From a bacterium (GTDB lineage Bacteria; RUG730): DNA of 64,000 nucleotides. This document shows, piece after piece, positions 1 through 64,000 of this stretch. Numbering within the stretch: position 1 is the first letter of the stretch; the number at the start of each line of letters is the position of its first letter. The position numbers were made by a program, and so were the translations under genes. The notes under the pieces are model-generated. The model was not told where the DNA came from, made no database searches, and saw only the letters and a list, made by a program, of their open reading frames with translations. Where the stretch lies: assembly GCA_031551405.1 (NCBI GenBank), contig JAVBNQ010000005.1, positions 33,743-97,742 of the forward strand, read 5' to 3'.

Positions 1-382
1 GAAGCGTATAAACCTCATTCAAAAACTTCGGATTATCGCTTATCATAGCAAAAGTAATACTGAGTGCGAGCTCAACCTTTAAATTCTCAGGCAATTTAAT
101 TTTATATTTTACCTTTACTTCGCCTGACTCAAAATTATAATAATCTTTTTCCAAAACAAACCAATCTTGGATCGGAAAATCTTTCAGCTCGTATTGATCC
201 TTCAAAGAAGCCTTCACGCCTTTAAAATCTAAATCAACATCTTTTATTATTATTTCAGATTCGAAGGATTGAGATTCTAGCACATGAATAATTGGTCTAA
301 ACGGAGAAATAATGACTTTTGCAAATAGTGAATCAGAAAGTAATACACAACAAAAAATCAAAAAAAATATTTTAAGACGCAT
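1..382 (-). CDS. Hypothetical exported protein, 5' end of gene only (ATG at 382..380; continues beyond window start)
   Basis: Manual reverse-strand translation is open from 382 to position 1 (MRLKIFFLIFCCVLLSDSLFAKVIISPF...). N-terminal hydrophobic signal-peptide-like segment. Not in the ORF track because it is truncated by the window edge. Confidence 0.45.
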   Translation of the reverse strand, partial: MRLKIFFLIFCCVLLSDSLFAKVIISPFRPIIHVLESQSFESEIIIKDVDLDFKGVKASLKDQYELKDFPIQDWFVLEKDYYNFESGEVKVKYKIKLPENLKVELALSITFAMISDNPKFLNEVYTL

Positions 383-383
383 T

Positions 384-2726
384 TTACTCGACGTAATACT
401 CTAACGTAAGCGTATTTGTTGTATATGCTTCCGAAGATTTAGCATTATCAAAATTTGCGCCGAGATACAAATAATATGTATCGAAATCCTGCCGAACAAC
501 AGTAGTTGATGGCGGTTCTATCATATTAATAGCAAACCCAGCCTCGCCTATGGCATAATGAGCCCCTTTTTCGCTAGTTATTATGTTTACGGCTGATTCT
601 TTATCTACAAATCTCGTAATATTTCTAGTAGGATCGTCCTGCGTATTTTTATCCTTCATCCACTGCCAAATATAATAATTACTCGAAGTTGAGGTTGACA
701 AATTAATATCATTTCCGGATTTAATTTCTACAATAGGCAAATCTGCTCTTGTTTTTCTCGCATCCGTAAGCATCCAGCACGTACCTAAACTTCTAGAGCT
801 ATCTCTTACTCCTACAAGACCCACAGGATTCGCAACTCCCGTATAAACCGGGACCGCTGATGTACCTTTATTATCAGTATAAATTTGAATACCCCACTTA
901 GCCATATCGTAATTTATAATTTTTGTCTCAATATATTGATCAGAAGCCTGCCAATTGAAAGGAAGTGATGGAATATTCCAACTCAACGACTGAGCTCCCA
1001 TATTGTTACTAACGTTTTTTATATTAGTATCAAAAGTAATAGGCTCTTCAACTGCAGATAACCACTTAATGTCATCTATATAAAATTCTGTTGAAACTGC
1101 TGTACCACCTTCGTCAGCAAGAATAAAAGTATCTATTATTTCTGAAAAATTCAGATTAGGTTCTTTAACTTTAAAATTATACAACAATATCCTAACTTCT
1201 TGCCAGTCCCAATCAAGTCTATATCCAAGTTCTGAGAGTTTTATTTTTGCTTTATTATCGTTTACTGAGACATATTTTGAGCGAATACCCACTGTTAAAT
1301 CTCGAGCAGGGTATCCTGCTCCAAATTTTATCTTAAAACTCAATATACTAGGAGGAGAGTTGGTGAAACTCAAATTTCTTGGCTTAAGTTCAGGCTCAGA
1401 AATGGCAAAACCGGCCCATCCAGTAGAAGAATAAACCTCATAATTAACTTTCAATGATCTATTGCCTGTTATTCCTGCAGAATTTTCAGAGGATGTACTA
1501 ATTCTAATGTCAGCAGAATCTTTAAAAATTCCTAGTGTGCCATATTTAATATAGTTCGAAAAAACATTAAATCTCGACTTCCAGTCTATAAGATGTGAAA
1601 TAGAAATGCTACTTACTGCAGTCAGCGTTTTATCGCTGTAGTCTAAATTATCAGGATCTTTAGGCACAGTGGCAGTTACAGTAATATTATGACTTCCAAT
1701 TGCATTACTCTGGAAAGAATTTAAATACCCTCTTGTGTTTGCTAAACTACCGCCTGAAGCATTCCAGGTCGGAGGATTTATGGCTGATAAATTATCAAAA
1801 CCATCATATGCTTCTGCTGATAAAAATATAGGGGTATTTCCAGGAAGGGTTAAACCAGAGGTTGAAATTTTGATTTGCGTTGGCATTTCATTAAAAAGCA
1901 CAAAATTATCAAAATAAAAAGTTGTGTACCCAGTAGTGGAAACTGAAACAACAAAGCCTAAAACTGAATCTAGTTTTGCATTATTAGCTTGAGCAGAATG
2001 TATTCTTTTATAAGCGTTTAAAAACTGAGAAGTAGAAAATACTACATTGTACCAACCATTTATTGCTTTAGAAGGGTCCATCTGTTTTTCAATAAACTTT
2101 AAATCCATAGCCGCTGTAGTATAACCAGGAATAAAATCCTCTAATGTAATACTCAGCCTAGCCGTAGTTGTACCATCTTGTACGACATATCCAAAATTAA
2201 GTCCATCTTTTTTATTGCCAAATTTCAAGTTTAACATTACAAGTTTATAATCTTTCAAATTCTTTTTTCTCGAATTAACAAAATCTATATATTCACCTGA
2301 AAAATACCCTTTTGCATGAAAATAATGATATTCCTCAAAGTCTCCATAAGTGAAGTCCATCGATGCTTGTGACATACAAACCCCTATCGGCTTTTTACTA
2401 GCCAAAAGCTCGCTAGGCGCTAATTTAGCTGCCTCGTCCAAAGTTGAATAACCAGCCCATTTCATGAATCTACTATACCCACCATCTTTATACGAGTCTA
2501 GAATATTTTTCATCTTTTGAGCCAAAGCTGCTTTTTCAGGTGTATCAGTTGTATAAGGAGTCACCCAGTATGGAGCATAATCACCAACTATAATAATTTT
2601 AGTATCGCAAATATCAGTGTAATGATCAGAAAATATAGCGTATACGCTATCATTCGTTGCAGCGAAAAGTTTTAACAGACAAATAGAAAAAAATACTACC
2701 GTTAAAAAAAACGCTTTGAATTTCAT
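384..2726 (-). CDS. Hypothetical secreted protein (780 aa) with N-terminal signal peptide
   Basis: Long ORF; N-terminus MKFKAFFLTVVFFSICLLKLFAA is signal-peptide-like; no family motif recognised by eye. Confidence 0.6.
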   Translation of the reverse strand: MKFKAFFLTVVFFSICLLKLFAATNDSVYAIFSDHYTDICDTKIIIVGDYAPYWVTPYTTDTPEKAALAQKMKNILDSYKDGGYSRFMKWAGYSTLDEAAKLAPSELLASKKPIGVCMSQASMDFTYGDFEEYHYFHAKGYFSGEYIDFVNSRKKNLKDYKLVMLNLKFGNKKDGLNFGYVVQDGTTTARLSITLEDFIPGYTTAAMDLKFIEKQMDPSKAINGWYNVVFSTSQFLNAYKRIHSAQANNAKLDSVLGFVVSVSTTGYTTFYFDNFVLFNEMPTQIKISTSGLTLPGNTPIFLSAEAYDGFDNLSAINPPTWNASGGSLANTRGYLNSFQSNAIGSHNITVTATVPKDPDNLDYSDKTLTAVSSISISHLIDWKSRFNVFSNYIKYGTLGIFKDSADIRISTSSENSAGITGNRSLKVNYEVYSSTGWAGFAISEPELKPRNLSFTNSPPSILSFKIKFGAGYPARDLTVGIRSKYVSVNDNKAKIKLSELGYRLDWDWQEVRILLYNFKVKEPNLNFSEIIDTFILADEGGTAVSTEFYIDDIKWLSAVEEPITFDTNIKNVSNNMGAQSLSWNIPSLPFNWQASDQYIETKIINYDMAKWGIQIYTDNKGTSAVPVYTGVANPVGLVGVRDSSRSLGTCWMLTDARKTRADLPIVEIKSGNDINLSTSTSSNYYIWQWMKDKNTQDDPTRNITRFVDKESAVNIITSEKGAHYAIGEAGFAINMIEPPSTTVVRQDFDTYYLYLGANFDNAKSSEAYTTNTLTLEYYVE

Positions 2727-2792
2727 AATAAAAAAACCTCTAATAATTTTTATATTTTGGATACTATTATTTTTTAAAATTCAAGTCAAGTT

Positions 2793-3989
2793 TTAATTAA
2801 AAAAATAATCAAAAACCTGTCGCATTGATACATTTGAAATATTGTAATCTTTAAATTTTTCGTAAATAGTTTCAATTGCTTTATCTAATTCTTCGTTTTT
2901 TATACCGTTATTTATAGTCAAATAAGCCTCTATGTATGCAGCTAATTTATCAGCTATTTTTACTAATATACCATCTCGTGGACTGTATTTATCGTAATTA
3001 TATTGCTGAGGGATAAAATCTGCAATCTCATAATATTTTTCATCTTTTAAGATGAGATTAGAAAACTCGTTTTCTGTAAAAATTTTTAAATCTTTCGTAA
3101 TATTTTTTGGCAAAATACTATAAATTTTTTTCATTTCTTCTCGTTCATAATCTTTGATAAAATCATCTAACCCTTCAACGTTAAACTTTATGGGACTAAT
3201 TATATCTCTGGTCAGCGCTTCCGGCAAATCATGAAATAATCCGGTGAAAAAATTATTGTAAATACGGCTGTCACATGCAGAACTTTCTATCGAAAAAAAA
3301 TAACTTATGAGCGCCACCAAAAACATGTGTCCAAGAACACTAGTTTTTGGGATTCGGTACAATTGATTCCAGCGGATTTGATATCTGAGCGACCCGCAAA
3401 TATTAACAAACTTCTTCAAATTATCGCTAAAAGCAAGCTCTTTCACGCTCGTAAGATCAGCGAATTCTTGCTCTCTAGCTATCATATCATTTTTTACTTC
3501 TTCCGTCTGATAACCGTTTAAATTATAATCTTTTATAATATCAAATTCCCATTTTGTTGCTAAAAAATGCGCAGCTTGCAAAATACGTTTATTTATATCG
3601 TAGTCGCAAGTCTCATCAAAAATATAATCTTTAAACTTTTTCAAAAAAATTCCATCATTAATTGATACAAAATCTGGCTCGATTTTTTTGATCAAAAAAA
3701 GGTTTAGCTGCTTATACTTCTCTTTGTCATTTTTAATTTTGAAGAATAACGCCGGCTTGATATCAGTCCAACTCACTCGCTGCAAAAATTCAAAGATTCC
3801 GCCTTCTATGAGCTTCACCCAATCAATTTTTTTACCAAAATTCTCCTCAGTTTTTGCCAAAGTGTACGCGAAAATCATTTTATGAGCTTGCTTATCGAGC
3901 TCGTAGAAATCTATCGGCCGCAAATAATCGTTCCATCTCTGCATAAAAGCTGCTTTATACAAATACAAAAATAAATTTTTACTCAACAT
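2793..3989 (-). CDS. HD-domain phosphohydrolase family protein
   Basis: 398-aa ORF with H...HD-like metal-binding context (GHMFLVALISYF ... FHDLPEALTRDIISP). Confidence 0.55.
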   Translation of the reverse strand: MLSKNLFLYLYKAAFMQRWNDYLRPIDFYELDKQAHKMIFAYTLAKTEENFGKKIDWVKLIEGGIFEFLQRVSWTDIKPALFFKIKNDKEKYKQLNLFLIKKIEPDFVSINDGIFLKKFKDYIFDETCDYDINKRILQAAHFLATKWEFDIIKDYNLNGYQTEEVKNDMIAREQEFADLTSVKELAFSDNLKKFVNICGSLRYQIRWNQLYRIPKTSVLGHMFLVALISYFFSIESSACDSRIYNNFFTGLFHDLPEALTRDIISPIKFNVEGLDDFIKDYEREEMKKIYSILPKNITKDLKIFTENEFSNLILKDEKYYEIADFIPQQYNYDKYSPRDGILVKIADKLAAYIEAYLTINNGIKNEELDKAIETIYEKFKDYNISNVSMRQVFDYFFN

Positions 3990-3992
3990 TTT

Positions 3993-4445
3993 TTATTTTT
4001 CTTTATAATCCAAAATTACTTTTCCATCTAAATGATCAAGTTCATGTTGAACTGCAATTGCTTCAAGGCCGGTCAATAAAACTGTGATTTCATGCCCATC
4101 ATAATTTAATCCTCTAACGACGACTTGGCTAGCTCTATTGACTTTTATAGTTTCTCCCGGAACGCTCAAACACCCTTCCTCTCCACAAACTTCTCCCTTC
4201 CGTGTCAAAATAACAGGATTAGCCAAAAATATAACATTACGATTTTTCTCATTACAAATATCGACCACAAACATTCTCTTCAAAATTCCTACTTGAACAG
4301 CTGCAATTCCAATTCCTTTTTTCTCGTACATCAAAAGCTTCAAATCGTTAAAAAGGCGTTTTTCTTCTTCTCCAACTTTTTTAATTTCAACAGATCTTTT
4401 TGTTAATATTTCATTCGGATAAGTGATTATTTTCAAAGTTGCCAT
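3993..4445 (-). CDS. def: Peptide deformylase
   Basis: All three PDF signature motifs present: GIGIAAVQVG, EGCLSVPG, HELDHLDG; 150 aa. Confidence 0.9.
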   Translation of the reverse strand: MATLKIITYPNEILTKRSVEIKKVGEEEKRLFNDLKLLMYEKKGIGIAAVQVGILKRMFVVDICNEKNRNVIFLANPVILTRKGEVCGEEGCLSVPGETIKVNRASQVVVRGLNYDGHEITVLLTGLEAIAVQHELDHLDGKVILDYKEK

Positions 4446-5231
4446 TTATTTTTTTCCTCGTCTAAATTCAGTCTCATTTTTATTAAGCCCGATTACATCT
4501 TCCTGTTCAATATCATACACACTCACTATGTTTATTTTAGTATTTTTGAAAAAAATTTGAAAGGATTTTTTTATCAAGTTTATCTCTTCCGGATTAAGCG
4601 GTTTTGTATCGCAAGGGCGCAAAGGCGTGTTAATTTGAATCCTGTCAGGCGACAAATTTTTTATAATTTCGAAATATTTCTCGTATGAATCCTTATTTTG
4701 ATTCGTAAACATTATTTGAATTTCCAAAATCCCGACAAATTCCTCTCGAAATTTTTTCAGTCCGCTATAAATTTTATCGAAGGAAAGCGAGCTATCCGGC
4801 CTATTAATTTTACGGAACATTTCGTCGTCACAAATATCGAATTTTGCCAAAACCACGTCAGCTTCTCGCAAATCTTTTCTTACTTCCGGTAAATAAAAAT
4901 TGGAAGAATTCGTGATTACGGCAATTTTTTCAGGTCTAATTTTTCGTAATTCGCGGATCACTTCGCCCAAATTCGTAGCCAAAGTCGGCTCGCCTCGTCC
5001 TGAAAACGTCATGAAATCTATCTTTATGTTTTTATCTAAAGCCCGAATTTCAGACAAAACTTCATCAGTTGGAACAAAAATTTTTCGCTCTGTTTGTAAA
5101 TCAGACTCATTTCCGAGCTGACAATAAACGCAATTGTAATTGCACATTTTTTTTAGACTGGAAATCAAGTCAATTCCCAAAGAAATTCCAAGTCTCCATG
5201 AAAAAACCGGACCATAAATAAATTTGTTCAT
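4446..5231 (-). CDS. Radical SAM domain protein
   Basis: CNYNCVYC (CxxxCxxC) cluster motif near N-terminus; N-terminal GPVFSWRLGISLGIDL. Confidence 0.7.
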   Translation of the reverse strand: MNKFIYGPVFSWRLGISLGIDLISSLKKMCNYNCVYCQLGNESDLQTERKIFVPTDEVLSEIRALDKNIKIDFMTFSGRGEPTLATNLGEVIRELRKIRPEKIAVITNSSNFYLPEVRKDLREADVVLAKFDICDDEMFRKINRPDSSLSFDKIYSGLKKFREEFVGILEIQIMFTNQNKDSYEKYFEIIKNLSPDRIQINTPLRPCDTKPLNPEEINLIKKSFQIFFKNTKINIVSVYDIEQEDVIGLNKNETEFRRGKK

Positions 5232-5241
5232 ATTGTTTCGC

Positions 5242-5673
5242 TCATCCTTTTTTCAATGTTAAAACTTTCTCAATTTCATAAATTTTAAACCTAAAATTTT
5301 TGAATTTTGGCGACAATTCTGCAAAATCCGCGTCAACACTTTCCAGCAATTTCGAATATTCTTCTAAAACTCTCAAAGCTTCCTCTATTCTTTTGAAATT
5401 TGCAACCAAAAGCGCGTCAATATTTTCTCTATTTTTTTCTTTGAAAGTCGCGCCAACATCATTTTCTACGTCTCTTTGAGACAAAAGCTTTGCGTAAATT
5501 CCCACAGACAAACTCGACAAACTGTGCCTGATAAAACGAATTTCATCCATAGTTTTATCGTCGCGAATGCAAAATCGAACATATTCTTCGACAACTCGTA
5601 ATCCTTCTTTTGCACGATTGAAATTCGCATCCAAAATTCTGTAAATTTTATTAGAATCCATTTTAATTATCAA
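5242..5673 (-). CDS. Hypothetical protein with internally duplicated ANFxRxxEgLRVxEEY motif
   Basis: 143-aa ORF; two copies of the motif (ANFNRAKEGLRVVEEYVRF and ANFKRIEEALRVLEEYSKL). Confidence 0.45.
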   Translation of the reverse strand: MIIKMDSNKIYRILDANFNRAKEGLRVVEEYVRFCIRDDKTMDEIRFIRHSLSSLSVGIYAKLLSQRDVENDVGATFKEKNRENIDALLVANFKRIEEALRVLEEYSKLLESVDADFAELSPKFKNFRFKIYEIEKVLTLKKG

Positions 5674-6673
5674 CTTCGATTTTGTCTAATTCTCGAGCAA
5701 AGAAAACACACAAAACTGCGACAAAAATGTACAAATAAATTGCAAAAATAAAGCTTGATTTTGTAATCAAATATGCGGTTATTGCAGCAAAAAATGACGC
5801 AAAATATAGAGTAAAAACTATTTTTTTGACAGGCCAACCCTTAATTTTCAGACGAACCGCTACGTGATCTTTGCTTCCAAGAAAAATTGATTTTCCTTTT
5901 TGCGCCCTCTTGATCATAATGTAAATCGTATCGTAAATAGGTACGATTAAAATTAAAATTGGGGTAAAAATAGAAATTTCATTCTTTGTAGAATAATTCG
6001 CACCGAGAGAAACCGCAGCCAAAACCGTGCCAATGAACATGCTGCCAGCGTCGCCCATAAAAATTTTGGCAGGATAAAAATTGTGCTTCAAAAAACCCAA
6101 ACAAGCGCCCGCAAGACTAATTGCAGCAAAATTGACGTACGAAGCCTCGTACTTGAAATGTATAAAAAAAAATGCAAACGACGCAATAATCGCAATCCCA
6201 CTAGAAAGTCCGTCCATAATATCAATCAAATTTACAGCATTAATGATCCCGATAATCCAAAAATACGACAGAATTATTGAAATATAATCTGGTTCGATAA
6301 ATTTTATTTTCATGCCGTAAAATATCAAAATTGTTGCAGAAACAAATTGCCAGACAAACTTTTTTTTAAAATTCCAATCTTTCAGATCGTCAAATAATCC
6401 AATGAGCAGCGAAATAAAACTCGCCAAAAATATTCCTCGCAAACTTCGTAAAACGCCGGTCTCAAAATGCGTGCAAAATCTGACGATTATGAGAGTTGCG
6501 TAAAACGAGCCTGCGATAGCCAAACCGCCCAAATAAGGAGTTGGATCTTTATGATTTTTTATGTCAGAAATAGGATTGTCGTAAATTTTAAACTTTATAG
6601 CAAATTTTTTGGCTGTGAACGTAAAAAAAAATGCAAACAAAAAAGACAACAAAAAAGTTAAAAGATAAATCAT
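5663..6673 (-). CDS. Glycosyltransferase family 4 polyprenyl-phosphate HexNAc-1-phosphate transferase (WecA/MraY family)
   Basis: Multi-pass membrane protein with LFDDLKD, NAVNLIDIMDGL and FMGDAGS motifs characteristic of the MraY/WecA family. Confidence 0.75.
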   Translation of the reverse strand: MIYLLTFLLSFLFAFFFTFTAKKFAIKFKIYDNPISDIKNHKDPTPYLGGLAIAGSFYATLIIVRFCTHFETGVLRSLRGIFLASFISLLIGLFDDLKDWNFKKKFVWQFVSATILIFYGMKIKFIEPDYISIILSYFWIIGIINAVNLIDIMDGLSSGIAIIASFAFFFIHFKYEASYVNFAAISLAGACLGFLKHNFYPAKIFMGDAGSMFIGTVLAAVSLGANYSTKNEISIFTPILILIVPIYDTIYIMIKRAQKGKSIFLGSKDHVAVRLKIKGWPVKKIVFTLYFASFFAAITAYLITKSSFIFAIYLYIFVAVLCVFFARELDKIEVDN

Positions 6674-6699
6674 CGGTTTTCCTCAACAAAACACAAATT

Positions 6700-10787
<4,088 letters not shown>

Positions 10788-10818
10788 TAATATGCTCCGG
10801 ATTTATGAATTTTCTTTT

Positions 10819-13800
10819 TTAAAACTCCCAATTGAGTCTTACGTCAAATCCTTGTTCAGAATAATATTTTTTTGTCTCGCTTATGTACGAAAATCCTAAA
10901 CTATATTGATTTAACATTTTTATATCTAATCCAATTCTCACTCTTAAAACATCTCCTGATTCTATGCCTTTTATCTTCCAAGTCTCGCTTCCGCCAACAA
11001 ATTTTCCTTCGCCTTTCGTTTCTTTGTCTCCTACTCCAAATCCATAATTAACGTCTATTATTCCAATTAACGTACTCATAAACGAATTATCAAACACAAC
11101 TTTTTGCGCAAACTTCACTCCGATTGGAATCTCTCCTACATTCATATCAAACTGCCTTATTTCCCTCGTCACGCTCGCGTCTCCTTTCTCCATAAATCCG
11201 TCGCCATACATCTTTCCCACATTCAACCCAATATGCGGCATTATTTGTCCACACCAGCTCTCTGACTCAAATTCCTTAGCCAAGATCCCTAACTCTCCAT
11301 TCGCTCCAACATAATTCAAATCATATTTTCCTTTTGCTTCGGTCTTTAAAAACTTGTAATACGTATTCTCTTCATTCGTTGTATTTCCAAACTCAAGTCC
11401 AACATTCGCATAATATTTTTCTCCATCATAAGCTCCATACAACGCTCCTCCAAATCCTCTCACCTTCATAGTCAGAGTTTTATCGTTCGCAAACAATTCT
11501 CCTTCGTCATACTGCAATGCTCCTCCTACCAAATATTCACCAATAAACCTGTCGTATCCAAGGGTAAATCCTTTTGGCTCATATTCGTATTCTACTTTTT
11601 CTGCTTGGGCTTTCTGTTCAATCTTTCGACTAGAGTACATTCCCCAAATCTTTTGCGGATATCCCTCGTTATGTCCCAATGTCGCCATCGTACCTATAGA
11701 CGCATATTCTGTAAACGGATCTATAGTATCTCCATAATGAAAACTGTCCAATCTGCTATCCAATCTACCTCTTAGCGTCTTCATATGTTCCAAAAGAGTA
11801 TCTCTCGTACTCATCATCGCACTTCCCTCCAGCTCAACTCCCAGCTTTTCCAATTCCAACGCCAAATCCTCAGAAATCCCTCCAGTCGCATAAATATCCT
11901 CAAACATTTTTCTTTCTTTATTCGGTAAATTCGGATTATTCCTGTAACAATCGATCGCCTCCTTAAATCCAAACGCATCTTTCAATGCCATCAAATTTAT
12001 GATTAAATCAAAATTTTTACCAGTCAAATTGTTCGCATTTTCTTCATAATAAACGTCAATTAAATTGTTGAAACAAGAAAAACTACTTTTTTTCCCCGGA
12101 ATATACGAATTTTCATTATTCGTAACTATAGCATTTTCTAAAATCGTTTTACCTGTCTTTAATGATACAACATCTATAATATTCACTTGCAATATCACTC
12201 CATCTTCTACTTTTACTGTTTCAGCTGACAATTCCGTAGTTTTAGATGTACTAAAAAATGGCACAAATGTTGCATCTTTTTCAAAAATTAATTTTGTATC
12301 ATAATTCGGATTTAAAAATAATCTTTGGCTTTCTGTCATATCCAGTACACCTTCTTTTACCGTAAAACTTCCATTCGACGCTATCGAATTTTCTCCATAT
12401 AATTTCAAAACTCCTTGCCCGGTTTTCTTAATATTAACAAAACCATTTCCTGCGGATGTTTGTATTGAGTCTTTAATTTCTAAAAATTTTCCGTCATTTA
12501 TATCAAAATTTATATAGATTTTATTCCCAACTTTTTTCGCGTCCAAAAACATAAAATTTGATATTCCGTTTGCAGTATTCCCAAACCAAACGGTTTTATC
12601 ATTCGCAAACTCGTTTATTTTGAAATTCAAAGACGCATTACCTTCTACATAAATTGCTCCGCCATTTACTCCGGATGCATGATTGTTTATAAAAATTGGA
12701 TTCAAAAATTCAACACTATTTATATCACTCATAGCTAATGCAGTCATATAAATCGCTCCTCCACTTTTCGCCTCATTATTCGAAAAAATTACTTCACTAA
12801 ATTTCACATTGGAATTATCCAAATAAAGCGCTCCGCCTTTGTCTCCGGATTTGTTGCTGTCAAATATCGCCGCATCCTTAAAAACTGCCATACTATCTGC
12901 CAAAAACATTGCTCCGCCATCAACCTCTGCGCTGTTGTAACGAAACGGTACGCTTCCGTAGAACAAAACTTTCGAAGCATCAAAAAAAGCAAAACCGCCG
13001 CTGCCGTTTAACGCCGTATTTGATGTGACAACAACATTCGTAAACGTATGTGTTCCGATAAGTACATAAAGAGCGCCTCCATTTGCCTCAGCAGCATTAT
13101 TGCTTAATATCACATTATTCATGTTCGATTTAGCTAGGGGATTTGTTGATCTTAACACAGATCCGGACGTTGCGATGTAAGCGCTATCTATCGTCAAATT
13201 ATTTATTGTTAGAGTCGTTGCATCAACAAGATTAAAAAGCGAACCGCGCTGGAAAGTAGTAGTATCTTTCAAGACTCCCGATATCACGCTGTGTGAAGCA
13301 TCATTGTCATATCCTTGAACCAACACGCTTCCTCTGGCCGTATCATCAAGCGAAGCTCCTAAATGATAAATGTCCGGCTGATTAATAAAAAATGAAAAAT
13401 TAAAGCCTCTAGTACCGGAATATATATTAATTTTATTCAAGGAATATTCATCAGCCTCTTTTATTACCGTAAGCTCTACTCCGGTTTGATCGCTATCAGT
13501 AGTGAACGCATATTCGTAAACCGTCGTGGCTATGACAGATTGCACGGAATTTAGAAAATGAAGCCCGCTGAGCACCGTAGAACTGTAACTTCCGGACAAA
13601 CCGCTATCGAGGTTATCATTAACAATCTTTATGAATCTCAAAGAAACTGTATCTGTGCTTGCTTGAGTTACGAGTTTATCTGAAGAAAATGATCCGGTTC
13701 CCGTACTGTTATTAAAGCTTATGGTAAAATCAAGCTCGGAATTCGAAGTACCCAAATTATTGAATGTCACGGTTCTTGTATTGTTCAGGCTTGTGGTAAG

Positions 13801-16800
13801 GTCTAACACCGCATTATTGAAAAAATATGCGGTTCCGTTTGTATATGTGTTTGCGCCAAAAGACACCTTGGAATTTTCAAAAATAACGGTATTGGCATTT
13901 GTGTTGCCGAGACTAGTGGAAAGCAAATAATTGGATTTAAAAGATGCAAAAGAAGCTGTTCCAAAATACGCAATCGCATCACTGCCGGTAAAAGATAGAT
14001 TGGAGGAAGAGACGGTAGTAAGAGGAACATCAGTATTGTAATGCTGAAGTGTGCCTGTACTGCCAAGCTTTACGCTGTAGTAATATGAATCTCCAGTAAC
14101 ATTGAGCAATGCGTTGTTTGAAACATTATTTGTCCCGGCAAACATCTTGCCTGAAGAACTGACTATTATTTCTCCGCCGGTCTCATTTAAAGTTCCGGTA
14201 AAACCCGAACTGTCGCCGTTTATAAGCAGACGTCCGTCATTTGACTTGTTTATTGTCCCAATACCTGCTATTCCGCCTTCTATAACAACATCATTCAGCG
14301 TACCGTTAATATTTATGCTACTCGCAGCATTATAAATATCATTGCCTAATCCGGAAGCCGAATTATTAAAAAATACAATATTCCCCAAAAAGGAGTTAAG
14401 ATATAACACTCCTAAATTATATATTGCTCCGCCGTTACCACCGGATTTATTTCCTTCAAAAACGCCGGCATTTATATTGACTGTGCCTCCACTTGAATAA
14501 ATAGCTCCACCGTTGCCGGTTGCGCTATTGTTATAAAAAAGACTACCATTTGAAGTTATGGTTCTTGTGTTATATACAGCTCCTCCGGAAAGAGCAGTAT
14601 TCGACGAAAAAATAATTTCGGAATCCAAATTGAGCGTTCCGGAATTATAAATAGCTCCACCACTGGACGACGCAGAATTTTTAATAAAATTCACAGAAGA
14701 GACATTTATAATCGAATTTGCACTGTTATTATTCCATAATGCACCACCGTTAAGCGCAGAATTACTGATAAAATCACTGTCTGTAATACTGAGAATATTA
14801 GTCGCAGAAGTTGTAACATGATAAATGGCACCACCTGAACCTGTCGCAGTGTTATTTGCAAATAAACTGTAGTCGATAGTTATGAGGCCCGTGTTATAAA
14901 CTGCGCCGCCGCTGCTTGAAGAAATATTGTAACTAAACTCATTAGTGTCTATGTTTATCGTTCTTGTATTATATATCGAACCGCCGTTTACTGCCGTATT
15001 CGAAGAAAATGTGTTTCCGTAATTTAAATTTAAAAGTCCGGAATTATATATTGCACCGCCGTTTGACGACGCGCTATTTTGTGTGAAATTCGATGAAGAG
15101 ACATTTATAATCGAATTTGCACTGTTATTATTCCATAATGCGCCGCCGTTAAGTGCAGAATTACTGATAAAAGCGCTGTCTGTAACACTTAGAACATTGG
15201 TCGTAGCCGTTACAACATGATAAATGGCTCCGCCATACGCAGTAGCCTGGTTATTCATAAATACGCTATCACATATTGCTAGCGCGCTGTTGTTATAAAT
15301 CGCGCCGCCTAAACCCGTAGATAAATTGCTAGTTCCTGACGCAATATTTGTAGTAAACGCGCTTCCTGTAATTGTAGAGGAAGCAGTATTATAAATGGCT
15401 CCGCCGTTGCCAGTAGTTCCGCTTACAAATGTTGCCGTATTTGAACTAAAAACGACATTATCAACCTTTCCGCCTCCTTGATATATCGCACCGCCGCTAC
15501 CCGCGCTATTCCCTACAAACGTTGAAAAAGCTATCGCATAACCCATACCGTTTGAAGCAAAATAAACGGCTCCACCGTACATCTTGGCGCTGTTAGTTTG
15601 AAAAATAGAATTGGTTATTGATGTGAAAACATTTGAAGCATTATGATAAAATGCGCCGCCGCCATTATTGCCGCTGGTCGATAGTGAAGCATTATTTGTA
15701 AACACAGATCCATCAAAAGTTATTGTCGAACCCGCGACATTACTGTTACTGTAAATCGCGCCGCCGCTGACGGCTGCCTGATTTCCTATAAAAGAATTTC
15801 CGGAACCAAACGATAAAACCGCGTTTGTGGTGTTAAAAATCGCTCCGCCGCTGACTGTTGCCTTGTTCCCTATAAAAGAATTTCCAGAACCAAACGATAA
15901 AACTGCGTTTGTGGTGTTATAAATCGCGCCGCCCGAACCGCCGGCAGAATTACCATTGAATGAACTTCCCGTAACACCAACCGATGAATTCACTCCAGTA
16001 TTATAAATTGCTCCTCCGTTACTTGTTGCAGTATTCGTTGAAAACACTACATTTTCTATCGTAACTGATGATATAGATCCGGCAACACCTGCATTGTATA
16101 ATACGCCGCCGTTAGCCGCACTGTTTAAATCAAAAAGTCCGCCATTAATTTTTACTGTCGCTGAAGATCCTGTCTCAGAATAATTGTAAATAACTCCTCC
16201 GTTATTGGTTGCGCTGTTGGCAGTAAAAGTGCTGTTGCGTATGTCAAGCAACGCTTCCGCGTCAGAATTTTTCCCGCCAAAATTATATATTACGCCGCCC
16301 AATCCGTTTCCTGTACCTCCCAGTGCTTTATTTTCTTTAAACAAAGAGCCTTCAATAAATGTTTTGACATCCTTTCCGTAAGCGCTTGGGTTGGATGTTC
16401 CTTGCCATGTATTTTGGGCAATTACCCCGCCCTTATAGGCAGAATTTGAGATGAATTTATTTCCTGAAGAGATATGTACCTCAACTTCAACTGTAACCAT
16501 GGAGGAGACATAAACAAGCCACTGAGTCGTGCTGAAAATAGCTCCGCCGCTAGCTCCGGATGTTCCGGTAGACGAATTATTTTCAAAAGTATTTCCATAA
16601 TCAACGTATAAGTAGCCTTCATTATAAATAGCTCCGCCGCCAGATCCGGAAAAAGTGGTATTAAAATTTCCTTTAAAAATATTGTTTGATAAATGCATAG
16701 TTCCATTGTCGCCGTTAGTAATGGCTCCGCCTACTCCGGCTGAGTTGTTTTCAAAATAACTGTTTTTAATTTCGCCTTTAGCAGAATCAAACACTTCTCC

Positions 16801-17805
16801 GGCAATCCATGCATTAAGACAAACTGCTCCACTATAACCCGTACTCACGCTATTGTTAATAAAAGTTGAGCTGTCGATATAAAGTTGTCCCGCGGCATAA
16901 ACGGCTCCAGAATATCCAGAGCCAGCTGAAATATTTGTATCAAATATAGAATTTTTTATGTTTATCGTCGTATCTTTTCCACCCCCTATTGCCGGACCGT
17001 TTAACTTGGCGATATTATCTTTGAAAAGAGAGTTGTTAACGTTAAGTGTGCCGCCAAAATCTACAAAGACAGCTCCGTATATAGAGTTTGATGTTCCGTT
17101 TTCTATAAATCTAGCATTGCTTATGTCCAAGAGAGACCCAGCTCCTGTGCTGTAGATTGCTCCTCCTCCGGGATGCATTGAATTATCGGTAATGAAAGTA
17201 ACGCTATTGTTTGAAAACAAGGTAGTGCGGTTTACCGGATCAGTTGAAGTTATCGTGAGAAAACCGCCGTTATTGTATATAGCTCCGCCGTAATAATAAG
17301 CCGTGTTATTTGAAAAAGAAGAATTTGTTATAGTCATGGTGCTTCCGTTGGCATTGTAAATCGCGCCCCCATTACCTAAAGCAGTGGTAGCTTTGTTAAA
17401 ATTAAAAACAGAGTTTTTGATATTAACTACAGAATTGCTACTTGTATACAAGGCCGCCCCGGAATTTGTCCTAGTCATGCTGCTGACTTGGATATCTTGC
17501 ATATTAAGTGTTGAAGTAGAACCGAGCGACATTGTAAATCCGGAACGTGTACCTCCGCCGTTTATCATCCACAAATTTGACGCATTAGTACCTTGTATTG
17601 TTTTTGTGCTTCCGGCAGGAAAATTGGAAATGTTTGCATTCAAAACAATATCTGAGCTAACGTTTACAATGGTTATACTACTGCTTACAACAGCATTGTT
17701 GAGTTCTGCTGTATTCGAAACGTTCTCTGTTTGCGAAAAAACGTATCCTACATAAAAACAAAAAAACAGAAAAATGAAAACTTTTCCAATAAGATATTTT
17801 TTCAT
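10819..17805 (-). CDS. Giant autotransporter (2,328 aa) with polymorphic-membrane-protein (Pmp) type repeats and C-terminal beta-barrel domain
   Basis: N-terminal signal peptide; dozens of GGA[IVL] and FxxN repeat motifs typical of Pmp-type parallel beta-helix passengers; C-terminal ~350 aa ends ...DVRLNWEF (aromatic terminus typical of autotransporter barrels). Confidence 0.8.
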   Translation of the reverse strand: MKKYLIGKVFIFLFFCFYVGYVFSQTENVSNTAELNNAVVSSSITIVNVSSDIVLNANISNFPAGSTKTIQGTNASNLWMINGGGTRSGFTMSLGSTSTLNMQDIQVSSMTRTNSGAALYTSSNSVVNIKNSVFNFNKATTALGNGGAIYNANGSTMTITNSSFSNNTAYYYGGAIYNNGGFLTITSTDPVNRTTLFSNNSVTFITDNSMHPGGGAIYSTGAGSLLDISNARFIENGTSNSIYGAVFVDFGGTLNVNNSLFKDNIAKLNGPAIGGGKDTTINIKNSIFDTNISAGSGYSGAVYAAGQLYIDSSTFINNSVSTGYSGAVCLNAWIAGEVFDSAKGEIKNSYFENNSAGVGGAITNGDNGTMHLSNNIFKGNFNTTFSGSGGGAIYNEGYLYVDYGNTFENNSSTGTSGASGGAIFSTTQWLVYVSSMVTVEVEVHISSGNKFISNSAYKGGVIAQNTWQGTSNPSAYGKDVKTFIEGSLFKENKALGGTGNGLGGVIYNFGGKNSDAEALLDIRNSTFTANSATNNGGVIYNYSETGSSATVKINGGLFDLNSAANGGVLYNAGVAGSISSVTIENVVFSTNTATSNGGAIYNTGVNSSVGVTGSSFNGNSAGGSGGAIYNTTNAVLSFGSGNSFIGNKATVSGGAIFNTTNAVLSFGSGNSFIGNQAAVSGGAIYSNSNVAGSTITFDGSVFTNNASLSTSGNNGGGAFYHNASNVFTSITNSIFQTNSAKMYGGAVYFASNGMGYAIAFSTFVGNSAGSGGAIYQGGGKVDNVVFSSNTATFVSGTTGNGGAIYNTASSTITGSAFTTNIASGTSNLSTGLGGAIYNNSALAICDSVFMNNQATAYGGAIYHVVTATTNVLSVTDSAFISNSALNGGALWNNNSANSIINVSSSNFTQNSASSNGGAIYNSGLLNLNYGNTFSSNTAVNGGSIYNTRTINIDTNEFSYNISSSSGGAVYNTGLITIDYSLFANNTATGSGGAIYHVTTSATNILSITDSDFISNSALNGGALWNNNSANSIINVSSVNFIKNSASSSGGAIYNSGTLNLDSEIIFSSNTALSGGAVYNTRTITSNGSLFYNNSATGNGGAIYSSGGTVNINAGVFEGNKSGGNGGAIYNLGVLYLNSFLGNIVFFNNSASGLGNDIYNAASSININGTLNDVVIEGGIAGIGTINKSNDGRLLINGDSSGFTGTLNETGGEIIVSSSGKMFAGTNNVSNNALLNVTGDSYYYSVKLGSTGTLQHYNTDVPLTTVSSSNLSFTGSDAIAYFGTASFASFKSNYLLSTSLGNTNANTVIFENSKVSFGANTYTNGTAYFFNNAVLDLTTSLNNTRTVTFNNLGTSNSELDFTISFNNSTGTGSFSSDKLVTQASTDTVSLRFIKIVNDNLDSGLSGSYSSTVLSGLHFLNSVQSVIATTVYEYAFTTDSDQTGVELTVIKEADEYSLNKINIYSGTRGFNFSFFINQPDIYHLGASLDDTARGSVLVQGYDNDASHSVISGVLKDTTTFQRGSLFNLVDATTLTINNLTIDSAYIATSGSVLRSTNPLAKSNMNNVILSNNAAEANGGALYVLIGTHTFTNVVVTSNTALNGSGGFAFFDASKVLFYGSVPFRYNSAEVDGGAMFLADSMAVFKDAAIFDSNKSGDKGGALYLDNSNVKFSEVIFSNNEAKSGGAIYMTALAMSDINSVEFLNPIFINNHASGVNGGAIYVEGNASLNFKINEFANDKTVWFGNTANGISNFMFLDAKKVGNKIYINFDINDGKFLEIKDSIQTSAGNGFVNIKKTGQGVLKLYGENSIASNGSFTVKEGVLDMTESQRLFLNPNYDTKLIFEKDATFVPFFSTSKTTELSAETVKVEDGVILQVNIIDVVSLKTGKTILENAIVTNNENSYIPGKKSSFSCFNNLIDVYYEENANNLTGKNFDLIINLMALKDAFGFKEAIDCYRNNPNLPNKERKMFEDIYATGGISEDLALELEKLGVELEGSAMMSTRDTLLEHMKTLRGRLDSRLDSFHYGDTIDPFTEYASIGTMATLGHNEGYPQKIWGMYSSRKIEQKAQAEKVEYEYEPKGFTLGYDRFIGEYLVGGALQYDEGELFANDKTLTMKVRGFGGALYGAYDGEKYYANVGLEFGNTTNEENTYYKFLKTEAKGKYDLNYVGANGELGILAKEFESESWCGQIMPHIGLNVGKMYGDGFMEKGDASVTREIRQFDMNVGEIPIGVKFAQKVVFDNSFMSTLIGIIDVNYGFGVGDKETKGEGKFVGGSETWKIKGIESGDVLRVRIGLDIKMLNQYSLGFSYISETKKYYSEQGFDVRLNWEF

Positions 17806-18010
17806 TTTGACCTCATAAATAAAAGACTGCCACCTAACATTAAAATGCTAGAGAAAAAACCGTCTTTATAAATATTGTAAATTAACAAAAAATAAACAAG
17901 TTAGAATTTTTATAGCCGTAGCAACACAACGACAGCATCTGCGCTTACAAAACACATCTAAAATACTATAATTAAATTTTTTCAAAGGTTAAACAAAAGC
18001 AAATAAAAAA

Positions 18011-18070
18011 TTTCTTTTTCGTCAGTTTTTGGTTTGGACGAGCAAAAAAAATGGACAAAGCCGGCATCTA
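18011..18070. repeat. Intergenic repeat element, partial copy C, between the two Pmp-like genes
   Basis: cgtcagtttttggtttggacgagcaaaaaaaatggacaaagccggcatcta aligns with the 3' portion of copy B. Confidence 0.5.
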
Positions 18071-18304
18071 CAAGTTGGGAAAATAACACAGACGTCATTA
18101 GCAAAAAAACAAAAATGTGAAAATTTTGTCATTGCATGTAACACAACGCCCGGAAACCAATCGCACCTTGAGCGAAACACAAGATCTGAAACTGAGATGC
18201 GTCGCTAGTTAAGAATGACGAAAGTGTACTCGTGATGGCTATTAATAAAACTTGGAATTATATTTACTACAACTCCACAACACTTTTTTTGTCTATTATT
18301 TTTC

Positions 18305-21300
18305 CTAGAACTCCCAATTAAGTCTTACGTCAAATCCTTGTTCAGAATAATACTTTTTTGTCTCGCTTGTGTACGAAAATCCTAAACTATATTGATTTAA
18401 CATTTTTATATCGAATCCAAGCCTCAATCTTAAAACATCTCCTGATTCTGCGCCTTTTATCTTCCAAACCTCACTTCCGCCAACAAATTTCCCTTCGCCG
18501 TTCGTTTCTTTGTCTCCTACTCCAAATCCATAATTAACATCTATTACTCCAATTAACGTACTAAAAAACGCATTTTCTAACACTACTTTTTGCGAAAACT
18601 TCAAACCAATCGGCACCTCCCCTACATTCCTATCAAATTGCTTTATTTTTCTCGTCACACTCGCATCTCCAGTTTCGCTAAATCCATCGAAATATATTTT
18701 CCCAACGTTTAATCCAATATGCGGCAAAATCTGTCCACACCAGCTCTCTGACTCAAATTCCTTAGCCAAAAATCCTATTTCTCCTCTCACTCCTACATAA
18801 TTCAAATCGTATTTTCCTTTAGCTCCGGACTGCAAAAATTCGTAATATGTACTTTCTTCATTTGTCGTCACACTATAATCAAATTCGGCAATCCCGTAAT
18901 AAAATTCTCCATCGTAAGAACCATATAATGCAGCTCCAAATCCTGCTAATTTACTACTCATTGTTTTATTATTTACAAACAATTCTCCCTCGTCATACTG
19001 TAATGCTCCTCCAACCAAATATTCACCAATAAACCTGTCGTATCCAAGAGTAAATCCTTTTGGTTCATACTTGTATCCTACTTTTTCCGCGTGGTCTTTC
19101 TGTTCAAGCTTTCGACTAGAGTACATTCCCCAAATCTTTTGCGTATATCCATCGTTATATCCCAATGTCGCCATTGTCCCTATCGATGCGTATTCTGTAA
19201 ACGGATCTGTTGGATCTCCATTATGAAAACTATCCAATCTATTATCTATCCTATTTCTCAATGTTGTAACATGTTCCAACAAAGTCTCGCTCGTACTCAT
19301 CAACTCGCTTCCCTCTAGTTCAAATCCTAGTTTGTCCAACTCCAGCGCCAAATCTTGAAAAATTCTTCCAGTCATATAAATGTCCGCAAACATTTTTTTT
19401 CTTTATTCGATAAATTCGGATTATTACGATAATAATCGATCGTCTCCTTAAATCCAAACTCGTCTTTTAGCGCTTTCAAATTTATTACCAAATCATAATT
19501 TTTTCCTGTTTCTGCTGTCAGGCTTTCTTCAAAATATACATCAACCAAATTGTTGAAATATGAAAAACTACTTTTTTCTCCTGGCACATACGACGTATAG
19601 TCATCTGTCTCTATTGCATCTTTCAATACTGTTTTGCCTGGCTTAGCTGATACCACATCTCTTACATTTATTTCCAACTTAGCTCCGTCTTCTACTTTAA
19701 CGGTTTTGGCCGATAGTTTCGTAATTTCTTTTGAAGTCAAATATGGCAAATACGAACTATCACTTGAAAAATATAAAAGAGTGTTCGCCTTTTTTGCAAA
19801 CCTCAAATTTGCTCCGCTGCTCAAATCAAGAGCTCCTTCTTTTATTTTAAATGTTCCATTCGTCGCTATATTATTTTCACCTCCTAGCTTCATCACTCCT
19901 TTACCGGTCTTCTCAATATTTATCCAGCCATCTCCGGCTCCACTCGAAAATGGATCTCTGATTTCCAACATCTTTCCTTCGCTTATTTCAAAATTTACAT
20001 TGATTTTTGTATTAACTTGTCTCGCTTCCATAAACATAAAACTTGACTCGCCTTTTGCCGTATTTCCTGCCCAAATCGTTTCGCCACTCGCTTTGTCGTC
20101 TATCATAAATCTCAAACTCGCATTTCCCTCAACGTAAATAGCTCCTCCTTCTCCTTCAATCGCTTTGTTGTTCGTGAACACTGCGTTCCTTATTTCCAAA
20201 TTATTTTCACTCGTCACTGACATCGTCGTCATATATATCGCTCCTCCTAATCTTCCCTCATTTGAATCAAAAATCACCTTCTCTCCCCTAAACGTCGCTG
20301 TAGAGTTCCTCATATACATCGCTCCTCCTACTGCGCTCATGCTCAGGTTTCCTTCAAATAATGCCGATCCTTCAAAAAGAAACGAGGAATTCACAGCAAG
20401 TATTGCTCCACCATCCAATCCAGATTCGTTTTTTCTAAAAATAACATTATCCTTAAACTCTACTCCTCCATACCTGCCTAAACCAATTCCACTTGAGTAA
20501 ATAGCTCCCCCAAATGAATTAACACTTTTATTCTCTTGAAATACTGTTTCTCCGGCGAAAATCGCAATAGAATTATTCAAATAAAATGCTCCGCCACCGA
20601 CTTCTGCTTTATTAAATTCAAAAATAGACGTACCCTGAAATGTTGCAGTTGAATCAATAAGATACAGAGCTCCCCCGGAAATATTCGCTTCATTATTTTT
20701 AAAATAGGCATAGTTTTCAATAGTTAATTTTGAAGCATCCGAGTAAATCGCTCCGCCATTTGTATTTGCCGTATTGCCAGAAAATAAAACACCGTTTTTT
20801 AAATTAAGAATAGATCTATCTACGTTTAATGCTCCTCCGTATGCCATTAAGCTGTTATTAGTCTCGAATTTAGTTGCTCCTTCAAAGCTTAAAACCGTAA
20901 GTTCCAAATGTATAGCGCCTCCAGCAAGTACCGCCGCATTACTCGAAAATGTTGAGTCACTTTTAAAAGTCGCTGTTGACTTAGATAAATACATTGCTCC
21001 ACCGGCAGCGAGGGTGCTTTTATTGGTGTCAAATTTTGACATGCCTTCGAACGTTAAATCTGATCCAAAAGAAAATAACGCTCCTCCATTTGACGTTGCA
21101 GTGTTGCTACTGAAAAAAGAATCTGCTCTAAAAATTCCTATTGAACTTGACAACATCATTGCTGCCCCTGAAGCTCCATTGCTATTGTTATCAAATAATG
21201 CTATCCCTCCAAAATCTAGTTTTGAAGAACTGGCATACACAGCTCCGCCATTATTGGAGGAAGATGAATTTTTTGAGAAAGATGTTAAATTTTGAAAACT

Positions 21301-23874
21301 AACTGTTGACCCCGTCAAATACATTGCTCCACCGCTTGTTTGGGCTGAGTTATTTTCAAAACTAGCCTCAGCTTGAAAAGTTGCTGTAGAATTCAATAAA
21401 TATATTGCTCCGCCAGAAACTTTGGCTTCATTAGCTTCAAAGCTCGCATCTCCTCCAAACTCTAATTTTGCGCTTTCCAAAAACAACGCATCACCAGACG
21501 AAACTAATGACTTGTTATTTTTAAATTCTGCGCTAGTAAAACTCAAACTAGATCGATTTATCGGAGCCACATAAATAGCACCCCCTGAACTAGTACTTTT
21601 ATTGTTATCAAACAAAGCATGCCCTGTAAAAGAAATATTGGAAGCATTATATAAGTGAAATACGCCACCGGATTTATCTGTTTCATTATCTCTGAAAGTC
21701 GCGGTTGAAAAAACAATCTCAGAATTATCAAGATATCCAACTCCTCCTCCAAACGTTTGTAAACTGGTAGCTTTATTTCTTTCAAACAAAGCTTCGTCTA
21801 AAAATGTCAATTTTGAGTTTCCAATTATATAAATAACACCGCCAGGCGCTTTTGCGGCGTTATCAGCAAACAGAGCAGTTGAGTAAAATGTTACGCTAGA
21901 TTTGTCTAGATATAGAGCTCCTCCTCCAAACTTTGTACCAGGATTACTTTGACTCGTACTCTTATTGCCAATAAACTCAGCACCTCCTGTAAATGTAGCG
22001 GTAGATTGATTTAAATACATCGCTCCGCCCGATTGAGTTGTTTCGTTATTTTTAAAGGTCACAGTAGAAAAAGAAATATATGTTGAAGTACTGTATATGG
22101 CGCCACCGTTGCCTGTTCCAGTCACTTTATTCCCTTCAAACCAAGATTCTGAGGAAAATGTAGCGGTAGATTGAAGCAAATACATCGCTCCACCATTTAT
22201 CTTTGCTTCGTTATTTTTAAACGTCACCGCCTAAAAAGAAAGATACGATGAATTACCAGCATAAATTGCTCCACCACTTGACACTATGCCCGTACTTTTA
22301 TTCTCTTCAAACCAAACTTGTCCGGAAAATGTAGCGGTAGATTTGTCCATATAAATTACTCCGCCTGACTGATTAGATGAATTGTTGCTAAATGTTGCAG
22401 TTGAAAAAGAAAGGTATGACGAATTAGCTGCATATATTGCGCCGCCGTTCGAAGTTGCCGTATTGCTCGAAAAAAATACATTTTCTTTCAATATAGCCGT
22501 CGACTTATCTAAATATATCGCGCCGCCGTTTAGTTTAGATTCATTTTTTTAAAAAATACATCTACAAAAGAAAGATACGATGAATTTCCTGCGTATATCG
22601 CTCCTCCGCCCCCTACTGTAGCAAGAGACTTATTTCCTTCAAATAAAGAGTCTCCGGAAAATGTAGCGGTAGATTTGTCCATATAAATTGCTCCGCCACT
22701 TGTTTTAGATTCATTGTTTTTAAGAGAAACATCATCTAAAAAATAGAGTTTTGATTCAGTTTTTGCATTAATCGCTCCACCGGCCGAACCTGTACTTTTA
22801 TTCCCTTCAAATAAAACGTATCTATTGAATGTTGCAGTTGCATTAACGACAACTAGCGCTCCTCCGATCTGATAAGCTTCGTTATTTTTGAATGTTACAG
22901 TAGAAAAAGCAATCGTTCCATTTGCTAAATATACTGCGCCGCCGCCACCCATAATAGTTGTATTTGTACTTTATATTACCTTCGAATAGCGCTTCTCCTG
23001 TAATATTAGTGTTGGATCCAGATAAATACATTGCTCCACCAGTGTTAACTGATACATTATTTTTAAAAATCACATCTATAAAATCTACTTTTAGTCCACT
23101 GCCGGCATAAATCGCTCCGCCGCCGCTTGTTAAACTTTTATTCCCTTCAAATAAAGTAAAATCTGTAAAATTTAACGATGAGTTTGCAATTGAAATACTA
23201 ACAGCTCCTCCTGAGAGCAATGCGGAATTATTTCTAAATGTTACGCTTGAAAATAAAATACTCGATTTTTGAGTTGATGACGGGTTTGTGCCGCCTCCGG
23301 AATATATTGCTCCTCCATTTCCTCCGGATCCGGCTTTATTCCCTTCAAATAAACTTGCCCCTGAAAACGTAACGCTAGAACCCTCGATATAAAACACACC
23401 CCCATATCGCATACCGTTATTATATAAAAACTCCGAATTATTAAAATTGACACTGGACTGATTAATATAAAAAACCACTCCATCCGGATCATTACTGTCT
23501 ACGCTTGCCGAAGAAAAAATTATACTATCTATAGTGACTACGCTATTATTATTAACTTTAAAAATTCTTCCCTTCACTGTCGAGCTACTGACGGTCATCT
23601 TAGTAGTTGAGGATTTCAAAATAATGTCTTCAAGCCCAGAAATTGGAAAACCACCAGAAGCAATGATGCTTTTGTCATCTTGATACAAAATAACACTGTC
23701 TCCTGTCAATAACACACCCGCATTCAAGAATTCTTGCAAAGTGTCATAATAAATTCCACCTACCGGCTGTCCGCTTCCAATATGATACTCTGTTGCAAAA
23801 ACTTTCGCATTAAACGTAAAAAAGAAAAGCAAATTACAGAGAATTAGCGAAATACATTTTTTTAAATTTTTCAT
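18305..23874 (-). pseudogene. Pmp-repeat autotransporter paralog, disrupted by two homopolymer frameshifts, one other frameshift and one in-frame TAG
   Basis: ORF-track fragments 22882..23874 (with signal peptide), 22530..22952, 22231..22491, 19372..22227 and 18305..19393 form one colinear Pmp-like gene; the last fragment is a near-copy of the beta-barrel domain of 10819..17805. Confidence 0.7.
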
Positions 23875-23900
23875 TGATGGCTCCTGTTTTCAACTTAAGC

Positions 23901-25430
23901 TTAATGTTTAAAATGCCTTTCGCCAGTAAAAATCATACTAATTTTGTTTTGATCGCAACACTCGACCACTTCATTATCTCGAACAGACCCTCCAGGTTGA
24001 ATCACGCTCGAAATACCGTATTTCGAAATCATTTCAATCGAATCCTTGAACGGGAAAAAAGCGTCCGATGCCAAAACCGCTCCTTTTAAATCGAAGCCAA
24101 ATTTTTGCGCTTTTGAAATCGCAATTTCTACGGAATCAACTCTACTCGTTTGTCCGGCACCGATACCAATTATCGTCTTATTTTTCGCTAAAACAATTGC
24201 ATTTGATTTCACATTTTTACATACAAGCCAAGCAAACTCCAAATCGCTAATCTCAGTTTCCGTCGGGTTTTTCTTCGTGATAATATTTTTTTCAACTTTC
24301 ATTATTTTATCTTTTTCTTGAGCCAGAAATCCGGAAAAAACCATTTTATATTCGACCTTATTATTTGAATTTACGTTAATTTTCAAAACACGTAAATTTT
24401 TTTTTGCTTTCAAAACTTCGAGAGCTTCAACGTCGTATCCTGGCGCAATTATGCATTCCGTGAACAAATTCGTAATTTCGAGCGCAGCCTCTTTGTCCAA
24501 AACAACATTTGTCGCGATAATCCCTCCAAACGCACTTACAGGATCCGTAGACAAAGCCTTCAAAAACGCATTTTTCAAATTATCACTCGAGCCAACTCCG
24601 CAAGGATTATTATGCTTTACAATGACTACAACTTTTTCCTTAAAATCAGACGCAATATTCCACGCGGCTTCAAGATCGATCAGATTATTATACGACAATT
24701 CTTTCCCGGACAATTGCTCCCACGAAAAAACGTCATTATTCGCGTCTTTGTAATACGCTGCTTTTTGATGCGGATTTTCTCCATATCTAAGCTCGAATTC
24801 TTTGACTAACGTTTTATTGATTAGAGATGGAAAATCTCCATTCTCAACTCTTTTTTCTGCTAAATAATTTTGAATAAAACTATCGTAAACGCTCGTAGTA
24901 AAAAAAACCTTACTTGCGAGCTCGCACCTGGTTTTTTGTGAAATCTCACTATTTTTTTTGAGTTCGGTAATCACTTTTTGATAATCATTTGGATCACAAA
25001 TTACTGCTACGTCTTTATAATTTTTTGCACTCGATCTGAGCATACCAGGTCCGCCAATGTCGATGTTTTCTATCATTTCTTCATGCGATGCACCCTTTTT
25101 TAACATTTCGGCAAAAGGATACAAATTCACGACTACAAGGTCAATAAACTCAATATTATGTTCGTTTACCTGTGAAATATGAGAGTCTTCATCGCGCTTT
25201 GCAAGAAGCGCGCCGTGAACTTTTGGATGCAGCGTTTTGACTCTTCCATCTAAAATTTCTGGGAATCCCGTGAACTCAGAAATATCTTTTACAACGAAAC
25301 CAAGTCCTGAAATATATTTTTTTGTTCCGCCGGTAGAAATTATTTCTACGCCAAAGTCGACTAATTCTCTTACTAAAAAATCCAGATTGGTTTTATCGGA
25401 AACACTTATAAGCGCTCTTTTTATCTGCAT
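23901..25430 (-). CDS. purH: Bifunctional AICAR transformylase / IMP cyclohydrolase
   Basis: 509 aa; N-terminal MGS-like domain (RALISVSDKTNLDFLVREL...GVEIISTGGT) followed by AICARFT domain. Confidence 0.9.
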   Translation of the reverse strand: MQIKRALISVSDKTNLDFLVRELVDFGVEIISTGGTKKYISGLGFVVKDISEFTGFPEILDGRVKTLHPKVHGALLAKRDEDSHISQVNEHNIEFIDLVVVNLYPFAEMLKKGASHEEMIENIDIGGPGMLRSSAKNYKDVAVICDPNDYQKVITELKKNSEISQKTRCELASKVFFTTSVYDSFIQNYLAEKRVENGDFPSLINKTLVKEFELRYGENPHQKAAYYKDANNDVFSWEQLSGKELSYNNLIDLEAAWNIASDFKEKVVVIVKHNNPCGVGSSDNLKNAFLKALSTDPVSAFGGIIATNVVLDKEAALEITNLFTECIIAPGYDVEALEVLKAKKNLRVLKINVNSNNKVEYKMVFSGFLAQEKDKIMKVEKNIITKKNPTETEISDLEFAWLVCKNVKSNAIVLAKNKTIIGIGAGQTSRVDSVEIAISKAQKFGFDLKGAVLASDAFFPFKDSIEMISKYGISSVIQPGGSVRDNEVVECCDQNKISMIFTGERHFKH

Positions 25431-25764
25431 AAAACTTCCTTTTTTTCGATTTTTTTTTTAAAATTATATGAAGAATTAATGTAGCAAAATATCCATCGAG
25501 AAGCAATAAAATATTTCAAATATATATATATATAAATTTTGTGAGGGTCAATTGATTTTTTCATGATACCAAATAATAAAACAAAAAAACGCCACTCAAA
25601 GATTCAATTTTAAAAAAAATATTAGAAAAAATCAGTTCATACACGAGGAGAAAAATTTGGCGTAACCGTAAAAGGAAAAAACAATCAAAAAAAATTTGAA
25701 ACTTTTTGCATAAAAAAGTCTCTAACTAGGCGAAAGAGCTCTCAAAAAGAGGGAGGATCCAAAA

Positions 25765-26517
25765 ATGAAAATTGTAAGCTTAAATCCTACAACAATGAAT
25801 CTAATAGTCGAATATATGAGCTTGCCCAACTCTGATGTTTATAAAAAAATTTTATTTGAAAAAATAAAAAATACTGAACTTGGCCTCGAAGCTCTAGAAA
25901 GTCAACAAAATGTTCTTCAAACTTTTAAGACTTTAAGCTCTCCTGAAATACCTAGTTCAGCTTCCATTACAATAACAGAAAAACTCCAAAAAATAAAAAG
26001 CAAGAAGCAAATTAGTTCTGCCAGTGATATTGCTTATAAATTTTTAGCTACACTGAAAACTGCTCTACAAATAAGTCTCGTAACAATTGGAGCGTTTTTG
26101 ATTGGAGTTGGAACAATCGCTTATTTTGTAAACCCTGAAAAAAACATTCAAAATAACAATATCTCATCACCTGCTTTTACTACTAACATTAATTCAACCT
26201 TATCAAAAACTTCTAACACATCTCTAAATTTTCAAGGGAACATCACTTTGGACTCAATCAAAAGTTTTGATTTGGAAAAAAATGAAAATCCACAAAATCT
26301 AAAAGAAAACTCTTTATATGCATTTCAAGGTGAATTAAAAAAATATAAAGCTATAACAAAAGATTCTGAATCTAAAGATGTTTTGGAAGTCTTGCAAAAC
26401 GCTGAGAAAGAGCTCGATAAAAGTTTCATAAATACAAATAAAATCGATAATTATATATATTACGCAGTCTTATCTCAACATGACGTAAAAATTTTATCTG
26501 ACGAAGAGTTAGACTGA
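25765..26517 (+). CDS. Hypothetical single-pass membrane protein (250 aa), first gene of the giant-ORF operon
   Basis: GGGAGG RBS upstream; one hydrophobic helix (LQISLVTIGAFLIGVGTIAYFV); stop lies 13 nt before the start of the 14.2-kb ORF. Confidence 0.55.
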   Translation: MKIVSLNPTTMNLIVEYMSLPNSDVYKKILFEKIKNTELGLEALESQQNVLQTFKTLSSPEIPSSASITITEKLQKIKSKKQISSASDIAYKFLATLKTALQISLVTIGAFLIGVGTIAYFVNPEKNIQNNNISSPAFTTNINSTLSKTSNTSLNFQGNITLDSIKSFDLEKNENPQNLKENSLYAFQGELKKYKAITKDSESKDVLEVLQNAEKELDKSFINTNKIDNYIYYAVLSQHDVKILSDEELD

Positions 26518-26530
26518 TAGAGGGGGAAAA

Positions 26531-29500
26531 ATGTTTATAAAAAATTTAAAAATTACAAAATGTTTGGCGTCATTCTTGGTTGTAACGACTTTTACATGTT
26601 TTATCTTGAATGACTACACCTATGCCCAAACTCCTGCAAAAATATTGCCTTCTATCAGCGAATTACGTAAAGCAAGGGGATATGACAAAACTTTTACAAA
26701 CATCGGTTTTAGAGAAGAAATTGCGATTAATCAAAGCGCTGATTTATACGCTAAAAAAATGAACACAAATTATGCTAATCAGCAAACAAAAATTGAAAAC
26801 AATTTAAAAGCAAAAAAAGAATCTGCTTGGGCAACTGCCGAGAAAAAAACAAATGAAATAAAACAAACTGCCACATTAAATAGAGAACAATTAAATGTAA
26901 ACTATGCAAAAAATCTTGCAGATTACAAATCAACATATTCTGTTCAAAAAGCTAAACTTGCAAGCGATTTTGACATAAAAGTTGCACAAGTAGACAAAAA
27001 TTTGGCGAGGCTTAGAGACGTATCCGCAATAGCTGCAAAAAAAATTGATACTCAGTCCGGTATTAACAAAATAGGCAGCGTAGTAGCCTCTGGTATTATG
27101 AAACCTGTACAAGGGATTATGAGCGGTCTTACATCTGTAGTCGGTTTCTTTTCAGGAAAAGATAATAACCCTCTTACAAAAATAAATGACAAAATACAAA
27201 ACATTGATAAAGATTTGGCTGATTTAAAAAATTCTAAAAACGACAATATGGCTTCTATTCAAAAAAATACTGCTGATCAAATAAAAAATTTAGAGAAAAA
27301 AAAGAAAGATCTGCTTGAAGCTAAAAGTGCATCACTTACAAATATGGACAAAAGAAATGACGAAACTTTGGCAAATATGGAGCTTTCATTCAAAAATGAA
27401 ATAGAAGCCGTAAATAATCGTGAAAATTCTTACATAGCGAGTTTGGTGAATAGTACAACTGATGAACTTGCAAAACTAGACGGTGAAATAAAATCCAGAC
27501 TTGAAGATTTGTACACACTTACAAACTCAGAGCTGGAAAATTATTTATTTGGAGACGATGGCTTATTTAAGAAAGCTTATGAATACGATGACAAAACAGC
27601 CTTACGAAATTTAAAGTCTGATCAAGATAATTCCAATCGTGAAATTCAAACTGACGAAAAAAGCGGTGGTTATATTGGAAATTTAGCTAACTATATGGGA
27701 GTGGAAGAGCAAAAAAGGGCATTTGCAAGTAATCAATACTTAGAAAAAGCAGAAAAACTGCTTTTGTCAGGAGCTAGTGATGGTACGAGAAGAGCCGGTG
27801 AATTTGCTGCAGCAGCCGGTGTAGTTAGCAAAGATGCCCAAGTTTTGATGCCACGCGATTTTTCTGATGCAAGTTTGGCTCGAAGCGGCGCTATAGAGCT
27901 TAATATGGATCAAGGCGAAGCCGCAGGCACCGTCCGAGATAACAAAGTAGCAAATATAGACGCATCATTCTTAAAATCCCAGCAAGAACTTGCCGACTAT
28001 TCTGACAGCATAGTCAAATATTCCGACGAAGTTACCGGTTTTCTAGAGGATACAATCAACAATTTTGCTGATAATTCGAAAAATGAGATGAATGATTTTA
28101 CCAACAAAACGGTCAAAAAGAATGATGAAATCAATCAAAAAGAAATACAAGCGCTTTTGGCATTTGTAAAAGAACTGCAACAATATATGGATATGGTCTG
28201 GCCGGAGTCACAATCTGCAGGCTATGAGCGAGCTACTGAAGCATTAAAAGAAGCCGCTGAATTATACTTGAACGCGTCAATTGATACCCTTGCTATTATA
28301 CTTGCTGTAGTCTTAGGAATTGTCGGTGGATTAGTTGCGACTATTATAGGTGCAATATTTCTTATAACTACAGGAATTCCTATGATATTTTCCGGTATTT
28401 TAACTCCCTGCGGAATTGTACAGGTAGTGGCCGCTGTAGCTAGCTTAATAATCGGTATTACCGGAGTAGCTCTTGGTATTTGGGGAATTATATCAGCCAT
28501 AAGTGAACGTGAACAATTAAAAACTGCGCTCGAAATAGCAAGTAATAATGTCAAGGTTTTAAACGATTTGTTGCCGGATCCATCAAAAAAAGACTGGCCT
28601 GAGAACACACCTAGTGAGTACAAAGTTTTCATGGATGCAGAAAAAAATTATAATTCAGCTATGGGCCAATTTAAAGTAATGTTTTTCAGACGTTTCGGCA
28701 TAGAAGGCCTAAAAAAAGTCAGAAACAAAATAAACCAAATAAACAGGTTATTAGGAAAAAAAGGCATCTCTGGACTGACTCATGACGAATTATTAAAATT
28801 ACAAGAACTACTCTTTTTCTTCAAACCTGCTTCTAACGATAAACTCCTAAAAAGATCGATGGAAGGACTGAAAAATACTTTTAAATCATATCAAGAGGCT
28901 TTAGAAAACTTCAAAAAATCCACAAAGACTGTAACATACACATTAAAAGAGCTCAAAGATGGAAGCATTGTAGAAACTACTTACACAAAAACTATTTGGG
29001 AGGCTTATCAAGACAAACAATTTTGGGGAGTTGTCGCCAGCGAATTAGATATGGCTCTAAACAATGCATACGTATTTGATATCGACGCAAATGGAAATGT
29101 AATAAAAGTAGATAGATCTGATGGATCAACTTACACTGAAGAATATAAGGATCCAGAAACCGGAGAATGGAAAACAGTTACTAAGAAGGGTTGGAGTGGC
29201 TTTGCAAATAAAGCATCTCAATCTGGAGATCGTTTTTTTTCTGCTATAAATAATGGCTTCACTAAGTTTATAGATGCAACAGATGCATTCTTCTCTGGAG
29301 TAATATCTGGTGTAATATACGGGGTTACTTTTGGTCACGTCAAGGTAGATAAATTTCCTACTTGGGTCAAGGGGATAACGACATTTATTCCAAATTTCTT
29401 CAAAGCTATAGTAGATATGACTTTTATGGGATATAACCTCACCTTGCATCTTGCAAAAGGGTTATCTCAGAATGGTGTTTTGAAAGGTTTACAAGATTTT

Positions 29501-32500
29501 GCTCTCGGAATGGCCTCTTTCCCTCTTGGCATTATTGAAAATGCGATTGGTATGAAACAGGGAACATTCTTAGATCTATTCAAAGGAAAAACTCACAGTG
29601 CAAAAGAAATTTGGGGCGAAGGAGAATACTGGAATCCCGGAGCAGCTGCAGGAACTTTAGGTTTCACTATTGTTATGATGATGGGGAGCCCTTCCGGAGC
29701 TTCTTCTATAAAAGCTTTTGTTAGTAATATTAAATCAGCACTTTCGTCAATATGGAACGCTATTAAGTATGTTGCAGTGAATGGAATATGGGCCGGATTA
29801 AAAGCTTCTTTCAAAGTTGTCGGATCTGCTCTAGGAAAAATAATAAATTGGACGAAATCCCAATTCAATTTCAAAACCGTACTAGGGAATGGTTTTAAAG
29901 CCGGAGTTAGTGCAGTTTTACATAACGTTTTATCAGGTGTTAAAATTGGATTAGGGGGTTTAGGAATCGCTGCTGTAGCTGTCTTAGGCGCAGCAGGGAG
30001 TATAGCAGGTAGCATAGTATTTGGCTTAGGAAAGAGTTTACTTACAGCGACTAAAGCTCTTGCCACTACTGCCTCTAAATATCTTAAAAAATTCTATAAA
30101 GAATCTTCTATAAAAAGTCTATTTAAATGGGCTTCTAAACAAGTTACTCCTAGAAAAAGTGCAGGAGCATTGCTTGCAGCCATATTATTAACCCCTGTTT
30201 TAATCGTATCTCACGTATTAGGTATTACACAAGCCATAAAACAGCTTCATACAGGTTTTGTAGGTTTAAGAAAAGAATATAAAGCAATGCAAAAGGTATA
30301 CAATTCTACCGGTTCTTATGTACAAACACGAAATGGAATGCCTGTAAACTTAAGGACTCAATTCATTCAAAATACTATCTCTTATGGACTGCAAGTTCCT
30401 CAAGTTTTAATTAACACTGTTATGTCTGTAGCGTTAGCTCCCCTTCTTATCACTAGCCCCCTTCTTTTTATAGGAGTTAAAATAGGTCACGTTTTCTGGT
30501 CGGAAGTTATCTTAGGGCAGAGAAAATTACGGGCGATGCAAAAAGAGCAGCAAAAAGAGCAATCTCGTGGAGCCATCAACTCTCAAAAAACCCAAATTGA
30601 ATCCGAAACCAATGCTCAAGCAGTGCAAGCTTCAGCAAGAAATCTTCGTGATCACGCGAAAGCTTTCGGTATAGAAGTTTTCGACAAAACAGGAAAAAGC
30701 TTAGGAGTAGTTAGCTATAAAGTCTTCATGGAAAAAATGATTAGTGGAGAGATATCCAGCTTTGCAGTAAATCAAGGAGGCTCTAAAAACGCAATATCGC
30801 TTGGTATCGGAGCACGCGAAGCCTTGACTAGAGATTATTTGGCATCACGAGATAATGCCAGTTTAACAAGACTACTTGCCCGTAATAACGGTAATAATAA
30901 ACTAGAGGCTTTGGTCGCGGCAGAGCGAGTTCAACGAAGCACCATAATCTTAAGAGAATATAACGCACAAAGACAAAAATTAACAGGTCAGTCAGCTATT
31001 AATTTTCTAGAACAAATGCTTAATCAAAATAAGTTACGAAGCAAGGTGGCCACTTCTGCACAAAAAGCCTTTTTAAAAATGCAAAATGCAGCTATAAAAA
31101 CAGAGCTCGCAAATCTACATGCTCAAGCACTTGCTGCAAGAATAGAATTCTTATTTAGTCAATCTAAGCTTGATCCTAAGATTGTTGAGCTACTTGATTC
31201 TAATTTAGGAATATTAGATTTCTCAAAAATAAAAGCCGGTGGTCTAACACGTAATGCTGCAGAAACACTTGTAAGACAAATGGGAGATATTTTGGGAGTA
31301 GTTTCAAAAAAATATCAAGAGAGCTGTTCAACAGGAAACAAACAAATCATAAAAGACTCAAGCTCTGTAGTCTCAGCAAGATTTAAAGAAATAGTAAACA
31401 GCGAAAAATTTCAAGAAATTTTAAAGATTGCAAGCCTAGCAGAGAGGCAACAAAAAATAATGGATTATATGAAAGAGTTGAAAGCAGTTGAAAGCGCTAC
31501 TCCTCCAACTGCTTTGGAAAGACTAGTAATTGATAGGATGACGCAAGTTCTTAGAGATAATCCTTCAATTACTCCTAAACAGCTAGCAAAAATGGAAGTC
31601 CAACTGCAAAAAGAAACTGTTTTAGCTCTAGAAACCGGAGCTCTTGTTTATAACGGGTTTACAAGTTATAACAACATTGCTGACGGTATAAAACAACTAG
31701 GCGTGCGACCTGATTTAGAATTAAATAACCAAAGAAAAGCAGTGAAAGCTACGACGGCATTAAATGAAATTGAAATTACAGCTCATCATCAGACTGTTGT
31801 TAGCCAACTTAACGAAATCATAGCAATGAAACCTGAACTCTTCAGCAAGAACCAAGGTCCCGCAGAAGGAAGAATTGAGGCACGAAGAAAGGCTAATTCA
31901 GATTTTATAGCTTCAGTACGCGAAAAATATAAAAATGACCCAATTGGCAAAATACTTGCAAAAAGACTTGAGTTTTTATTGGAAATCAACGTTTACAACA
32001 ACCAAGGAATTTCTGCAAAGGATATGAAGAATTTCACAAGTCTCCTCAAAGAAGAAGTTACTTTCGCCTTAAAATCCGGCGATATAGTTCCTGCTAATGG
32101 GCGTTTTATCTCGCAAACTCAAATGGAGGCATACCTAAAAACTTTTGCAAGCGAAGCCGAACTTATGCGGCATGCACAAGAAACCTTCAAAGTTCAAAAA
32201 CAAAAAGAGGCTTTAGATAAAAAATATGAGGGGAAACAGTTTGAAAAATATTCTAGAAGCAAAAGAAACGCAGCCCAAGATTTAGTCAAAGAATGTCTTG
32301 TTATAGGAAATATGGGAGAAAAAGAAAGACAAACTGCTATTGAAGCTCTTCAAAAACAAATATCTGATATAAAAATTGAAAGAGACACCGAAAGTCCAAG
32401 CATGAGAAAATTATTAAATCGACAAGTTGATGCATTAGAAATGTTGGTAAGCTCAATAAAAAACAACGATGTTGCGAGGATAAAAGAGGCTGTAACAGCT

Positions 32501-35500
32501 TATTTTTCAAAGGGAGGAGCGAGCAGTAGCGTGACAGCTGAAGCTTTCGTAGCAAGTATAAAATCTGTTATAACCGTTACAGAAGCATTTGCTGAGAGAG
32601 TAGATCAACTAAGTCGAATTTCGAAGGATCACGAAATTCATAAGGCTGATGGAAAATTAAGCATGCAAGACTTCCAAAAAAGAGAGGTCGGTGCAGAAAC
32701 CAAAGCAACATTAGTAATCTTAAAGGCTCAACTGGACGCATTAAAAGACACCTCAACAAGGCCAATTAGTTTAGAAACTTATAAAGAATATGCTGCTTTA
32801 AGAGAAAAAATTGAAAAAAGCGATGCTTACAAAAATGCAACCACTGAACAAAGAACAGCTGCGACCACTGCAACAACACCACATGAAATACTGGCGGCCG
32901 CACTCAATCCACTAGAGGCTGTGACATATAATAAACTTATGGAACAATTTAAAGGCTTAGACTTAAAAAGTGAGCAAAGCTTTAGGGACAGCTTTAACCA
33001 AGCTATACGAGAGAAAATTAATTTGTTTGTAGCGGAAGCTGGATCTTCGATGCCAGTCGCAACAATAGTAGATTACTTACGAGGTAATCGCTCTCGTATC
33101 CCAACAGATCTAATGGCTAGTTTAGAGCAACAAATTGTTAATAAACTTAAAGGACGCGAGGCAGTAACAGCTAACGATCTTACTAGAGATCAGGCTTTAC
33201 TTGGAACTCTGCCTCAGTCTTCAATTAGAGAAGTGTTAGCTGCTCGTCCTGACTTGCATAGGCTGATACTTCAAAAAGAAATATCTTATTTGCAAGCAAA
33301 AGAAACTGTTCCTGCTGCTGTCCAAGAAGCGAATAGGCAAGTAAACGAAACCCTAAGTCTTACTGATGCAGCTGCTCTTGTCAAACTAAAAGAAACAATC
33401 GCAACAATTAGCGATCCGACTTTAAAAAAACAAATAACCGCACTTATTAAAGGCAAAGAATTAGGAAAAATTACTTTTGCGAGATTGAGCGAGTTAATCG
33501 AACAAACAAAATCAAGTCCGGAAGCCACTCAAGCGTTAAACTTGATTGTTTCCAGACGAATGAATCAGCTACAAACGTATAAGAACGCAGCCGGAAGTGC
33601 CCAAAAATCTGCCTCTAATGCTCTTATTGCCGAATATAAAAAACTAGAAGACTACATTATGAAAGGTGTAGAAAAAGCATCCGCTGGATATTTGGAAATT
33701 TTAAATAGAGAGCATCTACCTCTAATGGAAAAAATGTATAAAATAATGGAAGCAGCCGGTATTCCAAAAGCAGAGATTTCTACTTTTGATCTATCAACTG
33801 GCAAAATAGGAGATAAAACTTTTTATCAAAAAGTCCAGGAACTTGCCAGTGCAAAAAAATTAACTTCAGCCGAATATATTCAAAGAGAATTATTCGGAGA
33901 AAACCATCAACTAACACATCTTCAAGCTGACGCACTCAGAGTCGTAGGGTTAAAACTGATAGAAGGACATAACAAAATAGGTGACGGAACCATAACAGCC
34001 AGGACAGCTGCACTCACTGACCCTAACTTCAATTTTACACAAAAACAAATCTTGATGATGGCAGCCAATGACCAAGGAATGATTGCTGCTCTTGGAATGG
34101 GAGGAGGAAAAACCAGAGTTTATCCTACTGTAATAGGCTCTATGATGCAAAAAGGAATAGGCGGAGGTATTGGTGAAATTCTGGTTTCTTCAAAACAAGA
34201 AATCGCTAATATGTTAGGCAATAAAGATTACATGGAAACCTTTTATGGTGTTAAAATGCTTGATGGAACCAAGTTGCATGCAGAAAATAAATTAGGAGAA
34301 ACACTCGCCAGCCACAAAAGAGACGGTATAAAAGTCATAGTTGTCTTTGACTTAGAGACAAGAGGACATTTGTCTCACGAGATCAGAACTAATAAAAGCC
34401 TGCAAATCCTAGACAAAATAGATATTTTGGCTATTGACGAAGCTGATGCCTTATCTCTAAAACAACAATCTTTTATTAATGCAGAAAGGCTGCCAGCAAC
34501 CGATCTGATTAAAAACCAAGTAGCGAAGATTCTAGAAACTTACGAAAAATTGAAAGGTGAAGGTGCAGAAAAATTTGATGCTAAAAAAGGCGGATTTGCT
34601 GACAAAACCTTTTTGGATGCAATGTTGGCCGAGCTAAAAACCAACGCTGAATTCCAAAAAGATCAAAGCTCTTACCTTAAAAAATCACTTTTTAGTTTAA
34701 GTGACAAAGAATGGACCGGACAAACCAGCGCAATGATAACCCAAGTTTTGAGAGGTCGTGCCGAGGTGCTTTCCGGGGAAACAAAAGGTGGATTCAAAGT
34801 AGACACTGTTGGTGGTATTCAAGTCGGAGTTCAAGATGGAAACAACTACAACTCAGTTGCCGTTCAAATTATAGATGCATTCCAAAAAAATGCACCACAA
34901 GGAGTTACTTTCTCAATCGAAAGATTTAAAACAACGACAGGAGCGAGTGTATCAGAATTTGCTGCTACGGTTTCAAAAACTACGGTTGAATCTGCCGCGC
35001 AAGAAATTCTTACCAGGGCACCCGGAGTTAGATTGCACGTTTTCGGAGGGTCAGGAACAACAGGCGGCGCTAAACGTATCAGCGAAGCTGTCACTGCTCC
35101 GGTAGCAGAAATCTCCGAAGCCTCTTTTGCTAACTATGCGTTCAATACGCAAGTACAAAAACCCGGACAGCGAACAACAGATGTGGTGGCTGCATTTGCC
35201 GGGAAAGCCTTGGAGGGTAAATGGGGACGACTTATCATTCAATCGCAAGAGAATTTAGCAGAAAACCTCTTGGCTACAATAGAAAAAGTAGCAGGCCCGG
35301 AAGCTGCAGCAGCATTTAAAAATGCGGCTAGCACTAGCGGCAAAGTTGAACGAATCTCAGATGTACAATTCGCGATAGAAAAATTAGACTCAGCCTTTGT
35401 CGATCCGGTTTTCATAAAAGGACAAGGAGGTGGATTCATAAGTCTCAACCAAGCTATTACAGACGGGTTAGTAAGATCTAATGGGAAAAAGTTTTTTGAA

Positions 35501-38500
35501 ACAGTGTCTGGCAGAGAAGTCAAAGTAAGTTTAGGTGATATTTTAGCGTCTCCAACAGCAATGAGAGAATTGAATATCCCAGAAAATCATAGAGCAACTT
35601 TACAAAAAATCATAGTAATAGATCATTACACTAATCCTGAAAGCGTGAGTGGTCTAGCAAAAAATACTTCAGCAAATGGCAATATTGTCTTTTCTACTGC
35701 AAAAGCAGGCAGAGGCATGGATTTTAGAGGAAAAATGCAATTACTAGTCACGGATGTTGATTCGCTTGCAAAAAATGATTTCCTACAAATATCCGGACGT
35801 GTTGGTCGCGGTGAGTCCAGAGATGTATTCCATAGAACAGTTCTAGTCAATCCTACTCAACTAAAATCTACTTTTACGGAACAAATTGAAATTTTGCAAC
35901 AAAAAAAAGAATTCATGCAAAGCAGTACTCTAGGGAAAGAATTTATCGAACAAGGAGGCGGCCTTAAAGCTCCTCCTGCAGATAGGCAAATTACTCAATC
36001 AGAACAAGCATTCAGGGCAGAGTGGACGGAATTACAAAGTAACTTAAAAAGTTTAAAAATATATGAGAAACAGCTTGATAAAGGATCATTTACGCAAGCG
36101 TCATCCGCAGAAATGATCCGAGCCAGCACAATAATACAAGGAGAATTTAAATCCAACGGAGCAGCTCTTTATCAAATAGGCGAAGGCGTCAGGTCAGCGA
36201 TCCTAAAAATTCCTCTTGAAAGGATGAAAGCCAAAGCTGAAGCTATGGGTAATACTCATGACGCAGCTTTGATCCAACGCATAATAGATGAAATGATCAG
36301 AACAAACAAAGGAGCTACGGCAGATGCTTTGATCTTGCAAGAGTCCGGATGGAAAAATCCAAAAGAAGTTTTTGAAAAAATGATGAAAGCAAATTACGAG
36401 GCTGCCATTCAAATTTATAAAATGTTAGATGCAGTAAGAATCACAGATCCAAAAAGCATGATGGAAAAAGTAGCTTCACCTATTACAAGAAAAGTAGCAA
36501 TAGGTGAATTCAATGTTGGGTTACAAGATCCAACATTATTAAGAGAAGTTAGAACTCGTGTTTTGGATTTAGAACAAGGGAAAATGGAAGTCCAAGCAAT
36601 AGGCAAAAGAGATTGGTATGAAACCAGAGCTAAAGCAACTGAAAAAGCTAAATCCGGACAACTGACTACTTTATCAGAAATTAATTCAATGGATAACCCT
36701 CAAATAAGTCGTCAAGTCTTGGAAACCGTAACTTATGTAGCGAAAGATTTGAATCCTCAACGGAAAACTACGGCATCAGACTCATACGCTCCAAAACAAA
36801 CCGTAAGAATAGCCAACCAGGCTCTTACCGGCGTAAAAGGGACAGAAGCCGTAAGGGTAAATACCAGTAATGCAGGACAGCTGGTATCGTCTTTGGAGCA
36901 TTACAAGACAAAAGGCGATAGAATAGGTGCCATTGTTTTGACTAATAGACAACTCATAGCATTACAGCAAGATCCGATTGCTTATAAAAGATTCCAAGCC
37001 GAAATTGTAGCTACTACAGATTGGAAACATGGAGTATTCGCAACAGGACAAGCTAAAATTTTAATAGCAGACAGTGATCAAGATATAACCAATGGAAGAG
37101 CCAAGACGCTAGAACAAGCACTTGGACAAGCACAAGCTCTTAAACCACCTATTGTAACAAATGCCACTCAAATAGTTCTAGGCAGCTCATCTCAAGATAA
37201 GAAAAAAGACAAAGATTTACAAAAACTTTTTGAAATTCAAACAAGAGATTTGCGAGCAGGTATTGACCCTAAGCTTTGGGATGATTTGGATACTAATCTA
37301 GAAATCGCTATTGATAAACAACGATTTGATGCAATGCCAGAAAAGGCGAGACAAGAATTTATAGCACAATTGGGACGAGAAGCGCAATTACGAAGTGAAC
37401 GCGCTAGGGACGCTGGTAAAGATACCGGTCAAGTAACCGCAGTTTTGAGAGAGGAGGTAGTGGATACGAGTCTTAAGGGAAATCAAATCGCAACTTCCGT
37501 GCTCAGTAAGCTCTCGACACAGCCTACTGTTAGATCCGAAGCTCTTGCGCTGTTAATAGAAGCTCAAGAATCAGAAATAGCCAGACTAGAAAAAGAAAAG
37601 GGAGCAGCATCAGACCTAGAAAGCTTAGGCCTTGAAGCTTTATTTAATGAAGAAGCGCTTGTTACTAAAAAAGATCTTGAAGCCAAAATACAAGACCTTA
37701 AAGTCGAAAGACAAAAACTACTTGCCCTAGAAACTGAGGTAAGAATATTCGAAACTATGGATAAAATAATAGACACAAAAACAAACAAACAAGAAGCTTT
37801 GGCTTTAACAAAAAAAGCTCAGACTTTACTTCCTCAATTGGCAGCACAAATGGATAGATTAAATGACGAAGCACAAGCTCTTCAGACGCAAGTTCAAGTT
37901 ATAGGCCAAGAACTTTTAGATCAAGGGAACTTGGCTGTTCTCGCTAATATTGTAAGAGGAGACCAAGCGCCTCAAATCATACAACAATATACAACCCTTA
38001 GAGACGATAAAAATGAAGCTTTAAAAGATAAATTGCTTGCAATCGCTAGAACTGCAGCCCCTACTGAACAATCTAAAGTTATGACGCATTCAACACTACT
38101 CATGACTACTGATGCTACTGTTAATGCCGGATATGCAAAAATAGAAGAACAATACAGAAAAGACGTATTCCCAGGCGTTTATCAGCCTACTGTAAATGCT
38201 GATGCTAATGCTACGACTTCACCTCAACAGCCCGTTGTAGTTCAAAATGCCAGATTAGACTTGGCTCAACCTGCGATACTCAAAGATGCAAAAGCAAAAC
38301 TTAAAAATGAAGCGGAAGGAAACAAATCTACCTCTAGCCAAGGACCATCAACTGCTGCTAAAACACAATACACTTCTCTCGTGACCATGGAAGTACGCGA
38401 CAAACTTTTAACAGAAACAGGAGTCAGTCAGCTAGAAATCGTTATAAGTACAGAAGTCCAAGACGCTGCTGAAAAAGCTCTAAGAGATGGCGTACAAAAA

Positions 38501-40768
38501 GCTAATGAAGAAACTCGACGCTATGTTACTTCATCTCCAAGACAAAGTTTACCAAAATCTCTGGTTGTAAAAAATTCTAAAGGAAAAATCGTAGATATTT
38601 ACGAATTAAGGAATGGTCAACTAGAAAGCAGAAACGCAGGAATCCAAAGTAGGCTTACTCGAGGCAAAGAAGACACTAGTGATCAAATGCAACAGCTGAT
38701 GGCTATGTTCGCGCAACAAGGTATGGCGCCTCCTGCTGGCTTGGGAGCTAACGGCGGAGTCGGTGAAATAAAAATTAAATCTTTTACATTTGGCAAAAAA
38801 TCCAAGCAACTAGAACAATTAATGAGTGAGCTCAGTAAACAGAAAAAAGATGGCTCAGTAACTATCGATTTAAGCGAAGTTGCTGACGAAAATGTAGAAG
38901 AATTCGTAAAAAGCGTTTATTCTGCGATATTCGAAGATCAAAACTTGCCAAGAAACGTTGTCTTCAAAAAAGGCAGTAAATATTTTGGAGCAACTGATGC
39001 TGATTTGAGAAATTACCTCGAAACCTGGAGTGGAGCTGAAAGAACTTTAGCTTTAGCGGACTCTGCATCATTATCATTTAGCAAGCAAAATCCGGACGTT
39101 CTTTTGCGAGAAGACACACTCAAGCCTAATTTAACTGATTCATATTTTGCAGAAAAACCTTTTAGACAAGAGGCTGATCAGGTCGCTCTTGCCAAAACAT
39201 ACGAAGGACGTGAATATTTCGACGGTAAAATAGAAATTGAAGGCGACAATGGTCCGACGACTAAAGCTTTATTCAAAAAAGACGTGACCGCAAACAAAGT
39301 TATAATAACTATTGATCCTGAAAACTTGAGATATTTTGGCGCTGAATATAATGCCCTCGAAAAATTCATAAAAGGTTTGCGGCAGATCGAGCTCGAATTC
39401 AAAGATTTAGGCAAAGATCTCGAGATAGTTATTCCAACGACAACTGACTCTTCTTTAACGGAAACTAGAGCAAATCTTGTAACAGCCTTAAAAACTTTTG
39501 TAGACGAATATAAAACTGATGCCAGAGAATTCAGGCTTCTAAATTCTGCAGGCAACTTACTTTTCACTAATAAGCCTGACAACTATGAAAAAACCACGTC
39601 TTTAAGCGTTGGTAAAAATGTTTTGGCTGTGCCGGAAACTGTTTTTTCTACTGACGCTGCTTTCAAAGCTTGGCTGCAAAACGCTCTCAAAACCGATGAA
39701 ATGAGAGCTCTCGACGAAAAAGGCGAAGGCGTAACTTTAGGCTTGGGCTCTGTTGAAAAGTTAACCGACGAAACTATACAAATGATTACAGAAGTTATTG
39801 CGAGGTCTTTCCCTGGAGAAAATGTAACTTTAGTCAATAAATTAGGGCAAGTAATAATTGACCCGGCTTCTCACCATGCCGTAACAAGTATTGCTGCACA
39901 ATCTTTAAGAATAACGAATGTACGATTGAATAAGCAAATTTTAAATATGCTCGACCAAAATAATATTGCTAATTTTACAAAAATCGAAATCTCTGAAGAA
40001 CTCGCAAATTCTCCTAGCGACATTTTACTTCTAACAAATTTTTTAACTCAAAAGGGTTTTAGCGGCGATGTAGTAGTAAAGACAAATTCCGGCGAAGTTA
40101 AAATTTGGAGAGAAGCATTGTTCGAAGCCGGCGCTATTGTAAAAGACGTAGGAAGCTTGGAAGACTTGAATAAGTTCCTCGCAACTTTGGACGAACAAGC
40201 TGCCAGCGTAGATTACACTAATTATTCTATAGTTTTGAATCTAAAATTCAGAGATAAATTTACTGACTGGAGCAAATTAAATGCTTTGATAAAAAGCGGC
40301 AAATTGAAAGATTTAACCATAACTCAACGTGGCCAAATCTTAGCGACTAATAACGCCAAAGTACAACAGTTCGTTAAACATTACGAAATCATCAGTCGTT
40401 CTCACGATATAAAACTAGAAACTTTGCGTAGCTACCAAGGCGAACTTCAACCTGTAAATGCTTCAGCTTTACAAAAAATTGATTTTGGAAAAATCGGTGG
40501 AGCAAGTACAACAGTTCAGCCAAACTTTAGTTTACCTGTTATCGCAGGAAGCGTTGTTGCTTCTTTCCAGGGAGCTGACGCATCTTTTGCTAAATATGTC
40601 ACTTACATGGGCAAATCTGACGTAACTCAAACTGCCAATTTTGCGGCGGAATTCAAAAAGAGTGTTCGCAGTTTGGGAGTTGAAGCCGGTCTAATCAGGC
40701 GAACTTCCGACGCTTTCCCTCGAACTACTGATACAGCGAACATGAGGCATTTGGATAGCGCTGCATAA
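26531..40768 (+). CDS. Giant protein (4,745 aa): signal peptide, coiled-coil region, hydrophobic/TM clusters, SF2 SecA/DEAD-like ATPase motifs, long C-terminal region
   Basis: Single uninterrupted ORF of 14,238 nt in an AT-rich genome; AGGGGG RBS; N-terminal hydrophobic signal-like segment; Walker A GMGGGKT (34094..34114), Walker B LAIDEAD (34427..34447), AGRGMD (35705..35722), QISGRVGRG (35786..35812); terminator hairpin downstream. Confidence 0.8.
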   Translation: MFIKNLKITKCLASFLVVTTFTCFILNDYTYAQTPAKILPSISELRKARGYDKTFTNIGFREEIAINQSADLYAKKMNTNYANQQTKIENNLKAKKESAWATAEKKTNEIKQTATLNREQLNVNYAKNLADYKSTYSVQKAKLASDFDIKVAQVDKNLARLRDVSAIAAKKIDTQSGINKIGSVVASGIMKPVQGIMSGLTSVVGFFSGKDNNPLTKINDKIQNIDKDLADLKNSKNDNMASIQKNTADQIKNLEKKKKDLLEAKSASLTNMDKRNDETLANMELSFKNEIEAVNNRENSYIASLVNSTTDELAKLDGEIKSRLEDLYTLTNSELENYLFGDDGLFKKAYEYDDKTALRNLKSDQDNSNREIQTDEKSGGYIGNLANYMGVEEQKRAFASNQYLEKAEKLLLSGASDGTRRAGEFAAAAGVVSKDAQVLMPRDFSDASLARSGAIELNMDQGEAAGTVRDNKVANIDASFLKSQQELADYSDSIVKYSDEVTGFLEDTINNFADNSKNEMNDFTNKTVKKNDEINQKEIQALLAFVKELQQYMDMVWPESQSAGYERATEALKEAAELYLNASIDTLAIILAVVLGIVGGLVATIIGAIFLITTGIPMIFSGILTPCGIVQVVAAVASLIIGITGVALGIWGIISAISEREQLKTALEIASNNVKVLNDLLPDPSKKDWPENTPSEYKVFMDAEKNYNSAMGQFKVMFFRRFGIEGLKKVRNKINQINRLLGKKGISGLTHDELLKLQELLFFFKPASNDKLLKRSMEGLKNTFKSYQEALENFKKSTKTVTYTLKELKDGSIVETTYTKTIWEAYQDKQFWGVVASELDMALNNAYVFDIDANGNVIKVDRSDGSTYTEEYKDPETGEWKTVTKKGWSGFANKASQSGDRFFSAINNGFTKFIDATDAFFSGVISGVIYGVTFGHVKVDKFPTWVKGITTFIPNFFKAIVDMTFMGYNLTLHLAKGLSQNGVLKGLQDFALGMASFPLGIIENAIGMKQGTFLDLFKGKTHSAKEIWGEGEYWNPGAAAGTLGFTIVMMMGSPSGASSIKAFVSNIKSALSSIWNAIKYVAVNGIWAGLKASFKVVGSALGKIINWTKSQFNFKTVLGNGFKAGVSAVLHNVLSGVKIGLGGLGIAAVAVLGAAGSIAGSIVFGLGKSLLTATKALATTASKYLKKFYKESSIKSLFKWASKQVTPRKSAGALLAAILLTPVLIVSHVLGITQAIKQLHTGFVGLRKEYKAMQKVYNSTGSYVQTRNGMPVNLRTQFIQNTISYGLQVPQVLINTVMSVALAPLLITSPLLFIGVKIGHVFWSEVILGQRKLRAMQKEQQKEQSRGAINSQKTQIESETNAQAVQASARNLRDHAKAFGIEVFDKTGKSLGVVSYKVFMEKMISGEISSFAVNQGGSKNAISLGIGAREALTRDYLASRDNASLTRLLARNNGNNKLEALVAAERVQRSTIILREYNAQRQKLTGQSAINFLEQMLNQNKLRSKVATSAQKAFLKMQNAAIKTELANLHAQALAARIEFLFSQSKLDPKIVELLDSNLGILDFSKIKAGGLTRNAAETLVRQMGDILGVVSKKYQESCSTGNKQIIKDSSSVVSARFKEIVNSEKFQEILKIASLAERQQKIMDYMKELKAVESATPPTALERLVIDRMTQVLRDNPSITPKQLAKMEVQLQKETVLALETGALVYNGFTSYNNIADGIKQLGVRPDLELNNQRKAVKATTALNEIEITAHHQTVVSQLNEIIAMKPELFSKNQGPAEGRIEARRKANSDFIASVREKYKNDPIGKILAKRLEFLLEINVYNNQGISAKDMKNFTSLLKEEVTFALKSGDIVPANGRFISQTQMEAYLKTFASEAELMRHAQETFKVQKQKEALDKKYEGKQFEKYSRSKRNAAQDLVKECLVIGNMGEKERQTAIEALQKQISDIKIERDTESPSMRKLLNRQVDALEMLVSSIKNNDVARIKEAVTAYFSKGGASSSVTAEAFVASIKSVITVTEAFAERVDQLSRISKDHEIHKADGKLSMQDFQKREVGAETKATLVILKAQLDALKDTSTRPISLETYKEYAALREKIEKSDAYKNATTEQRTAATTATTPHEILAAALNPLEAVTYNKLMEQFKGLDLKSEQSFRDSFNQAIREKINLFVAEAGSSMPVATIVDYLRGNRSRIPTDLMASLEQQIVNKLKGREAVTANDLTRDQALLGTLPQSSIREVLAARPDLHRLILQKEISYLQAKETVPAAVQEANRQVNETLSLTDAAALVKLKETIATISDPTLKKQITALIKGKELGKITFARLSELIEQTKSSPEATQALNLIVSRRMNQLQTYKNAAGSAQKSASNALIAEYKKLEDYIMKGVEKASAGYLEILNREHLPLMEKMYKIMEAAGIPKAEISTFDLSTGKIGDKTFYQKVQELASAKKLTSAEYIQRELFGENHQLTHLQADALRVVGLKLIEGHNKIGDGTITARTAALTDPNFNFTQKQILMMAANDQGMIAALGMGGGKTRVYPTVIGSMMQKGIGGGIGEILVSSKQEIANMLGNKDYMETFYGVKMLDGTKLHAENKLGETLASHKRDGIKVIVVFDLETRGHLSHEIRTNKSLQILDKIDILAIDEADALSLKQQSFINAERLPATDLIKNQVAKILETYEKLKGEGAEKFDAKKGGFADKTFLDAMLAELKTNAEFQKDQSSYLKKSLFSLSDKEWTGQTSAMITQVLRGRAEVLSGETKGGFKVDTVGGIQVGVQDGNNYNSVAVQIIDAFQKNAPQGVTFSIERFKTTTGASVSEFAATVSKTTVESAAQEILTRAPGVRLHVFGGSGTTGGAKRISEAVTAPVAEISEASFANYAFNTQVQKPGQRTTDVVAAFAGKALEGKWGRLIIQSQENLAENLLATIEKVAGPEAAAAFKNAASTSGKVERISDVQFAIEKLDSAFVDPVFIKGQGGGFISLNQAITDGLVRSNGKKFFETVSGREVKVSLGDILASPTAMRELNIPENHRATLQKIIVIDHYTNPESVSGLAKNTSANGNIVFSTAKAGRGMDFRGKMQLLVTDVDSLAKNDFLQISGRVGRGESRDVFHRTVLVNPTQLKSTFTEQIEILQQKKEFMQSSTLGKEFIEQGGGLKAPPADRQITQSEQAFRAEWTELQSNLKSLKIYEKQLDKGSFTQASSAEMIRASTIIQGEFKSNGAALYQIGEGVRSAILKIPLERMKAKAEAMGNTHDAALIQRIIDEMIRTNKGATADALILQESGWKNPKEVFEKMMKANYEAAIQIYKMLDAVRITDPKSMMEKVASPITRKVAIGEFNVGLQDPTLLREVRTRVLDLEQGKMEVQAIGKRDWYETRAKATEKAKSGQLTTLSEINSMDNPQISRQVLETVTYVAKDLNPQRKTTASDSYAPKQTVRIANQALTGVKGTEAVRVNTSNAGQLVSSLEHYKTKGDRIGAIVLTNRQLIALQQDPIAYKRFQAEIVATTDWKHGVFATGQAKILIADSDQDITNGRAKTLEQALGQAQALKPPIVTNATQIVLGSSSQDKKKDKDLQKLFEIQTRDLRAGIDPKLWDDLDTNLEIAIDKQRFDAMPEKARQEFIAQLGREAQLRSERARDAGKDTGQVTAVLREEVVDTSLKGNQIATSVLSKLSTQPTVRSEALALLIEAQESEIARLEKEKGAASDLESLGLEALFNEEALVTKKDLEAKIQDLKVERQKLLALETEVRIFETMDKIIDTKTNKQEALALTKKAQTLLPQLAAQMDRLNDEAQALQTQVQVIGQELLDQGNLAVLANIVRGDQAPQIIQQYTTLRDDKNEALKDKLLAIARTAAPTEQSKVMTHSTLLMTTDATVNAGYAKIEEQYRKDVFPGVYQPTVNADANATTSPQQPVVVQNARLDLAQPAILKDAKAKLKNEAEGNKSTSSQGPSTAAKTQYTSLVTMEVRDKLLTETGVSQLEIVISTEVQDAAEKALRDGVQKANEETRRYVTSSPRQSLPKSLVVKNSKGKIVDIYELRNGQLESRNAGIQSRLTRGKEDTSDQMQQLMAMFAQQGMAPPAGLGANGGVGEIKIKSFTFGKKSKQLEQLMSELSKQKKDGSVTIDLSEVADENVEEFVKSVYSAIFEDQNLPRNVVFKKGSKYFGATDADLRNYLETWSGAERTLALADSASLSFSKQNPDVLLREDTLKPNLTDSYFAEKPFRQEADQVALAKTYEGREYFDGKIEIEGDNGPTTKALFKKDVTANKVIITIDPENLRYFGAEYNALEKFIKGLRQIELEFKDLGKDLEIVIPTTTDSSLTETRANLVTALKTFVDEYKTDAREFRLLNSAGNLLFTNKPDNYEKTTSLSVGKNVLAVPETVFSTDAAFKAWLQNALKTDEMRALDEKGEGVTLGLGSVEKLTDETIQMITEVIARSFPGENVTLVNKLGQVIIDPASHHAVTSIAAQSLRITNVRLNKQILNMLDQNNIANFTKIEISEELANSPSDILLLTNFLTQKGFSGDVVVKTNSGEVKIWREALFEAGAIVKDVGSLEDLNKFLATLDEQAASVDYTNYSIVLNLKFRDKFTDWSKLNALIKSGKLKDLTITQRGQILATNNAKVQQFVKHYEIISRSHDIKLETLRSYQGELQPVNASALQKIDFGKIGGASTTVQPNFSLPVIAGSVVASFQGADASFAKYVTYMGKSDVTQTANFAAEFKKSVRSLGVEAGLIRRTSDAFPRTTDTANMRHLDSAA

Positions 40769-40800
40769 AAGCTTAACTTTAAAAAAATAAATCTACTAAT

Positions 40801-40841
40801 CGAGAGTTTAAAATTTTACTTTTAGACTCTCGTTTTTTTTT
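40801..40841 (+). terminator. Putative rho-independent terminator downstream of the giant ORF
   Basis: Inverted repeat CGAGAGT (40801..40807) / ACTCTCG (40826..40832) followed by T9 (40833..40841); the 18-nt loop is larger than ideal. Confidence 0.45.
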
Positions 40842-40926
40842 AGTCAAATTTTTTAGTCAAAACTTATGAGCTCAAACAAGCCAAACGAAAATATACATTT
40901 TTGTTTAACCGGTGGAAAAAATTTCG

Positions 40927-41670
40927 CTAAATCAAATCAAATGCATATTCAATAATCGAAACCAAAGTAAGCGCAGCAGTCTCGACTCGCAAAATATTTC
41001 CGTTCAAATGAAAATCCTGCCAATTATTTTTCTTCGCTTGCTCAATTTCAAAATCTTCAAAACCGCCTTCAGCTCCGACGATAAGATTTATATTTTTGTA
41101 TTTTTCGCGATAATTCTTCAAAATCGGTTTTAACGGATTTTCGCCTTTTTCCCAAGCGATCAATTTTAGCGAATTTGGCTCTGAAATTTTCAAAATATTT
41201 TCGAATTTTTGGGGAATAGAAATGGTAGGAATGATTGGATTTTTGGATTGTTTTACGGCGGAAAGAGCGATTTTTTGCCAGCGTTCGAGCTTGTGAAGAC
41301 CAGATTTTTCGTCTAAATTTACGACCACATTTTTTGTCAAGATCGGAACGATTTTTGTAATCCCGAGCTCAACTGCTTTCTCGATAATAAAATCCATTTT
41401 ATTCGCTTTTGGCAAGGCTTGAAAAAGCGTGAAATCGTACTTTTTTTCGCAATTCTTTTTGTTCAAAATCTCAAAAAACACAACATTTTCTTTCATCTCG
41501 ATAAAAACTGCAAAATACTGACTTCCATTTTGATCCAAAAAATAAACTTTTTCGCCAGGTTTGATCCGCAGAACATAAACAAGATGCTTGAAATCGGCGT
41601 CGTGGTTTGTCAAAAAAACTTTATTTTGCGAAACATTTACATTTTTGCTGGATATTAAAAACTGCGGCAT
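40927..41670 (-). CDS. rsmE: 16S rRNA (uracil1498-N3)-methyltransferase
   Basis: 247 aa; RsmE-like N-terminal PUA-like region and C-terminal ...LIVGAEGGFEDFE motif. Confidence 0.7.
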   Translation of the reverse strand: MPQFLISSKNVNVSQNKVFLTNHDADFKHLVYVLRIKPGEKVYFLDQNGSQYFAVFIEMKENVVFFEILNKKNCEKKYDFTLFQALPKANKMDFIIEKAVELGITKIVPILTKNVVVNLDEKSGLHKLERWQKIALSAVKQSKNPIIPTISIPQKFENILKISEPNSLKLIAWEKGENPLKPILKNYREKYKNINLIVGAEGGFEDFEIEQAKKNNWQDFHLNGNILRVETAALTLVSIIEYAFDLI

Positions 41671-41674
41671 TTTT

Positions 41675-42820
41675 TTATTTAAACATTTTTTTTATAAAAT
41701 TTTCTTTATCTTCGTCTACAATTGTCTCGCCCATGCTCGCAGCAAAATCTTTCAGTTTTTGTTTCTGTTCAGGCGTCAGTTTTTTGGGAATACTCACGTT
41801 AATTTTCACAAACTGATCCCCCCTTCGTTTTGTTCCAAGAATCGGCAAACCCTTTTCTTTTAGACGAAAAATCGTGCCATTTTGGGTCCCGCTTGGAATT
41901 TTAAGTCCGGCTTGACCATCAATAATTGGAACCGTAATTTCAATTCCGAGCGTAGCATTCGTAAAACTAATGCTCTCTTCGATATATAAATTCTCTTTTT
42001 CTCGCCTGAATTTCGTGTCATTTATCACATTCAAAACTATGAATAAATCACCATTTGCGCCACCTCGAATACCGGCATTTCCTTCGTTCCTAAGCCGCAA
42101 AGTCGAACCGGTTTCAACTCCTCCGGGAATTTGTACGTCAATTGTCTTTTGTTTTCGAACAAATCCTCGACCTGAACACGACTCGCAAGGTTCTTTGATT
42201 TTTTGACCGGAGCCTTGACAATCCGGACAAGTCTGAACGCTCGTGAAAAACCCTTGAGAAAACCGAACTTTTCCAGCTCCGCCGCATCGCGAGCATTTCT
42301 CAATTTTTGTGCCTGGTTTAGCGCCTGTCGAGTTGCAGACTTCGCATTTTTCGGTATGCTCGATTTTTATTGTGCGCTTCATTCCAAACGCCACTTCCGA
42401 AAGATTTACTTTAAGCTCGTATTCTAAATCCTGCCCTTTTTGAGGGCCTTTACTTGCAGACGAAGCTCTTCTCCCTCCTCCAAACAAATCGCTGAACATT
42501 TCGCCAAAAATATCGCCTCCAACGTTAAAATCAAAACCCTCGAATCCACCTTGCCCGCCAAAGCCTTGCCCGAAACCTTGACCAGCGTTTCCACCAACTC
42601 CGGCGTGTCCGAATTGATCATACATTGAACGCTTTTGCTTGTCGCTCAAAACCTCGTAAGCTTCATTGATTTCTTTGAATTTCTCTTCAGATTCTTTGTT
42701 ATTGGGATTTTTGTCAGGATGATACTTTAGTGCCAATTTCCTGTAAGCGGTTTTTATCTCTTGTTCCGTCGCATTTTTGTTCACACCTAAAACTTCGTAA
42801 TAATCACGTTTTGTTGCCAA
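41675..42820 (-). CDS. dnaJ: Molecular chaperone DnaJ
   Basis: J-domain with HPD (YHPDKNP), G/F-rich linker, four CxxCxG zinc-finger repeats. Confidence 0.92.
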
Positions 42821-43167
42821 TTTTTTGCTCCAATAAATTTTATATCGTTAAATTTAGAACATGTTTTTAAAAAAAATTGCCGAACAATTTTTATAAATTG
42901 CTATTATATGAAAAAAGACAAGGAGAATTTTAATATTTCAATTTTTAAATTTTTGAAATCAAAAGAATGTCAAATATTTTCTTTTTTTGCTCAAAAATTC
43001 GTTTTTCCGTGTCAAGTCCACACGTTTCTAGACACAAAACTTCGTACTCGGCGTTCTTTTTTCTCGAAAAACCAAGTCATTGCACTACACACGTATTTTC
43101 GTGGCTCCGAATAAAAATTTTATTTTAGTCTTTTTGTGCTTGCCAAGGGAAAAAGCCTGGTTTTACT

Positions 43168-45030
43168 TTACTTCTTCTCCTCAAAATCCGCATCAACAAT
43201 ATTCTCGTCGTCTTTTTTGTTTTCGCCTGAAGAATCTGAACTTCCCTCCGGCTGCGCTTGATCTTGACTTTGTCCTTTTGCTTGAGCTTCCTTATAAATC
43301 GCTTCTGCCAATTTATACGACGCAGTCTGCAAACTTTCAGTTTTAGCTTTTATATCGTCTAAATTTTCTGTTTTCAAAGCTTCTTTCAAATCACTCGCAG
43401 CATTTTCAATCGCAGTTTTTTCTTCAACAGAAATTTTATCGCCGTGTTCTTTTAGCGATTTTTCCGTCTGATAAACCAAATTATCGGCATTATTTCTGAC
43501 TTCAATCGATTCTTTTCGTTTTTTGTCTTCATCGGAAAATTTTTCCGCGTCTTTCACCATTTTATCGATTTCTTCGTCGCTAAGTTTTGTCGATGCGCTA
43601 ATTTTTATGCTTTGCTCTTTTTGCGTGCCCAAATCTTTCGCAGACACGTGGATAATTCCGTTTGCGTCGATGTCAAACGTCACTTCAATCTGTGGCACTC
43701 CTCGAGGTGCAGGCGGAATTCCAACCAAATCAAATCTTCCGAGCTCGACGTTATCGTTAGCCAAAGCTCTCTCTCCCTGTAAAACTCGAATGCTCACAGC
43801 AGGCTGACTGTCAGACGCCGTTGAGAAAACCTGGCTTTTTCGAGTCGGAACAGTCGTATTTCTGTCAATAAGTTTCGTGCAAACTCCACCCAAAGTTTCA
43901 ATTCCCAAAGAAAGCGGCGTCACATCGAGAAGTAAAACGTCTTTCACTTCGCCGGTTAAAACTCCGGCTTGAATCGCAGCTCCCATCGCGACGCATTCCA
44001 TCGGATCAACTCCTCTCTCAATCGGTTTCCCGATAAAATCTTCGACGGTTTTTTGGATAATAGGCATTCTCGTCGGTCCGCCAACCATGATTATATTGTC
44101 AATTTCCGATGGTTTTAATCCGGCGTCGTCTAATGCTTGTTTGATAGGAGCCTTACATTTTCCCACGATCCCAGATACCAAATCGTCTAGTTTCGCGCGT
44201 CTTAGTTTCAGATTCAAATGCTTTGGTCCCGTCGCATCAGCAGAAATAAAAGGCAAATTTATATCCGTCTCGAGCGTAGTCGATAATTCGATCTTTGCTT
44301 TTTCAGCAGCCTCACGAAGCCTTTGAATCGCCATAGAATCGTTCCTCACATCTATTCCGGATTCTTTTTTGAATTCTTCGGCAATGTAATCGATGATCAC
44401 TTTATCCATGTCTGTTCCGCCAAGTTTCGTGTCTCCGCTGGTTGATTTTACTTCGAAAACTCCATGAGCCATTTCCATAATTGTAACGTCTAAAGTTCCT
44501 CCGCCCAAATCAAATACCAAAATTTTACGTTCTTGCCCGCTTTTGTCGAGCCCGTAAGCTAGTGCTGCTGCCGTCGGTTCATTAATAATTCTGACGACTT
44601 CAAGTCCTGCAATAGTTCCGGCATCTTTCGTCGCTTGCCGTTGGTTATCGTTAAAATAAGCCGGTACTGTAATCACAGCTTTTTCTACTTTATCGCCCAA
44701 AAATGCTTCTGAATCTTTTTTGATTTTTTGCAAAATGAAAGCTGAAATCTGTTGTGGCGTGTATTCTTTGCCGTGGACTTTGAATTTATAATCTTCACCC
44801 ATTCGTCTTTTTGCAGCCATTACAGTACCATCCGGATTTACGACTGCTTGCCTGCGCGCCGGTTCTCCAACCAAAAGTTCGCCTTCTTTTGTGAAAGCTA
44901 CGTACGACGGAAAAGATTTTCCTCCGACGCTAGTTCCTTCAGCGCTTGGTATTATCGTCGGTTTTCCGCCTTCCAAAACGAAAGCCGCTGAATTTGAAGT
45001 TCCTAAGTCTATTCCTATTATTTTTGCCAT
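43168..45030 (-). CDS. dnaK: Molecular chaperone DnaK (Hsp70)
   Basis: 620 aa; [18 protein letters not shown] and other Hsp70 signatures. Confidence 0.95.
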
Positions 45031-45257
45031 TTTTTTACTCCTCCGATATAAAAAAGTATTATTTTTTGTTTTATTGATAAAAAATTTAGAAATTTATATT
45101 TTCGCTTTTTCTCTAAAAATTGCTTTGCAAATTTTACTCAAAACCCCACCATGAAGGAAAGTGGAAAAATTTTTGAAAAACTGTTTGAGCCCAATTTTTG
45201 TGACGAGTTTTGTCCTTTGCAGGACAAGCATCAGCCTCCGCTTAGCGAAGATTTCAA

Positions 45258-45366
45258 GTAAAACTTTATTTCTCTGCTATTATTAGCCGTATGCAATACT
45301 TTTTGAAAATTTTTACCTATATCCGGAATGTTTGGAGCGTCCTTTTCTTTTGGTTCATTTTCTTTT
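45258..45366. repeat. Intergenic repeat element, copy A, between grpE and dnaK
   Basis: ~110 nt roughly 85% identical by eye to 57872..57978 (shared core ...aatgtttggRgcgtcSttttcttttggttcattttcttt). Confidence 0.6.
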
Positions 45367-45539
45367 TTGTGCAATTTCAAAAAAAATTTAAAAACTAACC
45401 TAAACTTTCGTTTTTTGAAATCCGCTGACTTTGCCAAGAATGAAAATTTTAAAAAATTTCTTTTTCTGGATTTTACTTTACTTTTACAAATTTTTTAAAA
45501 AAAATTCTCTCATTTTCGCAAGATTTTTTTATAAATTTT

Positions 45540-46073
45540 CTATTTCTTATTTATTTTTACTATCGAATGCCGCAAAACCTTCTCTTTGAGCTTGTATCCT
45601 GACTGCATCTCACACGTAATCACATTTTCGTCTAAATCTTCTCGACTATCAAATCCAATCGCTTCGTGATAAGCCGGATTAAATTTTTCGCCGGTCGCGA
45701 TAATTTTCTCCAAACCTTCTTTCTGCAAAATATCAAGCAAAGATTTCTGCAAAAGCTCAAAACCTTTCAAACATTCGTCGAAGTTATTATGTTTCGCTTT
45801 GAGTGCGCTCTCAAAAGCATCCAAAAACGGCAAAAGCAAAATCAAAGTTTCCTGGCAAGAATATTTCAAAAGCTCAAACTTTTCTTTTTCAACTCTGGTT
45901 TTGTAATTCGCAAATTCCGCGTTAAGACGCAAAATTTTATCATTCAATTCTCTGTTCAAAGCTTGCGCGTCTTCGACAGATTGTTTCAAAATTTCCAGCT
46001 CAGAAATTTTTTCTTCTCGAGCTAAATCTTCCAGATTTTCTTTTTTTTCTTCGTTATTTTTTTCGTCTTGCAT
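45540..46073 (-). CDS. grpE: Nucleotide exchange factor GrpE
   Basis: 177 aa; coiled-coil N-terminus and C-terminal GrpE motif (FNPAYHEAI). Confidence 0.85.
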   Translation of the reverse strand: MQDEKNNEEKKENLEDLAREEKISELEILKQSVEDAQALNRELNDKILRLNAEFANYKTRVEKEKFELLKYSCQETLILLLPFLDAFESALKAKHNNFDECLKGFELLQKSLLDILQKEGLEKIIATGEKFNPAYHEAIGFDSREDLDENVITCEMQSGYKLKEKVLRHSIVKINKK

Positions 46074-46081
46074 TTTGTCCT

Positions 46082-47101
46082 CTATTTTTCCTTGAGAATT
46101 TTATTCAAAACTTTTGTAATGTAATCGACAAAACTCGCCATTTTATTATAATTCATACGTTTCGGTCCAATTATTCCCAACGCACCAACAGCATCATCGC
46201 CAATCTTGTACGTGCTCGCAATAAGGCTATAATTTCTCACACTCCCACTTTCTTCTGTTTCCGGAATATAAATTTTCACGCCATCAGTAATTTTTGATAA
46301 GTCAGAAAACAAATTTTTCACAAATTTATCGTCTTGGAAAATATTTTCAAATGAATCTCTCACATCAATTTTTTTACGCAAACTAAAGTTTTCTTCCAAA
46401 TAACAAATCTCAGTTTCAAAAATATCTGTTAAATCGTCGACAATATTATTCAAAAACAAAGAAAATAATTCCTGTTCTTTTTGTTCCTCAATAATAATTT
46501 CCAGTACATTTTCTTTTAAACTCGAAACCGATTTTCCTTTAAATTTATTATTCAAAATCACATTAAGATTATAAATTTTCCCCGTCTCAATATCAAATTT
46601 TGACTGAATCACTTTATGTTTTACTAAGCTATCTTCCGTCACAATTAACAACAAAAATCTATACGGCGCGAGTTTCGCAAGCTCCAAATAATTAATCTTG
46701 CTCTCCTTGATATTTTGCGCAATCACAAATCCGGCGCATTCGCTAATTGCAGCAAGCATTTTTGAAGTCTGCGCCATTATTTTATCAAGCTCTTTTATTC
46801 GCGAATTGAACTCAGAATTTACACGTTTTTCTTCATCTTTCGTTAATTTTTGAATCTCCATTAAAAAATCGATGTAATAACGATATCCGTCGTCAGTAGG
46901 CACTCTCCCGGCCGAAGTATGCGGATGCGTCAAATATCCATCTCTCTCGAGGCTAGCCAAATCATTTCTGATCGTCGCAGGACTGTAGTCCAGACCATAA
47001 TTATCACAAATATATTGGGAACTCACCGGTTTTCCGGAGCGTATGTACTCTTTAATTACAAGATCCAAAATTTGTTTTTTTCTATCGTTTAATTTATTCA
47101 T
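46082..47101 (-). CDS. hrcA: Heat-inducible transcription repressor HrcA
   Basis: 339 aa; N-terminal winged-helix region (RKKQILDLVIKEYIRSGKPVSSQYI...); position first in the hrcA-grpE-dnaK-dnaJ operon with CIRCE upstream. Confidence 0.85.
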   Translation of the reverse strand: MNKLNDRKKQILDLVIKEYIRSGKPVSSQYICDNYGLDYSPATIRNDLASLERDGYLTHPHTSAGRVPTDDGYRYYIDFLMEIQKLTKDEEKRVNSEFNSRIKELDKIMAQTSKMLAAISECAGFVIAQNIKESKINYLELAKLAPYRFLLLIVTEDSLVKHKVIQSKFDIETGKIYNLNVILNNKFKGKSVSSLKENVLEIIIEEQKEQELFSLFLNNIVDDLTDIFETEICYLEENFSLRKKIDVRDSFENIFQDDKFVKNLFSDLSKITDGVKIYIPETEESGSVRNYSLIASTYKIGDDAVGALGIIGPKRMNYNKMASFVDYITKVLNKILKEK

Positions 47102-47145
47102 TTTTCAATTTAAAATACAATTTAGCGTCATAAATAACCCATAAT

Positions 47146-47172
47146 TTAGCGCTCTATATGCTTGAGCGCTAA
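47146..47172 (-). promoter_or_regulatory. CIRCE operator (HrcA binding site)
   Basis: TTAGCGCTC-N9-GAGCGCTAA, a perfect 9-bp inverted repeat with 9-nt spacer, one mismatch per arm from the canonical TTAGCACTC-N9-GAGTGCTAA; located immediately upstream of hrcA. Confidence 0.75.
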
Positions 47173-47200
47173 GTATATTAAGTTTTTTTTTATTTGTCAA
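47172..47200 (-). promoter_or_regulatory. Putative sigma-70-type promoter of the hrcA operon
   Basis: On the minus strand TTGACA (47200..47195), 17-nt spacer, TATACT (47177..47172), directly abutting the CIRCE element. Confidence 0.5.
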
Positions 47201-47252
47201 ACATTTTCAATTTTTAAATATAAGTTTTGATTTTTTTAGGTCACGTCGAGAA

Positions 47253-48032
47253 TTACTTAGAATTCAAAGTCATTTCTCGAATGATTAGGTCGGTAATGTC
47301 TGAGGCTTTGTCGGAATAAGCAAGATCGCTCTTGTCGAAAATAACGCTATATCCAAGCTTTTTTGCTATGAAATTTATGTTATCGTAAATTTTTCCCATC
47401 GTATTGTGCAAATATTTCTTCTCTAGCGTTTCTATTTCTTTCTCAACTTTTTTTTGATATTCGAGCAGTTCTTTTTTGCTTGTCTCGATTGATTTTTTCA
47501 AAACTTCCGGTTCAATTTTTTCAATTTCCGTACTTTTTTTAACGTCAAAACTATCGATACCTTGATTCAAAACTTCTTCTTTTTTTATTTCAGTTGAAAT
47601 TTTTACAGAATAATTTTCTGGCAAATCTTCAGTATTTTTTGTGCTTGTTGAGTCAGAAATTTCGAATGTTTCTTTTTTTGCGTCGGGAACTTCAGGTTTT
47701 TGAATTTCTACGTTTTTTGCCAAATTTTCAATTGTAGCAGTAGTCTTTTGCATTTCCTCTGAAACTTTTGTATTTTCCGTAGATTTTTCTACTTCAAAAA
47801 GTTTTGTATATTTTTTTTCCATTTCGTCTATTTGCGCTTGCTTAAATTCCAAACTTTTTCTGAGTTGAACTTTTTTTATCTCTAGATCTTTTTTTTGTTC
47901 TTTTGTTTTTGGGTACTCGTTAAAAATTTTTTTCATATCAACTACAGCAGTTTTTTCAGTATTTATCACTACAGCAAATAAAAAAGTATTACAAAAAAAC
48001 AAAAAAATTAACAAATTAATCCATTTTTTCAC
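47253..48032 (-). CDS. OmpH/Skp-like periplasmic chaperone (tentative)
   Basis: Signal peptide, long K/E-rich coiled-coil body, C-terminal ...GYSVIFDKSDLAYSDKASDITDLII resembling the OmpH family. Confidence 0.5.
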   Translation of the reverse strand: MKKWINLLIFLFFCNTFLFAVVINTEKTAVVDMKKIFNEYPKTKEQKKDLEIKKVQLRKSLEFKQAQIDEMEKKYTKLFEVEKSTENTKVSEEMQKTTATIENLAKNVEIQKPEVPDAKKETFEISDSTSTKNTEDLPENYSVKISTEIKKEEVLNQGIDSFDVKKSTEIEKIEPEVLKKSIETSKKELLEYQKKVEKEIETLEKKYLHNTMGKIYDNINFIAKKLGYSVIFDKSDLAYSDKASDITDLIIREMTLNSK

Positions 48033-48057
48033 AACAACAAATCCTTTGTTATAATTC

Positions 48058-49812
48058 TTAGGCTTTCAGTACAGCGCCTTGATCAGCGCTCGTTACTAGT
48101 TTCGAGTATCTAAGCAGCCAACCACGTTTTACTTTTGGCTCGAACTCTTTTAAATGCTGAAAACGCTTTTTTATTTCTTCGTCGGAAAGTAGTACGTTCA
48201 AGCTTTTCTTATTTATGTCAATCTCGATGATATCGCCATCTTGAAGAATTGCAATCTCTCCTTTTGCCGCAGCTTCAGGAGACACGTGGCCGATACAAAG
48301 TCCGCGAGTTCCTCCGGAAAATCTTCCGTCTGTGATTAGAGCAGCTTTGATTCCGGCGCCTTTGATAGCTGCCGTCGGAGAAAGCATTTCTTGCATTCCG
48401 GGTCCGCCTTTTGGTCCCTCGAATCGAATTATTACAGCGTCGCCATCTTTCACTTCTCCGGCAAGAATGCCTCTTATTGCGTCTTCTTGCGAGTCATAAA
48501 TTTTCGCTTTGCCTCGGAAATTAAACATATCTTTTTCAACGCCGGTCGTCTTCAAAACTGCGCCGTTTTTTGCAAAATTCCCAAACAAAATCACAAGCCC
48601 ACCTTGACTTGAAAATGCGTCTTTCACATTTTTTATAATTTTTCCGTCTGCTTCAGGCGACAACAAAACATAATCCTTCAATTTTCCGTAACAAGTCTTT
48701 TGCTCTAAATTCAAAAGTGACGCACTTTCCTCGAAAATTGTTTTGAGAATCGTGCCCATTCCGCCGACTTTTTGTAAATCCTCGATGTGAATATCAGGAT
48801 TCGACGGCGAAATTTTTACAATATTCGGCGTTTTCTCAGAAATTTCGTTCAGATATTTCAAATCATATTTTATTCCGGCCTCACTCGCTAAGGCCAATAG
48901 ATGCAAAACCGTGTTCGACGATCCACCAATTGCCATGTCAAGAACAAAAGCATTATCAATCGACTGTTTTGTGAGAATATCGAGAGGTTTCACGTTTTTT
49001 TTCATCAGATCAATCAGCGTGAATCCGGCTTTCTTGACGAGATCAACGCGGTCTGGATTAATTTCAAATTGTCTTATTTCGCCTTCCCTCTTTTTTGTCG
49101 CCGGAATCGTCCCGTTTTTCGGCAGAGCAAATCCCAACACTTCTCCGATACAATTCATCGTGTTTGCTGTGAACATTCCGGCGCAGCTTCCGTAACCCGG
49201 ACACGCCGTTTTAGCTAAATCTTCAAGCTCAGCGTCCGAAATTTTTCCGACTGCATTCACGCCGACTGCCTCGGACACAGAAATCAAATCTTTATTTTGG
49301 CAACTGGCGAGCATCGGTCCGCCGCTCACGTAAATCGACGGTATATTCAATCGCACCATCGCATTGTACATTCCCGGCACGATCTTGTCGCAATTTCCAA
49401 TCCCGATCCAACCGTCGCAAGGATGCGCAGAAATTATTGTTTCAATTTGATCTGTAATTAATTCTCTCGACGCTAACGAATATTTCATGCCGTAATGTCC
49501 CATCGCAATTCCATCACAAACTGCTCCTCCGATATTCGTGTACCAGACGTTTACGCCGAGACTTTCCAAGTATTCTTTCAAAATATAACCAAGCTTATCG
49601 AGGTGCGCGTGACCCGGAATTTGCGTTGAAAAAGAATTTACGATCGTCACAAACGGCTTTTCCAAATCTTCCTTTTTTTTGATAAATCCCTCGGCAAACA
49701 TCAAAGAAATATTAGGTAAAGTGTGTTTTGATTCTTTAAAAACTTTGCTGCCTTTTTTACGAACGTTTTCTATTCCGTCTTTTATAATTTCAGTCGCCAT
49801 TTTTTGCCTCAT
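48058..49812 (-). CDS. ilvD: Dihydroxy-acid dehydratase (IlvD/Edd family)
   Basis: 584 aa; IlvD/EDD family signatures including CDGxxxG (AVCDGIAMGH) and SGGPM regions. Confidence 0.85.
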   Translation of the reverse strand: MRQKMATEIIKDGIENVRKKGSKVFKESKHTLPNISLMFAEGFIKKKEDLEKPFVTIVNSFSTQIPGHAHLDKLGYILKEYLESLGVNVWYTNIGGAVCDGIAMGHYGMKYSLASRELITDQIETIISAHPCDGWIGIGNCDKIVPGMYNAMVRLNIPSIYVSGGPMLASCQNKDLISVSEAVGVNAVGKISDAELEDLAKTACPGYGSCAGMFTANTMNCIGEVLGFALPKNGTIPATKKREGEIRQFEINPDRVDLVKKAGFTLIDLMKKNVKPLDILTKQSIDNAFVLDMAIGGSSNTVLHLLALASEAGIKYDLKYLNEISEKTPNIVKISPSNPDIHIEDLQKVGGMGTILKTIFEESASLLNLEQKTCYGKLKDYVLLSPEADGKIIKNVKDAFSSQGGLVILFGNFAKNGAVLKTTGVEKDMFNFRGKAKIYDSQEDAIRGILAGEVKDGDAVIIRFEGPKGGPGMQEMLSPTAAIKGAGIKAALITDGRFSGGTRGLCIGHVSPEAAAKGEIAILQDGDIIEIDINKKSLNVLLSDEEIKKRFQHLKEFEPKVKRGWLLRYSKLVTSADQGAVLKA

Positions 49813-49869
49813 GTAATTTAAGATTTAGAGTATTGACTTTCGATTCCGCTAAGTCGCTGAACAATATAT

Positions 49870-50505
49870 TTATCTTGAACGAACAATATCTTTCACCTTC
49901 ATCAGCCGAGTTAAAGTCGATCGTTCAGCTTCTTCGATTTTACTCGAAATACTTTTGATTGTTTCAAGTAATGAAGGAACCATCGTATACTCGAGCGCAT
50001 TAACTCTACGACGCGTCTTTTCCATTTCACTTGCCAAAACATTCACTTTCATTTCCAGATCCGCAAGTTTTATCATCTCAAACAAAAGATTTGTTTCTTT
50101 CTCAATCGTGTTGTCGAATTCTTTTGAAAGATTAAAAAAACGTGTTTTAAGATTATTTTGAGATGCAGAATCTTCTTCTAACGAAATACTATAATTTTCA
50201 ACTTTGATTCCAACTAAATGATTTTCGCTTTTATCGAGTTTAATTTTTTTAAATGGAATCTTGAAAGCAGCTGATAACACATACGGAAGAGAAGTTGATT
50301 TTGAAATGACATAACTTTTTATTGCTTGGGCCAAAGAATCATCGATAATTTTTCTCTGCGCCTTCAAGTCCTCGACTAATCCCATAAAAACCCTGACCAG
50401 CTCATCCAATTTATCCTTCAAAAGCTTGTGCCCACGCCGAGCCATCACGAGTTTATTTTTTAAATTTATAAGCTCCATCCTAGTCGGATTAACGTTTAGC
50501 GCCAT
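49870..50505 (-). CDS. atpD: V-type ATPase subunit D
   Basis: 211 aa; N-terminus NPTRMELINLKNKLVMARRGHKLLKDKLDEL is the V/A-ATPase D signature. Confidence 0.85.
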   Translation of the reverse strand: MALNVNPTRMELINLKNKLVMARRGHKLLKDKLDELVRVFMGLVEDLKAQRKIIDDSLAQAIKSYVISKSTSLPYVLSAAFKIPFKKIKLDKSENHLVGIKVENYSISLEEDSASQNNLKTRFFNLSKEFDNTIEKETNLLFEMIKLADLEMKVNVLASEMEKTRRRVNALEYTMVPSLLETIKSISSKIEEAERSTLTRLMKVKDIVRSR

Positions 50506-50512
50506 TTTTTAC

Positions 50513-51883
50513 CTATTTTTTGAGATATTTTTCAACGAACTCGTCTTTAATACGCTTAAGCTCAGTTTTTGGTAAGCTGGCGAGCAATTCCCAGCCAATA
50601 TCGAGGGTTTCTTCAATATTACGATTTTCATATAAACCCTGTGTAATGAAATTCAACTCGAACTCATCTGAAAATTTCGCATAAATTTTGTCTAGATCAG
50701 TTAGCGCCGATTCCCCAAGGACAATCGCGAGTTCCTTTGCTTCTTTGCCTCGAGCGTACGCTCCGAAAAGCTGGCTAGTCATTTGAGCGTGATCTTCTCT
50801 AGTTTTTCCGTCCCCGATGCCTTTTTCTTTCAAACGTGATAAAGATGGCAAAACGTCAATGCTGGGACTTATGCCTCGTCGCATCAAATCTCGAGAAATA
50901 ATCACTTGTCCCTCAGTAATATAACCGGTCAAATCCGGAATCGGATGAGTTTTATCATCTTCAGGCATAGTCAAAATCGGCAAAAGCGTGATCGAGCCCT
51001 CGGTATTTTTCAGTCGCCCCGCTCGTTCGTACAAGCTTGACAAATCCGTATACATATAACCAGGATAACCTCGTCTTCCCGGAATCTCTTTTCGAGCAGC
51101 TGATACTTGCCTCAAAGCCTCGCAATAATTCGTCATATCCGTCAATATCACCAGAACATGCATTCCCTTATCAAACGCCAAATATTCTGCAGTTGAAAGC
51201 GTCATTCTGGGAGTAGCAATTCGCTCGATCGCCGGATCATTCGCCAGATTCAAGTACATAACAGATCTCGAAATTGCGCCCGTTTTGTTCAGCTCGTTTA
51301 TGAAATAATCCGACTCCTCGAACGTAATTCCCATTGCTCCAAAAACTACCGCGAATTTCTCGTCTTTCCCTCGAACTTTTGCCTGACGAGCGATCTGCGC
51401 TGCAAGCTCATTATGCGCCATTCCGGACCCTGAAAAAATCGGAAGTTTCTGCCCTCGCACTAAAGTTGTCATCGCGTCGATGCTAGAAATTCCTGTTTGA
51501 ATAAACTCTGACGGATAATTTCTTGCGCTTGGGTTAATCGGTAAACCGTTTATATCAACTTTTTTCTCAGGAATCAATGCCGGGCCGCCGTCTTTCGGCC
51601 TTCCAAGCCCGTCAAAAATTCGCCCGAGCATATCGCTTGATAGCGGAATTTCAATGCTTTTCCCAATAAAATTCACTCGGCTTCCTTTCAAATTTAAACC
51701 TGAGGTTCCCTCAAAAAGCTGTACCAGACATTTGTTCTCTGAAACTTCAAGAACTTGACCACGTCTCATCTCTCCATTTGCGAGTTTTATTTCTGCCACC
51801 TCGCCATAGCTCACATTATTCGTAGCCTCGACCAATATTAGCGGCCCGACGATAGCACTCAGTTCCGTGTATTCTTTTTTCAT
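50513..51883 (-). CDS. atpB: V-type ATPase subunit B (non-catalytic)
   Basis: 456 aa; alpha/beta ATPase fold sequence without a canonical P-loop ([18 protein letters not shown]). Confidence 0.85.
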
Positions 51884-51935
51884 TTTTGCCTCTCATCACA
51901 AAAAATTACAATTCTTAACTTCTAAATAAGTTCTC

Positions 51936-52895
51936 TTATCTACTGGAAAAACTATAATTTCCATCGAGATACGCATTTATTTTGCTTGTCACATCAAGCG
52001 CTAATTCCAGAGCATTTCTCCCGTGGATTCCGGAAACTTTCGGCTGTTTTCTATTTAAAACACAATTCACAAAATCCTCAAGTTCTAAAAAAAGAGGTTC
52101 ATTTTTTTTAGGAGAAAATTTCACAATTTTTATATCAGAAAAACTTTCGATTTTTTCCTTTTTTTTAGTAAATAATTTAAAAGATTGGCTTTCGTAATCG
52201 AGTGAAATATACGAGTTCTCACTGAAAATCCTAATTTTACGTAATTTTTCCATCGAAATCCTGCTCGCGGAAATATTTGCCACGCAACCGGTTTCGAATT
52301 TGAGTCGAACATTCGCGATGTCGTCGAAATCGGAAATCACTCTCGTCCCAATTGCGTCAACTGAAATTACTCGCGAATTTGTCAAAAACAAAACCATGTC
52401 TAGATCATGGACCATCAAATCGAGAACAACTCCGACATTTGTTGCTCTCTGGCTAAAAGTTCCAAGTCTATTAACCTCGATGTATTTTGGATTGTCAATA
52501 TATTTTTGAATTTCTATAATGGCTGGATTAAATCTCTCGATATGCCCGACTTGTAAGATCAAATCGTTTTTTGCAGCAATCTCTATCAGTTCATCGGCTT
52601 GTTCGAGAGTAGATGTAATCGGCTTTTCAATCAAACAATGGATCTTGTTTTCAAGAAAAAACTTACTTACTTCGAAATGCAGCGGCGTCGGAACAACAAT
52701 GCTTACAGCATCAATTTTTTCGAGCATTTCACGATAATCTTGGAAAAATTCCGCTTTGAAATTTTTCGCTATTTTTTCACCTTGAATTTTGTCGACGTCT
52801 GAAACTGCGACAAGATGTACATTTTTGAGATTTGCATAATTCCTGGCATGATGTTGCCCTAGACTCCCGACTCCGACTACTCCGACTCTCAGCAT
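51936..52895 (-). CDS. Gfo/Idh/MocA-family NAD-dependent oxidoreductase (GnnA-like candidate)
   Basis: N-terminal Rossmann motif VGVVGVGSLGQHH; 319 aa; immediately upstream of a DegT-type aminotransferase and the lpxI-lpxA pair. Confidence 0.75.
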   Translation of the reverse strand: MLRVGVVGVGSLGQHHARNYANLKNVHLVAVSDVDKIQGEKIAKNFKAEFFQDYREMLEKIDAVSIVVPTPLHFEVSKFFLENKIHCLIEKPITSTLEQADELIEIAAKNDLILQVGHIERFNPAIIEIQKYIDNPKYIEVNRLGTFSQRATNVGVVLDLMVHDLDMVLFLTNSRVISVDAIGTRVISDFDDIANVRLKFETGCVANISASRISMEKLRKIRIFSENSYISLDYESQSFKLFTKKKEKIESFSDIKIVKFSPKKNEPLFLELEDFVNCVLNRKQPKVSGIHGRNALELALDVTSKINAYLDGNYSFSSR

Positions 52896-53980
52896 AATTG
52901 GAATCCTTTAATACAATTTGTAACTGCTTCCAAATCCTCTGATCGAAGCTTCGTGTGAATAGGCAAACAAACGACTTCTTTGGCAATTCTCGAAGCGACT
53001 GGACAATCAAAAAACTCGACCTCACGATAAAAAGTCTGCTCGTGAACTGGAATTGGATAAATTGGAGCTGCGTTTATTCCGTTTTCATTCAGGTAAGCCA
53101 GGAATTTATCTCGGTATTTTTCGTTAATTCTAAGCGTAAATTGATGAAAAACGTGTTTTGCATTCGCATTTTCCGTCGGTAAAGTAAGCCAGTCTAGACC
53201 TTCCAAATTTTTTAGATAAAATTCTGCGTTTTTCTTACGTTTCTGCGTAAATTCTTCTAGCCTCGAAAGCTGAACAATTCCGATCGCAGCTTGCATATCC
53301 GTAAGCCTAAAATTGTAACCCAATTCCGAATGAGAAAATCTGCCGCTTCGGCCATGATTGATGAGAGATCTTATTTTTTCAGCCAATACGTCGTTATTCG
53401 TCGTTATCATTCCGCCTTCGCCTGTCATCATATTTTTAGTCGCATAAAAACTGAAAGTACCAAATTCGCCAAAACTTCCGACCTTATTTCCTTTATAGCT
53501 TGCGTCAACAGCCTGCGCACAGTCCTCGAAAATTTTGACATTATACTTTTGCGACAGATACAAAAACGCGTCCATATCACACGGATTCCCGTATAAATGA
53601 ACTAGCAAAATTGCTTTTATATTTTTTTGTTTTTTTAGGATTTCTTCGACGTGATTTGGGTCGAGATTGAAAGTTTTTTCGTCAATATCAGCAAAAACAA
53701 CTTTTCCATCGCAAAATAAGATGGAGTTCGATGTAGCGATAAAAGTAAATGGCGTTGTTGCGACTTTATCGCCTGGATTTATCCCGGCAGCCAGGAGTCC
53801 CGCGTGAAGAGCGGTTGTGCCGTTTGAGACGCAAATCGAATGTTTGACTCCATTAAATTCGCAAAATTTTTGTTCAAACTCTTTAACTTTAGGTCCACTC
53901 GCCAAAATGCCGCTTTCCAAGACTTGCATTACAGCGTCTTTCTCGAGGTTCGTAATGTCAGGTTTTGATAAATCGATCAT
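52889..53980 (-). CDS. DegT/DnrJ/EryC1/StrS-family PLP-dependent aminotransferase (GnnB-like candidate)
   Basis: 363 aa; family-typical sequence including FSFYATKNMMTGEGG with the putative PLP lysine. Confidence 0.8.
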   Translation of the reverse strand: MIDLSKPDITNLEKDAVMQVLESGILASGPKVKEFEQKFCEFNGVKHSICVSNGTTALHAGLLAAGINPGDKVATTPFTFIATSNSILFCDGKVVFADIDEKTFNLDPNHVEEILKKQKNIKAILLVHLYGNPCDMDAFLYLSQKYNVKIFEDCAQAVDASYKGNKVGSFGEFGTFSFYATKNMMTGEGGMITTNNDVLAEKIRSLINHGRSGRFSHSELGYNFRLTDMQAAIGIVQLSRLEEFTQKRKKNAEFYLKNLEGLDWLTLPTENANAKHVFHQFTLRINEKYRDKFLAYLNENGINAAPIYPIPVHEQTFYREVEFFDCPVASRIAKEVVCLPIHTKLRSEDLEAVTNCIKGFQLC

Positions 53981-54784
53981 TTAAACTCCATAAACCGCGA
54001 TATTATTATCGTCGGCAATTTTCAAACATTCATCTTTATCGAAAAACAAAGTCTTCCCGGCTTCAAAACAAATGCAAGCTGCGCCGACTTTTTGCAATAT
54101 TTCAAACGTTTTTTTCCCAACAACAGGAACATCAAATCTCTCATCTTGATTCGGTTTATTTACCTTTGCAACGACAATTTCTTTTCCAGCAAGCTTGTAA
54201 GCTCGCAAAATACATTCATCAGTTCCTTCGAGCCCTTCGACTGCTACAACAGCTTTGTCTTTCACAACTACGGTTTGTCCGATATCAAGCCCAGCGATTT
54301 TTTTCGCAGTCTCTAAGCCAAACAAAATATCTTCAAAAACTTGTTCCGAGACTTTTTTACTCGTCAGAAAACCTGTTGATTTCGGCAACCATTTTCCCAT
54401 AAAAGTTATTGACGAAATGAGCTCAATGCCTTCCTTCGAAAGCTCAGTAGCTACTGCTCCCAAAATACTGTCAGTTTTTTTATTCGCGATTGTTGCAAGC
54501 AGTTTTATAGCGCGGAAATCGAGTTTTATCTCAGTAAAAAGCTTAGTGTGAATTACTTGTCCGCACATTATTGCTTTTGTGACGTTATTTTTTTTTATTA
54601 TCTCTATGATCGTGTTTAACTTTCCGATGTTTGACCAAAAAACTTTATATCCAAAATTTTCGATTTTTTCGTCGGTTTCGCCTTTTAACGCAATTATTAT
54701 CAAATCTTGATTATTGTTTTTTGCCTCGCTCAGAAACAAAAACGGAAAATTTCCATTGCCGGCTATGAGAGCCAATTTTTCCAT
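53981..54784 (-). CDS. lpxI: LpxI-like protein (DUF1009; UDP-2,3-diacylglucosamine hydrolase candidate)
   Basis: 267 aa; N-terminus LALIAGNGNFP... and overall size resemble LpxI; immediately downstream of lpxA. Confidence 0.55.
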   Translation of the reverse strand: MEKLALIAGNGNFPFLFLSEAKNNNQDLIIIALKGETDEKIENFGYKVFWSNIGKLNTIIEIIKKNNVTKAIMCGQVIHTKLFTEIKLDFRAIKLLATIANKKTDSILGAVATELSKEGIELISSITFMGKWLPKSTGFLTSKKVSEQVFEDILFGLETAKKIAGLDIGQTVVVKDKAVVAVEGLEGTDECILRAYKLAGKEIVVAKVNKPNQDERFDVPVVGKKTFEILQKVGAACICFEAGKTLFFDKDECLKIADDNNIAVYGV

Positions 54785-54787
54785 AAA

Positions 54788-55561
54788 CTAATCTCTCGTA
54801 ATTCCTCGTTTAGAATTTTTGATGAAATTGATAAAATGCTTTACTTCGTCCGACTCAAAATCCAGGTTGTCCAATTCTGAAAGAGCCTGACTCATAAGTT
54901 TTTTTGACTCAAAAATAATTTTGTAAGCTTTTTTCAGCTCGGAAATAGTCTCGTCTGATATATTTCTTCTCGCTAACCCGATGGAATTTAAACCATAATT
55001 TTTTGCAGGGCTTCCGGCGATTTTACAAAAAGGCGGAACATCCTGTGAAATTCTGCTCGCACCGCCGACAATTGCATGTTTCCCGACTCTAACGAACTGA
55101 TGAATCGGTGTTAGGCCACCGACTATTGCAAAATCCTCGATTTCAACGTGACCGGCCAAAGTCGCATTATTTGCAAGAATGGCATGATCACCGATTATAC
55201 AGTCGTGCGCGACGTGAACATAAGCCATCAAAAGTATTCCATTTCCAATTTTTGTTTCGCCTGCTGCTATAGTTCCTCGATTTATCGTTACATATTCGCG
55301 AATTGTGCAATTATTGCCTATCGAGACTGCAGTCGGTTCATTTCTGTATTTTAGGTCTTGCGGTTCAGTACCGATAATCGCGCCAGTGAAAATCCTGCAT
55401 TTTTTGCCGATTTTCGTGTGTCCATCTATTACAACATTAGCGCCCACTTCAGTCTCATCGTCGATTTTTACGTTTGCGCCAATTATTGCGTTAGGTCCAA
55501 TTTTTACATTTTGACCAAGAATTGCTTTCTCGTCAATGATTGCAGTTTTATGAATTAACAT
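54788..55561 (-). CDS. lpxA: Acyl-[ACP]--UDP-N-acetylglucosamine O-acyltransferase
   Basis: Left-handed beta-helix hexapeptide repeats; start moved to ATG 55561 (MLIHKTAIID..., AGGAG upstream) instead of the track start at 55600. Confidence 0.85.
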   Translation of the reverse strand: MLIHKTAIIDEKAILGQNVKIGPNAIIGANVKIDDETEVGANVVIDGHTKIGKKCRIFTGAIIGTEPQDLKYRNEPTAVSIGNNCTIREYVTINRGTIAAGETKIGNGILLMAYVHVAHDCIIGDHAILANNATLAGHVEIEDFAIVGGLTPIHQFVRVGKHAIVGGASRISQDVPPFCKIAGSPAKNYGLNSIGLARRNISDETISELKKAYKIIFESKKLMSQALSELDNLDFESDEVKHFINFIKNSKRGITRD

Positions 55562-55612
55562 TTTTTTATTTTTCTCCTCTAATTTTTCAAAAAACAACAT
55601 TTAAAAAATATT

Positions 55613-56077
55613 TTAACTTAAAAATTTCCTTTTTGAAACAAAAAAATCTTTCAGCAAATCTTCGCATTTTTGTTGCATTATTCCGGATTTTACCTCGATT
55701 TTATGGTTAAAACTTTTATGTTCACAAAAAGAAAAAAGTGATTCTACGCTTCCAACCTTTGGATCAAATGCTCCGAAAACAAGACGCTTTATCCGAGCCA
55801 GCACGAGCGAATATGCGCACATCGGACAAGGCTCGAGAGTCGTGTAAAGTGAGCATTCGTTCAAGCGATAATTTTTCAGATATTTCGAGGCATTTCGAAG
55901 GGCAATTATTTCGGCGTGAGCAGTAACGTCAGCATCCAAAATACTTTGGTTATGTCCGCGAGCGATTATCTTCGATTCAAAAACAACTATGCTCCCGACT
56001 GGAACCTCGCCATTTTCCCAGGCTTTTAAAGCTTCGTTATACGCTTCATTCATAAAAAATTCATCAAGATTTTTCAT
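55613..56077 (-). CDS. tadA: tRNA-specific adenosine deaminase
   Basis: 154 aa; CDA zinc-binding motifs HAEIIALR and PCPMCA. Confidence 0.85.
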   Translation of the reverse strand: MKNLDEFFMNEAYNEALKAWENGEVPVGSIVVFESKIIARGHNQSILDADVTAHAEIIALRNASKYLKNYRLNECSLYTTLEPCPMCAYSLVLARIKRLVFGAFDPKVGSVESLFSFCEHKSFNHKIEVKSGIMQQKCEDLLKDFFVSKRKFLS

Positions 56078-56216
56078 ATGTCTATCGTCATATTTTATAA
56101 AATGTTGGATTTTACATTATTTAAAATTTTTTGGCAAATATAACTTTTAAATTAACGAAATTTTGTATATAATTCAAAAAATTTAATAGCGAGGATCGTC
56201 TTCAAAAATAAAAATT

Positions 56217-57335
56217 ATGGACAAACCTACTTCAAAATATACTTTCGATAAATTTGTACGAATAATTTTCACAACGGCAATTTTAATTTGTTTGTATTTT
56301 TTGCTAAAATATTTGAGTCCGGTTTTAATCCCATTTGTTGTAGCCTTGCTCTTAGCGTACCTCATAAATCCTGTAATAGTTTTCTTTGAAAAACACGTAA
56401 AAAGCCGTGTACTTGCAGTCTGGATCACAATATTCTTATTGCTTCTCATAACTTTATTTGCGATTTTGGTGATAATCCCGCAGATTTCCAAAGAATTAAC
56501 GCAAACTTACACTTTCGTGAATAATTTACTGGAAAATCAAGCTATTCTCGATCACAAGGATTCCAAATATAATCTCATTTCCTTCTTTTGGACAAAAGTT
56601 CAAAACTTCCTCCAGCGCGACGAAATCAAAATTATTACCAAAGTTGAAAGTTTTAAAGTCCTTTTAAACGAGCTCAGCAAGTCCGTTTTCCCAACTGTAA
56701 TATCGATATTCAATGGCGCGCTCAGCTTAGTCGGATTCATTTTGAGCCTATGTTTGGTTTTATTGTATTTAACGTTCATGATGTTTGGCTTCAATCAACT
56801 AAAATACGAATGGCAAACTCTAATTCCAGAAAATTACAGGCAAAAAGTTTTAGATTTCATACGTACTTTCAACACTTCAATGAATAATTATTTCCGAGGA
56901 CAAACGTTAGTTGCTCTTTGCGTTGGGATTTTATTTTCGATAGGTTTTATTATCCTAAAACTTCCTATGGCGCTAATTCTCGGTATTTTTTTTGGAATTT
57001 TAAACATCATTCCGTATATGCAAGTTTTTGGTTATTTACCAGCTGTAATTCTCTCCATCTTAAAGTCAATCAACACCGGCATGCCTATCTGGAAATCGAT
57101 TGCTTTAACTTTTTTGTCAATAATAATCGTCCAAATTATTCAAGATACTATTTTAGTGCCTAGAATCGTCAGAAAAACGACCGGACTCCATCCCGTCATG
57201 ATAATTTTATCGCTTTCTGTCTGGGGCAGACTTTTCGGATTTTTAGGGTTTTTAATAGCAATCCCGTTCACGTGTTTGCTTTTAGAGTATTACAATAAAA
57301 TCATAAACAAAAAATCTTCAATTGAGTCGAGGTAA
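56217..57335 (+). CDS. AI-2E family transporter (PerM-like membrane protein)
   Basis: 372-aa multi-pass membrane protein with AI-2E/UPF0118 family topology. Confidence 0.7.
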   Translation: MDKPTSKYTFDKFVRIIFTTAILICLYFLLKYLSPVLIPFVVALLLAYLINPVIVFFEKHVKSRVLAVWITIFLLLLITLFAILVIIPQISKELTQTYTFVNNLLENQAILDHKDSKYNLISFFWTKVQNFLQRDEIKIITKVESFKVLLNELSKSVFPTVISIFNGALSLVGFILSLCLVLLYLTFMMFGFNQLKYEWQTLIPENYRQKVLDFIRTFNTSMNNYFRGQTLVALCVGILFSIGFIILKLPMALILGIFFGILNIIPYMQVFGYLPAVILSILKSINTGMPIWKSIALTFLSIIIVQIIQDTILVPRIVRKTTGLHPVMIILSLSVWGRLFGFLGFLIAIPFTCLLLEYYNKIINKKSSIESR

Positions 57336-57338
57336 AAA

Positions 57339-57719
57339 ATGGCTTTATATTCAGATATAGTGATGGATCACTTTGAGAATCCGAGGAACGTCGGAATAAT
57401 AGAAAATGCAGATGGAGTTGGAGAAGTCGGAAATACTGCTTGTGGCGACATAATGACTTTCTACATCAAAGTCAAAGACAATATCGTCACCGACATAAAA
57501 TTTAAAACTTTTGGGTGTGGAGCTGCGATTGCAGTCTCATCGATGGTTTCAGAAATGGCAAAAAATAAAACTATCGAGGAAGTCCTTGAAATAACAAACA
57601 AAAAAGTTGCAGAAATGCTCGGCGGACTTCCATCTCACAAAATGCACTGTTCAAATCTTGGAGCTGACGCTCTCAAAAAAGCAATTCAGAATTATCAAGA
57701 AAAACAGCAAAAAAAATAA
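57339..57719 (+). CDS. Fe-S cluster assembly scaffold, IscU/NifU N-terminal domain type
   Basis: 126 aa; three conserved Cys in NTACGD, FGCGAA and HCSNLG contexts. Confidence 0.85.
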   Translation: MALYSDIVMDHFENPRNVGIIENADGVGEVGNTACGDIMTFYIKVKDNIVTDIKFKTFGCGAAIAVSSMVSEMAKNKTIEEVLEITNKKVAEMLGGLPSHKMHCSNLGADALKKAIQNYQEKQQKK

Positions 57720-57738
57720 GTCTTGTAAAAAACTGCTT

Positions 57739-57823
57739 GGAGAGATCGCATAGTGGTTTAGTGCACACGCCTGGAAAGCGTGAAACGGGCAACCGTTCGG
57801 GGGTTCGAATCCCCCTCTCTCCG
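57739..57823 (+). tRNA. tRNA-Ser (anticodon GGA)
   Basis: Hand-folded cloverleaf: acceptor GGAGAGA/TCTCTCC, 3-bp D-stem, anticodon stem CACGC/GCGTG with loop CTGGAAA, long variable arm with ACGG/CCGT stem, T-arm GGGGG-TTCGAAT-CCCCC; 85 nt; CCA not encoded. Confidence 0.85.
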
Positions 57824-57871
57824 GTCATTGCATAACGGGCAATAATTCGTGGCTCCGCATCAAAGTTTTAG

Positions 57872-58015
57872 AGTAAAACTTTTTGACTCTGCTAATATTA
57901 GCTGTGCGCAGCATTTTTTGAAAATTTTCCCTATCTCAGAAATGTTTGGGGCGTCGTTTTCTTTTGGTTCATTTTCTTTCTGGACGAGCAAAAAAAATGA
58001 ACAAGGCTCGCAATC
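57872..58015. repeat. Intergenic repeat element, copy B, downstream of tRNA-Ser and upstream of hydG
   Basis: 5' ~107 nt match copy A (45258..45366); 3' part (...ggacgagcaaaaaaaatgRacaaRgc...) matches copy C (18011..18070). Confidence 0.6.
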
Positions 58016-58069
58016 TCGTTTCTAAGATATCTAAACTCTAGATTTCATCCAAATTTAAGGATCACCACA

Positions 58070-59431
58070 ATGAAATACATCGACGAACAAAAAATCAATG
58101 AACTTCTTACAAAAAAATCAACTTTAAATCTCGATTCAATTCTCGACAAAACAAAAAAACTTGAACGTCTAAGTTTAGAAGAAACGGCATTTTTATTGAA
58201 TTGCGAAGATAGCTTTAGCCTACAAAAAATTTTTGATGCTGCCAAATTCGTAAAAAACGAAATCTATGGAAAACGCGTCGTGATGTTTACGCCGCTTTAC
58301 GTCAGTAATTTCTGCGTAAACAATTGTAAATATTGCTCTTTCCGTGTTGATAATCAGCAAATTATCCGCAAGGCTTTGTCTCCAGAGGAAATTCGCGAGC
58401 AAGTTTTGTGGCTTCTAAAGCGTGGCCACAAACGCATTCTTCTCGTAGCTGGCGAAGCCGCAAAGCCAGGAGTAAAATTGATTGATTACTATGTGTCTTG
58501 TATCGAGGCGATTTATTCAGTGGAATACAATGGACACTCGATACGACGAGTAAACATAAATTGCGCTCCTCTTGAAGTTGAGGATTTCAAAAAACTGAAA
58601 GCAGCAAAAATTGGAACGTATCAAATTTTTCAGGAAACATATCACGATGAAACATACAAAAAAATGCATCCTTCCGGACCAAAAAACGATGGAGACAACA
58701 GAATTTCTGCAATTGATCGGGCTTTTCAGGCTGGAATTGACGACGTAGGATTCGGCGTTTTGTACGGACTTTACGACTACAAATTCGAAACTTTGGCAAT
58801 GCTCGCGCACGTCGAAGCTCTAGAAAAAAAATATGGTGTCGGACCACACACGATTTCTGTACCAAGACTTGAGCCGGCAATAGGCGTGGATTTTACGAAC
58901 GAAAAGTTTCATTTTGTAAAAGACGAGGAATTCGAAAAAATCGTCGCTGTTTTGAGGCTCGCTGTGCCATACACCGGCTTAATCTTGTCAACTAGAGAAA
59001 CTGCTGCAATGCGCGATAAACTTTTAAGCCTTGGGATTTCACAAATGAGTGCAGAATCCAGCACTGCGCCAGGAGGTTATTCCGACGAGAACGAAAATTC
59101 ACAGTTTTGCGTGAGTGATCACCGAAATCTCGAGGAAATGATTGAGACGATTTTGAATTTTGGATTCATCCCGAGCTTTTGCACGGCTTGCTACAGAAGC
59201 AATCGAACTGGTAAAAATTTTATGGATCTCGCAAAACCAGGAAAAATCAAAGGCAAATGTAGTCTAAATTCGTTAATTACTTTGAAGGAATATTTGGATG
59301 ATTTCGCGAATGAAAATTTGAAAAAACGCGGCTATGAATTAATCAAAAAAGAAATGGAAAATTTAACTTTAGACGATAAAAAAGCATTAGAAAAAATTTT
59401 TGAAACAGACAAAAAAGATAAATTTGTATAA
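58070..59431 (+). CDS. hydG: [FeFe]-hydrogenase maturase HydG (radical SAM; ThiH-like)
   Basis: N-terminal radical SAM CVNNCKYC (Cx3Cx2C) plus C-terminal CTAC-x22-C (Cx2Cx22C), the second cluster motif that distinguishes HydG from ThiH. Confidence 0.8.
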   Translation: MKYIDEQKINELLTKKSTLNLDSILDKTKKLERLSLEETAFLLNCEDSFSLQKIFDAAKFVKNEIYGKRVVMFTPLYVSNFCVNNCKYCSFRVDNQQIIRKALSPEEIREQVLWLLKRGHKRILLVAGEAAKPGVKLIDYYVSCIEAIYSVEYNGHSIRRVNINCAPLEVEDFKKLKAAKIGTYQIFQETYHDETYKKMHPSGPKNDGDNRISAIDRAFQAGIDDVGFGVLYGLYDYKFETLAMLAHVEALEKKYGVGPHTISVPRLEPAIGVDFTNEKFHFVKDEEFEKIVAVLRLAVPYTGLILSTRETAAMRDKLLSLGISQMSAESSTAPGGYSDENENSQFCVSDHRNLEEMIETILNFGFIPSFCTACYRSNRTGKNFMDLAKPGKIKGKCSLNSLITLKEYLDDFANENLKKRGYELIKKEMENLTLDDKKALEKIFETDKKDKFV

Positions 59432-59445
59432 AAAAACGAGGAAAA

Positions 59446-60753
59446 ATGTTTGTAGATAGAACAAAAATTTTTATAAAAGCCGGAAACGGTGGCGATGGTT
59501 GCATCAGTTTCAGGCGTGAAAAATTCGTAGAATTCGGCGGTCCAGACGGTGGAAATGGAGGCAAAGGCGGCGACGTATATTTTGTGGCTGATAGAAATTA
59601 CGTAACTTTGTACGATTTCACGAGGAATAGACATTTTTTTGCAAAAGATGGAGCTCGTGGTGAAGGGAAATTAAAAAATGGCGCGGGCGGCGAAGATCTA
59701 ACTATAAGAATTCCGTGCGGATCTGAGGTTTACCTTTTTAATGAAGAAACCGGCGAAAAAACTTTCAAAGTCGATTTGGTAAATGACGGCGACAAATTCA
59801 AAATCGCGAACGGCGGACGAGGAGGGCGAGGCAACGCAACTTTCAAAACTCAAACGCGAACAGCCCCACGAATTGCCGAAAAAGGTGAGCCCGGCGATGA
59901 TATCGCAATAGTTCTCGAGTTGAAATTAATTGCAAATATTGGACTTTTGGGCTATCCAAATGCCGGGAAATCGACTTTTCTCGCGTCAACAACTAATGCA
60001 AAACCAAAAATTGCCGATTACCCGTTCACGACTCTAACTCCAAATCTCGGCGTCGTAAAATATTTCGATAGACAATTTGTGATTGCGGATATTCCTGGTA
60101 TTATCGAGGGAGCTCACGAAGGAAAAGGTCTTGGATTTGATTTTTTGAGGCATGTTGAGAGGACAAAATTATTACTTCATCTCATCGACGTGAACGGCCA
60201 GGATAAAAAAAACATTTACGAGAATTTTATCACGATGAACCAAGAACTTTTCTTATACAACCCGAATCTTGCCAAGAAAAAACAGGTTGTTTTGATTACA
60301 AAAATAGATACATTTCTCGATACAAGAGATACTAGAAACCAGCTTGAAAAACTTAAGAAAAAAATTCTAGCAAGCAAAAAATATAACGTTTTAAAAATTT
60401 TTGAGATTTCTGCTGTTACTCACGATGGCATAAGAAAATTTTTGGATTATTTGCGCGATTTGATGGACAGCGAAATTTTAAACGAAGCTGACGAGAACGA
60501 GAAGAAGGAAAATATCACGAAATTCAAGCTTGAGCCAAATTTTACAGTTACTCGAGATGAAAACGTATTTTATGTGACAGGGAAGAAAATTGAGACTCTA
60601 GTGTCTATGACATATTTTAACGAGCCGGAAGCTTTAATGCGATTCCAAAATATTTTAAAAAAAATGGGGCTTGATGACGAATTAAAAAAACAAGGAATTT
60701 GCGAGGGAGATCTAGTCGTAATTAGCGATTTTGAGTTTTATTTTAAAAATTAA
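59446..60753 (+). CDS. obg: GTPase Obg/CgtA
   Basis: Glycine-rich Obg fold N-terminus (GNGGDGCISFRREKF...GGPDGGNGGKGGDV), G-domain GYPNAGKST, DIPG. Confidence 0.9.
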   Translation: MFVDRTKIFIKAGNGGDGCISFRREKFVEFGGPDGGNGGKGGDVYFVADRNYVTLYDFTRNRHFFAKDGARGEGKLKNGAGGEDLTIRIPCGSEVYLFNEETGEKTFKVDLVNDGDKFKIANGGRGGRGNATFKTQTRTAPRIAEKGEPGDDIAIVLELKLIANIGLLGYPNAGKSTFLASTTNAKPKIADYPFTTLTPNLGVVKYFDRQFVIADIPGIIEGAHEGKGLGFDFLRHVERTKLLLHLIDVNGQDKKNIYENFITMNQELFLYNPNLAKKKQVVLITKIDTFLDTRDTRNQLEKLKKKILASKKYNVLKIFEISAVTHDGIRKFLDYLRDLMDSEILNEADENEKKENITKFKLEPNFTVTRDENVFYVTGKKIETLVSMTYFNEPEALMRFQNILKKMGLDDELKKQGICEGDLVVISDFEFYFKN

Positions 60754-60771
60754 AGTGAAAAAGGTCATTTT

Positions 60772-61407
60772 ATGCTCGACAATTCATTCTTATACGTTGT
60801 GACAAAGCAACCTAAAAACTTTGAAAATTACGAAACCGCAGTTGAAAAAGCCTTGAAAGGCGGAGCAGACGTGATTCAATATCGTGATTCGAGCGATAGA
60901 ACAGATAAAGAAAGATTAAAAATTATAAAAAAACTTCAAATTTTGACTCAAGATTTCGGAAAAATTTTGATAGTAAACAATAGAATCGATCTTGCAATAC
61001 TGGGACAAGCCGACGGAGTCCACTTGGGACAAGAAGATTTGAGCGTCAAAGAAGCAAAAAATTTCACACAAAAGTACTCGAGCCAAAAAAACTTTCTTAT
61101 CGGCATCTCGACTCACTCGCTAGCTCAAGCTGAAGAAGCGGAACAAAACGGCGCTTCTTATGTCGGGATTGGACCTTTATTCGCGACGGAAACGAAACCG
61201 ACTTACATTCCGATTGGTATAGAAACTGCAAAGCTTGTGACCCAAAAATTGAAGATTCCAGCATTCGCGATAGGAAACGTAAATCTTTCAAATCTCGACG
61301 ATATTTTAGCAAATGGCATAAAAAGAGTCGCTGTAGTTCGAGCGATTTTTGACTCGATAAACATCGAAAAAACAACCTCAATATTCAAAGCCAAACTAAA
61401 AAAATGA
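60772..61407 (+). CDS. thiE: Thiamine-phosphate synthase
   Basis: 211 aa; TMP-synthase TIM-barrel motifs (VIQYRDS, GADGVHLGQEDL, IGISTHS, YVGIGPLFATETK). Confidence 0.8.
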   Translation: MLDNSFLYVVTKQPKNFENYETAVEKALKGGADVIQYRDSSDRTDKERLKIIKKLQILTQDFGKILIVNNRIDLAILGQADGVHLGQEDLSVKEAKNFTQKYSSQKNFLIGISTHSLAQAEEAEQNGASYVGIGPLFATETKPTYIPIGIETAKLVTQKLKIPAFAIGNVNLSNLDDILANGIKRVAVVRAIFDSINIEKTTSIFKAKLKK

Positions 61408-62876
61408 CTGCAAAACTTATTCGTAAAATTTTTGTGTCGATATTTTTTATGTATCTTTTTGGTATAATTTTTGCGAACTATTTTGGGGCTTGGAATTTTC
61501 CTGCAAAAACAAAAACTTTACCGCCAAATTTAATTAGAGAACGCGCTTTAGTCGTTGGTCAGGTTTCAAATTTTGCGCAATTTTATGAAAAATTTCATAA
61601 AAAACGAACTAAATTCACACTAAAATTAAAAAAAATTAATAATGTTGATTTATCTCGAAAAAATATAAAACTTTTTGTAGACCTCAATCTATGGCAAAAC
61701 TATATTCCAGATTATGGTGATGTGATTGAAATTAATGCAAAAATAGAAGAAATCGACGTCAAAAATCGTTACGAAACAAACCAAAAATATCGAAATATTT
61801 ATTACAAAATTTCTGAAAATTCTATCGGAAATTACAAAAACATAAGGAAATCTGATGGTTTCAAAGAAATTTTAGTTGATACGAGAAAAGCTGTTTTAAA
61901 CAAAATACTTTTGCTGTATCAAACCGGTTTTCCGAGAGAAATTTTGCCGGCCATTATTATAGGCGACACCAACTTTATTTCTAAAAAAACCAAGGATTTC
62001 GTGTCGTCGGCAGGACTTAGCCACATCATCTCGATTTCCGGCATGCATCTTGCGATAATTTTTATGATTATATCGTTCTTTTTTAAGAATAAAAAAAGTT
62101 GGATTTTTTTCGTAACCATACTGACAGCGATTTGGTTTTATTCTCTTTTAACAGGGTTTAGTCCGTCGTGTGTTCGTTCAGCAATTATGCTGACTTTTCT
62201 GGTCGTAGCGAATGTTTTTGGAAAATCAGCTTTTACCATCAATAATCTCGTCATTACCTGCTTTTTGATGCTCGTTATAAATCCAAGGCAATTATTTCAA
62301 ATAAGTTTTTTGTTTTCTTTTTTAGGCGTTTTTTCTATAATCTATTTCTTCGATTTTTGGAAGAATATTTTTACATCGATATTTCCCAAAAATCCGATAA
62401 AAAATAAAAATCAAAACCTGCTAAAAAAAATAATTTTGTACCCGATAATTACTCTGCGTGAAATATTTTTTGTCTCGCTAGCAGCACAAACTTTGCTGTC
62501 GCCTTTTGTATGTTTTTATTTTAAAAGTCTGAATTTATCATCGATTTTGTTCAATCTTGTGTTCGTGCCTTTCGTCGGTATAATAATGTGGCTTACTTTT
62601 GCAACTGTCGGGGTTTCGTATATTTCTCTTTCATTCGCAAAATTTTTAGCCGTATTCAATAGTTTTCTACTCAACAAAATTTTCGAAATTTGCCTTGCTC
62701 TTCACGATAAATTCAGTATTTTTATTAAAGCTAGTTTTGATGTTTTTTATTTGTTAAATTTAGTAATTTTTTTATTATTTTTGCCTATTTTGCCCGATAT
62801 TAAGAGGAATTTTCGTTATTTACGACTTTATTTGCTTTGCCTGATAATTTTTATTTTCAATATGTTTCTCATCTAA
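61404..62876 (+). CDS. ComEC/Rec2-family membrane protein (competence-domain protein)
   Basis: Multi-pass membrane protein with competence-domain region ...SAGLSHIISISGMHLAII... Confidence 0.6.
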   Translation: MTAKLIRKIFVSIFFMYLFGIIFANYFGAWNFPAKTKTLPPNLIRERALVVGQVSNFAQFYEKFHKKRTKFTLKLKKINNVDLSRKNIKLFVDLNLWQNYIPDYGDVIEINAKIEEIDVKNRYETNQKYRNIYYKISENSIGNYKNIRKSDGFKEILVDTRKAVLNKILLLYQTGFPREILPAIIIGDTNFISKKTKDFVSSAGLSHIISISGMHLAIIFMIISFFFKNKKSWIFFVTILTAIWFYSLLTGFSPSCVRSAIMLTFLVVANVFGKSAFTINNLVITCFLMLVINPRQLFQISFLFSFLGVFSIIYFFDFWKNIFTSIFPKNPIKNKNQNLLKKIILYPIITLREIFFVSLAAQTLLSPFVCFYFKSLNLSSILFNLVFVPFVGIIMWLTFATVGVSYISLSFAKFLAVFNSFLLNKIFEICLALHDKFSIFIKASFDVFYLLNLVIFLLFLPILPDIKRNFRYLRLYLLCLIIFIFNMFLI

Positions 62877-62899
62877 AAAAGCCAATTTTTGAGGTTTTT

Positions 62900-63499
62900 A
62901 TGAATAAAAGAATTTGTGAATTTAACCGAGAGACGCTCGAGACAAATATCTCGATCAAACTAAATCTTGACGGAATGGGAAACCATAAAATCTCGACGAC
63001 AATTCCTTTTCTGGATCACATGCTCAGTCTCTTTGCAAAACACGGAAAATTTGATCTCGAGATAAACGCGAAAGGAGACACAAATATCGACGAGCATCAC
63101 CTTATCGAGGACATGGGAATAAGTTTAGGACAAACGCTAAAAAACAGTCTCGGCGAAAAACGAGGCATAAAAAGATATGGATTTGCGTCGATTCCGATGG
63201 ATGATTCACTCGTCAATTGTAGCCTTGATATTTCAAACAGACCGTTTTTAATTTACAATATGCTCGTTGCAAATCTCACGATTTTTGAAGAAAAAGAAAA
63301 ATATGGACTTTACAAACATTTTTTTAATTCGCTCTCGTGCAATTTAGGATTAACGTTACATTTGAACTTGTTTTACGGTGAGAATTTGCACCATAATCTC
63401 GAGGCCGGATTCAAGGCTTTTGGAATCGCGTTAAAAGAAGCTGTATCGATCGAAGACAAATATGCTGAACAAATTCCTTCGACAAAGGGAATTTTTTAA
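62900..63499 (+). CDS. hisB: Imidazoleglycerol-phosphate dehydratase
   Basis: IGPD motifs (LDHMLSLFAKHG, IDEHHLIEDMGI); start set at ATG 62900 (MNKRICEF..., GAGG upstream) rather than track start 62837. Confidence 0.85.
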   Translation: MNKRICEFNRETLETNISIKLNLDGMGNHKISTTIPFLDHMLSLFAKHGKFDLEINAKGDTNIDEHHLIEDMGISLGQTLKNSLGEKRGIKRYGFASIPMDDSLVNCSLDISNRPFLIYNMLVANLTIFEEKEKYGLYKHFFNSLSCNLGLTLHLNLFYGENLHHNLEAGFKAFGIALKEAVSIEDKYAEQIPSTKGIF

Positions 63500-64000
63500 T
63501 GAAACTTGCGATTTTAGATTATGAGATGGGCAACTTAAACAGCGTCGAAAAAGCATTCGTTTTAGCTACAAAAAATCTAGGTTTGCAAAACAAAATTTCA
63601 ATAAATAATACGAGAGACAAAAATTTTATAGAAAATGCCGATTGCTTAATTTTACCCGGAGTCGGGGCTTTTGGAGCTGCTGTCGAAAATTTGAAAAAAC
63701 TCGGACTTTTCAATACTATCAAAACTTTTGCAGAGAATAAACCGATTTTGGGAATTTGCTTAGGCTACCAACTTTTATTCGAAAAAAGTTTTGAAGACGG
63801 CGAACATAATGGGTTAGCGCTCATAAAAGGAAGCGTAAAAAAATTTAACGCTGACAAAAAAGTTCCGCATATCGGGTGGAATCAAGTGGATTTTGGATCA
63901 AACTTTTTGTTTGAAGGCATTGCACAAAATTCGTATTTTTATTTCGTACACTCGTATTACGTTTCAGTCGACAAAAATTTTGATGGAGATATTTTCTGGA
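63499..64000 (+). CDS. hisH: Imidazole glycerol phosphate synthase, glutamine amidotransferase subunit HisH (3' end beyond window)
   Basis: Manual translation from ATG 63499 (overlaps the hisB stop as TAATG): MKLAILDYEMGNLNSVEKAF...GICLGYQLLFE...HIGWNQV; class-I GATase catalytic Cys. Not in ORF track because it is truncated by the window edge. Confidence 0.85.
   Translation, partial: MKLAILDYEMGNLNSVEKAFVLATKNLGLQNKISINNTRDKNFIENADCLILPGVGAFGAAVENLKKLGLFNTIKTFAENKPILGICLGYQLLFEKSFEDGEHNGLALIKGSVKKFNADKKVPHIGWNQVDFGSNFLFEGIAQNSYFYFVHSYYVSVDKNFDGDIFW

Follow-up and report, generated by a model that had tools for sequence, protein, structure and literature searches.

A giant Pmp-repeat autotransporter from an uncultured Elusimicrobiota bacterium with internal repeats that are probably old coil duplications

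Gene A (10819..17805, minus strand), which originates from an uncultured Elusimicrobiota bacterium, is a complete CDS for a Pmp-repeat autotransporter of the classical (type Va) and thus ordinary kind, though with 2,328 amino acids a very long one. Taking all evidence together, we consider it probable that this protein presents a beta-helix at the cell surface, most likely as an adhesin, and that the direct repeats inside the gene are old duplications of coils and do not form an active switch.

Within the window, i.e., the whole stretch of 64,000 nucleotides that was analyzed, gene A is a single ORF with an ATG start, and a GAGG motif resembling a Shine-Dalgarno sequence is located about 6 nt 5' of the ATG. 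The original prediction gave the position and length of the gene correctly and left the minus strand unmentioned. Its reading as a Pmp-repeat autotransporter with a passenger of GGA/FxxN modules was borne out, as the protein contains the GGA[ILV] motif 30 times (0.5 expected in shuffles) and the FxxN motif 49 times (16 expected) and is matched by Pfam Chlam_PMP (2.3e-50), TIGR01376 (6e-39) and PF03797. The first 24 residues (17734..17805, minus strand), MKKYLIGKVFIFLFFCFYVGYVFS followed by Q, have two lysines and a hydrophobic core, and the residue before the Q is small. Judged by eye from the translation, this N-terminus is a putative signal peptide.

At the other end of the protein, an autotransporter beta-barrel translocator occupies aa 2051–2328 (10822..11655, minus strand). 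The last 375 aa alone gave an end-to-end hit to PF03797 (6.9e-28, profile positions 1–254 of 255) at 98.5 bits, where the cut-off is 26. The AlphaFold model of this part (pLDDT 85.3, pTM 0.81) consists of helices followed by a barrel with long strands over model residues 131 to 407, and Foldseek aligned it with EstA, AaaA, EspP, NalP, BrkA, AIDA-I and Hbp at 1e-16 to 1e-9. Every one of its best matches in the PDB is an autotransporter translocator, with EstA at 1.3e-16 and NalP at a target-normalised TM of 0.82, whereas a relative in the PDB was not detectable by sequence. The profile, the AlphaFold barrel and the alignment with EstA and NalP therefore agree on the C-terminal barrel that had been expected. 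The protein ends in …NWEF, with an aromatic terminal residue. Upstream of the barrel, a helical junction and linker (aa 1941–2024; 11734..11985, minus strand) corresponds to the AlphaFold helices at model residues 21–104 and carries the motif YR…L…R..LD.IY.TG, which is conserved in the subfamily; in alignment A1, R35, R45, Y52 and G55 are invariant or nearly so. The last linker helix, aa 2000–2024, presumably spans the pore of the barrel. A word-indexed search with the linker-plus-barrel part among 5.8 billion proteins returned only the neighboring gene B as a relative, and 102 relatives at E ≤ 1e-3 were found among 1.84 billion representatives, the best non-self match being 41% identical.

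The passenger starts with a Pmp-type beta-helix block at about aa 100–1150 (14356..17508, minus strand), in which the FxxN…GGA[ILV] module is repeated each 25–32 aa according to motif spacing. The structure prediction that had been proposed as a check confidently models a three-stranded beta-solenoid: the AlphaFold model of aa 590–1140 (pLDDT 91.2, pTM 0.91) shows three short strands per ~27 aa. In Foldseek every match of this model is a right-handed beta-helix, with weak E-values (best 9e-4), and the matches include Ag43, TibA, Vag8, pertactin and UpaB. Block 1 gives way to a middle module that lacks Pmp motifs (about aa 1151–1560; 13126..14355, minus strand), for which no Pfam family was found at E ≤ 1. 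It is collinear with the nearest relative, P0002, at 51–62% identity and was recognized again, by eye, in P0003–P0020 and P0041. These alignments point to a lineage-specific module that is kept in giant outer-membrane repeat proteins of Elusimicrobiota and Endomicrobia. The second, shorter beta-helix block at about aa 1561–1735 (12601..13125, minus strand) is defined by GGA and FxxN positions, a Chlam_PMP match within aa 1561–1961 (1.9e-12) and a weak Beta_helix match (PF13229, aa 1563–1729). The Pmp middle domain PF07548 was not found in gene A by a Pfam scan able to report it. With a length of about 1,900 aa, we estimate that the passenger comprises roughly 60–70 coils of ~27 aa each, assuming that the non-Pmp middle module is coiled as well.

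Two direct repeats are embedded in block 1, both far above chance in self-BLAST (E 1e-30 for the tandem repeat and 6e-49 for the long pair). The first is an 84-nt tandem duplication at 15753..15933 (minus strand) with units at aa 625–652 and 653–680. TRF reported a period of 84, 2.15 copies and 89% matches, BLAST gave 89.7% identity over 97 nt, and the units agree at 75 of 84 nt and 25 of 28 aa, although the longest exact run shared by the copies is only 17 nt. A unit matrix sets their DNA identity of 0.89 apart from the 0.23–0.50 among the other Pmp modules of the gene. The units fall on the strands at model residues 39–56 and 67–84, and in the model each 28-aa unit is predicted to be exactly one three-stranded beta-helix coil. 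The unit, its peptide and the approximate place (15740..15920) had been recognized correctly and the peptide unit does occur twice, but the copies are not near-identical and, with 2.15 copies, there is no array.

The second repeat is a long pair, established by repeat finding, BLAST and codon alignment, with a gene-proximal copy at about aa 851–950 (14955..15254, minus strand; BLAST alignment aa 858–950) and a gene-distal copy at about aa 984–1083 (14556..14855, minus strand; BLAST alignment aa 991–1083). Each copy is about 300 nt long and the offset is 399 nt, equal to 133 aa or about five coils. The pair had been described as near-identical repeats of ~200 nt, ~420 nt apart, at 14630..14830 and 15050..15240; it exists, but with the length, spacing and positions given here and with 78.6% identity over 280 nt. 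Only a core of about 100 nt reaches ≥90% identity, and an exact-repeat scan identified the longest perfect repeat of gene A, a 47-nt tract on the minus strand (14696..14742 = 15095..15141).

The age of the copies can be read from their synonymous divergence. For the tandem units dS is 0.36 and dN 0.05; the long pair as a whole has a dS of 0.82, its core (aa 868–905 / 1001–1038) one of 0.34, and dN/dS of both repeats is about 0.1–0.22. These values indicate that the copies have coexisted for a long time without homogenisation or loss, and that both copies were kept as protein. As far as sequence comparison can tell, the repeats appear to be old in-frame duplications of whole coils under purifying selection, with no sign of an active variation switch. 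The original prediction regarded them as substrates for recombination, and it could be argued that RecA-dependent or slipped-strand recombination alters helix length or epitopes within the population, a form of contingency or antigenic variation. Both repeats are in frame and consist of whole coils, so that gain or loss of a copy would still leave a foldable helix. Moreover, a 47-nt tract of perfect identity within a repeat of 78% identity is a hint of gene conversion acting locally between the copies and means that recombination between them could still occur, the length differences to the nearest relative cluster in the repeat zone, and gene A adjoins a paralogue with which it shares an 82%-identical segment of 1.4 kb. 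However, each repeat is present in two copies only, the tandem copies differ at 10% of positions and have no more than 17 nt of exact identity in common, and the divergence and dN/dS values speak for long persistence of both copies as conserved protein. Furthermore, no second allele of gene A was present in any database searched, and genome and metagenome scans returned no close relative of the protein. We therefore regard ongoing variation by these repeats as improbable.

What is left of this idea is variation over evolutionary time. The protein is a database singleton whose next relative is 45% identical, and its full collinear alignment with P0002 shows 38.6% identity. The N-terminal 1,800 aa are collinear, with 43–62% identity per 100-aa bin over aa 1–1600, and 10 of the 13 indels of at least 8 aa lie in aa 600–1115 of gene A, the repeat zone, which indicates that module number changes between species. 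The top-listed relatives with a source name belong to the giant Pmp-repeat proteins of Endomicrobia/Elusimicrobiota MAGs; lower in the list other phyla appear, with Methanobrevibacter and planctomycetes among the sources.

The adjoining paralogue, gene B (18305..23874, minus strand), is located directly upstream of gene A and is decayed, but its ORF fragments and Pfam matches still reveal a signal peptide, a Pmp passenger and a PF03797 barrel. No direct repeat associated with gene A is longer than the 1.4-kb 3' segment of gene B (18309..19727, minus strand), which matches 10823..12242 of gene A with 81.7% DNA identity over 1,424 columns (BLASTN, E 0). Over the 362-codon linker-plus-barrel part only, dS is 0.54 and dN/dS 0.22, while dS is near 1 in the upstream part of the shared segment. 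Poly-G phase variation has been discussed for chlamydial pmpG (PMC4488443), and tandem paralogues A and B might likewise be turned on and off by homopolymer slippage, with B now "off" through an A8 tract at the passenger/translocator junction. In fact, junction sequences place a -1 frameshift in this tract (19393..19400), one base short in the A-run exactly where gene A reads AAAGAAAGAAAAATG, a second lesion is a frameshift in a T6A7 tract (near 22544..22550), and the dN/dS of 0.22 suggests that the barrel of gene B is still under purifying selection. Nevertheless, gene B also carries a +1 insertion of T outside a homopolymer (near 22972) and an in-frame TAG (22231..22233), all on the minus strand, so that no single slippage event restores it. 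In addition, A/T runs of at least 8 are common in the AT-rich window (n = 47, many within intact genes) and no run in gene A exceeds 7. Such a switch is thus very unlikely.

We return to the type Va autotransporter with old coil duplications and propose the following working. A Sec signal peptide would direct the protein to the periplasm, the C-terminal barrel of the 12-strand type (aa ~2051–2328) would insert into the outer membrane with the preceding helix occupying the pore, and the ~1,900-aa passenger would be shown on the cell surface. It would form a very long right-handed beta-helix with one Pmp coil per ~27 aa, broken by the lineage-specific middle module. Such a helix would lengthen when entire coils are duplicated in frame, and the repeats, with steps of 84 nt (one coil) and 399 nt (about five coils), would be traces of this growth. 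By analogy with Pmps, which act as adhesins (PMC2997323), the product most likely functions as an adhesin or surface-interaction protein. In chlamydial models the Pmp motifs point to the helix interior (PMC11166332) and hence carry no information on the ligand. It is hardly credible that the autotransporter carries as its passenger a carbohydrate-active enzyme with a beta-helical fold, for instance a lyase or depolymerase of polysaccharides, because the top Foldseek matches to PL6 alginate lyases (E 9e-4 to 7e-3) and those to phage tailspike depolymerases are listed alongside the adhesin helices mentioned above and reflect the common solenoid fold (TM-scores 0.16–0.26, long poor alignments, rmsd about 22 Å), and no lyase or hydrolase family of Pfam or NCBIfam was detected in gene A.

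Compared with known type Va systems (translocators of EstA and NalP/EspP; passengers of Ag43, pertactin and TibA), gene A has the same arrangement of signal-peptide-like N-terminus, beta-solenoid, helix plus PF03797 barrel and aromatic end. The barrel model superposes on EstA, AaaA, EspP, NalP, BrkA, AIDA-I and Hbp, although sequence identity to the solved translocators is only 12–16%. In contrast to these systems, the barrel is preceded by a multi-helix junction of ~85 residues that has a conserved motif of its own, and the 16 coils of pertactin (PMC11166332) compare with the 60–70 estimated here, the middle module being counted as coiled.

Pmp repeats are beta-helix coils, and Pmp-like autotransporters also occur outside Chlamydia (PMC11166332). 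Gene A shares with chlamydial Pmps the GGA[ILV]/FxxN repeats as coils together with an autotransporter C-terminus (PMC11166332), as well as the occurrence of tandem paralogues of which one, here gene B, is frameshifted in a homopolymer (PMC4488443). It differs in its host phylum, Elusimicrobiota and not Chlamydiota, in a protein two to three times longer, and in the lineage-specific module that replaces the Pmp middle domain. Compared from the literature alone, the Pmp-like autotransporter A0A1C7PBX1 of Akkermansia glycaniphila, with 43 predicted coils (PMC11166332), also combines a Pmp-coil beta-helix with a classical barrel, but belongs to another phylum and probably has fewer coils. The giant Endomicrobia/Elusimicrobiota proteins P0002–P0020 and P0041 (Endomicrobium proavitum) have the motif grammar and the non-Pmp middle module in common with gene A, whereas in many relatives the C-terminus is either an autotransporter-like barrel with an OmpA domain (PF00691) behind it or a barrel of a different subfamily.

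Gene A, the Pmp-repeat autotransporter gene under study, is a single, unbroken reading frame of 2,328 aa on the reverse strand (10819..17805), which starts with ATG and has a GAGG motif a few bases upstream of the start. A scan for promoters and terminators was uninformative, as such sites were no commoner than in shuffles. G, S and N each make up about 12% of the protein, which contains 30 GGA[ILV] motifs versus 0.5 in residue shuffles and 49 FxxN motifs versus 16. At 25 places FxxN is followed by GG[AVSG]x 5–16 residues on, and the distance from one GGA to the next is mostly 25–32 aa. Profile matches were obtained to Chlam_PMP (Pfam PF02415, 2.3e-50) and to TIGR01376 (6e-39). The N-terminus (MKKYLIGKVFIFLFFCFYVGYVFS followed by QTEN), inspected by eye in the translation, resembles a Sec signal peptide, and the protein probably carries one. 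Furthermore, the middle module (about aa 1151–1560) is without a Pfam family, yet it is conserved among the giant relatives in Elusimicrobiota. A 468-aa ORF on the same strand (9381..10787) begins 31 nt downstream of the gene A stop and may be co-transcribed with it; it has a sub-threshold TPR_2 match only and no NCBIfam family.

No autotransporter domain (PF03797) was reported when the full-length protein of 2,328 aa was scanned against Pfam with hmmscan, and the Pfam annotation precomputed for the identical database entry likewise contains the Pmp repeat only. Scanned alone, the last 375 aa match PF03797 over model positions 1–254 of 255 with an E-value of 6.9e-28 and 98.5 bits (cut-off 26). 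The whole-protein scan misses the domain because of a filter artefact, and for long repeat proteins with a biased composition under-annotation as autotransporters is probable. For the C-terminal AlphaFold model, the last 408 aa were aligned with gene B, a decayed tandem paralogue, and 18 distant relatives. The resulting model (pLDDT 85.3, pTM 0.81) begins with helices over about 85 residues, continues with a low-confidence loop of 22 residues and ends in long antiparallel strands running to the terminal NWEF; the helix ahead of the barrel, with the loop in between, is 25 residues long (model residues 80–104), and the number of barrel strands was taken from DSSP and not from the three-dimensional model. 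The top PDB matches found with Foldseek are all classical autotransporter translocators with E-values from 1e-16 to 1e-9, namely EstA (1.3e-16), AaaA, EspP, NalP (target-normalised TM 0.82), BrkA, AIDA-I and Hbp. The protein ends in …RLNWEF, a C-terminal aromatic residue (beta-signal), and the alignment likewise has F as consensus at the last position. Two C-terminal features of a classical (type Va) autotransporter, the PF03797 beta-barrel of the 12-strand type and the terminal aromatic residue, are found in gene A.

Just upstream of the presumed pore helix sits a helical motif, YR…L…R..LD.IY.TG (positions 35–55 of the first sequence in the alignment, about aa 1955–1975 of gene A, window positions of about 11881..11943). 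R35, R45, Y52 and G55 are invariant or near-invariant across a sparse autotransporter subgroup, and the motif could be a junction or an autochaperone-like element. A word-indexed search of 5.8 billion proteins with the linker plus barrel returned the gene B fragment as sole relative, and HMMER, run in full against 1.84 billion representatives, gave 102 matches at E ≤ 1e-3, the best non-self match with 41% identity. All nine relatives that were checked are ordinary PF03797 proteins, some of them with Pmp repeats. Linker and barrel of gene A represent an uncommon, sparse subgroup of PF03797.

The passenger was modelled for aa 590–1140, the zone with both internal DNA repeats (pLDDT 91.2, pTM 0.91). 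The model is all-beta with about 27 residues per three short strands, and its Foldseek matches are all right-handed beta-helices, with weak E-values (best 9e-4), including PL6 lyases, Ag43, TibA, Vag8, pertactin, UpaB and tailspikes. No relatives of the passenger or of the C-terminus came up when the PDB was searched by sequence. As modelled, the Pmp modules are coils of a right-handed parallel beta-helix. This agrees with published work, according to which Pmp motifs are beta-helix coils and Pmp-like autotransporters are known outside Chlamydia (PMC11166332).

A self-comparison of the gene A DNA revealed exactly two significant direct repeats, both on the reverse strand. The first is an 84-nt tandem at 15753..15933 with a period of 84 and 2.15 copies (89.7% identity over 97 nt, E 1e-30), whose units are identical at 75 of 84 nt and 25 of 28 aa with a longest exact run of 17 nt. 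The second is a long pair, 14955..15254 and 14556..14855, with an offset of 399 nt or 133 aa (78.6% identity over 280 nt, E 6e-49); its core of about 100 nt is at least 90% identical, its flanks 55–75%, and the core includes an exact tract of 47 nt (14696..14742 = 15095..15141). As other adjoining 28-aa modules are only 23–50% identical in pairwise DNA comparison, both repeats are real duplications and not background protein periodicity. The original prediction had placed them at close coordinates and had described the longer repeats as about 200 nt long and about 420 nt apart, somewhat more than the offset measured here; the term near-identical, used for both, is too strong for 89.7% with exact runs of at most 17 nt and for 78.6%. 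Each 28-aa unit of the tandem corresponds to exactly one three-stranded coil (model residues 36–63 and 64–91, strands 39–56 and 67–84), and the offset of the long pair to about five coils. Since both duplications are in frame and coil-sized, the helix was lengthened without breakage.

It was also proposed that these repeats are substrates for recombination-driven variation of a surface protein. We consider active variation of this kind rather unlikely, because there are two copies of each repeat with dS values of 0.36–0.8 and exact runs of 17 and 47 nt. In detail, dS and dN are 0.36 and 0.05 for the tandem, 0.82 and 0.18 for the whole long pair, and 0.34 and 0.07 for its core. This synonymous divergence, in combination with a dN/dS near 0.1–0.2, indicates that both copies have long been kept as protein and were neither homogenised nor lost, and such divergence between copies looks like the opposite of an actively recombining array. 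A hint of exchange between the copies comes from the 47-nt tract alone, which may be a small conversion event or the result of local constraint. Contingency loci and antigenic variation involve a highly identical array or a homopolymer tract that slips or recombines at high frequency, and nothing of this type is present in gene A. Phase-variable tracts were rejected as well, as no homopolymer in the gene exceeds 7 nt.

Directly upstream of gene A and on the same strand, gene B (18305..23874, reverse strand) consists of fragments of a second Pmp autotransporter: a piece of 330 aa with a putative signal peptide, Pmp pieces of 140, 86 and 951 aa, and a PF03797 barrel of 362 aa. Four lesions lie between these pieces. 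At about 22972 one base is inserted outside any homopolymer (GGTAATA[T]AAAGT), and at about 22544 the frame shifts in a T6A7 run. An in-frame TAG occupies 22231..22233. Finally, the A8 run at 19393..19400 is one base short; it coincides exactly with the passenger/linker junction, and gene A reads AAAGAAAGAAAAATG at this place. Assembly error as the sole cause is unlikely, since a TAG substitution and a non-homopolymer insertion are among the four; it is further disfavoured by a 14-kb ORF nearby that is intact despite four 8-nt runs. On/off switching of the two genes by homopolymer slippage, with gene B being the silenced partner at present, is very unlikely in our opinion, because with these four lesions no single slippage event can restore gene B. 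In the linker-plus-barrel part (362 codons) genes A and B differ with a dS of 0.54 and a dN/dS of 0.22, which indicates that gene B worked for the greater part of its existence and that its decay is recent.

At their 3' ends, 10823..12242 of gene A and 18309..19727 of gene B, the two genes share a segment of 1.42 kb with 81.7% DNA identity, in direct orientation and 7.5 kb apart. By length this pair is a better recombination substrate than the internal repeats; 82% identity is low for homologous recombination. The locus could be regarded as a passenger-swapping system, in which the 1.4-kb 3' segment (junction, linker and barrel) serves as recombination handle, the silent or decayed passenger of gene B and the expressed gene A exchange or delete segments, and the coil-sized repeats add finer length changes. 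If true, this would be a surface-variation strategy so far undescribed for Elusimicrobiota, but an active role of the pair in swapping or switching is unlikely and we give the complete scenario hardly any credence.

An exact look-up of the gene A protein on public contigs gave no record. The identical database protein, P0001, has one occurrence in public data (NCBI), as a singleton cluster on a single contig of 164,664 bp. The match list is topped, among named relatives, by Endomicrobia/Elusimicrobiota MAGs, many of them with an OmpA domain after the barrel, and the nearest relative, P0002 (3,523 aa), has its best local match at 45% identity over 74% of the query. In a full alignment, aa 1–1815 of gene A are collinear with aa 1–2004 of P0002 at 38.6% identity; per 100-aa bin the identity is 43–62% up to aa 1600. 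There are 13 indels of at least 8 aa; ten of them fall into aa 600–1115 of gene A, and each of these ten is additional sequence on the P0002 side. The between-species length change therefore maps to the repeat zone, in which the number of modules changes on the timescale of species divergence. By eye, P0002 contains several near-repeated units of about 130 aa (…FTSGITGNGGA.YN…KYFISSSTFLGNT…), of which gene A has one copy. The barrel subfamily of P0002 differs from that of gene A, and at its locus (L001; GCA_031553505.1, JAVBLP010000012.1, 10001..20572) no counterpart of the 468-aa ORF is found next to the gene; the upstream neighbour is a small OmpA-family gene, and a DNA methylase/Vsr pair and a serine recombinase are located just downstream.

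Neither a scan of the genome collection with the C-terminal 474 aa nor metagenome scans with the middle module as protein and with an exact 33-mer of the repeat core gave a match. PurH, encoded adjacent to gene A, reaches 60–63% identity with its best matches, which come from two Elusimicrobiaceae/Elusimicrobiota MAGs and one unclassified "bacterium" MAG. A genome scan of PurH with 10-kb flanks detected a gene A homologue in none of 80 loci, and thus the gene A/B pair is lineage-specific at this position. The GC content in the window is 31–41%. Judging from the relatives and from PurH, the window belongs to a poorly sampled Elusimicrobiota lineage.

An intact ORF of 4,745 aa on the forward strand (26531..40768) may be more unusual than gene A. 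The whole protein has no match in Pfam, NCBIfam or PDB; in pieces of 800 aa, the sole result is a match to a DEAD/DEAH helicase at about aa 2504–2644, which is sub-threshold (E 0.002), and a Walker-A-like GMGGGKT and an IDEADAL motif can be seen by eye in this region. Its N-terminal third is signal/TM-like, multi-pass and coiled-coil-rich in appearance. A homologue search with aa 2300–3300 returned no match, not even the protein itself.

Taken together, gene A quite probably encodes a type Va autotransporter with a very long Pmp-type beta-helix, the repeats being old coil duplications. The passenger would be displayed beyond the outer membrane and is probably an adhesin, by analogy with Ag43- and pertactin-type passengers and with the chlamydial Pmps, which are adhesins (PMC2997323). 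An enzymatic beta-helix, a reading to which the PL6 lyases among the fold matches might lead, is the least credible explanation. With gene A, a very long Pmp-type autotransporter is documented in Elusimicrobiota, and its repeat anatomy clearly shows how beta-helical passengers become longer, through duplications of one coil or of about five coils that keep the frame. A literature search for Endomicrobia or Elusimicrobia in combination with autotransporters or Pmps found nothing relevant. The understanding of autotransporters is left unchanged by these findings, and they would gain interest only from population data in which the repeats or the A/B pair vary actively.

The architecture of gene A is wholly known; what is new is the member, unannotated and from an under-sampled phylum. 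Elusimicrobiota have almost no cultured members. Compared with the chlamydial Pmps in the strict sense, their middle domain PF07548, which is located between repeats and barrel, was not found in the whole gene A protein (E ≤ 0.01), and it is also absent from the segments aa 1–620, 1131–1560 and 1561–1961 (E ≤ 1). Furthermore, chlamydial Pmps are encoded by Chlamydiota, whereas the nearest named homologues of gene A belong to Endomicrobia/Elusimicrobiota.

Follow-up and report, generated by a model that had tools for sequence, protein, structure and literature searches.

The five open reading frame (ORF) pieces on the minus strand between positions 23874 and 18305 represent, with a probability of about 80%, one genuine and recently inactivated pseudogene of a Pmp-repeat type Va autotransporter, from an uncultured member of the Elusimicrobiota. 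Positions refer to the window, i.e., the whole 64,000-nt stretch of DNA that was analyzed. The support consists of a single restored ORF of 1856 codons, a complete set of domains, lesions that are defined by comparison with paralogous DNA, and the concentration of these lesions in one gene.

The pieces are colinear in the ORF listing of the window, and all are on the minus strand. Fragment 1 has its in-frame part at 22974..23874; the listed ORF (22882-23874) encodes 330 aa, of which the final 30 are out of frame, and it matches the Chlam_PMP profile (E=9.5e-12). Fragment 2, taken from the ORF listing and frame restoration, is at 22557..22972 (listed ORF 22530-22952, 140 aa). Fragment 3, also from frame restoration, is the open frame from lesion 2 to lesion 3, at 22234..22543; its listed ORF of 86 aa (22231-22491) is counted from the first start codon, and the open frame reaches up to lesion 2. 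Fragment 4 (19401..22230; listed ORF 19372-22227, 951 aa) carries the bulk of the Pmp-repeat passenger and the linker, and fragment 5 (18305..19392; listed ORF 18305-19393, 362 aa) carries the alpha-helical linker and the translocator, with a C-terminus of ...NWEF followed by TAG. Four of the pieces are stored in the protein collection as separate entries of 330, 86, 951 and 356 aa.

Four single-base edits, i.e., removal of one T, addition of one A to each of two runs and replacement of a TAG by a sense codon, give a single stop-free ORF of 1856 codons. All pieces of one Pmp-like gene, as described in the sequence-only reading, are present. From base composition only, a stop is expected once per 12.7 codons and the probability of 951 open codons is ~1e-34; the fragment lengths are therefore not due to chance. 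In the restored protein the GGA and FxxN motifs follow each other at a spacing of 27-28 aa, uninterrupted through lesions 1-3. A Shine-Dalgarno sequence, AGGAG, can be read at 23881..23885 on the minus strand with the ATG 6 nt downstream, and 26 nt separate the purH stop codon from the gene start. The sequence at the internal fragment starts shows no Shine-Dalgarno of this type. The start codon and ribosome binding site of the broken copy are still perfect and the gene has no large deletions.

The four lesions, read on the minus strand, differ in kind. Lesion 1, at 22973, is one extra T within AAT AAA AGT ACA that causes a +1 frameshift. Its context on the coding strand is GAA GGT AAT A[T]A AAG, outside of any homopolymer, and removal of the T recreates exactly the codons (AAT AAA AGT ACA) that three sister modules, at aa 242, 355 and 522, have here. 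Lesion 2 is in a T6A7 run at 22544..22556 that is 1 base short (-1 frameshift); opposite the lost base a sister module has the C of AAA AAC AAT (FKNN/LKNN). Lesion 3 is an in-frame TAG at 22231..22233, where sister modules encode Ser by TCT or TCA; its simplest origin is a change of TCG to TAG. Lesion 4 is in an A8 run at 19393..19400, also 1 base short (-1 frameshift). Here the intact paralog has AAAGAAAGAAAAATG and the broken copy AAAGAAA-AAAAATG, with a 1-base gap, and the lost base corresponds to the paralog's G in AAA GAA AGA AAA ATG. At this position the frame is continuous in both the paralog and protein P0248. The extra T, which had been noticed only as near 22971..22977, is thereby placed, and the replacement of Ser by TAG is borne out. 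For lesions 2 and 4 the deficit of one base stands as first described, but contraction of the runs is only one history; going by the alignments, loss of a base that interrupted the run would be equally simple.

The domain content of the restored protein is that of a classical (type Va) autotransporter. A predicted Sec-type signal peptide of 27 aa, MKNLKKCISLILCNLLFFFTFNAKVFA|TEYH, is encoded at 23794..23874 on the minus strand; inspection of the translation shows a basic n-region, followed by a hydrophobic core and the cleavage motif VFA, and the peptide is present in fragment 1 only, one of the five pieces. The Pmp-repeat region extends over ~aa 170-1250 (20125..23367, minus strand) and matches Chlam_PMP (PF02415, E=4.3e-62) and TIGR01376 POMP_repeat (E=1e-38). 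It consists of ~40 half-repeats, with 33 GGA[ILVMF] and 45 FxxN motifs spaced ~27 aa apart, and is predicted to form a beta-helix passenger. A linker of 261 aa (19375-20157) separates the repeats from the barrel, and when this linker alone was compared with Pfam (E<=1) no match to the Pmp middle domain was obtained. The autotransporter beta-domain (18368..19135, minus strand) takes up residues 87-342 of fragment 5 as listed (362 aa) and is complete, in that it covers profile positions 1-255 of the 255 of PF03797 (96.1 bits, E=3.8e-27); TIGR01414 also matches (E=4.5e-8), its 32.6 bits being above the cut-off of 16. The protein ends in ...RLNWEF, i.e., in an aromatic terminal Phe. The signal peptide and barrel are thus at the opposite ends of the gene where they had been reported.

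Structure modeling gives a similar picture. The AF2 model of the 362-aa piece (pLDDT 78.3, pTM 0.77) displays a helix at residues 13-57 followed by strands at 85-360. In a Foldseek search of the PDB the top 22 matches are all autotransporter translocators (AaaA, EstA, EspP, NalP, BrkA, AIDA-I and Hbp), with E down to 6e-12. The model superposes with a TM of 0.64-0.75, and of 0.70-0.75 for AaaA, EstA and EspP. The family profile also matches the solved chains of EstA, NalP, BrkA, EspP and Hbp (E=7e-25 to 5e-9). The signal peptide, the PF03797/TIGR01414 domain with its aromatic end, and the fold of a helix and a barrel, presumably of 12 strands, are all found on the pieces. However three frameshifts and one TAG keep signal peptide, passenger and barrel apart, so that passenger and barrel are not in one polypeptide, and none of the five pieces combines the signal peptide with the barrel. 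Because the lesions separate passenger and barrel, the locus is filed as a pseudogene of the type Va family and not as a functional member.

An intact paralog of 2328 aa (P0001; 10819..17805, minus strand) follows 500 nt downstream in the same orientation and was used as comparator. The two copies have in common a C-terminal module, the last 650 aa, at 18306..20262 (minus strand) of the broken copy, with 76.7% nt identity and 68% aa identity. In this module dN/dS is 0.29 overall and 0.17-0.20 in the barrel, and dS is 0.73 since duplication. Unique amino-acid changes number 52 in the broken copy and 36 in the paralog, an excess that is not significant (p=0.09). The low dN/dS, the non-significant excess and fragments that are still open for hundreds of codons suggest that inactivation was recent relative to the duplication; one nonsense event corresponds to ~0.35% neutral divergence, versus the dS of 0.73. 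The proposal of an eroding paralog is supported by the set of domains, by the colinear order of the pieces and by the alignments with the paralog and sister modules.

It should be considered whether the lesions are present in the DNA at all, as the organism may carry an unbroken gene, with consensus errors or strain mixing behind some or even all of the lesions. Spurious pseudogenes that arise through assembly error are a documented problem, and many annotated pseudogenes are of this type (PMC11017572). Two of the lesions are in A/T homopolymers, where base-calling errors classically occur, the gene is rich in repeats, and the genome resembles a metagenome-assembled draft, the consensus of which can blend strain variants. 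The perfect start codon and ribosome binding site and the lack of large deletions would fit a sequencing artefact equally. An artefact is nonetheless unlikely. The other 34 genes of the window (54.7 kb coding, with ORFs of 14.2 kb and 7 kb among them) are all unbroken, and adjacent ORF pairs elsewhere in the window are separate, complete genes. All 117 homopolymers of at least 7 bases in the intact window genes are in frame (35 of them are of at least 8 bases), so that 0 of 117 such runs are broken elsewhere versus 2 of 4 in the broken gene (P=8e-4). With a uniform error rate, the probability that four out of four lesions fall in this 5.6-kb gene is 7e-5, and lesions 1 and 3 are not of the homopolymer type. 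In addition, an assembly by a second assembler (Logan, SRR23967709) is 100% identical over 12.8 kb and shows lesion 1 in the same form (contig SRR23967709_112767). This contig breaks at 22660, at a 37-nt exact internal repeat. The reads behind the Logan contig are possibly those that also gave the deposited assembly. Collapse of repeats is unlikely because the internal repeats, one 37-mer excepted, are only ~65% identical. The lineage is a singleton, and searches for a second genome, a metagenome contig or an alternative protein allele of the locus found none; lesions 2-4 rest on one assembly with statistical support, and lesion 1 also on the Logan assembly.

Other readings hold that the locus is not dead. 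Simple-sequence contingency loci bring about homopolymer-driven phase variation in Neisseria, Haemophilus and Campylobacter, as do poly-G tracts in Chlamydia pmp genes, and it had been suggested that the present gene is such a locus, with slipped-strand changes in its A7 and A8 runs turning expression on or off. As in such loci, one-base deficits are found at mononucleotide runs, here two of the four lesions, in a surface-protein gene, and the setting of a surface-protein family with a paralog is typical; adhesins of the Chlamydia Pmp family do switch by homopolymer slippage (PMC6740158). Nevertheless the suggestion finds no support and is extremely improbable. Even after correction of both runs, the T at 22973 and the TAG at 22231-22233 keep the ORF interrupted, and because slippage cannot reverse these two lesions no combination of tract lengths yields a full-length protein. 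Runs of 7-8 A/T bases are short and ordinary in this window: runs of at least 7 bases occur at 0.72 per kb in the broken gene versus 2.14 per kb in the intact ones. Of the 35 runs of at least 8 bases in the intact genes of the window, none is in the paralog. The tracts known from Chlamydia consist of poly-G or poly-C and are 8-24 bases long (PMC6740158). Opposite the lost bases, paralogous DNA has a C and a G, and the A7 and A8 runs may therefore be products of the deletions. Synthesis of the full-length protein through transcriptional slippage, frameshifting and read-through is barely conceivable. Runs of 7-8 A can give low-level transcriptional slippage, and both A-run lesions need one additional A, the usual direction. 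However four independent events would be needed per mRNA, the target frame at lesion 1 meets a TAA right at the shift, with no slippery P-site pairing (ATA to TAA), and TAG is a normal stop that ends 6 of the 35 genes in the window, the broken gene included. The sites are conserved in no homolog; the paralog and P0248 read straight through lesion 4. It is also very unlikely that the broken copy is retained as a silent cassette, a donor or acceptor that trades segments with the downstream paralog by gene conversion. The two copies are in tandem, in the same orientation and 500 nt apart, and in the barrel region six blocks of 32-43 nt are identical between them. Synonymous differences between them are clustered (runs test P=0.002), and 88-93% of codons are identical in the last ~85 codons versus 55-72% elsewhere (dS 0.22 vs ~1). 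Yet this apparent conversion tract is in the conserved barrel, whereas antigenic variation would be expected to act on the variable passenger, and the passengers have no alignable DNA in common. The patchy identity could come from codon or structural constraint, or from conversion older than the inactivation, and one pseudogene does not make an archive. Were it true, the locus would be part of a small pseudogene-cassette system that varies a surface autotransporter, and to our knowledge no such system is known in this phylum.

The pseudogene has likenesses in several known families. Chlamydial Pmp proteins also have GGA(I/L/V) and FxxN repeats (PF02415) in a long passenger that is followed by a type Va barrel, and in the expanded pmpG subfamily paralogs likewise lie side by side, some of them broken by frameshift or nonsense mutations; 121 of 374 full-length pmpG genes have 1-9 such events per gene (PMC6740158). 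The differences are that the lesions described here are outside long poly-G or poly-C tracts, with no sign of reversible switching, and that the barrel and linker module has a single outside homolog, at 39% identity. The best outside protein matches are 26-33% identical, over the repeats only, and none is named chlamydial. The nearest DnaK relatives are from Elusimicrobiota metagenome-assembled genomes (MAGs), with 84-87% identity. Membership in the chlamydial Pmp family was considered and rejected: the motifs are present, but the middle domain, close homology and a chlamydial host are not. EstA, AaaA, NalP, EspP, BrkA, Hbp and AIDA-I have the same order of signal peptide, passenger, alpha-helical linker and barrel ending in Phe; however identity to the solved translocators is only 11-16%, the passenger is of the Pmp-repeat type and not a lipase or protease, and the gene described here is interrupted. 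Closer in phylogeny are Pmp-repeat proteins of 1800-3200 aa from Endomicrobia/Elusimicrobiota MAGs, annotated as "autotransporter domain-containing" or "OmpA family", which have the same repeat type and belong to the same phylum-level neighbourhood; PF03797 is present in P0063, P0093 and P0114 as it is here. Identity to these is ~27-32%, in the repeats only, and their C-terminal anchors are OmpA-like or unrelated autotransporter barrels. No orthologs were found among these matches.

By analogy with the family, the ancestral 1856-aa protein would have been exported by Sec through its signal peptide, with the C-terminal barrel, presumably of 12 strands, inserted in the outer membrane and the ~1100-aa GGA/FxxN-repeat beta-helix passenger exposed on the outside of the cell, where it probably served as an adhesin. 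The copy adjoining purH has since gained one base at lesion 1, lost one base at each of lesions 2 and 4, and acquired a nonsense mutation. What remains is likely at most a truncated periplasmic protein of 330 aa, and the function presumably rests with the intact 2328-aa paralog.

The five ORF pieces are better annotated as one pseudogene than as five proteins, and the locus has little significance beyond annotation. It also serves as a worked example in which a real pseudogene is told from a homopolymer artefact and from phase variation without reads or sister strains. If tract-length polymorphism or mosaic alleles were true, they would represent modestly interesting surface variation in an uncultured phylum. 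Duplication followed by decay, which is well documented in the chlamydial Pmp adhesins, thus also occurs in a pair of Pmp-repeat autotransporters of the Elusimicrobiota.

The Pmp-repeat autotransporter gene beside purH is present on the minus strand as five ORF pieces, which run from 23874 to 18305 and are spread over three frames. In 5′ to 3′ order these are a 330-aa ORF (fragment 1, 22882-23874), a 140-aa ORF (fragment 2, 22530-22952), a piece of 86 aa counted from its first start codon (fragment 3, 22231-22491), a 951-aa ORF (fragment 4, 19372-22227) and a 362-aa ORF (fragment 5, 18305-19393). Five colinear Pmp-like fragments had been proposed in the sequence-only reading; this is confirmed, and the junction sequences match its description at all four sites. 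Removal of one T, addition of one A to each of two homopolymer runs and alteration of one TAG join the pieces into one ORF of 1856 codons that is free of stops. Since base composition alone would place a stop every 12.7 codons, the colinearity of the pieces is not due to chance. The alternation of GGA and FxxN motifs also continues across the first three lesions with an uninterrupted spacing of 27-28 residues. Five independent small genes are ruled out: the internal starts have neither an RBS nor a signal peptide, both of which are confined to the first piece and absent from the other four.

The restored protein matches Chlam_PMP of Pfam (E=4.3e-62) and TIGR01376 (E=1e-38), and displays 33 GGA[ILVMF] and 45 FxxN motifs. 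Its N-terminus is a typical Sec signal peptide and its C-terminus reads ...NWEF; the ATG is 26 nt past purH, with a strong AGGAG 6 nt 5′ of it. The last piece carries a complete autotransporter beta-domain (PF03797, 96 bits, E=3.8e-27, with the entire profile covered), and its TIGR01414 score exceeds the cut-off of that model. A PDB search with the single barrel sequence gave no match, and a family profile was required; a profile built from barrel relatives matches the solved translocators EstA, NalP, BrkA, EspP and Hbp. The AlphaFold model of the last piece (pLDDT 78, pTM 0.77) has a long helix and, after it, a beta-sheet domain, and its best 22 PDB matches are type Va translocators throughout. 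The chlamydial Pmp family has the same Pmp repeats, but no counterpart of its middle domain was detected in the 261-aa linker of the broken copy. Because the repeats and barrel are present without a detected Pmp middle domain, the gene is a Pmp-repeat autotransporter outside the chlamydial family proper. It should be noted that PF03797 is missing from a Pfam scan of the whole 1856-aa restored protein, even though the 362-aa piece (18305-19393), when scanned by itself, scores 96 bits. Scans of this repetitive protein as a whole are therefore unreliable for its non-repeat domains, and barrels may escape domain scans (hmmscan) of whole Pmp-type proteins.

All four lesions lie on the minus strand. 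Lesion 1, at 22973, reads GAA GGT AAT A[T]A AAG, where the bracketed T is supernumerary. Without it the sequence reads AAT AAA AGT ACA, codon for codon as in the sister modules at residues 242, 355 and 522, which bears out the proposed extra T. Lesion 3 is an in-frame TAG at 22231-22233, and as had been suggested it replaces Ser: sister modules show Ser (TCT or TCA) preceding T/A-V/A-T-F, and TCG to TAG is probably the simplest path. Lesion 2 (a T6A7 run at 22544-22556) and lesion 4 (an A8 run at 19393-19400) had been read as one-base homopolymer contractions. Each run does lack one base, but in the paralogous DNA the lost base aligns with a C at lesion 2 and a G at lesion 4. At lesion 2 the broken copy has AAAAA-AATGAATCT vs AAA AAC AAT GAA TCT in a sister module, and N-N occupies this position in 11 of 16 modules of that type. 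At lesion 4 it has AAAGAAA-AAAAATG vs AAAGAAAGAAAAATG in the paralog, and protein alignments to the paralog and to P0248, a homolog from outside this genome, run through the site continuously. Thus loss of an interrupting base may have made the A7 and A8 runs; they were possibly created by deletion, or possibly are older runs that contracted.

The intact paralog of 2328 aa is on the same strand, 500 nt downstream of the broken copy. Only the last 1957 nt of the two copies can be aligned (76.7% nt and 68% aa identity), and the passengers have no alignable DNA in common. Between the C-terminal modules (linker and barrel) dN/dS is 0.29 and dS 0.73; for the barrel dN/dS is 0.17-0.20. When P0248 serves as the outgroup, unique amino-acid changes number 52 in the broken copy and 36 in the intact paralog (p=0.09). 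Long-standing relaxed selection is rejected on the dN/dS of 0.29 and this relative-rate test. A stop would result from about 5% of all substitutions that the ORF can undergo, so that by a rough estimate one nonsense event equates to neutral divergence on the order of 0.35%. Together, dN/dS, the relative-rate test and this estimate suggest that the bulk of the divergence arose under purifying selection and that the death of the gene was recent. The domain content, the restored ORF and the comparison with paralog and sister modules support the view that the broken copy is an eroding paralog in a Pmp-repeat autotransporter pair, to which we assign a probability of about 0.8.

That the lesions are, wholly or in part, sequencing or assembly artefacts is improbable. 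Spurious pseudogenes have been documented as a problem (PMC11017572), and lesions 2-4 are known from one assembly, apparently a MAG. However, no gene is broken in the remaining coding sequence of the window (54.7 kb), which has long ORFs (14.2 kb and 7 kb) among its genes; housekeeping genes match their families at full length, and overlapping neighbour ORF pairs are separate complete genes. All 117 homopolymers of at least 7 bases in other coding sequence (35 of them at least 8 bases) are in frame, vs two of four out of frame in the broken copy (P=8e-4). With uniform placement, the chance that all four lesions would fall in this gene is P=7e-5. In addition, an independently assembled contig, from the Logan assembly of run SRR23967709, is 100% identical to window positions 22660-35430, lesion 1 included. 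It stops at 22660 because its end falls inside a 37-nt exact direct repeat of the broken copy (22321-22357 and 22653-22689). A 47-nt exact direct repeat is found in the paralog (14696-14742 and 15095-15141), both repeats reflecting recently duplicated Pmp modules. Misassembly by repeat collapse is rejected, as the internal repeats, one 37-mer excepted, are about 65% identical. Reassignment of TAG is rejected as well; TAG terminates 6 of 35 window genes, the broken copy among them.

A phase-variable contingency locus, the other possibility raised from the sequence, is a reasonable alternative, since the pmpG paralogs of Chlamydia have undergone duplication and pseudogenisation and show slippage as well, at 8-24-base tracts of poly-G or poly-C (PMC6740158). 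In contrast to those tracts, the runs in the broken copy are short A7 and A8 runs. They occur at background frequency, the broken copy has a lower density of runs than the genes around it, and the runs may be younger than the deletions. Slippage, moreover, cannot undo two of the lesions, and the contingency reading is thus unsupported. Putative ‘ON’ alleles, with fragments 4 and 5 or fragments 2 and 3 fused, are absent among 15 billion proteins, and an exact DNA pattern across lesion 4 with variable A-run length had no match in metagenome contigs. Programmed frameshifting at the three indels is rejected, lesion 1 having no slippery pairing, as is recoding to a full-length protein, for which four separate events would be needed.

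Sampling of this lineage is very poor. The window DnaK is 84-87% identical to those of Elusimicrobiota MAGs (87% for the nearest), each of the eight window proteins located by exact look-up is alone in its 90%-identity cluster among 15 billion sequences, with one NCBI contig of 164,664 bp and the Logan assembly as their source, and a pattern scan of 185,579 GTDB species representatives did not find the barrel module. Searches of genome contigs with the barrel, and then with a three-sequence C-terminal-module alignment, gave no relative; the same alignment had no match in metagenome contigs. Exact-protein look-ups of fragments 3-5, the paralog and P0248 found no contig, and a word-indexed protein search with 600 aa of the C-terminal module returned own-genome fragments only. 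When 1.84 billion representatives were searched exhaustively with HMMER, P0248 (39% identity) was the sole outside homolog of the whole module; the other matches are distant autotransporter barrels only, at the C-termini of larger proteins. P0248 has a truncated N-terminus and a 68-aa Lys/Asn/Glu-rich extension beyond the normal terminal ...SYSF of the barrel, and may be a damaged or read-through gene. The best non-self passenger matches (P0002, P0004 and P0008; locus L002:10001-17221, on the 2.7-Mb ENA contig ERZ25878582) are PMP-repeat proteins of 2000-2400 aa with near-perfect 55-aa tandem repeats, and have neither signal peptide nor barrel. This contig looks eukaryotic, since neighbouring genes carry reverse-transcriptase and endonuclease (LINE-like) domains.

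Divergent from purH and the Pmp pair is a giant unbroken ORF of 4745 aa (26531-40768, plus strand), which also provided an internal check on the quality of the assembly. It has no significant Pfam domain (the best, DUF3857 at E=0.008, fails the cut-off), and a 250-aa ORF (25765-26517) is found upstream of it. The 500-nt spacer between the two Pmp genes (17806-18304) is non-coding: it lacks an ORF of note, has no match in Rfam and shows no convincing terminator. The paralog promoter presumably lies there; GAGG is 5 nt 5′ of the paralog ATG. A promoter and terminator scan gave a site count no higher than in shuffled sequence, and Rfam revealed nothing beyond the tRNA.

Where the barrels of the two copies differ at synonymous sites, the differences fall in clusters (runs test P=0.002). 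In the last ~85 codons (18308-18562 vs 10822-11076) 88-93% of codons are identical and dS is 0.22, vs 55-72% and a dS of about 1 elsewhere; six exact blocks of 32-43 nt are common to both copies. The pattern may reflect a tract of gene conversion between the two tandem genes. Nothing else points beyond simple decay, and the pattern lies in the conserved barrel, outside the variable passenger. From the broken copy itself, the largest possible product would be a 330-aa truncated periplasmic protein, and the barrel piece would not be exportable. The function is presumably supplied by the intact downstream paralog.

Follow-up and report, generated by a model that had tools for sequence, protein, structure and literature searches.

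A family of small single-pass membrane proteins encoded in strict coupling with giant proteins, behind a conserved ECF-type promoter-like motif

The locus described here lies within a 64-kb stretch of DNA, referred to throughout as the window, and consists of a gene for a 250-residue protein (the small gene) followed on the same strand by a gene for a 4745-residue protein (the giant gene). The features of the locus, in window positions, are as follows.

23901..25430, minus strand: purH (Pfam AICARFT_IMPCHas 2e-117; NCBIfam purH equivalog)
25683..25696, plus strand: A-rich tract directly 5' of the -35 element, read from the sequence; putatively UP-element-like
25697..25726, plus strand: ECF-sigma-type promoter motif, TGAAACTT (-35-like), 16-nt spacer, TCTAA (-10-like)
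25751..25756, plus strand: GGGAGG ribosome-binding site of the small gene, 8 nt 5' of its ATG at 25765
25765..26517, plus strand: small gene (P0001), ATG start, 250 aa, TGA stop included
25765..26049, plus strand: conserved N-terminal helical domain (aa 1-95), predicted cytoplasmic, from a conserved block and an AF2 model
26059..26130, plus strand: single transmembrane helix (about aa 99-122), from hydropathy
26131..26316, plus strand: variable N/S/T-rich linker (aa 123-184), predicted disordered and periplasmic, from composition and AF2
26317..26514, plus strand: conserved C-terminal domain of ~65 aa (aa 185-250), predicted periplasmic, from alignment and AF2
26518..26530, plus strand: 13-nt intercistronic spacer with the giant gene's ribosome-binding site AGGGGG (26521-26526)
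26531..40768, plus strand: giant gene, 4745 aa, ATG at 26531
26531..30520, plus strand: conserved N-terminal module of the giant protein (aa 1-1330), from tblastn and blastp
34028..35830, plus strand: divergent SF2 (DEAD/SecA-like) P-loop ATPase region (aa ~2500-3100), from motifs and weak Pfam matches
40801..40842, plus strand: terminator-like hairpin with a 13-bp stem and a T-run after the giant gene, the putative operon end
40927-41670, convergent to the giant gene: rsmE, the next gene

The small gene is a real gene. At ~34% GC, the chance of a 250-codon stop-free stretch is roughly 6e-9 (an estimate from base composition), and no competing ORF of at least 60 aa overlaps it on either strand. 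The close pair of loci L009 and L013 gives a dN/dS of 0.31 for the small gene. GGAGG/GGTG-type sites occupy the equivalent place in homologous loci. An earlier note on this DNA had described a 250-aa ORF with a GGGAGG ribosome-binding site and one transmembrane helix, ending 13 nt before the giant gene and preceded by 334 nt divergent from purH. All of this was borne out: the ORF spans 25765-26517 and encodes one hydrophobic segment, its TGA ends at 26517 with AGGGGG between it and the ATG at 26531, and the 334-nt intergenic region (25431-25764) separates it from purH on the minus strand. The predicted fold of the 5' UTR was not significant (z = 0.13).

No match to the small protein was found in Pfam, NCBIfam, PADLOC, PHROGs or PDB sequences. 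The 250-residue protein belongs to a family of single-pass membrane proteins that is previously undescribed and has no annotation across the libraries searched. A full HMMER scan recovered seven homologues of 225-279 aa and other searches found two more, for a family of ~10 members; a word-index homology search with the small protein returned only itself, and a search with the family profile yielded just P0010 and P0011 in addition. The homologues are 23-35% identical, with conserved N- and C-terminal blocks. The N-terminal block follows the pattern INLISEYLKxP...Y.D.LY.KIS...L..L..QE.VL...P....S...I...L.KI and, in an AF2 model of low overall confidence (pLDDT 51), is predicted to form helices at residues 8-19, 25-35 and 40-56, a low-confidence break and a further helix at 64-80 (pLDDT 50-74, also low confidence). 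The C-terminal block has the consensus Y.GDIKKYK.I...LL.LAEKEL.....L.KID.YLYK.LL.QH.VEVIE, with invariant G189, Y194, I197, L210, A213, E216, H239 and V241, and is modeled as strand-helix-helix-strand (pLDDT 53-68). A 20-residue match between its GDIKKYK.ID motif and Brucella PhiA (E = 1.1 in a PDB sequence search) was taken as chance, and readings of the domains as RodZ-like, ToxR-like HTH, LysM or TonB-C were without HMM support.

Between the two blocks, a hydrophobic segment is present at the equivalent position in all family members; its Kyte-Doolittle 19-residue maximum in the small protein is 2.03. The linker that follows is rich in N (22%), S (14%) and T (9.5%), is modeled with a pLDDT of 25-39, varies from 61 to 109 aa across homologues and is poorly alignable. 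The window encodes LpxA, LpxI, OmpH and autotransporters, and the organism is therefore diderm, with a periplasm. Across the family, 28 Lys and Arg residues flank the transmembrane helix on its N side vs 17 on its C side, and no signal peptide is present; together these suggest an N-in orientation. Based on this bias, the N domain is predicted to be cytoplasmic and the C domain periplasmic. L009 and L013 share 88% of amino acids in the N domain and 90% in the C domain, but 70% across the transmembrane helix plus linker, and this stronger constraint on the two end domains is in keeping with a protein active at both membrane faces.

The synteny and coupling of the small and giant genes are strict. 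Downstream of the gene for each of the homologues P0002-P0008, P0010 and P0011, wherever the contig continues, lies a gene for a giant-protein homologue that matches from residue 1, on the same strand. The order and strand of the pair are kept in 10/10 lineages of uncultured bacteria with no exceptions, one of the loci coming from an Elusimicrobiaceae metagenome-assembled genome (MAG), so the co-occurrence in other genomes that had been named beforehand as a check holds. Two loci were reached from the other side, by a search with the giant N-terminus, and the small gene is present in both; among the loci found, no giant-gene orthologue is without it. Metagenome scans with patterns from the giant N-terminus returned no relatives. 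The flanking genes vary by locus (purH in the window; Sm_multidrug_ex, TonB-like and LolD-like genes elsewhere) while the pair persists, which indicates that the two genes move as one unit.

The junction between the two genes is short in nearly every locus, at -17, -4, -4, -1, +1, +1, +1, +5 and +13 nt, and one locus carries a 104-nt insertion. At the homologous junctions of -17 to +5 nt, a GGAGG-type site lies within the 3' end of the small gene, and this arrangement, with the near-zero spacing, suggests translational coupling. The small and giant genes are thus apparently co-translated. No terminator-like site was found in 25200-27200. The sigma-70-type promoter-like matches between the two start codons lie only on the opposite strand, and such matches were no more frequent in the scan than in shuffled sequence. 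With no terminator between the genes and comparative synteny as its mainstay, the two-gene operon proposed in the earlier note is strongly supported.

A promoter-like motif, which the earlier note did not report, is conserved before the pair. In the window, GAAACTT occupies 25698-25704, GAAACTTTT occupies 25698-25706 and TCTAA occupies 25721-25725, and the -10 region reads GTCTCTAA; the motif occurs once in the 64 kb vs 0.02 occurrences expected. In 9/9 loci with upstream DNA, GAAACTTTT-N14-CTCTA(A/T) is found at identical spacing, 51-67 nt 5' of the ATG of the small gene. The motif is constant although the proteins are only 23-35% identical. The note had called the region that bears it only AT-rich, and the ECF-type motif was missed there. 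An A-rich stretch precedes the motif in most related loci, with the exceptions of L007 (mixed A/T) and L012.

Promoters of group IV sigma factors have a -35 element with a G, an AAC core and a T-tract, a spacer of ~16-17 nt and a -10 element of the GTC/TCnAA type (PMC1540707; PMC1312014). The predicted promoter fits these ECF (group IV) sequence criteria in its -35, spacer and -10, and keeps a fixed spacing in all nine loci. The E. coli sigma-E consensus is GGAACTTTT, a preferred 16-nt spacer and TCAAA (PMC1312014; PMC1540707), and A/T-rich sequence lies upstream of the -35 element in those promoters as well (PMC1312014). The motif resembles them in GAAACTTTT vs GGAACTTTT, in the 16-nt spacer, in TCTAA vs TCAAA and in the A-rich tract upstream; the organism here is unrelated to E. 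coli. The -34 position is an A, other than in E. coli sigma-E, and among other group IV sigma factors an A at -34 correlates with a Thr in place of Ser in region 4 (PMC1540707). The alternative of a sigma-54 promoter, read from TGAAAC...TTGC, was rejected, as its elements stand 2 nt too close together and the TTGC is not shared by the loci. A metagenome scan gave 119 matches to the motif, which were taken as chance because their GC content is mixed and none adjoins a family member; no autoregulated sigma gene bearing the motif was found in that scan.

The giant protein has no Pfam or NCBIfam family at cut-off and no PADLOC or PHROGs match, and PDB sequence searches with its N-terminus, middle, ATPase region and C-terminus gave chance-level matches only. 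Its N-terminal module consists of a signal-peptide-like segment (aa 1-32, ending NDYTYA), a ~550-aa helical domain that is presumably periplasmic, and a multi-transmembrane cluster (aa ~586-1330) that is glycine-rich and includes a K/R-rich soluble loop. By hydropathy, at least seven stretches between aa 575 and 1330 are strongly hydrophobic, in addition to the signal-peptide-like segment. Conservation is highest in the hydrophobic N-terminal segment that carries NDYSYA, and only the first ~1300 residues are common to all homologues. The giant protein of L008 (4785 aa) matches only at residues 2-1278, and the rest is unrelated as far as residue 3339. The small protein is kept in L008 with both of its domains conserved, which places it with the N-terminal module. 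In these alignments, the conservation of the small protein tracks the giant N-terminal module and not the giant C-terminal region.

Further along the giant protein, the putative ATPase region carries the motifs GMGGGKT (Walker A), IDEAD, AGRGMDF and GRVGRG, as read from the sequence. Its Pfam matches are sub-threshold (DEAD, E = 0.0035; Helicase_C, E = 0.026) and it is not assigned to SecA_DEAD. Identity to the corresponding region of L012 and P0012 is 44-52%; the region was not found in the first 3339 aa of the L008 protein and has no match among PDB sequences; a word-index search with an ATPase fragment returned one fragment, P0012, and the AF2 model of the region (pLDDT 37) is unusable. Giant multi-transmembrane proteins with divergent SecA-DEAD/helicase domains have been described in Omnitrophota and other phyla, with T2SS-like loci and pilZ genes near the giant genes (West-Roberts et al., bioRxiv 10.1101/2023.11.21.568195), and giant genes are reported to be common in Elusimicrobia (PMC12057145). 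The protein described here is like those of the preprint in its very large size, its many transmembrane segments and its putative divergent DEAD/SecA-like P-loop ATPase. It differs in length (4.7-5.5 thousand residues here vs more than 30 thousand there), in the N-proximal position of its transmembrane cluster, in having no detected carbohydrate-binding, dockerin or peptidase domains, and in an ATPase that stays below Pfam thresholds and outside SecA_DEAD. In the passages of the preprint drawn on here, neither a small bitopic partner nor a promoter of the ECF type is mentioned.

Based on these observations, our current hypothesis, to which we give an even chance of being right, is that the small protein acts in the inner membrane as a dedicated, co-translated partner of the giant protein's N-terminal module (approximately the first 1300 residues). 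An ECF-type sigma factor encoded elsewhere would transcribe a ~15-kb bicistronic mRNA running from GAAACTT-N16-TCTAA to the hairpin after the giant gene, and ribosomes ending the small gene would re-initiate at the giant gene. On insertion, the ~95-residue helical domain of the small protein would stay in the cytoplasm, one helix would span the membrane, and a flexible N/S/T-rich tether would hold the ~65-residue alpha/beta domain in the periplasm. The small protein may thereby touch the giant protein at both membrane faces, at the transmembrane cluster and/or the 550-residue periplasmic helical domain, and this contact could stabilize, assemble or gate the N-terminal module. The topology, physical binding of the small to the giant protein, the role of the complex and the sigma factor that acts at the promoter are what we infer here.

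A different reading, which we consider unlikely though with a real chance of being correct, makes the small protein an anti-sigma-like transmembrane regulator without an adjacent sigma gene. Its N domain would sequester a distant ECF sigma factor and its periplasmic C domain would sense the giant protein or the envelope, such that the freed sigma factor activates the GAAACTT-N16-TCTAA promoter of its own operon. The conservation of an ECF-type promoter at fixed spacing in all loci with upstream DNA is in keeping with this, as is the modeled layout of three helices, a break, a helix at 64-80 and a transmembrane helix near residue 100, which appears to mirror class I anti-sigma domains. In that class a three-helix bundle is joined to helix 4 via a flexible linker, ~44% of domains are without the zinc motif and ~65% are membrane-bound (bioRxiv 10.1101/2020.04.09.035246). 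The family described here resembles RseA/RsiW and FecR/PupR in its predicted N-in helical domain of ~80-95 residues (three helices, a linker and a fourth), its transmembrane helix at ~100, its periplasmic C domain and its operon with an ECF-type promoter. In fecR-fecA, too, a small gene precedes a gene for a large envelope protein. The family differs from these regulators in that it lacks the Hx3Cx2C motif, has no significant sequence or structure similarity to them, and is encoded by a gene that is always coupled to the giant gene, a strict coupling to a non-sigma gene that is atypical of anti-sigma factors. Anti-sigma genes normally adjoin their sigma gene, yet no sigma-factor gene is adjacent in the loci examined: none is found among the window ORFs scanned against Pfam (64 kb) or within 5-10 kb upstream in L004, L008, L012 and L013. 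With eight members scanned, no anti-sigma Pfam family appeared at E ≤ 5, and NCBIfam gave none; the only anti-sigma-related Pfam match was Sigma_reg_N (E 0.022) in one member, over the transmembrane region. A profile search of the family against PDB returned no anti-sigma chain. The top Foldseek match is RsiW, with a target-normalized TM-score of 0.65 over 70 columns but an E of 3.7, and every structural match is non-significant and built on a low-confidence model. Alignment of the N domain by hhalign with RseA/MucA and with RsiW/RsrA/DdvA gave a probability of <1%, the same as reversed controls, in a test that is powerless, since the positive control (the RseA family vs the zinc-binding RsiW/RsrA/DdvA set, with RseA and RsiW sequences verified against PDB) reached only 2.7%.

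The small protein could instead be a transient export or insertion chaperone for the giant N-terminus and transmembrane cluster that is absent from the final complex. Translational coupling would supply it just ahead of the giant nascent chain, it is bitopic with conserved domains on both faces, and the NDYSYA segment that it might serve is conserved far beyond what is usual for signal peptides. A single-substrate chaperone is unusual, however, and the small protein has no similarity to known insertases or chaperones, among them YidC, SecDF-YajC, PpiD and Skp, with Pfam and NCBIfam empty, so we judge this role improbable; sequence data do not separate a transient chaperone from a stable partner. 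Far less probable is a role in immunity, with the small protein as an antidote to some toxic activity of the giant protein. Polymorphic toxins combine a large protein of conserved N-terminal and variable C-terminal parts with a linked small gene (PMC3482391), and the pair bears a superficial likeness to them, with one N-terminal module common to the giant homologues, C-terminal regions that differ between them (L008 vs the window) and tight linkage to the small gene. The small protein is, however, membrane-anchored and homologous across loci whose giant C-terminal regions are unrelated, with no co-variation, and Pfam, PADLOC, PHROGs and PDB searches give no toxin domain or defense-system model in the giant protein. 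Immunity genes normally follow the toxin gene, whereas the small gene precedes the giant gene at every locus. The earlier note had offered chaperone, membrane anchor or immunity partner; the anchor, chaperone or partner class stands as the best, and immunity falls on the upstream gene position, the retention of the small gene in L008 and the lack of a toxin domain. Nothing specific favors the null hypothesis that unrelated genes merely share a transcript. That 10/10 lineages keep order, strand and near-zero spacing while the surroundings change, and that the promoter-like motif lies only upstream of the pair, leaves incidental adjacency with next to no probability, and the comparative data effectively refute it.

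Taken as a dedicated partner of the giant N-terminal module, the small protein would be an obligate companion that marks the conserved core of the giant protein as its first ~1300 residues. The conserved ECF-type promoter implies regulation of the envelope-stress type and gives a means of finding the rest of the regulon and its sigma factor, and the pair forms a compact two-gene unit that can be cloned for studies of interaction and expression. For the question of how giant membrane proteins are made, assembled and controlled in Omnitrophota, other phyla and Elusimicrobia, the pair offers concrete handles. A bolder idea, and one that we hold to be rather a long shot, is a self-reporting envelope machine in which the small protein, as a strongly diverged anti-sigma factor without a neighboring sigma gene, is docked to the N-terminal membrane module of the ATPase-bearing giant protein and relays the assembly or activity state of the giant protein to a distant ECF sigma factor that drives the promoter of the pair. 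If true, this would be a new form of trans-envelope signaling, with the giant protein as both sensor input and regulated output, and would provide a genetic handle on giant proteins like those of Elusimicrobia and Omnitrophota.

The 250-aa protein encoded just upstream of the giant gene is the product of a real, conserved gene. The features of this small gene and its surroundings are as follows.

23901-25430, minus strand: purH (Pfam 2e-117, NCBIfam equivalog)
25697-25726, plus strand: promoter-like motif, TGAAACTTTTTGCATAAAAAAGTCTCTAAC, a pattern found only once in 64 kb (0.02 expected)
25751-25756, plus strand: GGGAGG ribosome-binding site of the small gene, 8 nt before its ATG
25765-26517, plus strand: small gene, ATG start, 250 aa
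26517 (end of TGA) to 26531 (start of the giant ORF), plus strand: 13-nt spacer containing AGGGGG
26531-40768, plus strand: giant gene, 4745 aa
40801-40842, plus strand: terminator-like hairpin with T-run, after the giant gene

An earlier note had described the ribosome-binding site, the single transmembrane (TM) segment, the 13-nt spacing and the divergent purH gene, and our coordinates, hydropathy analysis and purH assignment agree with that description. The divergent intergenic region between purH and the small gene spans 334 nt, and no ORF of at least 60 aa overlaps the small gene on either strand. When 1.84 billion representatives were scanned exhaustively with HMMER, seven homologues of 225-279 aa were found (E values of 1e-19 to 6e-7); one extra hit, a 1208-aa low-complexity protein, was left out. 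A profile search added two further members (P0010 and P0011), and a word-index search returned only the self-match. The family, sampled here as about ten sequences, is unannotated, and no member matched Pfam, NCBIfam, PADLOC, PHROGs or PDB sequences at a meaningful level. For the closest pair of small genes, from the related loci L009 and L013, dN/dS is 0.31, and the proteins are 88% identical over the N domain and 90% over the C domain, against 70% across the TM segment and linker.

In every related locus whose contig continues, the small-gene homologue is followed by a long same-strand ORF whose homology to the giant protein begins at residue 1, as determined by tblastn and HMM searches. In the loci with a complete record of the gene, the partner is 4785 aa (L008, GCA_042563815.1) or 5503 aa (L012, GCA_024222485.1) in length. 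A search from the giant-protein N-terminal alignment, with one genome per species, recovered two loci, L013 (the only homologous locus with an Elusimicrobiaceae label, from a MAG) and the contig of L012, and the small gene lies directly upstream in both. The genes flanking the pair vary between loci. Junction spacings are 13, -4, -4, -17, +1, +1, -1, +1, and +5 nt, and at each of these nine junctions a GGAGG-type site lies within the 3' end of the small gene. Only in L002 are the genes separated, by a 104-nt insertion (1115-1218). This insertion carries two copies of a hairpin-forming GC-rich inverted repeat, AAGACGCGGTTTATCGCGTCTT / AGACGCGATAAATCGCGTCTCT, and resembles a short REP-type or hairpin element placed in the junction.

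No terminator-like site was found between the two genes in the window. Sigma-70-type promoter matches between them fall on the opposite strand only, and across the whole region such matches are not above those in shuffled sequence. The gene next after the giant gene is convergent. The same-strand pairing in every continuing locus, the tight junctions, the lack of a terminator between the genes, and the hairpin after the giant gene bear out the earlier proposal of a two-gene operon, for which the support is as good as sequence data can provide. The proposal was to be given up if orthologues of the giant gene were never accompanied by the small gene, or if a terminator and an independent promoter lay between them. 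The small gene accompanies the giant gene in all loci, from either search direction; since the pair is conserved across loci and no terminator separates the genes, neither situation was found.

The promoter-like motif recurs as GAAACTTTT-N14-CTCTA(A/T), with the same spacing, 51-67 nt before the small-gene start in nine of nine related loci with upstream DNA, and an A-tract usually precedes it. The proteins at these loci are just 23-35% identical and the remaining intergenic DNA does not align, so the motif must, on this comparison, be under selection. All loci other than L008 carry one copy; L008 has two tandem GAAACTTTT-N-GTCTCTAA copies (6794-6820 and 6855-6881), 61 nt apart, before the small gene. 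The E. coli sigma-E promoter consists of GGAACTTTT, a preferred 16-nt spacer, and (T/C)GGTCAAAA with the core TCAAA, with A/T-rich sequence upstream as well (PMC1312014). The window motif reads GAAACTT, exactly 16 nt, and TCTAA. The group IV -35 signature is a G, an AAC core, and a T-tract, and position -34 may be G or A (PMC1540707). This arrangement of elements corresponds to a group IV (ECF) sigma promoter, and we regard the motif as a putative promoter. A sigma-54 reading was ruled out by spacing and lack of conservation. No sigma-factor gene was found among the scanned window ORFs or near the related loci L004, L008, L012, and L013. In metagenome scans, the promoter motif gave nothing beyond chance hits and a protein pattern gave no match; the collection evidently lacks the window's lineage.

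The giant protein begins with a signal-peptide-like segment (aa 1-32, window 26531-26626) that ends in NDYTYA. In the N-terminal alignment (window, L002, L004, L005, L007, L008, and L012), no stretch is more conserved than this hydrophobic segment with the NDY(S/T)YA that follows it. Sec signal peptides are not usually so conserved, and this N-terminus may serve for specific recognition or anchoring and not as a generic export signal. It is followed by a helical domain of ∼550 aa and a glycine-rich TM cluster (aa ∼586-1330) that encloses a K/R-rich soluble loop. Within this loop Pfam gives a weak match to DUF3857, below threshold (aa 794-835, window 28910-29035; E 0.0045 on a fragment). Little of the remaining ∼3400 residues can be annotated. 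SF2-type motifs (GMGGGKT, IDEAD, AGRGMDF, and GRVGRG) occur at aa ∼2500-3100, where Pfam detects DEAD (0.0035) and Helicase_C (0.026), both below threshold, and L012 and a related fragment, P0012, show 44-52% identity over this ATPase region. Structure prediction for the ATPase region was weak, like that for the small protein.

Homology of the 4785-aa L008 protein to the giant protein is limited to residues 2-1278, which makes the N-terminal membrane module the conserved core. Past ∼1290 residues the L008 protein is unrelated, to residue 3339 (L008 11598-17714 against window 30521-36500), and no Walker A or DEAD motif is present within its first 3339 residues. Because homologues have only the first ∼1290 residues in common, the family is modular with variable C-terminal regions, and the small gene travels with the N-terminal core.

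Alignments of the small-protein family (A1 and A3) reveal four parts: an N-terminal block of ∼80 aa, the TM segment (∼aa 99-122 by hydropathy), an N/S/T-rich linker, and a C-terminal block of ∼65 aa. The end blocks are conserved, with G189, Y194, I197, L210, A213, E216, H239, and V241 invariant in the C-terminal one, and the linker (61-109 aa) aligns poorly. The protein lacks a signal peptide, its only TM segment comes after an N-domain of 80-100 aa, and K+R residues beside that segment, summed over the family, number 28 on the N side versus 17 on the C side. An N-in, C-out topology can reasonably be inferred. The window encodes LpxA, LpxI, OmpH, and autotransporters; the lpxA, lpxI, and OmpH/Skp genes indicate a diderm organism with LPS, and because of this the C-domain would be periplasmic. 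With a mean pLDDT of 51 the AF2 model is poor, but its secondary structure is consistent. At this low confidence it places helices at 8-19, 25-35, and 40-56, a break, and a helix at 64-80, followed by the TM helix, a disordered linker, and a strand-helix-helix-strand unit. PhiA is a peptidoglycan-hydrolase inhibitor. The conserved motif Y.GDIKKYK.ID (aa 182-201, window ∼26308-26367) matches Brucella abortus PhiA locally over 20 residues (E = 1.1; name taken from PDB entries 7dsg and 7dpy); this match is probably due to chance and is the sole hint on the periplasmic domain.

We favour, at about an even chance, the reading that the small protein is a dedicated partner of the giant protein. It would be made just ahead of the giant protein from one mRNA, would be located in the inner membrane, and would touch the N-terminal module of the giant protein, with a role in stabilisation, assembly, or gating suggested by conserved domains on both membrane faces. 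The strict synteny, the coupling, the conservation of both soluble domains, and the independence from the variable C-terminus are consistent with such a partner. A transient insertion chaperone is distinctly improbable in our judgement; sequence data alone do not separate it from the partner model. The earlier note had also offered an immunity function, which is very improbable; it is contradicted by gene order, and the small protein does not co-vary with the variable C-terminus. The comparative data exclude coincidental adjacency, to which we give next to no weight.

The main rival, an anti-sigma-like regulator, is unlikely but stands ahead of these. Three helices, a linker, and a helix, with the TM segment near residue 100, match class I anti-sigma factors (as defined in bioRxiv 10.1101/2020.04.09.035246), the ECF-type promoter also fits them, and RsiW, PupR, and RseA are among the structural matches. 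However, these matches are not significant and derive from a weak model, the assignment has no HMM support, and, most weightily, a sigma gene is adjacent in no locus. An hhalign test of the anti-sigma reading was without power.

Directly beyond purH lies a Chlamydia-PMP-repeat/autotransporter cluster.

10819-23874, minus strand: the whole cluster
within it, minus strand: POMP_repeat gene (2328 aa, 6e-39)
within it, minus strand: Autotransporter beta-domain gene (362 aa, 4e-27)
within it, minus strand: Chlam_PMP gene (951 aa, 6e-39)
within it, minus strand: second Chlam_PMP gene (330 aa, 1e-11)

On the other side, just past rsmE and convergent to the giant gene, is an hrcA-grpE-dnaK-dnaJ heat-shock cluster (41675-47101, minus strand). 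Pfam identified hrcA, grpE, and dnaJ, and the 620-aa ORF between grpE and dnaJ is assumed to be dnaK by size and position. Past this cluster are genes for V-type ATPase subunit D, lpxA, lpxI, and OmpH/Skp.

Giant multi-TM proteins with divergent SecA-DEAD domains are described from Omnitrophota and other phyla (bioRxiv 10.1101/2023.11.21.568195), and in Elusimicrobia giant genes are reported to be common (PMC12057145). The likeness of our giant gene to this theme is loose; its protein is smaller, with an N-proximal TM cluster and an ATPase that is not assignable to SecA_DEAD. Neither a small bitopic upstream partner nor an ECF-type promoter for such giant genes is described in the parts of this literature covered here. 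Because its function is inferred and its architecture has clear analogues, the pair is not categorically new; it would represent an accessory membrane protein and a giant envelope protein under ECF-type control.

Follow-up and report, generated by a model that had tools for sequence, protein, structure and literature searches.

Within the window, by which we mean the whole 64-kb stretch of DNA analysed here, the longest ORF lies on the plus strand at positions 26531 to 40768, begins with ATG and encodes a protein of 4,745 aa. At the base composition of the window, the computed probability of 4,745 stop-free codons arising by chance is approximately 1e-149, which agrees with the view of the initial annotation that such a frame is not random. 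The gene has its own RBS, GAGGGGG (26520 to 26526, plus strand, read directly from the sequence), and is followed by an intrinsic terminator with a 13-bp stem and a T9 tract (40801 to 40842, plus strand), which is the best terminator-like site of the region; both signals had been noted before. The giant gene is not the sole plus-strand gene of its block, as had been stated, because a 250-aa ORF (25765 to 26517, plus strand) ends 13 nt upstream of it.

That the giant ORF represents an assembly artefact, a pseudogene or a chance ORF is exceedingly improbable. The organism is known from metagenomic data only, and no support for an artefact was found. A protein identical to the ORF product was called both on a Logan contig (run SRR23967709) and on an NCBI contig of 164 kb, and the occurrence of the same protein in a second, independent assembly speaks against an assembler-specific chimera. 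In addition to the vanishing likelihood of a chance ORF, the intact promoter, RBS and terminator and the full-length collinear homologues found in at least six other genomes all argue against this explanation; conservation in other genomes had been named at the outset as a check. Judged from these comparisons, the 14.2-kb gene is real, and it is predicted to encode a rare giant membrane protein with a very divergent SecA-type ATP motor.

A search of 1.84 billion representative proteins returned 12 matches to the giant protein. Its full-length relatives, 3,700 to 6,200 aa in length, come from Elusimicrobiota and unclassified MAGs, while scans of viral contigs and of metagenome contigs yielded none. 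The relatives of 5,300 to 6,200 aa share 23 to 40% identity with it over aa 1 to 1480, 2240 to 3640 and 3860 to 4745, and the retention of these blocks supports the earlier proposal that the gene is under selection. As a whole, the giant protein had no match above threshold in Pfam, NCBIfam, PADLOC, PHROGs or a PDB sequence search (phmmer), in line with its description as a member of an unrecognised family. The Pfam profile search, which had been suggested as a check for homology to giant adhesins or toxins, likewise placed no family above threshold. A GarD (Inc) match of 14.2 bits against a cut-off of 100 and a DUF3857 match of 16.6 bits were set aside as noise. Self-BLAST revealed no internal sequence repeats, matching the first impression of a protein without obvious internal repetition.

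The N terminus carries a predicted Sec-type signal peptide (aa 1 to 32; 26531 to 26626, plus strand). Based on hydropathy, it comprises a K-rich n-region, a hydrophobic core at aa 11 to 26, within a hydrophobic segment spanning aa 8 to 26, and, judged by eye, a cleavage-like site between T-Y-A and Q. The N terminus, including an x-Y-x-x-A site, is kept in the relatives. The adjoining domain, which is predicted to be exported (aa 33 to 585; 26627 to 28285, plus strand), is K/N/E-rich and helical or amphipathic in character and is conserved in P0003, P0004, P0006, P0008 and L004g. In a PDB profile search, it gave weak apolipoprotein-like matches only, none of which is credible. Hydropathy further points to a polytopic membrane region (aa 586 to 1323; 28286 to 30499, plus strand) that contains Gly-rich amphipathic segments and has equivalent TM clusters in the relatives. 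The predicted TM clusters lie at about aa 576 to 658, 1133 to 1167, 1208 to 1236 and 1289 to 1323, and the part of the first that falls within this region covers aa 586 to 652, with the later TMs placed more narrowly at about aa 1139 to 1166, 1212 to 1234 and 1290 to 1322; both the N-terminal hydrophobic segment and the TM clusters that had been picked out by eye are thus present by hydropathy. A variable helical linker (aa ~1480 to 2240; 30968 to 33250, plus strand) leads on to the motor; it is not alignable, and its counterparts in the relatives are K/E-rich and of other lengths.

The motor is a predicted, divergent SecA-like SF2 ATPase (aa 2440 to 3140; 33848 to 35950, plus strand). The Walker A motif GMGGGKT (aa 2522; 34094 to 34114), the DEAD motif (aa 2636; 34436 to 34447), motif III GGSGT (aa 2839; 35045 to 35059), motif V AGRGMD (aa 3059; 35705 to 35722) and motif VI QISGRVGRG (aa 3086; 35786 to 35812), all on the plus strand, stand in the same register as the motifs of Escherichia coli SecA. 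The SF2 motif set reported initially is therefore present, with motifs I to VI distributed over two RecA-like lobes. Between motifs II and III lies an insertion of ~170 aa (34472 to 34990, plus strand), which is flanked by two long strands in the AF2 model of the motor. The spacing of motifs II and III is 203 aa in the giant protein and 180 aa in E. coli SecA, whereas the insertion between motifs III and V measures 220 aa here compared with 118 aa in SecA. In a Foldseek search with the motor, SecA and SecA2 were the best matches. Like them, the giant protein has a two-RecA DEAD motor with a common register around Walker A, DExD with its stem strand, a large insert separating motif II from motif III, and motif forms described by AGRG[TM]D and by Q-[LI]-x-GR-x-GR-x-G. 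However, SecA is a soluble protein of 800 to 900 aa, whereas the motor described here is embedded at aa 2440 to 3140 of a membrane protein.

The divergence of the motor is evident from the profile searches. The SecA models of Pfam (PF07517 SecA_DEAD, PF01043 SecA_PP_bind and PF07516 SecA_SW) gave no match to the whole giant protein at E <= 1 and none to nine family members at E <= 10. When the motor profile was aligned with E. coli SecA by hhalign, the correct motifs were paired, with an insignificant score and a probability of ~1%. The generic models PF00270 (DEAD, 18.6 bits, cut-off 26) and PF00271 (Helicase_C, 15.5 bits, cut-off 23.5) both remained below their cut-offs. Moreover, a word-indexed protein search with the motor region or its family profile found one 511-aa fragment only. 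C-terminal to NBD2, no helical scaffold, wing or two-helix finger was detectable by sequence, and the profile of aa 3100 to 3660 aligned with SecA over motif VI only, again with an insignificant score (hhalign). Overall, the motif register and the structural model indicate that the giant protein holds a genuine two-RecA SF2 ATPase fold with a SecA-like motif register, and ATPase activity is predicted.

An SF2 fold would also suit a membrane-anchored nucleic-acid translocase or helicase of the Snf2, DinG or DEAD-box type. Such an enzyme would act at the membrane by moving or remodelling DNA or RNA, perhaps for uptake or export or in defence or conflict. Snf2 enzymes carry the motif forms LSTRAGGLGINL and DRAHRIGQ. 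The motor differs from these in its forms of motifs V and VI; its register around Walker A, its motif V AGRGxD, its motif VI Q-x-x-GRxGRxG and the sizeable insert that separates motif II from motif III suit SecA better. Unlike in XPD/DinG enzymes, SF2 proteins with lobe-1 insertions of their own, the insertion has no Fe-S cysteine cluster. Pfam detected no nucleic-acid-binding domain in the giant protein, which also differs from XPD/DinG and Snf2 in being membrane-anchored. PADLOC and PHROG matches and viral relatives were not found in the searches described above, and the gene sits among housekeeping genes rather than in a mobile element. Taken together, these observations make a nucleic-acid motor unlikely, although it still deserves some weight.

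The motor is followed by a block that is conserved in the relatives (aa 3141 to 3640; 35951 to 37450, plus strand) and had no PDB profile match. A second variable, coil-like segment (aa 3641 to 3959; 37451 to 38407, plus strand) is poorly conserved and is longer and strongly K/E-rich in the relatives. Next comes an array of five or six small beta-alpha-beta-beta(-alpha) modules (aa 3960 to 4665; 38408 to 40525, plus strand), interlinked by weak profile similarity. At the fold level, weak matches tentatively suggest that the modules are STAS-like; profile searches of the PDB with the C-terminal block gave no credible match. The protein ends in L-D-S-A-A-COOH (40751 to 40765, plus strand), a family-wide motif. 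Six of the eight aligned relatives end in L-[DE]-x-A-A, whereas P0007 ends in LSVAA and P0008 in LQNAK; the C terminus of P0009 reads LLFAA. The last ~1,600 aa, in which no motif had been recognised at first, hence do contain features, namely a conserved 500-aa block, small alpha/beta modules with weak STAS-like matches and the C-terminal L-D/E-x-A-A.

This terminus bears on the idea that the giant protein is secreted or surface-displayed, as a T1SS-style substrate or a contact-dependent effector, with its C-terminal part, including the ATPase, acting on or in another cell such as a host, prey or neighbour. With its small apolar residues after an acidic one, the LDSAA end superficially resembles the terminal motif that protease/HasA-type T1SS signals reportedly possess. 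The very large size and the N-terminal signal peptide would also fit, as would the gut-associated Elusimicrobiota hosts of the relatives and the presence of secretin/RcpC or Tad genes, and of more giant genes, beside the distant relatives P0009 and P0008. However, a look through the 64-kb window and loci L004, L007 and L009 found no genes for ABC/MFP/TolC, T2SS, Tad or any other secretion system. Several TM segments would stop T1SS threading, and an ATPase would be of no use outside the cytoplasm unless injected. Giant RTX/T1SS adhesins and toxins also differ in their repeats: Pfam detected no RTX nonapeptide, Ig-like or adhesin repeats in the giant protein, and the absence of RTX repeats noted initially agrees with both Pfam and self-BLAST. 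Secretion as an effector thus appears rather improbable. Of the two possibilities raised initially, a secreted or a membrane-embedded ATP-driven machine, the membrane-embedded one is still the best reading, while the secreted effector is unsupported because the window has no secretion genes close to the giant gene, the protein has several predicted TM segments and its ATPase needs the cytoplasm.

The 250-aa ORF and the giant gene form a predicted operon, and the partner is conserved in four other loci. In L004 (E 2e-14), L007 (E 2e-10) and L009 (hhalign probability 99.4%), the giant gene is immediately preceded by a homologue of the small ORF, and in the P0008 locus a 243-aa ORF without a Pfam match stands in its place. 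The partner is predicted to be a single-pass membrane protein with ~95 N-terminal residues, a TM helix at about aa 98 to 121 and ~130 C-terminal residues. Its match to Pfam Sigma_reg_N (E 0.022, 15.5 bits) is below the cut-off of 26.3; no PDB profile and no anti-sigma Pfam model matched above threshold, and a word-indexed search with its profile found only itself and the L007 copy. We regard it as a putative anti-sigma factor or regulator.

An ECF/sigmaE-type promoter-like motif, TGAAACTTTTT-N10-GTCTCTAA (GAAACTT-N16-TCTAA; 25697 to 25725, plus strand), is located 40 nt upstream of the 250-aa ORF and is the single match in the 64-kb window, where 0.02 would be expected. A search of the plus strand between the genes for a sigma-70-like promoter found none. 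Upstream DNA could be read in four loci (the window, L004, L007 and L009), each of which carries GRAACTT-N16-TCTAA; in the latter three the motif lies 34 to 135 nt upstream of the small ORF, with two tandem copies in L009. The sigmaE consensus reads GGAACTT-N16-TCTGA/TCAAA. ECF sigma genes are found just upstream of the partner in L007 and in the P0008 locus, and none is present in the 64-kb window. The arrangement is comparable with ECF sigma/anti-sigma modules of the RpoE-RseA and SigW-RsiW type: the promoter is similar, with an AAC-containing -35 element and a conserved -10 element at fixed spacing, and the operon likewise opens with a single-pass membrane protein, here with ~95 putative cytoplasmic residues. 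A sigma gene neighbours the partner in two relatives, whereas none is adjacent in the window, and the regulated cargo differs in being a 4,745-aa protein. The giant protein could be chiefly a regulatory or sensing membrane scaffold. Partner switching by its STAS-like array, together with the small partner, would then control an ECF sigma factor, and the ATPase would switch between conformations instead of translocating; we consider this distinctly improbable.

The giant protein had been put forward as novel, but bacterial giants in which numerous TM helices accompany divergent SecA DEAD domains without the scaffold/wing domain have already been described (bioRxiv 10.1101/2023.11.21.568195; 10.64898/2026.06.07.730766). 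Giant transmembrane proteins with divergent SecA_DEAD domains were reported from Omnitrophota and some Actinobacteria (West-Roberts et al. 2023, bioRxiv 10.1101/2023.11.21.568195), and a PF07517 architecture cluster of giant proteins has been defined (10.64898/2026.06.07.730766). The Omnitrophota giants exceed 30,000 aa and contain glycosyl hydrolase, peptidase, dockerin or C39 domains (bioRxiv 10.1101/2023.11.21.568195). Compared by their description, they are like the giant protein in consisting of a very long single ORF with many TM helices. Both have an N-terminal signal-like region without recognisable domains and a fast-evolving SecA-type DEAD motor with an insertion at the preprotein-binding position and no scaffold or wing. 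The bacteria that carry either of them have small genomes and live in association with a host or partner. However, the Omnitrophota giants are 6 to 18 times larger (>30,000 aa versus 4,745 aa) and neighbour a T2SS/T4P-like secretion locus, which the 64-kb window lacks. They are reported beside secretin/RcpC/Tad genes and further giants, an arrangement that here is confined to the loci of two distant relatives, P0009 and P0008. The motor of the giant protein is so divergent that Pfam SecA_DEAD and SecA_PP_bind miss it, and Pfam finds no glycosyl hydrolase, peptidase, dockerin or C39 domains in the protein. Conversely, the small partner gene, the ECF-type promoter, the STAS-like array and the LDxAA terminus found here are undescribed there. 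On these descriptions, the giant protein resembles the Omnitrophota SecA-domain giants rather than any adhesin or toxin.

We propose, with a probability of roughly 45%, that the giant protein is a membrane-anchored, ECF-regulated, ATP-driven polypeptide-handling machine, representing a separate, smaller lineage of giant transmembrane SecA DEAD proteins. In this model, an ECF/sigmaE-type promoter would drive the two-gene operon. Its first product would be a small protein that spans the membrane once and probably regulates a sigma factor or serves as a dedicated partner; its second product would be the 4,745-aa protein, anchored in the inner membrane. The Sec signal peptide would export the N-terminal ~550 aa, aa 586 to 1323 would sit within the membrane and the other ~3,400 aa would most simply be cytoplasmic. 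The cytoplasmic part would bear the highly divergent SecA-type DEAD motor, with its insertion at the position of the preprotein-binding domain of SecA, followed by the conserved helical block and then by the array of STAS-like protein-interaction modules. Tethered to the membrane, the motor would most likely grip and move polypeptide there, either the protein's own parts or client proteins. The model builds on observations of the gene and its family, the partner in the operon, the promoter motif, the SF2 fold and the motif register shared with SecA; its topology, the ATPase activity, polypeptide and not nucleic acid as substrate, an anti-sigma function of the partner and the STAS identity of the modules are inferred.

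A bolder version, unlikely in its entirety, is that the operon encodes a self-contained single-polypeptide machine for protein translocation or membrane remodelling, in which covalent linkage ties a SecA-derived motor to a polytopic membrane domain of its own and to an array of STAS-like docking modules. A dedicated ECF sigma/anti-sigma switch would respond to an envelope or cell-contact signal, and the LDxAA-COOH tail could be the tag by which a protease, a PDZ partner or an exporter recognises the protein. Such a machine would stand outside the numbered secretion systems and would share its design, in miniature, with the Omnitrophota giants.

Giants with TM helices and a SecA-like motor are known so far from computational work alone, on uncultured Omnitrophota, and their size of >30,000 aa makes experiments almost impossible. 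The 4.7-k-aa version has clear domain boundaries, a two-gene operon, an identifiable promoter with a probable sigma factor and a ~700-aa motor that folds in silico with reasonable confidence, so that ordinary constructs can test whether a tethered SecA-derived motor works and on what substrate. Moreover, SecA-like motors can slip past all current profile libraries, and counts of similar systems in gut Elusimicrobiota, and in other phyla that have received little study, may thus be too low.

Pmp-repeat autotransporters neighbour the giant gene, as seen from Chlam_PMP matches to these neighbours. Chlam_PMP did not match the giant protein itself, consistent with the initial observation that Pmp repeats are absent, and identity as a Pmp GGA[ILV]/FxxN-type or Inc protein was rejected on this ground and because GarD fell below its cut-off. 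The Pmp neighbours hinted at a chlamydial origin of the genome, which was likewise rejected: the relatives of the giant gene sit in Elusimicrobiota and unclassified MAGs, so the source genome is probably not chlamydial. DnaK, PurH, GrpE and V-ATPase B, examined to place the source, each proved to be a singleton. The Elusimicrobiota hosts of these relatives are gut-associated.

The giant gene (26531..40768, + strand) was found, as the initial annotation had claimed, to run uninterrupted for 4,745 aa from an ATG start, and a run of 4,745 stop-free codons has a chance of ~1e-149 (computed at ~36% G+C). The ribosome-binding site and downstream terminator ascribed to it were also located: GAGGGGG (26520-26526, +) lies ahead of the start codon, and a hairpin with a 13-bp stem and T9 (40801-40842, +), the strongest terminator-like site of the region, follows the stop. 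The identical protein is predicted from a contig of the Logan assembly of run SRR23967709 and from an NCBI contig of 164 kb, and an artefactual ORF is excluded. All landmarks previously described are present in the protein, namely a hydrophobic N terminus (aa 8-26), transmembrane (TM) clusters (aa 576-658, 1133-1167, 1208-1236, and 1289-1323), and the SF2 motifs GMGGGKT (aa 2522), DEAD (aa 2636), GGSGT (aa 2839), AGRGMD (aa 3059), and QISGRVGRG (aa 3086).

The gene does lie on the plus strand, but it is not the only gene there, as had been supposed: a 250-aa ORF (25765-26517, +) ends 13 nt ahead of the giant gene and is part of the same unit. In its product, the small protein, a single TM helix separates ~95 N-terminal from ~130 C-terminal residues. 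Homologues are encoded immediately upstream of the giant gene at three related loci, L004 (E 2e-14), L007 (E 2e-10), and L009 (hhalign probability 99.4%), and the equivalent place at the locus of relative P0008 is occupied by an ORF of 243 aa that hits no Pfam family. The four loci with readable upstream DNA share, ahead of the small gene, the motif TG[A/G]AACTTTTT-N10-G[T/A]CTCTAA (= G[A/G]AACTT-N16-TCTAA), at window 25697-25725, L004 1079-1106, L007 7124-7151, and, in tandem copies 61 nt apart, L009 (the P0004 locus) 6794-6821 and 6855-6882. The motif is unique in the 64-kb window (1 match versus 0.02 expected), and no sigma-70-like site was found upstream of the small gene there. In sequence it closely resembles sigmaE/ECF promoters, which reportedly read GGAACTT-N16-TCTGA/TCAAA. 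The two genes form a conserved operon with an ECF-type promoter. In L007 and the P0008 locus, a gene for an ECF sigma factor (Sigma70_r2 and r4_2 domains) precedes the small gene, and the best Pfam match of the small protein is a sub-threshold one to Sigma_reg_N (E 0.022). A dedicated ECF sigma factor would drive the operon, with the small protein as its membrane regulator or as the dedicated partner of the giant protein. That the giant protein itself is a sensing scaffold for this ECF circuit seems quite improbable. Ahead of the operon, the intergenic DNA (25431-25696) is AT-rich, with long homopolymers of A or T and a (TA)7-8 run (~25520-25535); it may serve as an UP-element or influence DNA curvature.

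When aa 2401-3200 were searched exhaustively with HMMER against 1.84 billion cluster representatives, only 12 proteins matched at E <= 1e-3, annotated throughout as "hypothetical protein." Most are giants themselves (5,314, 4,785, 4,237, 6,141, 2,856, 5,363, and 3,724 aa), and two further relatives of 6,236 and 5,503 aa came from genome contigs. BLAST revealed collinear conserved blocks at aa 1-1480, 2240-3640, and 3860-4745 (n = 3), parted by two variable K/E-rich helical segments, and the hydrophobic clusters occupy equivalent positions across the relatives. The N terminus is also kept, including an x-Y-x-x-A cleavage-like site, and by eye fits a Sec signal peptide. At the other end, ...L-[D/E]-x-A-A-COOH is present in six of the eight aligned relatives; the deviating termini are LSVAA (P0007), LLFAA (P0009), and LQNAK (P0008). 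Three of the relatives (P0010, P0011, and P0012) have 507-1,220 aa and no TM segments, and a Lachnospiraceae MAG contig ends in a sequence weakly related to the first lobe of the motor (L005 6995-7558; 28% identity over 174 aa), suggesting that the ATPase domain is not confined to giant proteins.

The motor, an intact SF2 ATPase, is recognized by none of the curated sequence models (Pfam DEAD, 18.6 bits; Helicase_C, 15.5 bits), and Pfam SecA_DEAD was not listed for it at all. With the family profile, the PDB gave no match beyond motifs V-VI of Mfd and RecG (E 0.004). An AlphaFold2 model of aa 2440-3140 was built from a nine-sequence family alignment (mean pLDDT 74.5). Two fold searches with this model ranked the matches differently; in Foldseek against the PDB, SecA/SecA2 took the top 6 places and 12 of the 16 best (best E 3.6e-8), followed by DinG. 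Compared with Escherichia coli SecA, the Gln-to-Walker A register is equal (Q-x10-G-x-I-A-x-[M/L]-x-x-G-x-GKT), and DExD is followed in both by a beta-strand (TPLIISG versus QSFINAE) that hhalign pairs. Likewise, motif V (AGRG[T/M]D) and motif VI (Q-[L/I]-x-GR-x-GR-x-G, then SR-x-F) are in common. The interval between motifs II and III, where SecA has its preprotein cross-linking domain, spans 203 aa in the giant protein and 180 aa in SecA, and the model places a long strand on either side of this insertion (aa 2648-2655 and 2813-2820), much like the SecA stem. Because of the fold ranking, the motif register, and these strands, the motor is likely SecA-like, yet outside the curated SecA family. 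Lobe-1 insertions also occur in XPD/DinG-type helicases, so the assignment is likely but short of proven. The conserved post-motor block (aa 3141-3640) bears no similarity to the SecA scaffold or wing.

Beyond this block lies an array of small alpha/beta modules (aa 3960-4665), followed by the conserved C-terminal tag. Profile comparison among the modules was weakly positive (E ~1e-3), and D-Tyr-tRNA-deacylase-like folds scored similarly to the STAS-like matches; we tentatively describe them, at the level of fold, as tandem STAS-like interaction modules, which may dock partners. In four relatives, an additional TM hairpin separates the post-motor part from this array (P0003 aa 4440-4478, P0005 aa 3409-3465, L004 giant aa 4477-4610, and L002 giant aa 5277-5357), where the window protein has a short Gly/Ala-rich stretch (aa ~4050-4075). 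In the giant protein, a signal peptide and an exported domain precede a polytopic membrane region, and the motor and all downstream parts would be cytoplasmic, because the motor needs ATP and because the extra element of the relatives looks like a hairpin that would leave the side unchanged. A secreted or type I secretion system (T1SS)-like giant effector would share the size, the signal peptide, and the acidic-plus-apolar C terminus, and distant relatives have secretion genes nearby; however, the TM segments, the ATP requirement of the motor, and the lack of secretion genes nearby in four loci make this unlikely. We instead favor a membrane protein whose motor would work on polypeptide at the membrane.

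This architecture matches that reported for the Omnitrophota giants, which have many TM helices and divergent SecA DEAD and preprotein-binding domains without scaffold or wing, and for which self-export or accessory export was proposed (bioRxiv 10.1101/2023.11.21.568195; 10.64898/2026.06.07.730766). The giant protein is unlikely to export itself in cis, since its exported domain lies at the N terminus behind a signal peptide of its own; it more plausibly acts in trans or on clients. Giant TM proteins that contain a divergent SecA-type motor have computational precedent, although this family is unannotated and invisible to profile libraries. Its novel features are the compact size, the centrally placed motor, the conserved partner gene with its ECF-type promoter, the tentative STAS-like array, and the LDxAA terminus. 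The protein is real, rare, and mechanistically intriguing, with a function read by inference and a size that makes experiments feasible, and it comes from an uncultured organism. At two distant relatives, the P0008 locus (JGI 3300075153) and L008 19214-27175, TadE/Tad or secretin/RcpC genes precede the giant gene, recalling the secretion loci reported to adjoin the Omnitrophota giants, and further giant genes without Pfam domains lie downstream (7,875 aa; 1,251 aa plus >4,408 aa).

The operon is flanked in the window by a diderm bacterium's housekeeping genes: purH, ahcY, hrcA-grpE-dnaK-dnaJ, an rsmE-like methyltransferase gene, ilvD, V-type ATPase subunits B and D, lpxA, lpxI, skp/ompH, obg, thiE, comEC, and hisB. 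A search at 90% identity gave no named relative for the housekeeping proteins of the window. The V/A-type ATPase genes (49870-51883, -) adjoin ilvD; with lpxA, lpxI, and skp (47253-55600), they identify the host as a diderm that has a V-type ATPase. No sign of phage, plasmid, or defence island was seen in the window, and PADLOC, PHROG, and viral-contig searches gave no matches. A 780-aa ORF (384-2726, -) matches no Pfam family at E <= 0.001. Upstream of the giant gene are several autotransporter genes with Pmp repeats. The chlamydial origin that they suggest is improbable, since relatives of the giant gene occur in Elusimicrobiota MAGs (rumen and termite-gut-type samples) and in "bacterium" MAGs that lack a classification; the Pmp-like autotransporters form a cluster in a genome that appears to be non-chlamydial and Elusimicrobiota-like. 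The cluster includes a second very large ORF of 2,328 aa (10819-17805, -), dense in Chlam_PMP repeats (E 2e-50), and a 330-aa Pmp-repeat ORF (22882-23874, -). In addition, a 951-aa Pmp-repeat passenger ORF (19372-22227, -) and a 362-aa autotransporter beta-domain ORF (18305-19393, -) lie in different frames and overlap by 22 nt exactly at an A8 homopolymer (AAAGAAAAAAAATG; junction 19372-19400). A one-base slip would fuse the two, and the pair is therefore possibly a phase-variable or frameshifted autotransporter, or else a sequencing error.

What the first reader, a model, noticed from the sequence alone, without database searches (positions are those of the whole stretch)
28289..30520. Glycine-rich hydrophobic/TM clusters in the N-terminal third of the giant protein
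A first cluster (28289..28500; LAIILAVVLGIVGGLVATIIGAIFLITTGIPMIFSGILTPCGIVQVVAAVASLIIGITGVALGIWGIISAI) looks like 2-3 tightly packed TM helices with small-residue GxxxG-like spacing. Further hydrophobic segments follow up to ~30520 (e.g. GVKIGLGGLGIAAVAVLGAAGSIAGSIVFGLG; VALAPLLITSPLLFIGVKIGHVFW). With the signal peptide this implies a membrane-inserted or pore-forming module upstream of the ATPase.
Basis: inference. Interest (0 to 1): 0.6.

Follow-up and report, generated by a model that had tools for sequence, protein, structure and literature searches.

The report
Membrane anchor of a giant ATPase
The glycine-rich hydrophobic stretches are real and are most likely the membrane-spanning anchor helices of a 4,745-residue unannotated envelope protein with a SecA-like ATPase; this rare protein family resembles the giant membrane proteins with SecA-like motors recently described in other uncultured bacteria.

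Summary
The giant ORF (26531..40768, 4,745 aa) has a 71-residue stretch with no charged residue (aa 587-657, nt 28289-28501). Three further strongly hydrophobic segments follow (aa 1133-1167, 1208-1236, 1289-1323). The remaining 3,400 residues have none. An exhaustive HMMER search of 1.84 billion cluster representatives found only eight relatives. In every relative that covers the region the clusters sit at the same positions, but their length and sequence vary.

Cluster 1 is best read as a helical hairpin. Both flanks are acidic in all six homologues, and the low-confidence AlphaFold model shows two long helices with a turn at aa 621-624. The second cluster lies in a conserved, strongly basic stretch. 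The N-terminus is a conserved Sec-type signal peptide.

The downstream ATPase is a two-lobe superfamily 2 (SF2) motor. Foldseek ranks SecA first, and a ~200-residue insertion sits between motifs II and III, where I recall SecA's preprotein-binding domain to lie.

Best reading: an inner-membrane anchor that places the N-terminal domains in the periplasm and the ATPase in the cytoplasm. A pore-forming role is neither supported nor excluded. "GxxxG spacing" is no more than glycine-rich composition gives. This is a new variant of a known kind, of moderate interest.

The parts
25765..26517 (+). Conserved 250-aa single-TM partner ORF, 13 nt upstream of the giant gene and probably co-transcribed. Possibly an anti-sigma factor.
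   Evidence: A homologous ORF of 241-261 aa with no Pfam hit sits directly upstream of the giant gene in all four loci with context. Those with DNA available align at 25-28% identity. An ECF sigma gene precedes it in two of the loci. The family is orphan.
26531..40768 (+). Giant ORF of 4,745 aa with no curated domain hit.
   Evidence: A strong Shine-Dalgarno-like GAGGGGG lies upstream. The identical protein is found on independent Logan and NCBI contigs.
26531..26626 (+). Sec-type signal peptide (aa 1-32, predicted cleavage after TYA).
   Evidence: It has a basic n-region, a 16-residue h-region and a conserved DY[ST]xA c-region in all six homologues. The cleavage site is inferred from the -3/-1 rule.
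26627..28261 (+). N-terminal exported (periplasmic) helical domain, aa 33-577, with conserved motifs (GGYIG, NQYLEKA, SGASD, EFAAAAG, MPRDF, YMDMVWP).
   Evidence: Family alignment, 43% mean pairwise identity over aa 370-470. The periplasmic location is inferred from the signal peptide.
28289..28501 (+). Hydrophobic cluster 1 (aa 587-657): helix A aa 587-612, hydrophobic loop TTGIPMIFSGILTPCG aa 613-628, helix B aa 629-657. Read as a transmembrane helical hairpin.
   Evidence: KD peak is 2.85 and there is no charged residue. Two segments are favourable for insertion, 588-606 and 639-657. The AF2 model gives two long helices with a break at aa 621-624 at low pLDDT. Both flanks are acidic in 6 of 6 homologues. 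98-99% of residues are apolar or small in all six, at only 24% identity and variable length of 56-88 aligned residues.
28538..29050 (+). Folded alpha+beta domain between the clusters (aa 670-840), the only confidently modelled part of the module.
   Evidence: pLDDT is 66-87 in the AF2 model. The domain is conserved in the family.
29288..29698 (+). Moderately hydrophobic, glycine-rich conserved region (aa 920-1056). It includes the conserved E-Y-W-N-P-G motif followed by a TM-like helix (aa 1032-1056), a candidate additional membrane span.
   Evidence: ITTFxPxFFK, GxxQGT and EYWNPGxAxGT are conserved.
29699..30565 (+). Strongly basic stretch (aa 1057-1345; 34 K/R against 5 D/E) that contains the second set of hydrophobic segments.
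   Evidence: The same basic bias is present in P0002, P0003 and P0005.
29927..30031 (+). Hydrophobic segment aa 1133-1167 (29% Gly).
   Evidence: KD 2.14. Insertion energy is marginal. Composition.
30152..30238 (+). Hydrophobic segment aa 1208-1236.
   Evidence: KD 2.41. The PVL..S.I.G.T..IK motif is conserved in P0002 and P0006.
30395..30499 (+). Hydrophobic segment aa 1289-1323, followed by the conserved NE.VLGQ(R/K) motif.
   Evidence: KD 2.04. Alignment.
33893..35977 (+). SF2 (SecA/DEAD-like) ATPase core, aa 2455-3149: motif I GGGKT 2524, motif II IDEAD 2635, putative motif III GGSGTT 2839, motif V AGRGMD 3059, motif VI GRVGRG 3089.

Best explanation
The hydrophobic clusters are alpha-helical membrane-embedded segments that anchor a giant SecA/DEAD-like ATPase protein in the producer's own cytoplasmic membrane.

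Proposed mechanism:
1. The conserved Sec signal peptide sends the N-terminal ~545-residue helical domain across the membrane (inferred).
2. Cluster 1 (aa 587-657) inserts as a tight two-helix hairpin. The following folded domain (aa ~670-840) therefore stays on the same, periplasmic side as the N-terminal domain. This step is supported by flank charges and the AF2 secondary structure, but is not proven.
3. One or more of the later hydrophobic segments (aa ~1032-1323) carries the chain back to the cytoplasm. These segments lie in a lysine-rich, almost acid-free stretch typical of cytoplasm-facing membrane-proximal sequence.
4. The C-terminal ~3,400 residues then sit in the cytoplasm, where ATP is available. 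They comprise a long helical spacer, the ATPase with an inserted domain at what I recall as the position of SecA's PPXD (preprotein cross-linking domain), and the C-terminal modules. This placement is inferred.

The module is thus an anchor that permanently tethers a SecA-like motor to the membrane. The same role has been proposed for the TM regions next to divergent SecA_DEAD domains in giant Omnitrophota proteins. The exact number of spans is unresolved.
For: - Hydrophobicity far above TM thresholds, confined to aa 587-1323, and well above shuffles.
- The same clusters lie at the same positions in all homologues that cover the region, at 22-35% identity. In cluster 1 the apolar character is 98-99% conserved while identity is only 24% and length varies. 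That is the signature of an anchor.
- Both flanks of cluster 1 are net acidic in 6 of 6 homologues, which implies that both lie on the same, non-cytoplasmic side.
- AF2 predicts two long helices with a turn at aa 621-624.
- The second cluster is embedded in a conserved basic stretch, +10 net charge per 100 aa.
- The signal-peptide-like N-terminus is conserved.
- The ATPase is an SF2 motor: Foldseek's top six hits are SecA, the best at E = 8e-5 and probability 0.98.
- A ~190-204-residue insertion between motifs II and III is present in all five full-length members.
- The literature precedent is giant proteins with numerous TM regions adjacent to divergent SecA DEAD domains that lack the scaffold and wing domains, with the TM regions proposed as the anchor (bioRxiv 10.1101/2023.11.21.568195).
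- The context is chromosomal housekeeping genes, not phage or mobile element.
Against: - No dedicated topology predictor was available, and the parity of spans is unresolved.
- Cluster 1 is 88-94 residues long in three homologues. That length could hold three spans, which would flip the topology.
- In cluster 2 the sequence on both sides of the putative spans is basic. This does not fit a simple alternating topology, so some segments may be re-entrant or interfacial.
- The AF2 model of the module has mean pLDDT 45 and is below 50 over all hydrophobic segments.
- The cytoplasmic location of the ATPase is inferred only from its need for ATP.
Confidence: 0.6

Rival explanations
1. Translocation or pore-forming module of a secreted toxin or effector. 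The protein is released, and the hydrophobic hairpin plus surrounding helices insert into a target-cell membrane, as in the diphtheria toxin T domain, the colicin hairpin or the TcdA/TcdB hydrophobic region. The ATPase-bearing C-terminal part would be delivered by this route.
For: A hydrophobic helical hairpin flanked by long helices is the general plan of alpha-helical translocation domains (established knowledge). The protein is very large and has a signal peptide. PMP-type autotransporter surface proteins are encoded nearby. If the ATPase acted in a target cell it would have ATP there.
Against: There is no sequence or fold match to any toxin translocation domain, although the fold search used a low-confidence model. 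Helices this hydrophobic behind a Sec signal peptide should stop transfer in SecYEG and stay in the producer's inner membrane (inference from established Sec biology). No dedicated secretion system, chaperone or immunity gene lies next to the gene in four loci; the conserved neighbour is a small single-TM protein, and in two loci an ECF sigma factor as well. Cluster 1 is poorly conserved in sequence.
Confidence: 0.12
2. Self-contained translocase. The glycine-rich TM clusters, possibly as an oligomer, form a conduit that is driven in cis by the SecA-like motor. It would export the protein's own extracytoplasmic parts or a partner substrate.
For: A SecA-like motor and TM segments sit in one polypeptide. 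Self-export has been suggested for the SecA-like domains of giant Omnitrophota proteins. The glycine-rich helices would allow close helix packing. Polar motifs in cluster 2 are conserved (EYWNPG, NP in the last segment).
Against: About 1,200 residues of helical spacer separate the last TM segment from the motor. Cluster 1 has no conserved polar or charged residue and varies in length. Glycine spacing is not beyond composition. The exported parts (about 545 and 260-470 aa) are within reach of the ordinary Sec system.
Confidence: 0.1
3. The segments are not membrane-embedded. They form the buried core of a soluble helical domain, or they are an artefact of a mis-called ORF.
For: AF2 gives no confident tertiary model, so a soluble fold cannot be excluded by structure alone.
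Against: A run of 71 residues without a charge and with a KD mean up to 2.85 is far outside the range of soluble cores. The ORF and the clusters are conserved in independent metagenomes. Length variation of 56-88 aligned residues (60-94 for the trimmed hydrophobic cores) with conserved apolarity is not how globular cores evolve.
Confidence: 0.03
4. Inc-like effector. Cluster 1 is a bilobed hydrophobic domain of the chlamydial inclusion-membrane-protein type, inserted into a host vacuole membrane after type III secretion.
For: The shape and length of cluster 1 match the bilobed hydrophobic domain. The only NCBIfam hit is the hydrophobic domain of the Inc protein GarD. PMP-repeat autotransporters, first described in Chlamydia, are neighbours.
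Against: The GarD hit scores 14 bits against a cut-off of 100 and is compositional. The N-terminus is a Sec-type signal peptide, which Inc proteins lack (established knowledge). The only named relative is from an Elusimicrobiaceae MAG, not Chlamydiota. No type III secretion genes appear among the ORFs scanned in the window.
Confidence: 0.02

Closest known systems
Giant Omnitrophota and Actinobacteria proteins with numerous TM regions and divergent SecA_DEAD domains (West-Roberts et al. 2023, bioRxiv 10.1101/2023.11.21.568195)
   Same: Both are very large, largely unannotated proteins that combine several TM segments with a highly divergent SecA-like DEAD motor. In those proteins the adjacent TM regions are proposed as the membrane anchor of the motor. 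Here the ATPase's best Foldseek matches are SecA, and there is an insertion at what I recall as the PPXD position.
   Different: This protein is 4,745 aa, not 10,000-85,000. Pfam SecA_DEAD and SecA_PP_bind do not hit it. It has no glycosyl hydrolase, peptidase, dockerin or other enzyme domains. The TM module lies in the N-terminal third behind a signal peptide, about 1,200 residues before the motor. The family appears to be from Elusimicrobiaceae-like bacteria and is paired with a small single-TM protein, with an ECF sigma factor upstream in two loci. No sequence homology to those giants was shown.
Canonical SecA translocation ATPase
   Same: It has a two-RecA-lobe DEAD motor. The motifs AGRGMD and GRVGRG resemble SecA's AGRGTD and GRSGRQG (from memory). 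The motif I to II spacing is ~111 aa. An insertion of ~200 aa lies between motifs II and III, where I recall SecA carrying the preprotein cross-linking domain. SecA structures are the top Foldseek hits.
Bilobed hydrophobic domain of chlamydial Inc proteins
   Same: It is a 60-70-residue uncharged stretch read as two TM helices joined by a short loop, with both flanks on the same side of the membrane.
   Different: There is no significant homology (14 bits against a cut-off of 100). The export signal is Sec-type. The lineage is not chlamydial.
Hydrophobic hairpins of alpha-helical toxin translocation domains (diphtheria toxin TH8-TH9, colicin pore domain, TcdA/TcdB hydrophobic region)
   Same: It is a hydrophobic helical hairpin embedded in a longer helical region of a large protein.
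   Different: There is no sequence or fold match. The hydrophobic stretches here are more numerous and much more apolar. A Sec signal peptide is present. No receptor-binding or enzymatic toxin domains were detected.
Secondary SecA_DEAD proteins linked to type I secretion-like genes (Kamneva et al. 2015, PMC4452313)
   Same: They are a second, divergent SecA-type motor besides the housekeeping SecA, proposed to power a non-canonical export route.
   Different: [quoted passage not shown] They are encoded next to HlyD, OEP and peptidase_M50 genes. None of those neighbours is present here.

Membership tests
Giant TM + SecA_DEAD proteins (West-Roberts et al. 2023) | Several predicted transmembrane helices in the same polypeptide as the motor | tested here: met
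   There are at least 5 strongly hydrophobic helices in aa 587-1323, conserved in the family.
Giant TM + SecA_DEAD proteins (West-Roberts et al. 2023) | Detectable Pfam SecA_DEAD and SecA preprotein-binding domains | tested here: not met
   There is no Pfam hit on the whole protein at E <= 1. On the ATPase segments only DEAD (best E = 1.6e-4, 4 of 5 members) and Helicase_C score, both below threshold.
Giant TM + SecA_DEAD proteins (West-Roberts et al. 2023) | Gene length in the giant class (>10,000 aa; the paper's focus is >30,000 aa) | tested here: not met
   This protein is 4,745 aa; the family spans 4,745-6,141 aa.
SecA-type DEAD motor | Two RecA-like lobes with SF2 motifs I, II, V and VI in order | tested here: met
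SecA-type DEAD motor | Large domain inserted between motif II and motif III (the PPXD position) | tested here: met
   The gap from IDEAD to GGSGTT is 190-204 residues in all five full-length members. The SecA positions used for comparison are recalled, not computed here. The fold of the insert was not identified.
SecA-type DEAD motor | Closest structural neighbours are SecA rather than other SF2 families | tested here: inconclusive
SecA-type DEAD motor | Helical scaffold and wing domains after NBD2 | not tested
   The region after aa 3150 was not modelled.
Chlamydial Inc proteins | Bilobed hydrophobic domain of about 40-70 residues | tested here: met
   Cluster 1 is 71 residues in two lobes. 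This is a resemblance in shape only.
Chlamydial Inc proteins | Type III secretion substrate without a Sec signal peptide, in a chlamydial genome | tested here: not met
   A conserved Sec-type signal peptide is present. The nearest named relative is from Elusimicrobiaceae. The GarD model scores 14.2 bits against a cut-off of 100.
Large-toxin translocation / pore domains (e.g. TcdA_TcdB_pore, diphtheria T, colicin) | Sequence or fold similarity to a known translocation domain | tested here: not met
   There is no Pfam or NCBIfam hit. The Foldseek PDB search of the module model found nothing at E < 0.1. The fold test is weak because the model's pLDDT is 45.
Glycine-zipper / GxxxG helix-packing motif | GxxxG or small-xxx-small spacing enriched beyond what composition gives | tested here: not met
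   In cluster 1, GxxxG occurs 2 times against 1.46 expected (P = 0.45) and small-xxx-small 9 times against 6.8 expected (P = 0.18). Only a G-3/4-G-7 pattern is marginal (P = 0.045).
Integral inner-membrane protein (generic) | Membrane-span predictions from a dedicated predictor and experimental membrane association | not testable with these tools
   TMHMM, DeepTMHMM and TOPCONS were not available. Only hydropathy, a recalled insertion-energy scale and charge bias were used.

The most novel reading that the evidence does not exclude
The N-terminal TM clusters and the in-cis SecA-like motor together form an autonomous single-polypeptide export or membrane-remodelling machine. This could be a self-exporting giant envelope protein, or a private translocon for a partner. 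It may be switched on by a dedicated ECF sigma / anti-sigma pair. It would represent a compact, tractable (~5,000 aa) version of the unexplained TM + SecA_DEAD giant proteins of uncultured bacteria.
Probability: 0.12. Interest if true: 0.75.

Novelty: new variant of a known kind. Interest (0 to 1): 0.4.

Why it matters
Giant bacterial proteins that combine membrane spans with divergent SecA-like motors were described only recently, from metagenomes, and nobody knows what the motors do. Those proteins are too large (30,000-85,000 aa) to handle experimentally.

The family found here has the same two ingredients in about 5,000 residues. It has a clean layout: signal peptide, periplasmic domain, TM hairpin, second TM set, spacer, motor. 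It also has a conserved small partner gene. If its topology and ATPase activity were tested, it could show whether such motors serve self-export, membrane anchoring or something else.

For annotation, the practical result is that this "hypothetical protein" should be labelled a membrane-anchored SecA/DEAD-like ATPase protein. The hydrophobic clusters themselves are an ordinary feature, a membrane anchor, and not evidence for a toxin pore.

Tried and rejected
- **Whole-protein word-index search.** It timed out. The same tool found nothing for aa 1-1400 or for the ATPase alignment. It did not even return the query's own entry, so these negatives are uninformative. The exhaustive HMMER search is the reliable result.
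- **Genome-contig scan with the single protein.** It found nothing. The scan with the ATPase alignment found one Elusimicrobiaceae contig lying wholly inside a homologous giant gene.
- **Two metagenome-contig scans.** Neither found anything. One alignment was too divergent to be used at all.
- **Phage tape-measure, ejection or polyvalent-protein idea.** There is no tblastn match in 50,697 phage records and no PHROGs hit. The context is chromosomal housekeeping genes. Rejected.
- **Defence-system helicase idea.** There is no PADLOC hit. Rejected.
- **PDB sequence searches of the ATPase.** The single sequence and the profile gave only non-significant motif V-VI matches to Mfd.
- **Fold search of the TM-module model.** There is no match below E = 0.17. 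The model is of low confidence, so this says little.
- **Amphipathic-helix scan of aa 850-1400 with the Eisenberg moment.** It found only one peak, so the idea of lysine-rich in-plane amphipathic helices is not supported at that threshold.
- **Chlamydial Inc reading.** Considered because of the PMP neighbours, then rejected; see the rival explanations.

Full report
**The observation**

The finding lies inside a single + strand ORF, 26531..40768, encoding 4,745 aa. The quoted peptides are exactly there. The first cluster is aa 587-657 (nt 28289-28501). The two later examples lie in aa 1133-1167 and 1289-1323.

Kyte-Doolittle 19-residue means reach 2.85 in cluster 1 and 2.0-2.4 in three later segments (aa 1133-1167, 1208-1236, 1289-1323). 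Apart from the N-terminal signal peptide, nothing else in the protein reaches the usual 1.6 threshold. Cluster 1 has no K, R, D or E over 71 residues.

A rough insertion-energy sum (Hessa-type scale, values recalled from memory) finds four favourable 19-mers, all in this region. Shuffles of the whole protein give 0.3 on average.

Glycine makes up 10.1% of residues in aa 587-1330 against 5.6% elsewhere.

**Is it a real, conserved feature?**

Pfam, NCBIfam, PHROGs and PADLOC give no significant hit on the giant protein. An exhaustive HMMER search with aa 541-1400 against 1.84 billion cluster representatives found only eight proteins:
- the query itself;
- four other giants of 4,785-6,141 aa;
- three fragments.

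All are singletons, and every one that carries a name in its source record is called "hypothetical protein". A scan of GTDB species representatives found one more, a contig wholly inside such a gene in an uncultured Elusimicrobiaceae MAG. JGI metagenome scans and the phage collection found nothing.

Every homologue that covers the region shares these features:
- a signal-peptide-like N-terminus with a conserved DY[ST]xA end;
- a conserved helical N-terminal domain;
- a first hydrophobic cluster immediately after a Y-x-D/E-M-V/I-W-P motif;
- a second group of hydrophobic segments 350-600 residues later.

In cluster 1, 98-99% of residues are apolar or small in all six sequences. Pairwise identity is only 24%, and length ranges from 56 to 88 aligned residues. 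Membrane anchors evolve in this way. Globular cores and selective channels do not.

**Anatomy and topology**

Cluster 1 of the window protein has three parts:
- a 26-residue apolar helix (aa 587-612);
- a 16-residue hydrophobic loop bounded by two proline/glycine turns (TTGIP...TPCG);
- a 29-residue apolar helix (aa 629-657).

AlphaFold2 with the six-sequence family alignment gave a poor model: mean pLDDT 45, and below 50 over all hydrophobic parts. It does draw two long helices (aa 559-620 and 625-680) with a break at aa 621-624.

In all six homologues both flanks of cluster 1 are net acidic: 2-3 K/R against 5-9 D/E on the N-terminal side, and 1-4 against 3-6 on the C-terminal side. By the positive-inside rule (established knowledge), both flanks should lie on the same, non-cytoplasmic side. 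That means an even number of spans, i.e. a hairpin.

Combined with the signal peptide, this places two domains in the periplasm (inference):
- the N-terminal ~545-residue domain;
- the following folded alpha+beta domain (aa ~670-840, the only confidently modelled part, pLDDT 66-87).

The second hydrophobic group lies in a stretch (aa 1057-1345) with 34 K/R and only 5 D/E. P0002, P0003 and P0005 share this bias. That is typical of cytoplasm-facing, membrane-proximal sequence.

A conserved E-Y-W-N-P-G motif followed by a moderately hydrophobic helix (aa 1032-1056) is a candidate for the span that returns the chain to the cytoplasm.

The number of true spans in aa 920-1323 cannot be fixed with the tools at hand. 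Some segments may be re-entrant: AF2 breaks 1133-1167 and 1289-1323 in the middle. Three homologues have an 88-94-residue cluster 1 that could hold three spans. Topology is therefore a model, not a result.

**The ATPase downstream**

The motor core spans aa ~2455-3149. It has motif I GGGKT (2524), motif II IDEAD (2635), a putative motif III GGSGTT (2839), motif V AGRGMD (3059) and motif VI GRVGRG (3089). The spacing is the same in all five full-length members.

- Pfam gives only sub-threshold DEAD and Helicase_C.
- PDB sequence searches give nothing significant.
- An AF2 model (pLDDT 60) matches SecA structures best by Foldseek: ranks 1-6, E = 8e-5 to 4e-3.

The ~200-residue insertion between motifs II and III, and the AGRG(M/T)D form of motif V, are SecA hallmarks as I recall them. 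That comparison was not computed here. I therefore call it a SecA/DEAD-like SF2 motor. Membership of the SecA family is not established.

**Context**

The gene is chromosomal. It lies between purH and rsmE-dnaJ-dnaK-grpE-hrcA, near PMP-repeat autotransporter genes and a V-type ATPase operon.

A 250-aa single-TM ORF (25765..26517) ends 13 nt before the giant gene. A homologous small ORF sits in the same place in all four loci with context. In two of them an ECF sigma factor gene lies directly upstream. The small protein is also an orphan. It may be an anti-sigma factor (inference).

**Best explanation and rivals**

The clusters are membrane-embedded helices that anchor a giant SecA/DEAD-like ATPase protein in the producer's inner membrane. 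The N-terminal domains face the periplasm and the motor faces the cytoplasm. Confidence is about 0.6 for this full model. Confidence is much higher for "membrane-embedded" alone.

The rivals are:
- a toxin-type translocation or pore module (0.12);
- a self-contained translocon driven in cis by the motor (0.10);
- a soluble core or an ORF artefact (0.03);
- an Inc-like type III effector (0.02).

The pore idea has no positive evidence. There is no match to translocation domains. The sequence of cluster 1 is poorly conserved. Such hydrophobic helices behind a Sec signal peptide should stop transfer in the producer's own membrane. The only Inc-like signal is a 14-bit compositional hit to the GarD hydrophobic domain, against a cut-off of 100.

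**Comparison with what is known**

The closest described kind is the set of giant Omnitrophota and actinobacterial proteins. [quoted passage not shown] For them the adjacent TM regions were proposed as the anchor, and self-export as a possible role (bioRxiv 10.1101/2023.11.21.568195).

The present family works like these in outline but fails several membership tests:
- it has no Pfam SecA_DEAD or PP_bind hit;
- it is one tenth of the size or less;
- it has no enzyme or adhesion domains;
- no sequence homology to those giants was shown.

Its layout also differs. The TM module is N-terminal behind a signal peptide. It has a conserved small partner gene. The lineage is different (an Elusimicrobiaceae-like relative).

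Stand-alone secondary SecA_DEAD proteins linked to type I secretion genes (PMC4452313) are a more distant comparator.

**Verdict**

The feature is real and conserved. It is most probably a membrane anchor, and the TM clusters in themselves are ordinary. The protein they belong to is an orphan, compact variant of a recently recognised and unexplained class. Novelty: new variant of a known kind. Interest: 0.4.

Noticed in passing
window 25765-26517 (+); L005 7229-7954; L006 6929-7714: A conserved orphan ORF of ~241-261 aa with a single TM helix always sits directly upstream of the giant gene. In two homologous loci an ECF sigma factor (Sigma70_r2 + r4_2) lies immediately before it, which suggests an anti-sigma factor and extracytoplasmic-signal control of the giant gene. 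The window lacks the sigma gene at that position (purH lies there on the opposite strand).
   Followed up: partly
window 40748-40765 (last residues of the giant ORF); C-termini of P0002 and P0004: The extreme C-terminus is conserved in the complete family members (...RHLDSAA, ...RYLDTAA, ...QLETAA; P0005 ends ...EQLQNAK). The ending in two alanines is reminiscent of ssrA-type degradation or recognition tags. Its function is unknown.
   Followed up: no
window 18305-23874 (-), junction at about 19392-19399: A PMP-repeat passenger ORF (19372..22227) and an autotransporter beta-domain ORF (18305..19393) overlap by 22 nt in different frames. An A8 homopolymer lies just upstream of the beta-domain ATG. 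This looks like one autotransporter gene split by a frameshift, caused either by a sequencing error or by a phase-variable tract. Another PMP ORF (22882..23874) lies upstream.
   Followed up: partly
P0002 aa 4440-4478 (locus L003/L004): One homologue carries an extra 39-residue hydrophobic hairpin-like insertion in its C-terminal region, absent from the window protein. This hints that the C-terminal modules also lie close to the membrane.
   Followed up: no
contig of P0005 (JGI 3300075153; no DNA retrieved): This homologous locus has Tad-pilus-type genes (Tad, TadE) upstream. It also has a second, even larger unannotated gene (7,875 aa) about 1.3 kb downstream of the giant gene.
   Followed up: no
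window 30566-33892 (aa ~1346-2454 of the giant ORF): The helical, K/E/Q-rich spacer between the last hydrophobic segment and the ATPase varies greatly in length between homologues. The Walker A motif is at aa 2524 here, against 2737, 3001, 3474 and 3690 in the others. This behaves like an extensible stalk or coiled coil.
   Followed up: no
window 25521-25536: A short (TA)n run (atatatatatatatat) lies in the AT-rich intergenic region upstream of the small partner ORF, in the likely promoter region of the two-gene unit.
   Followed up: no
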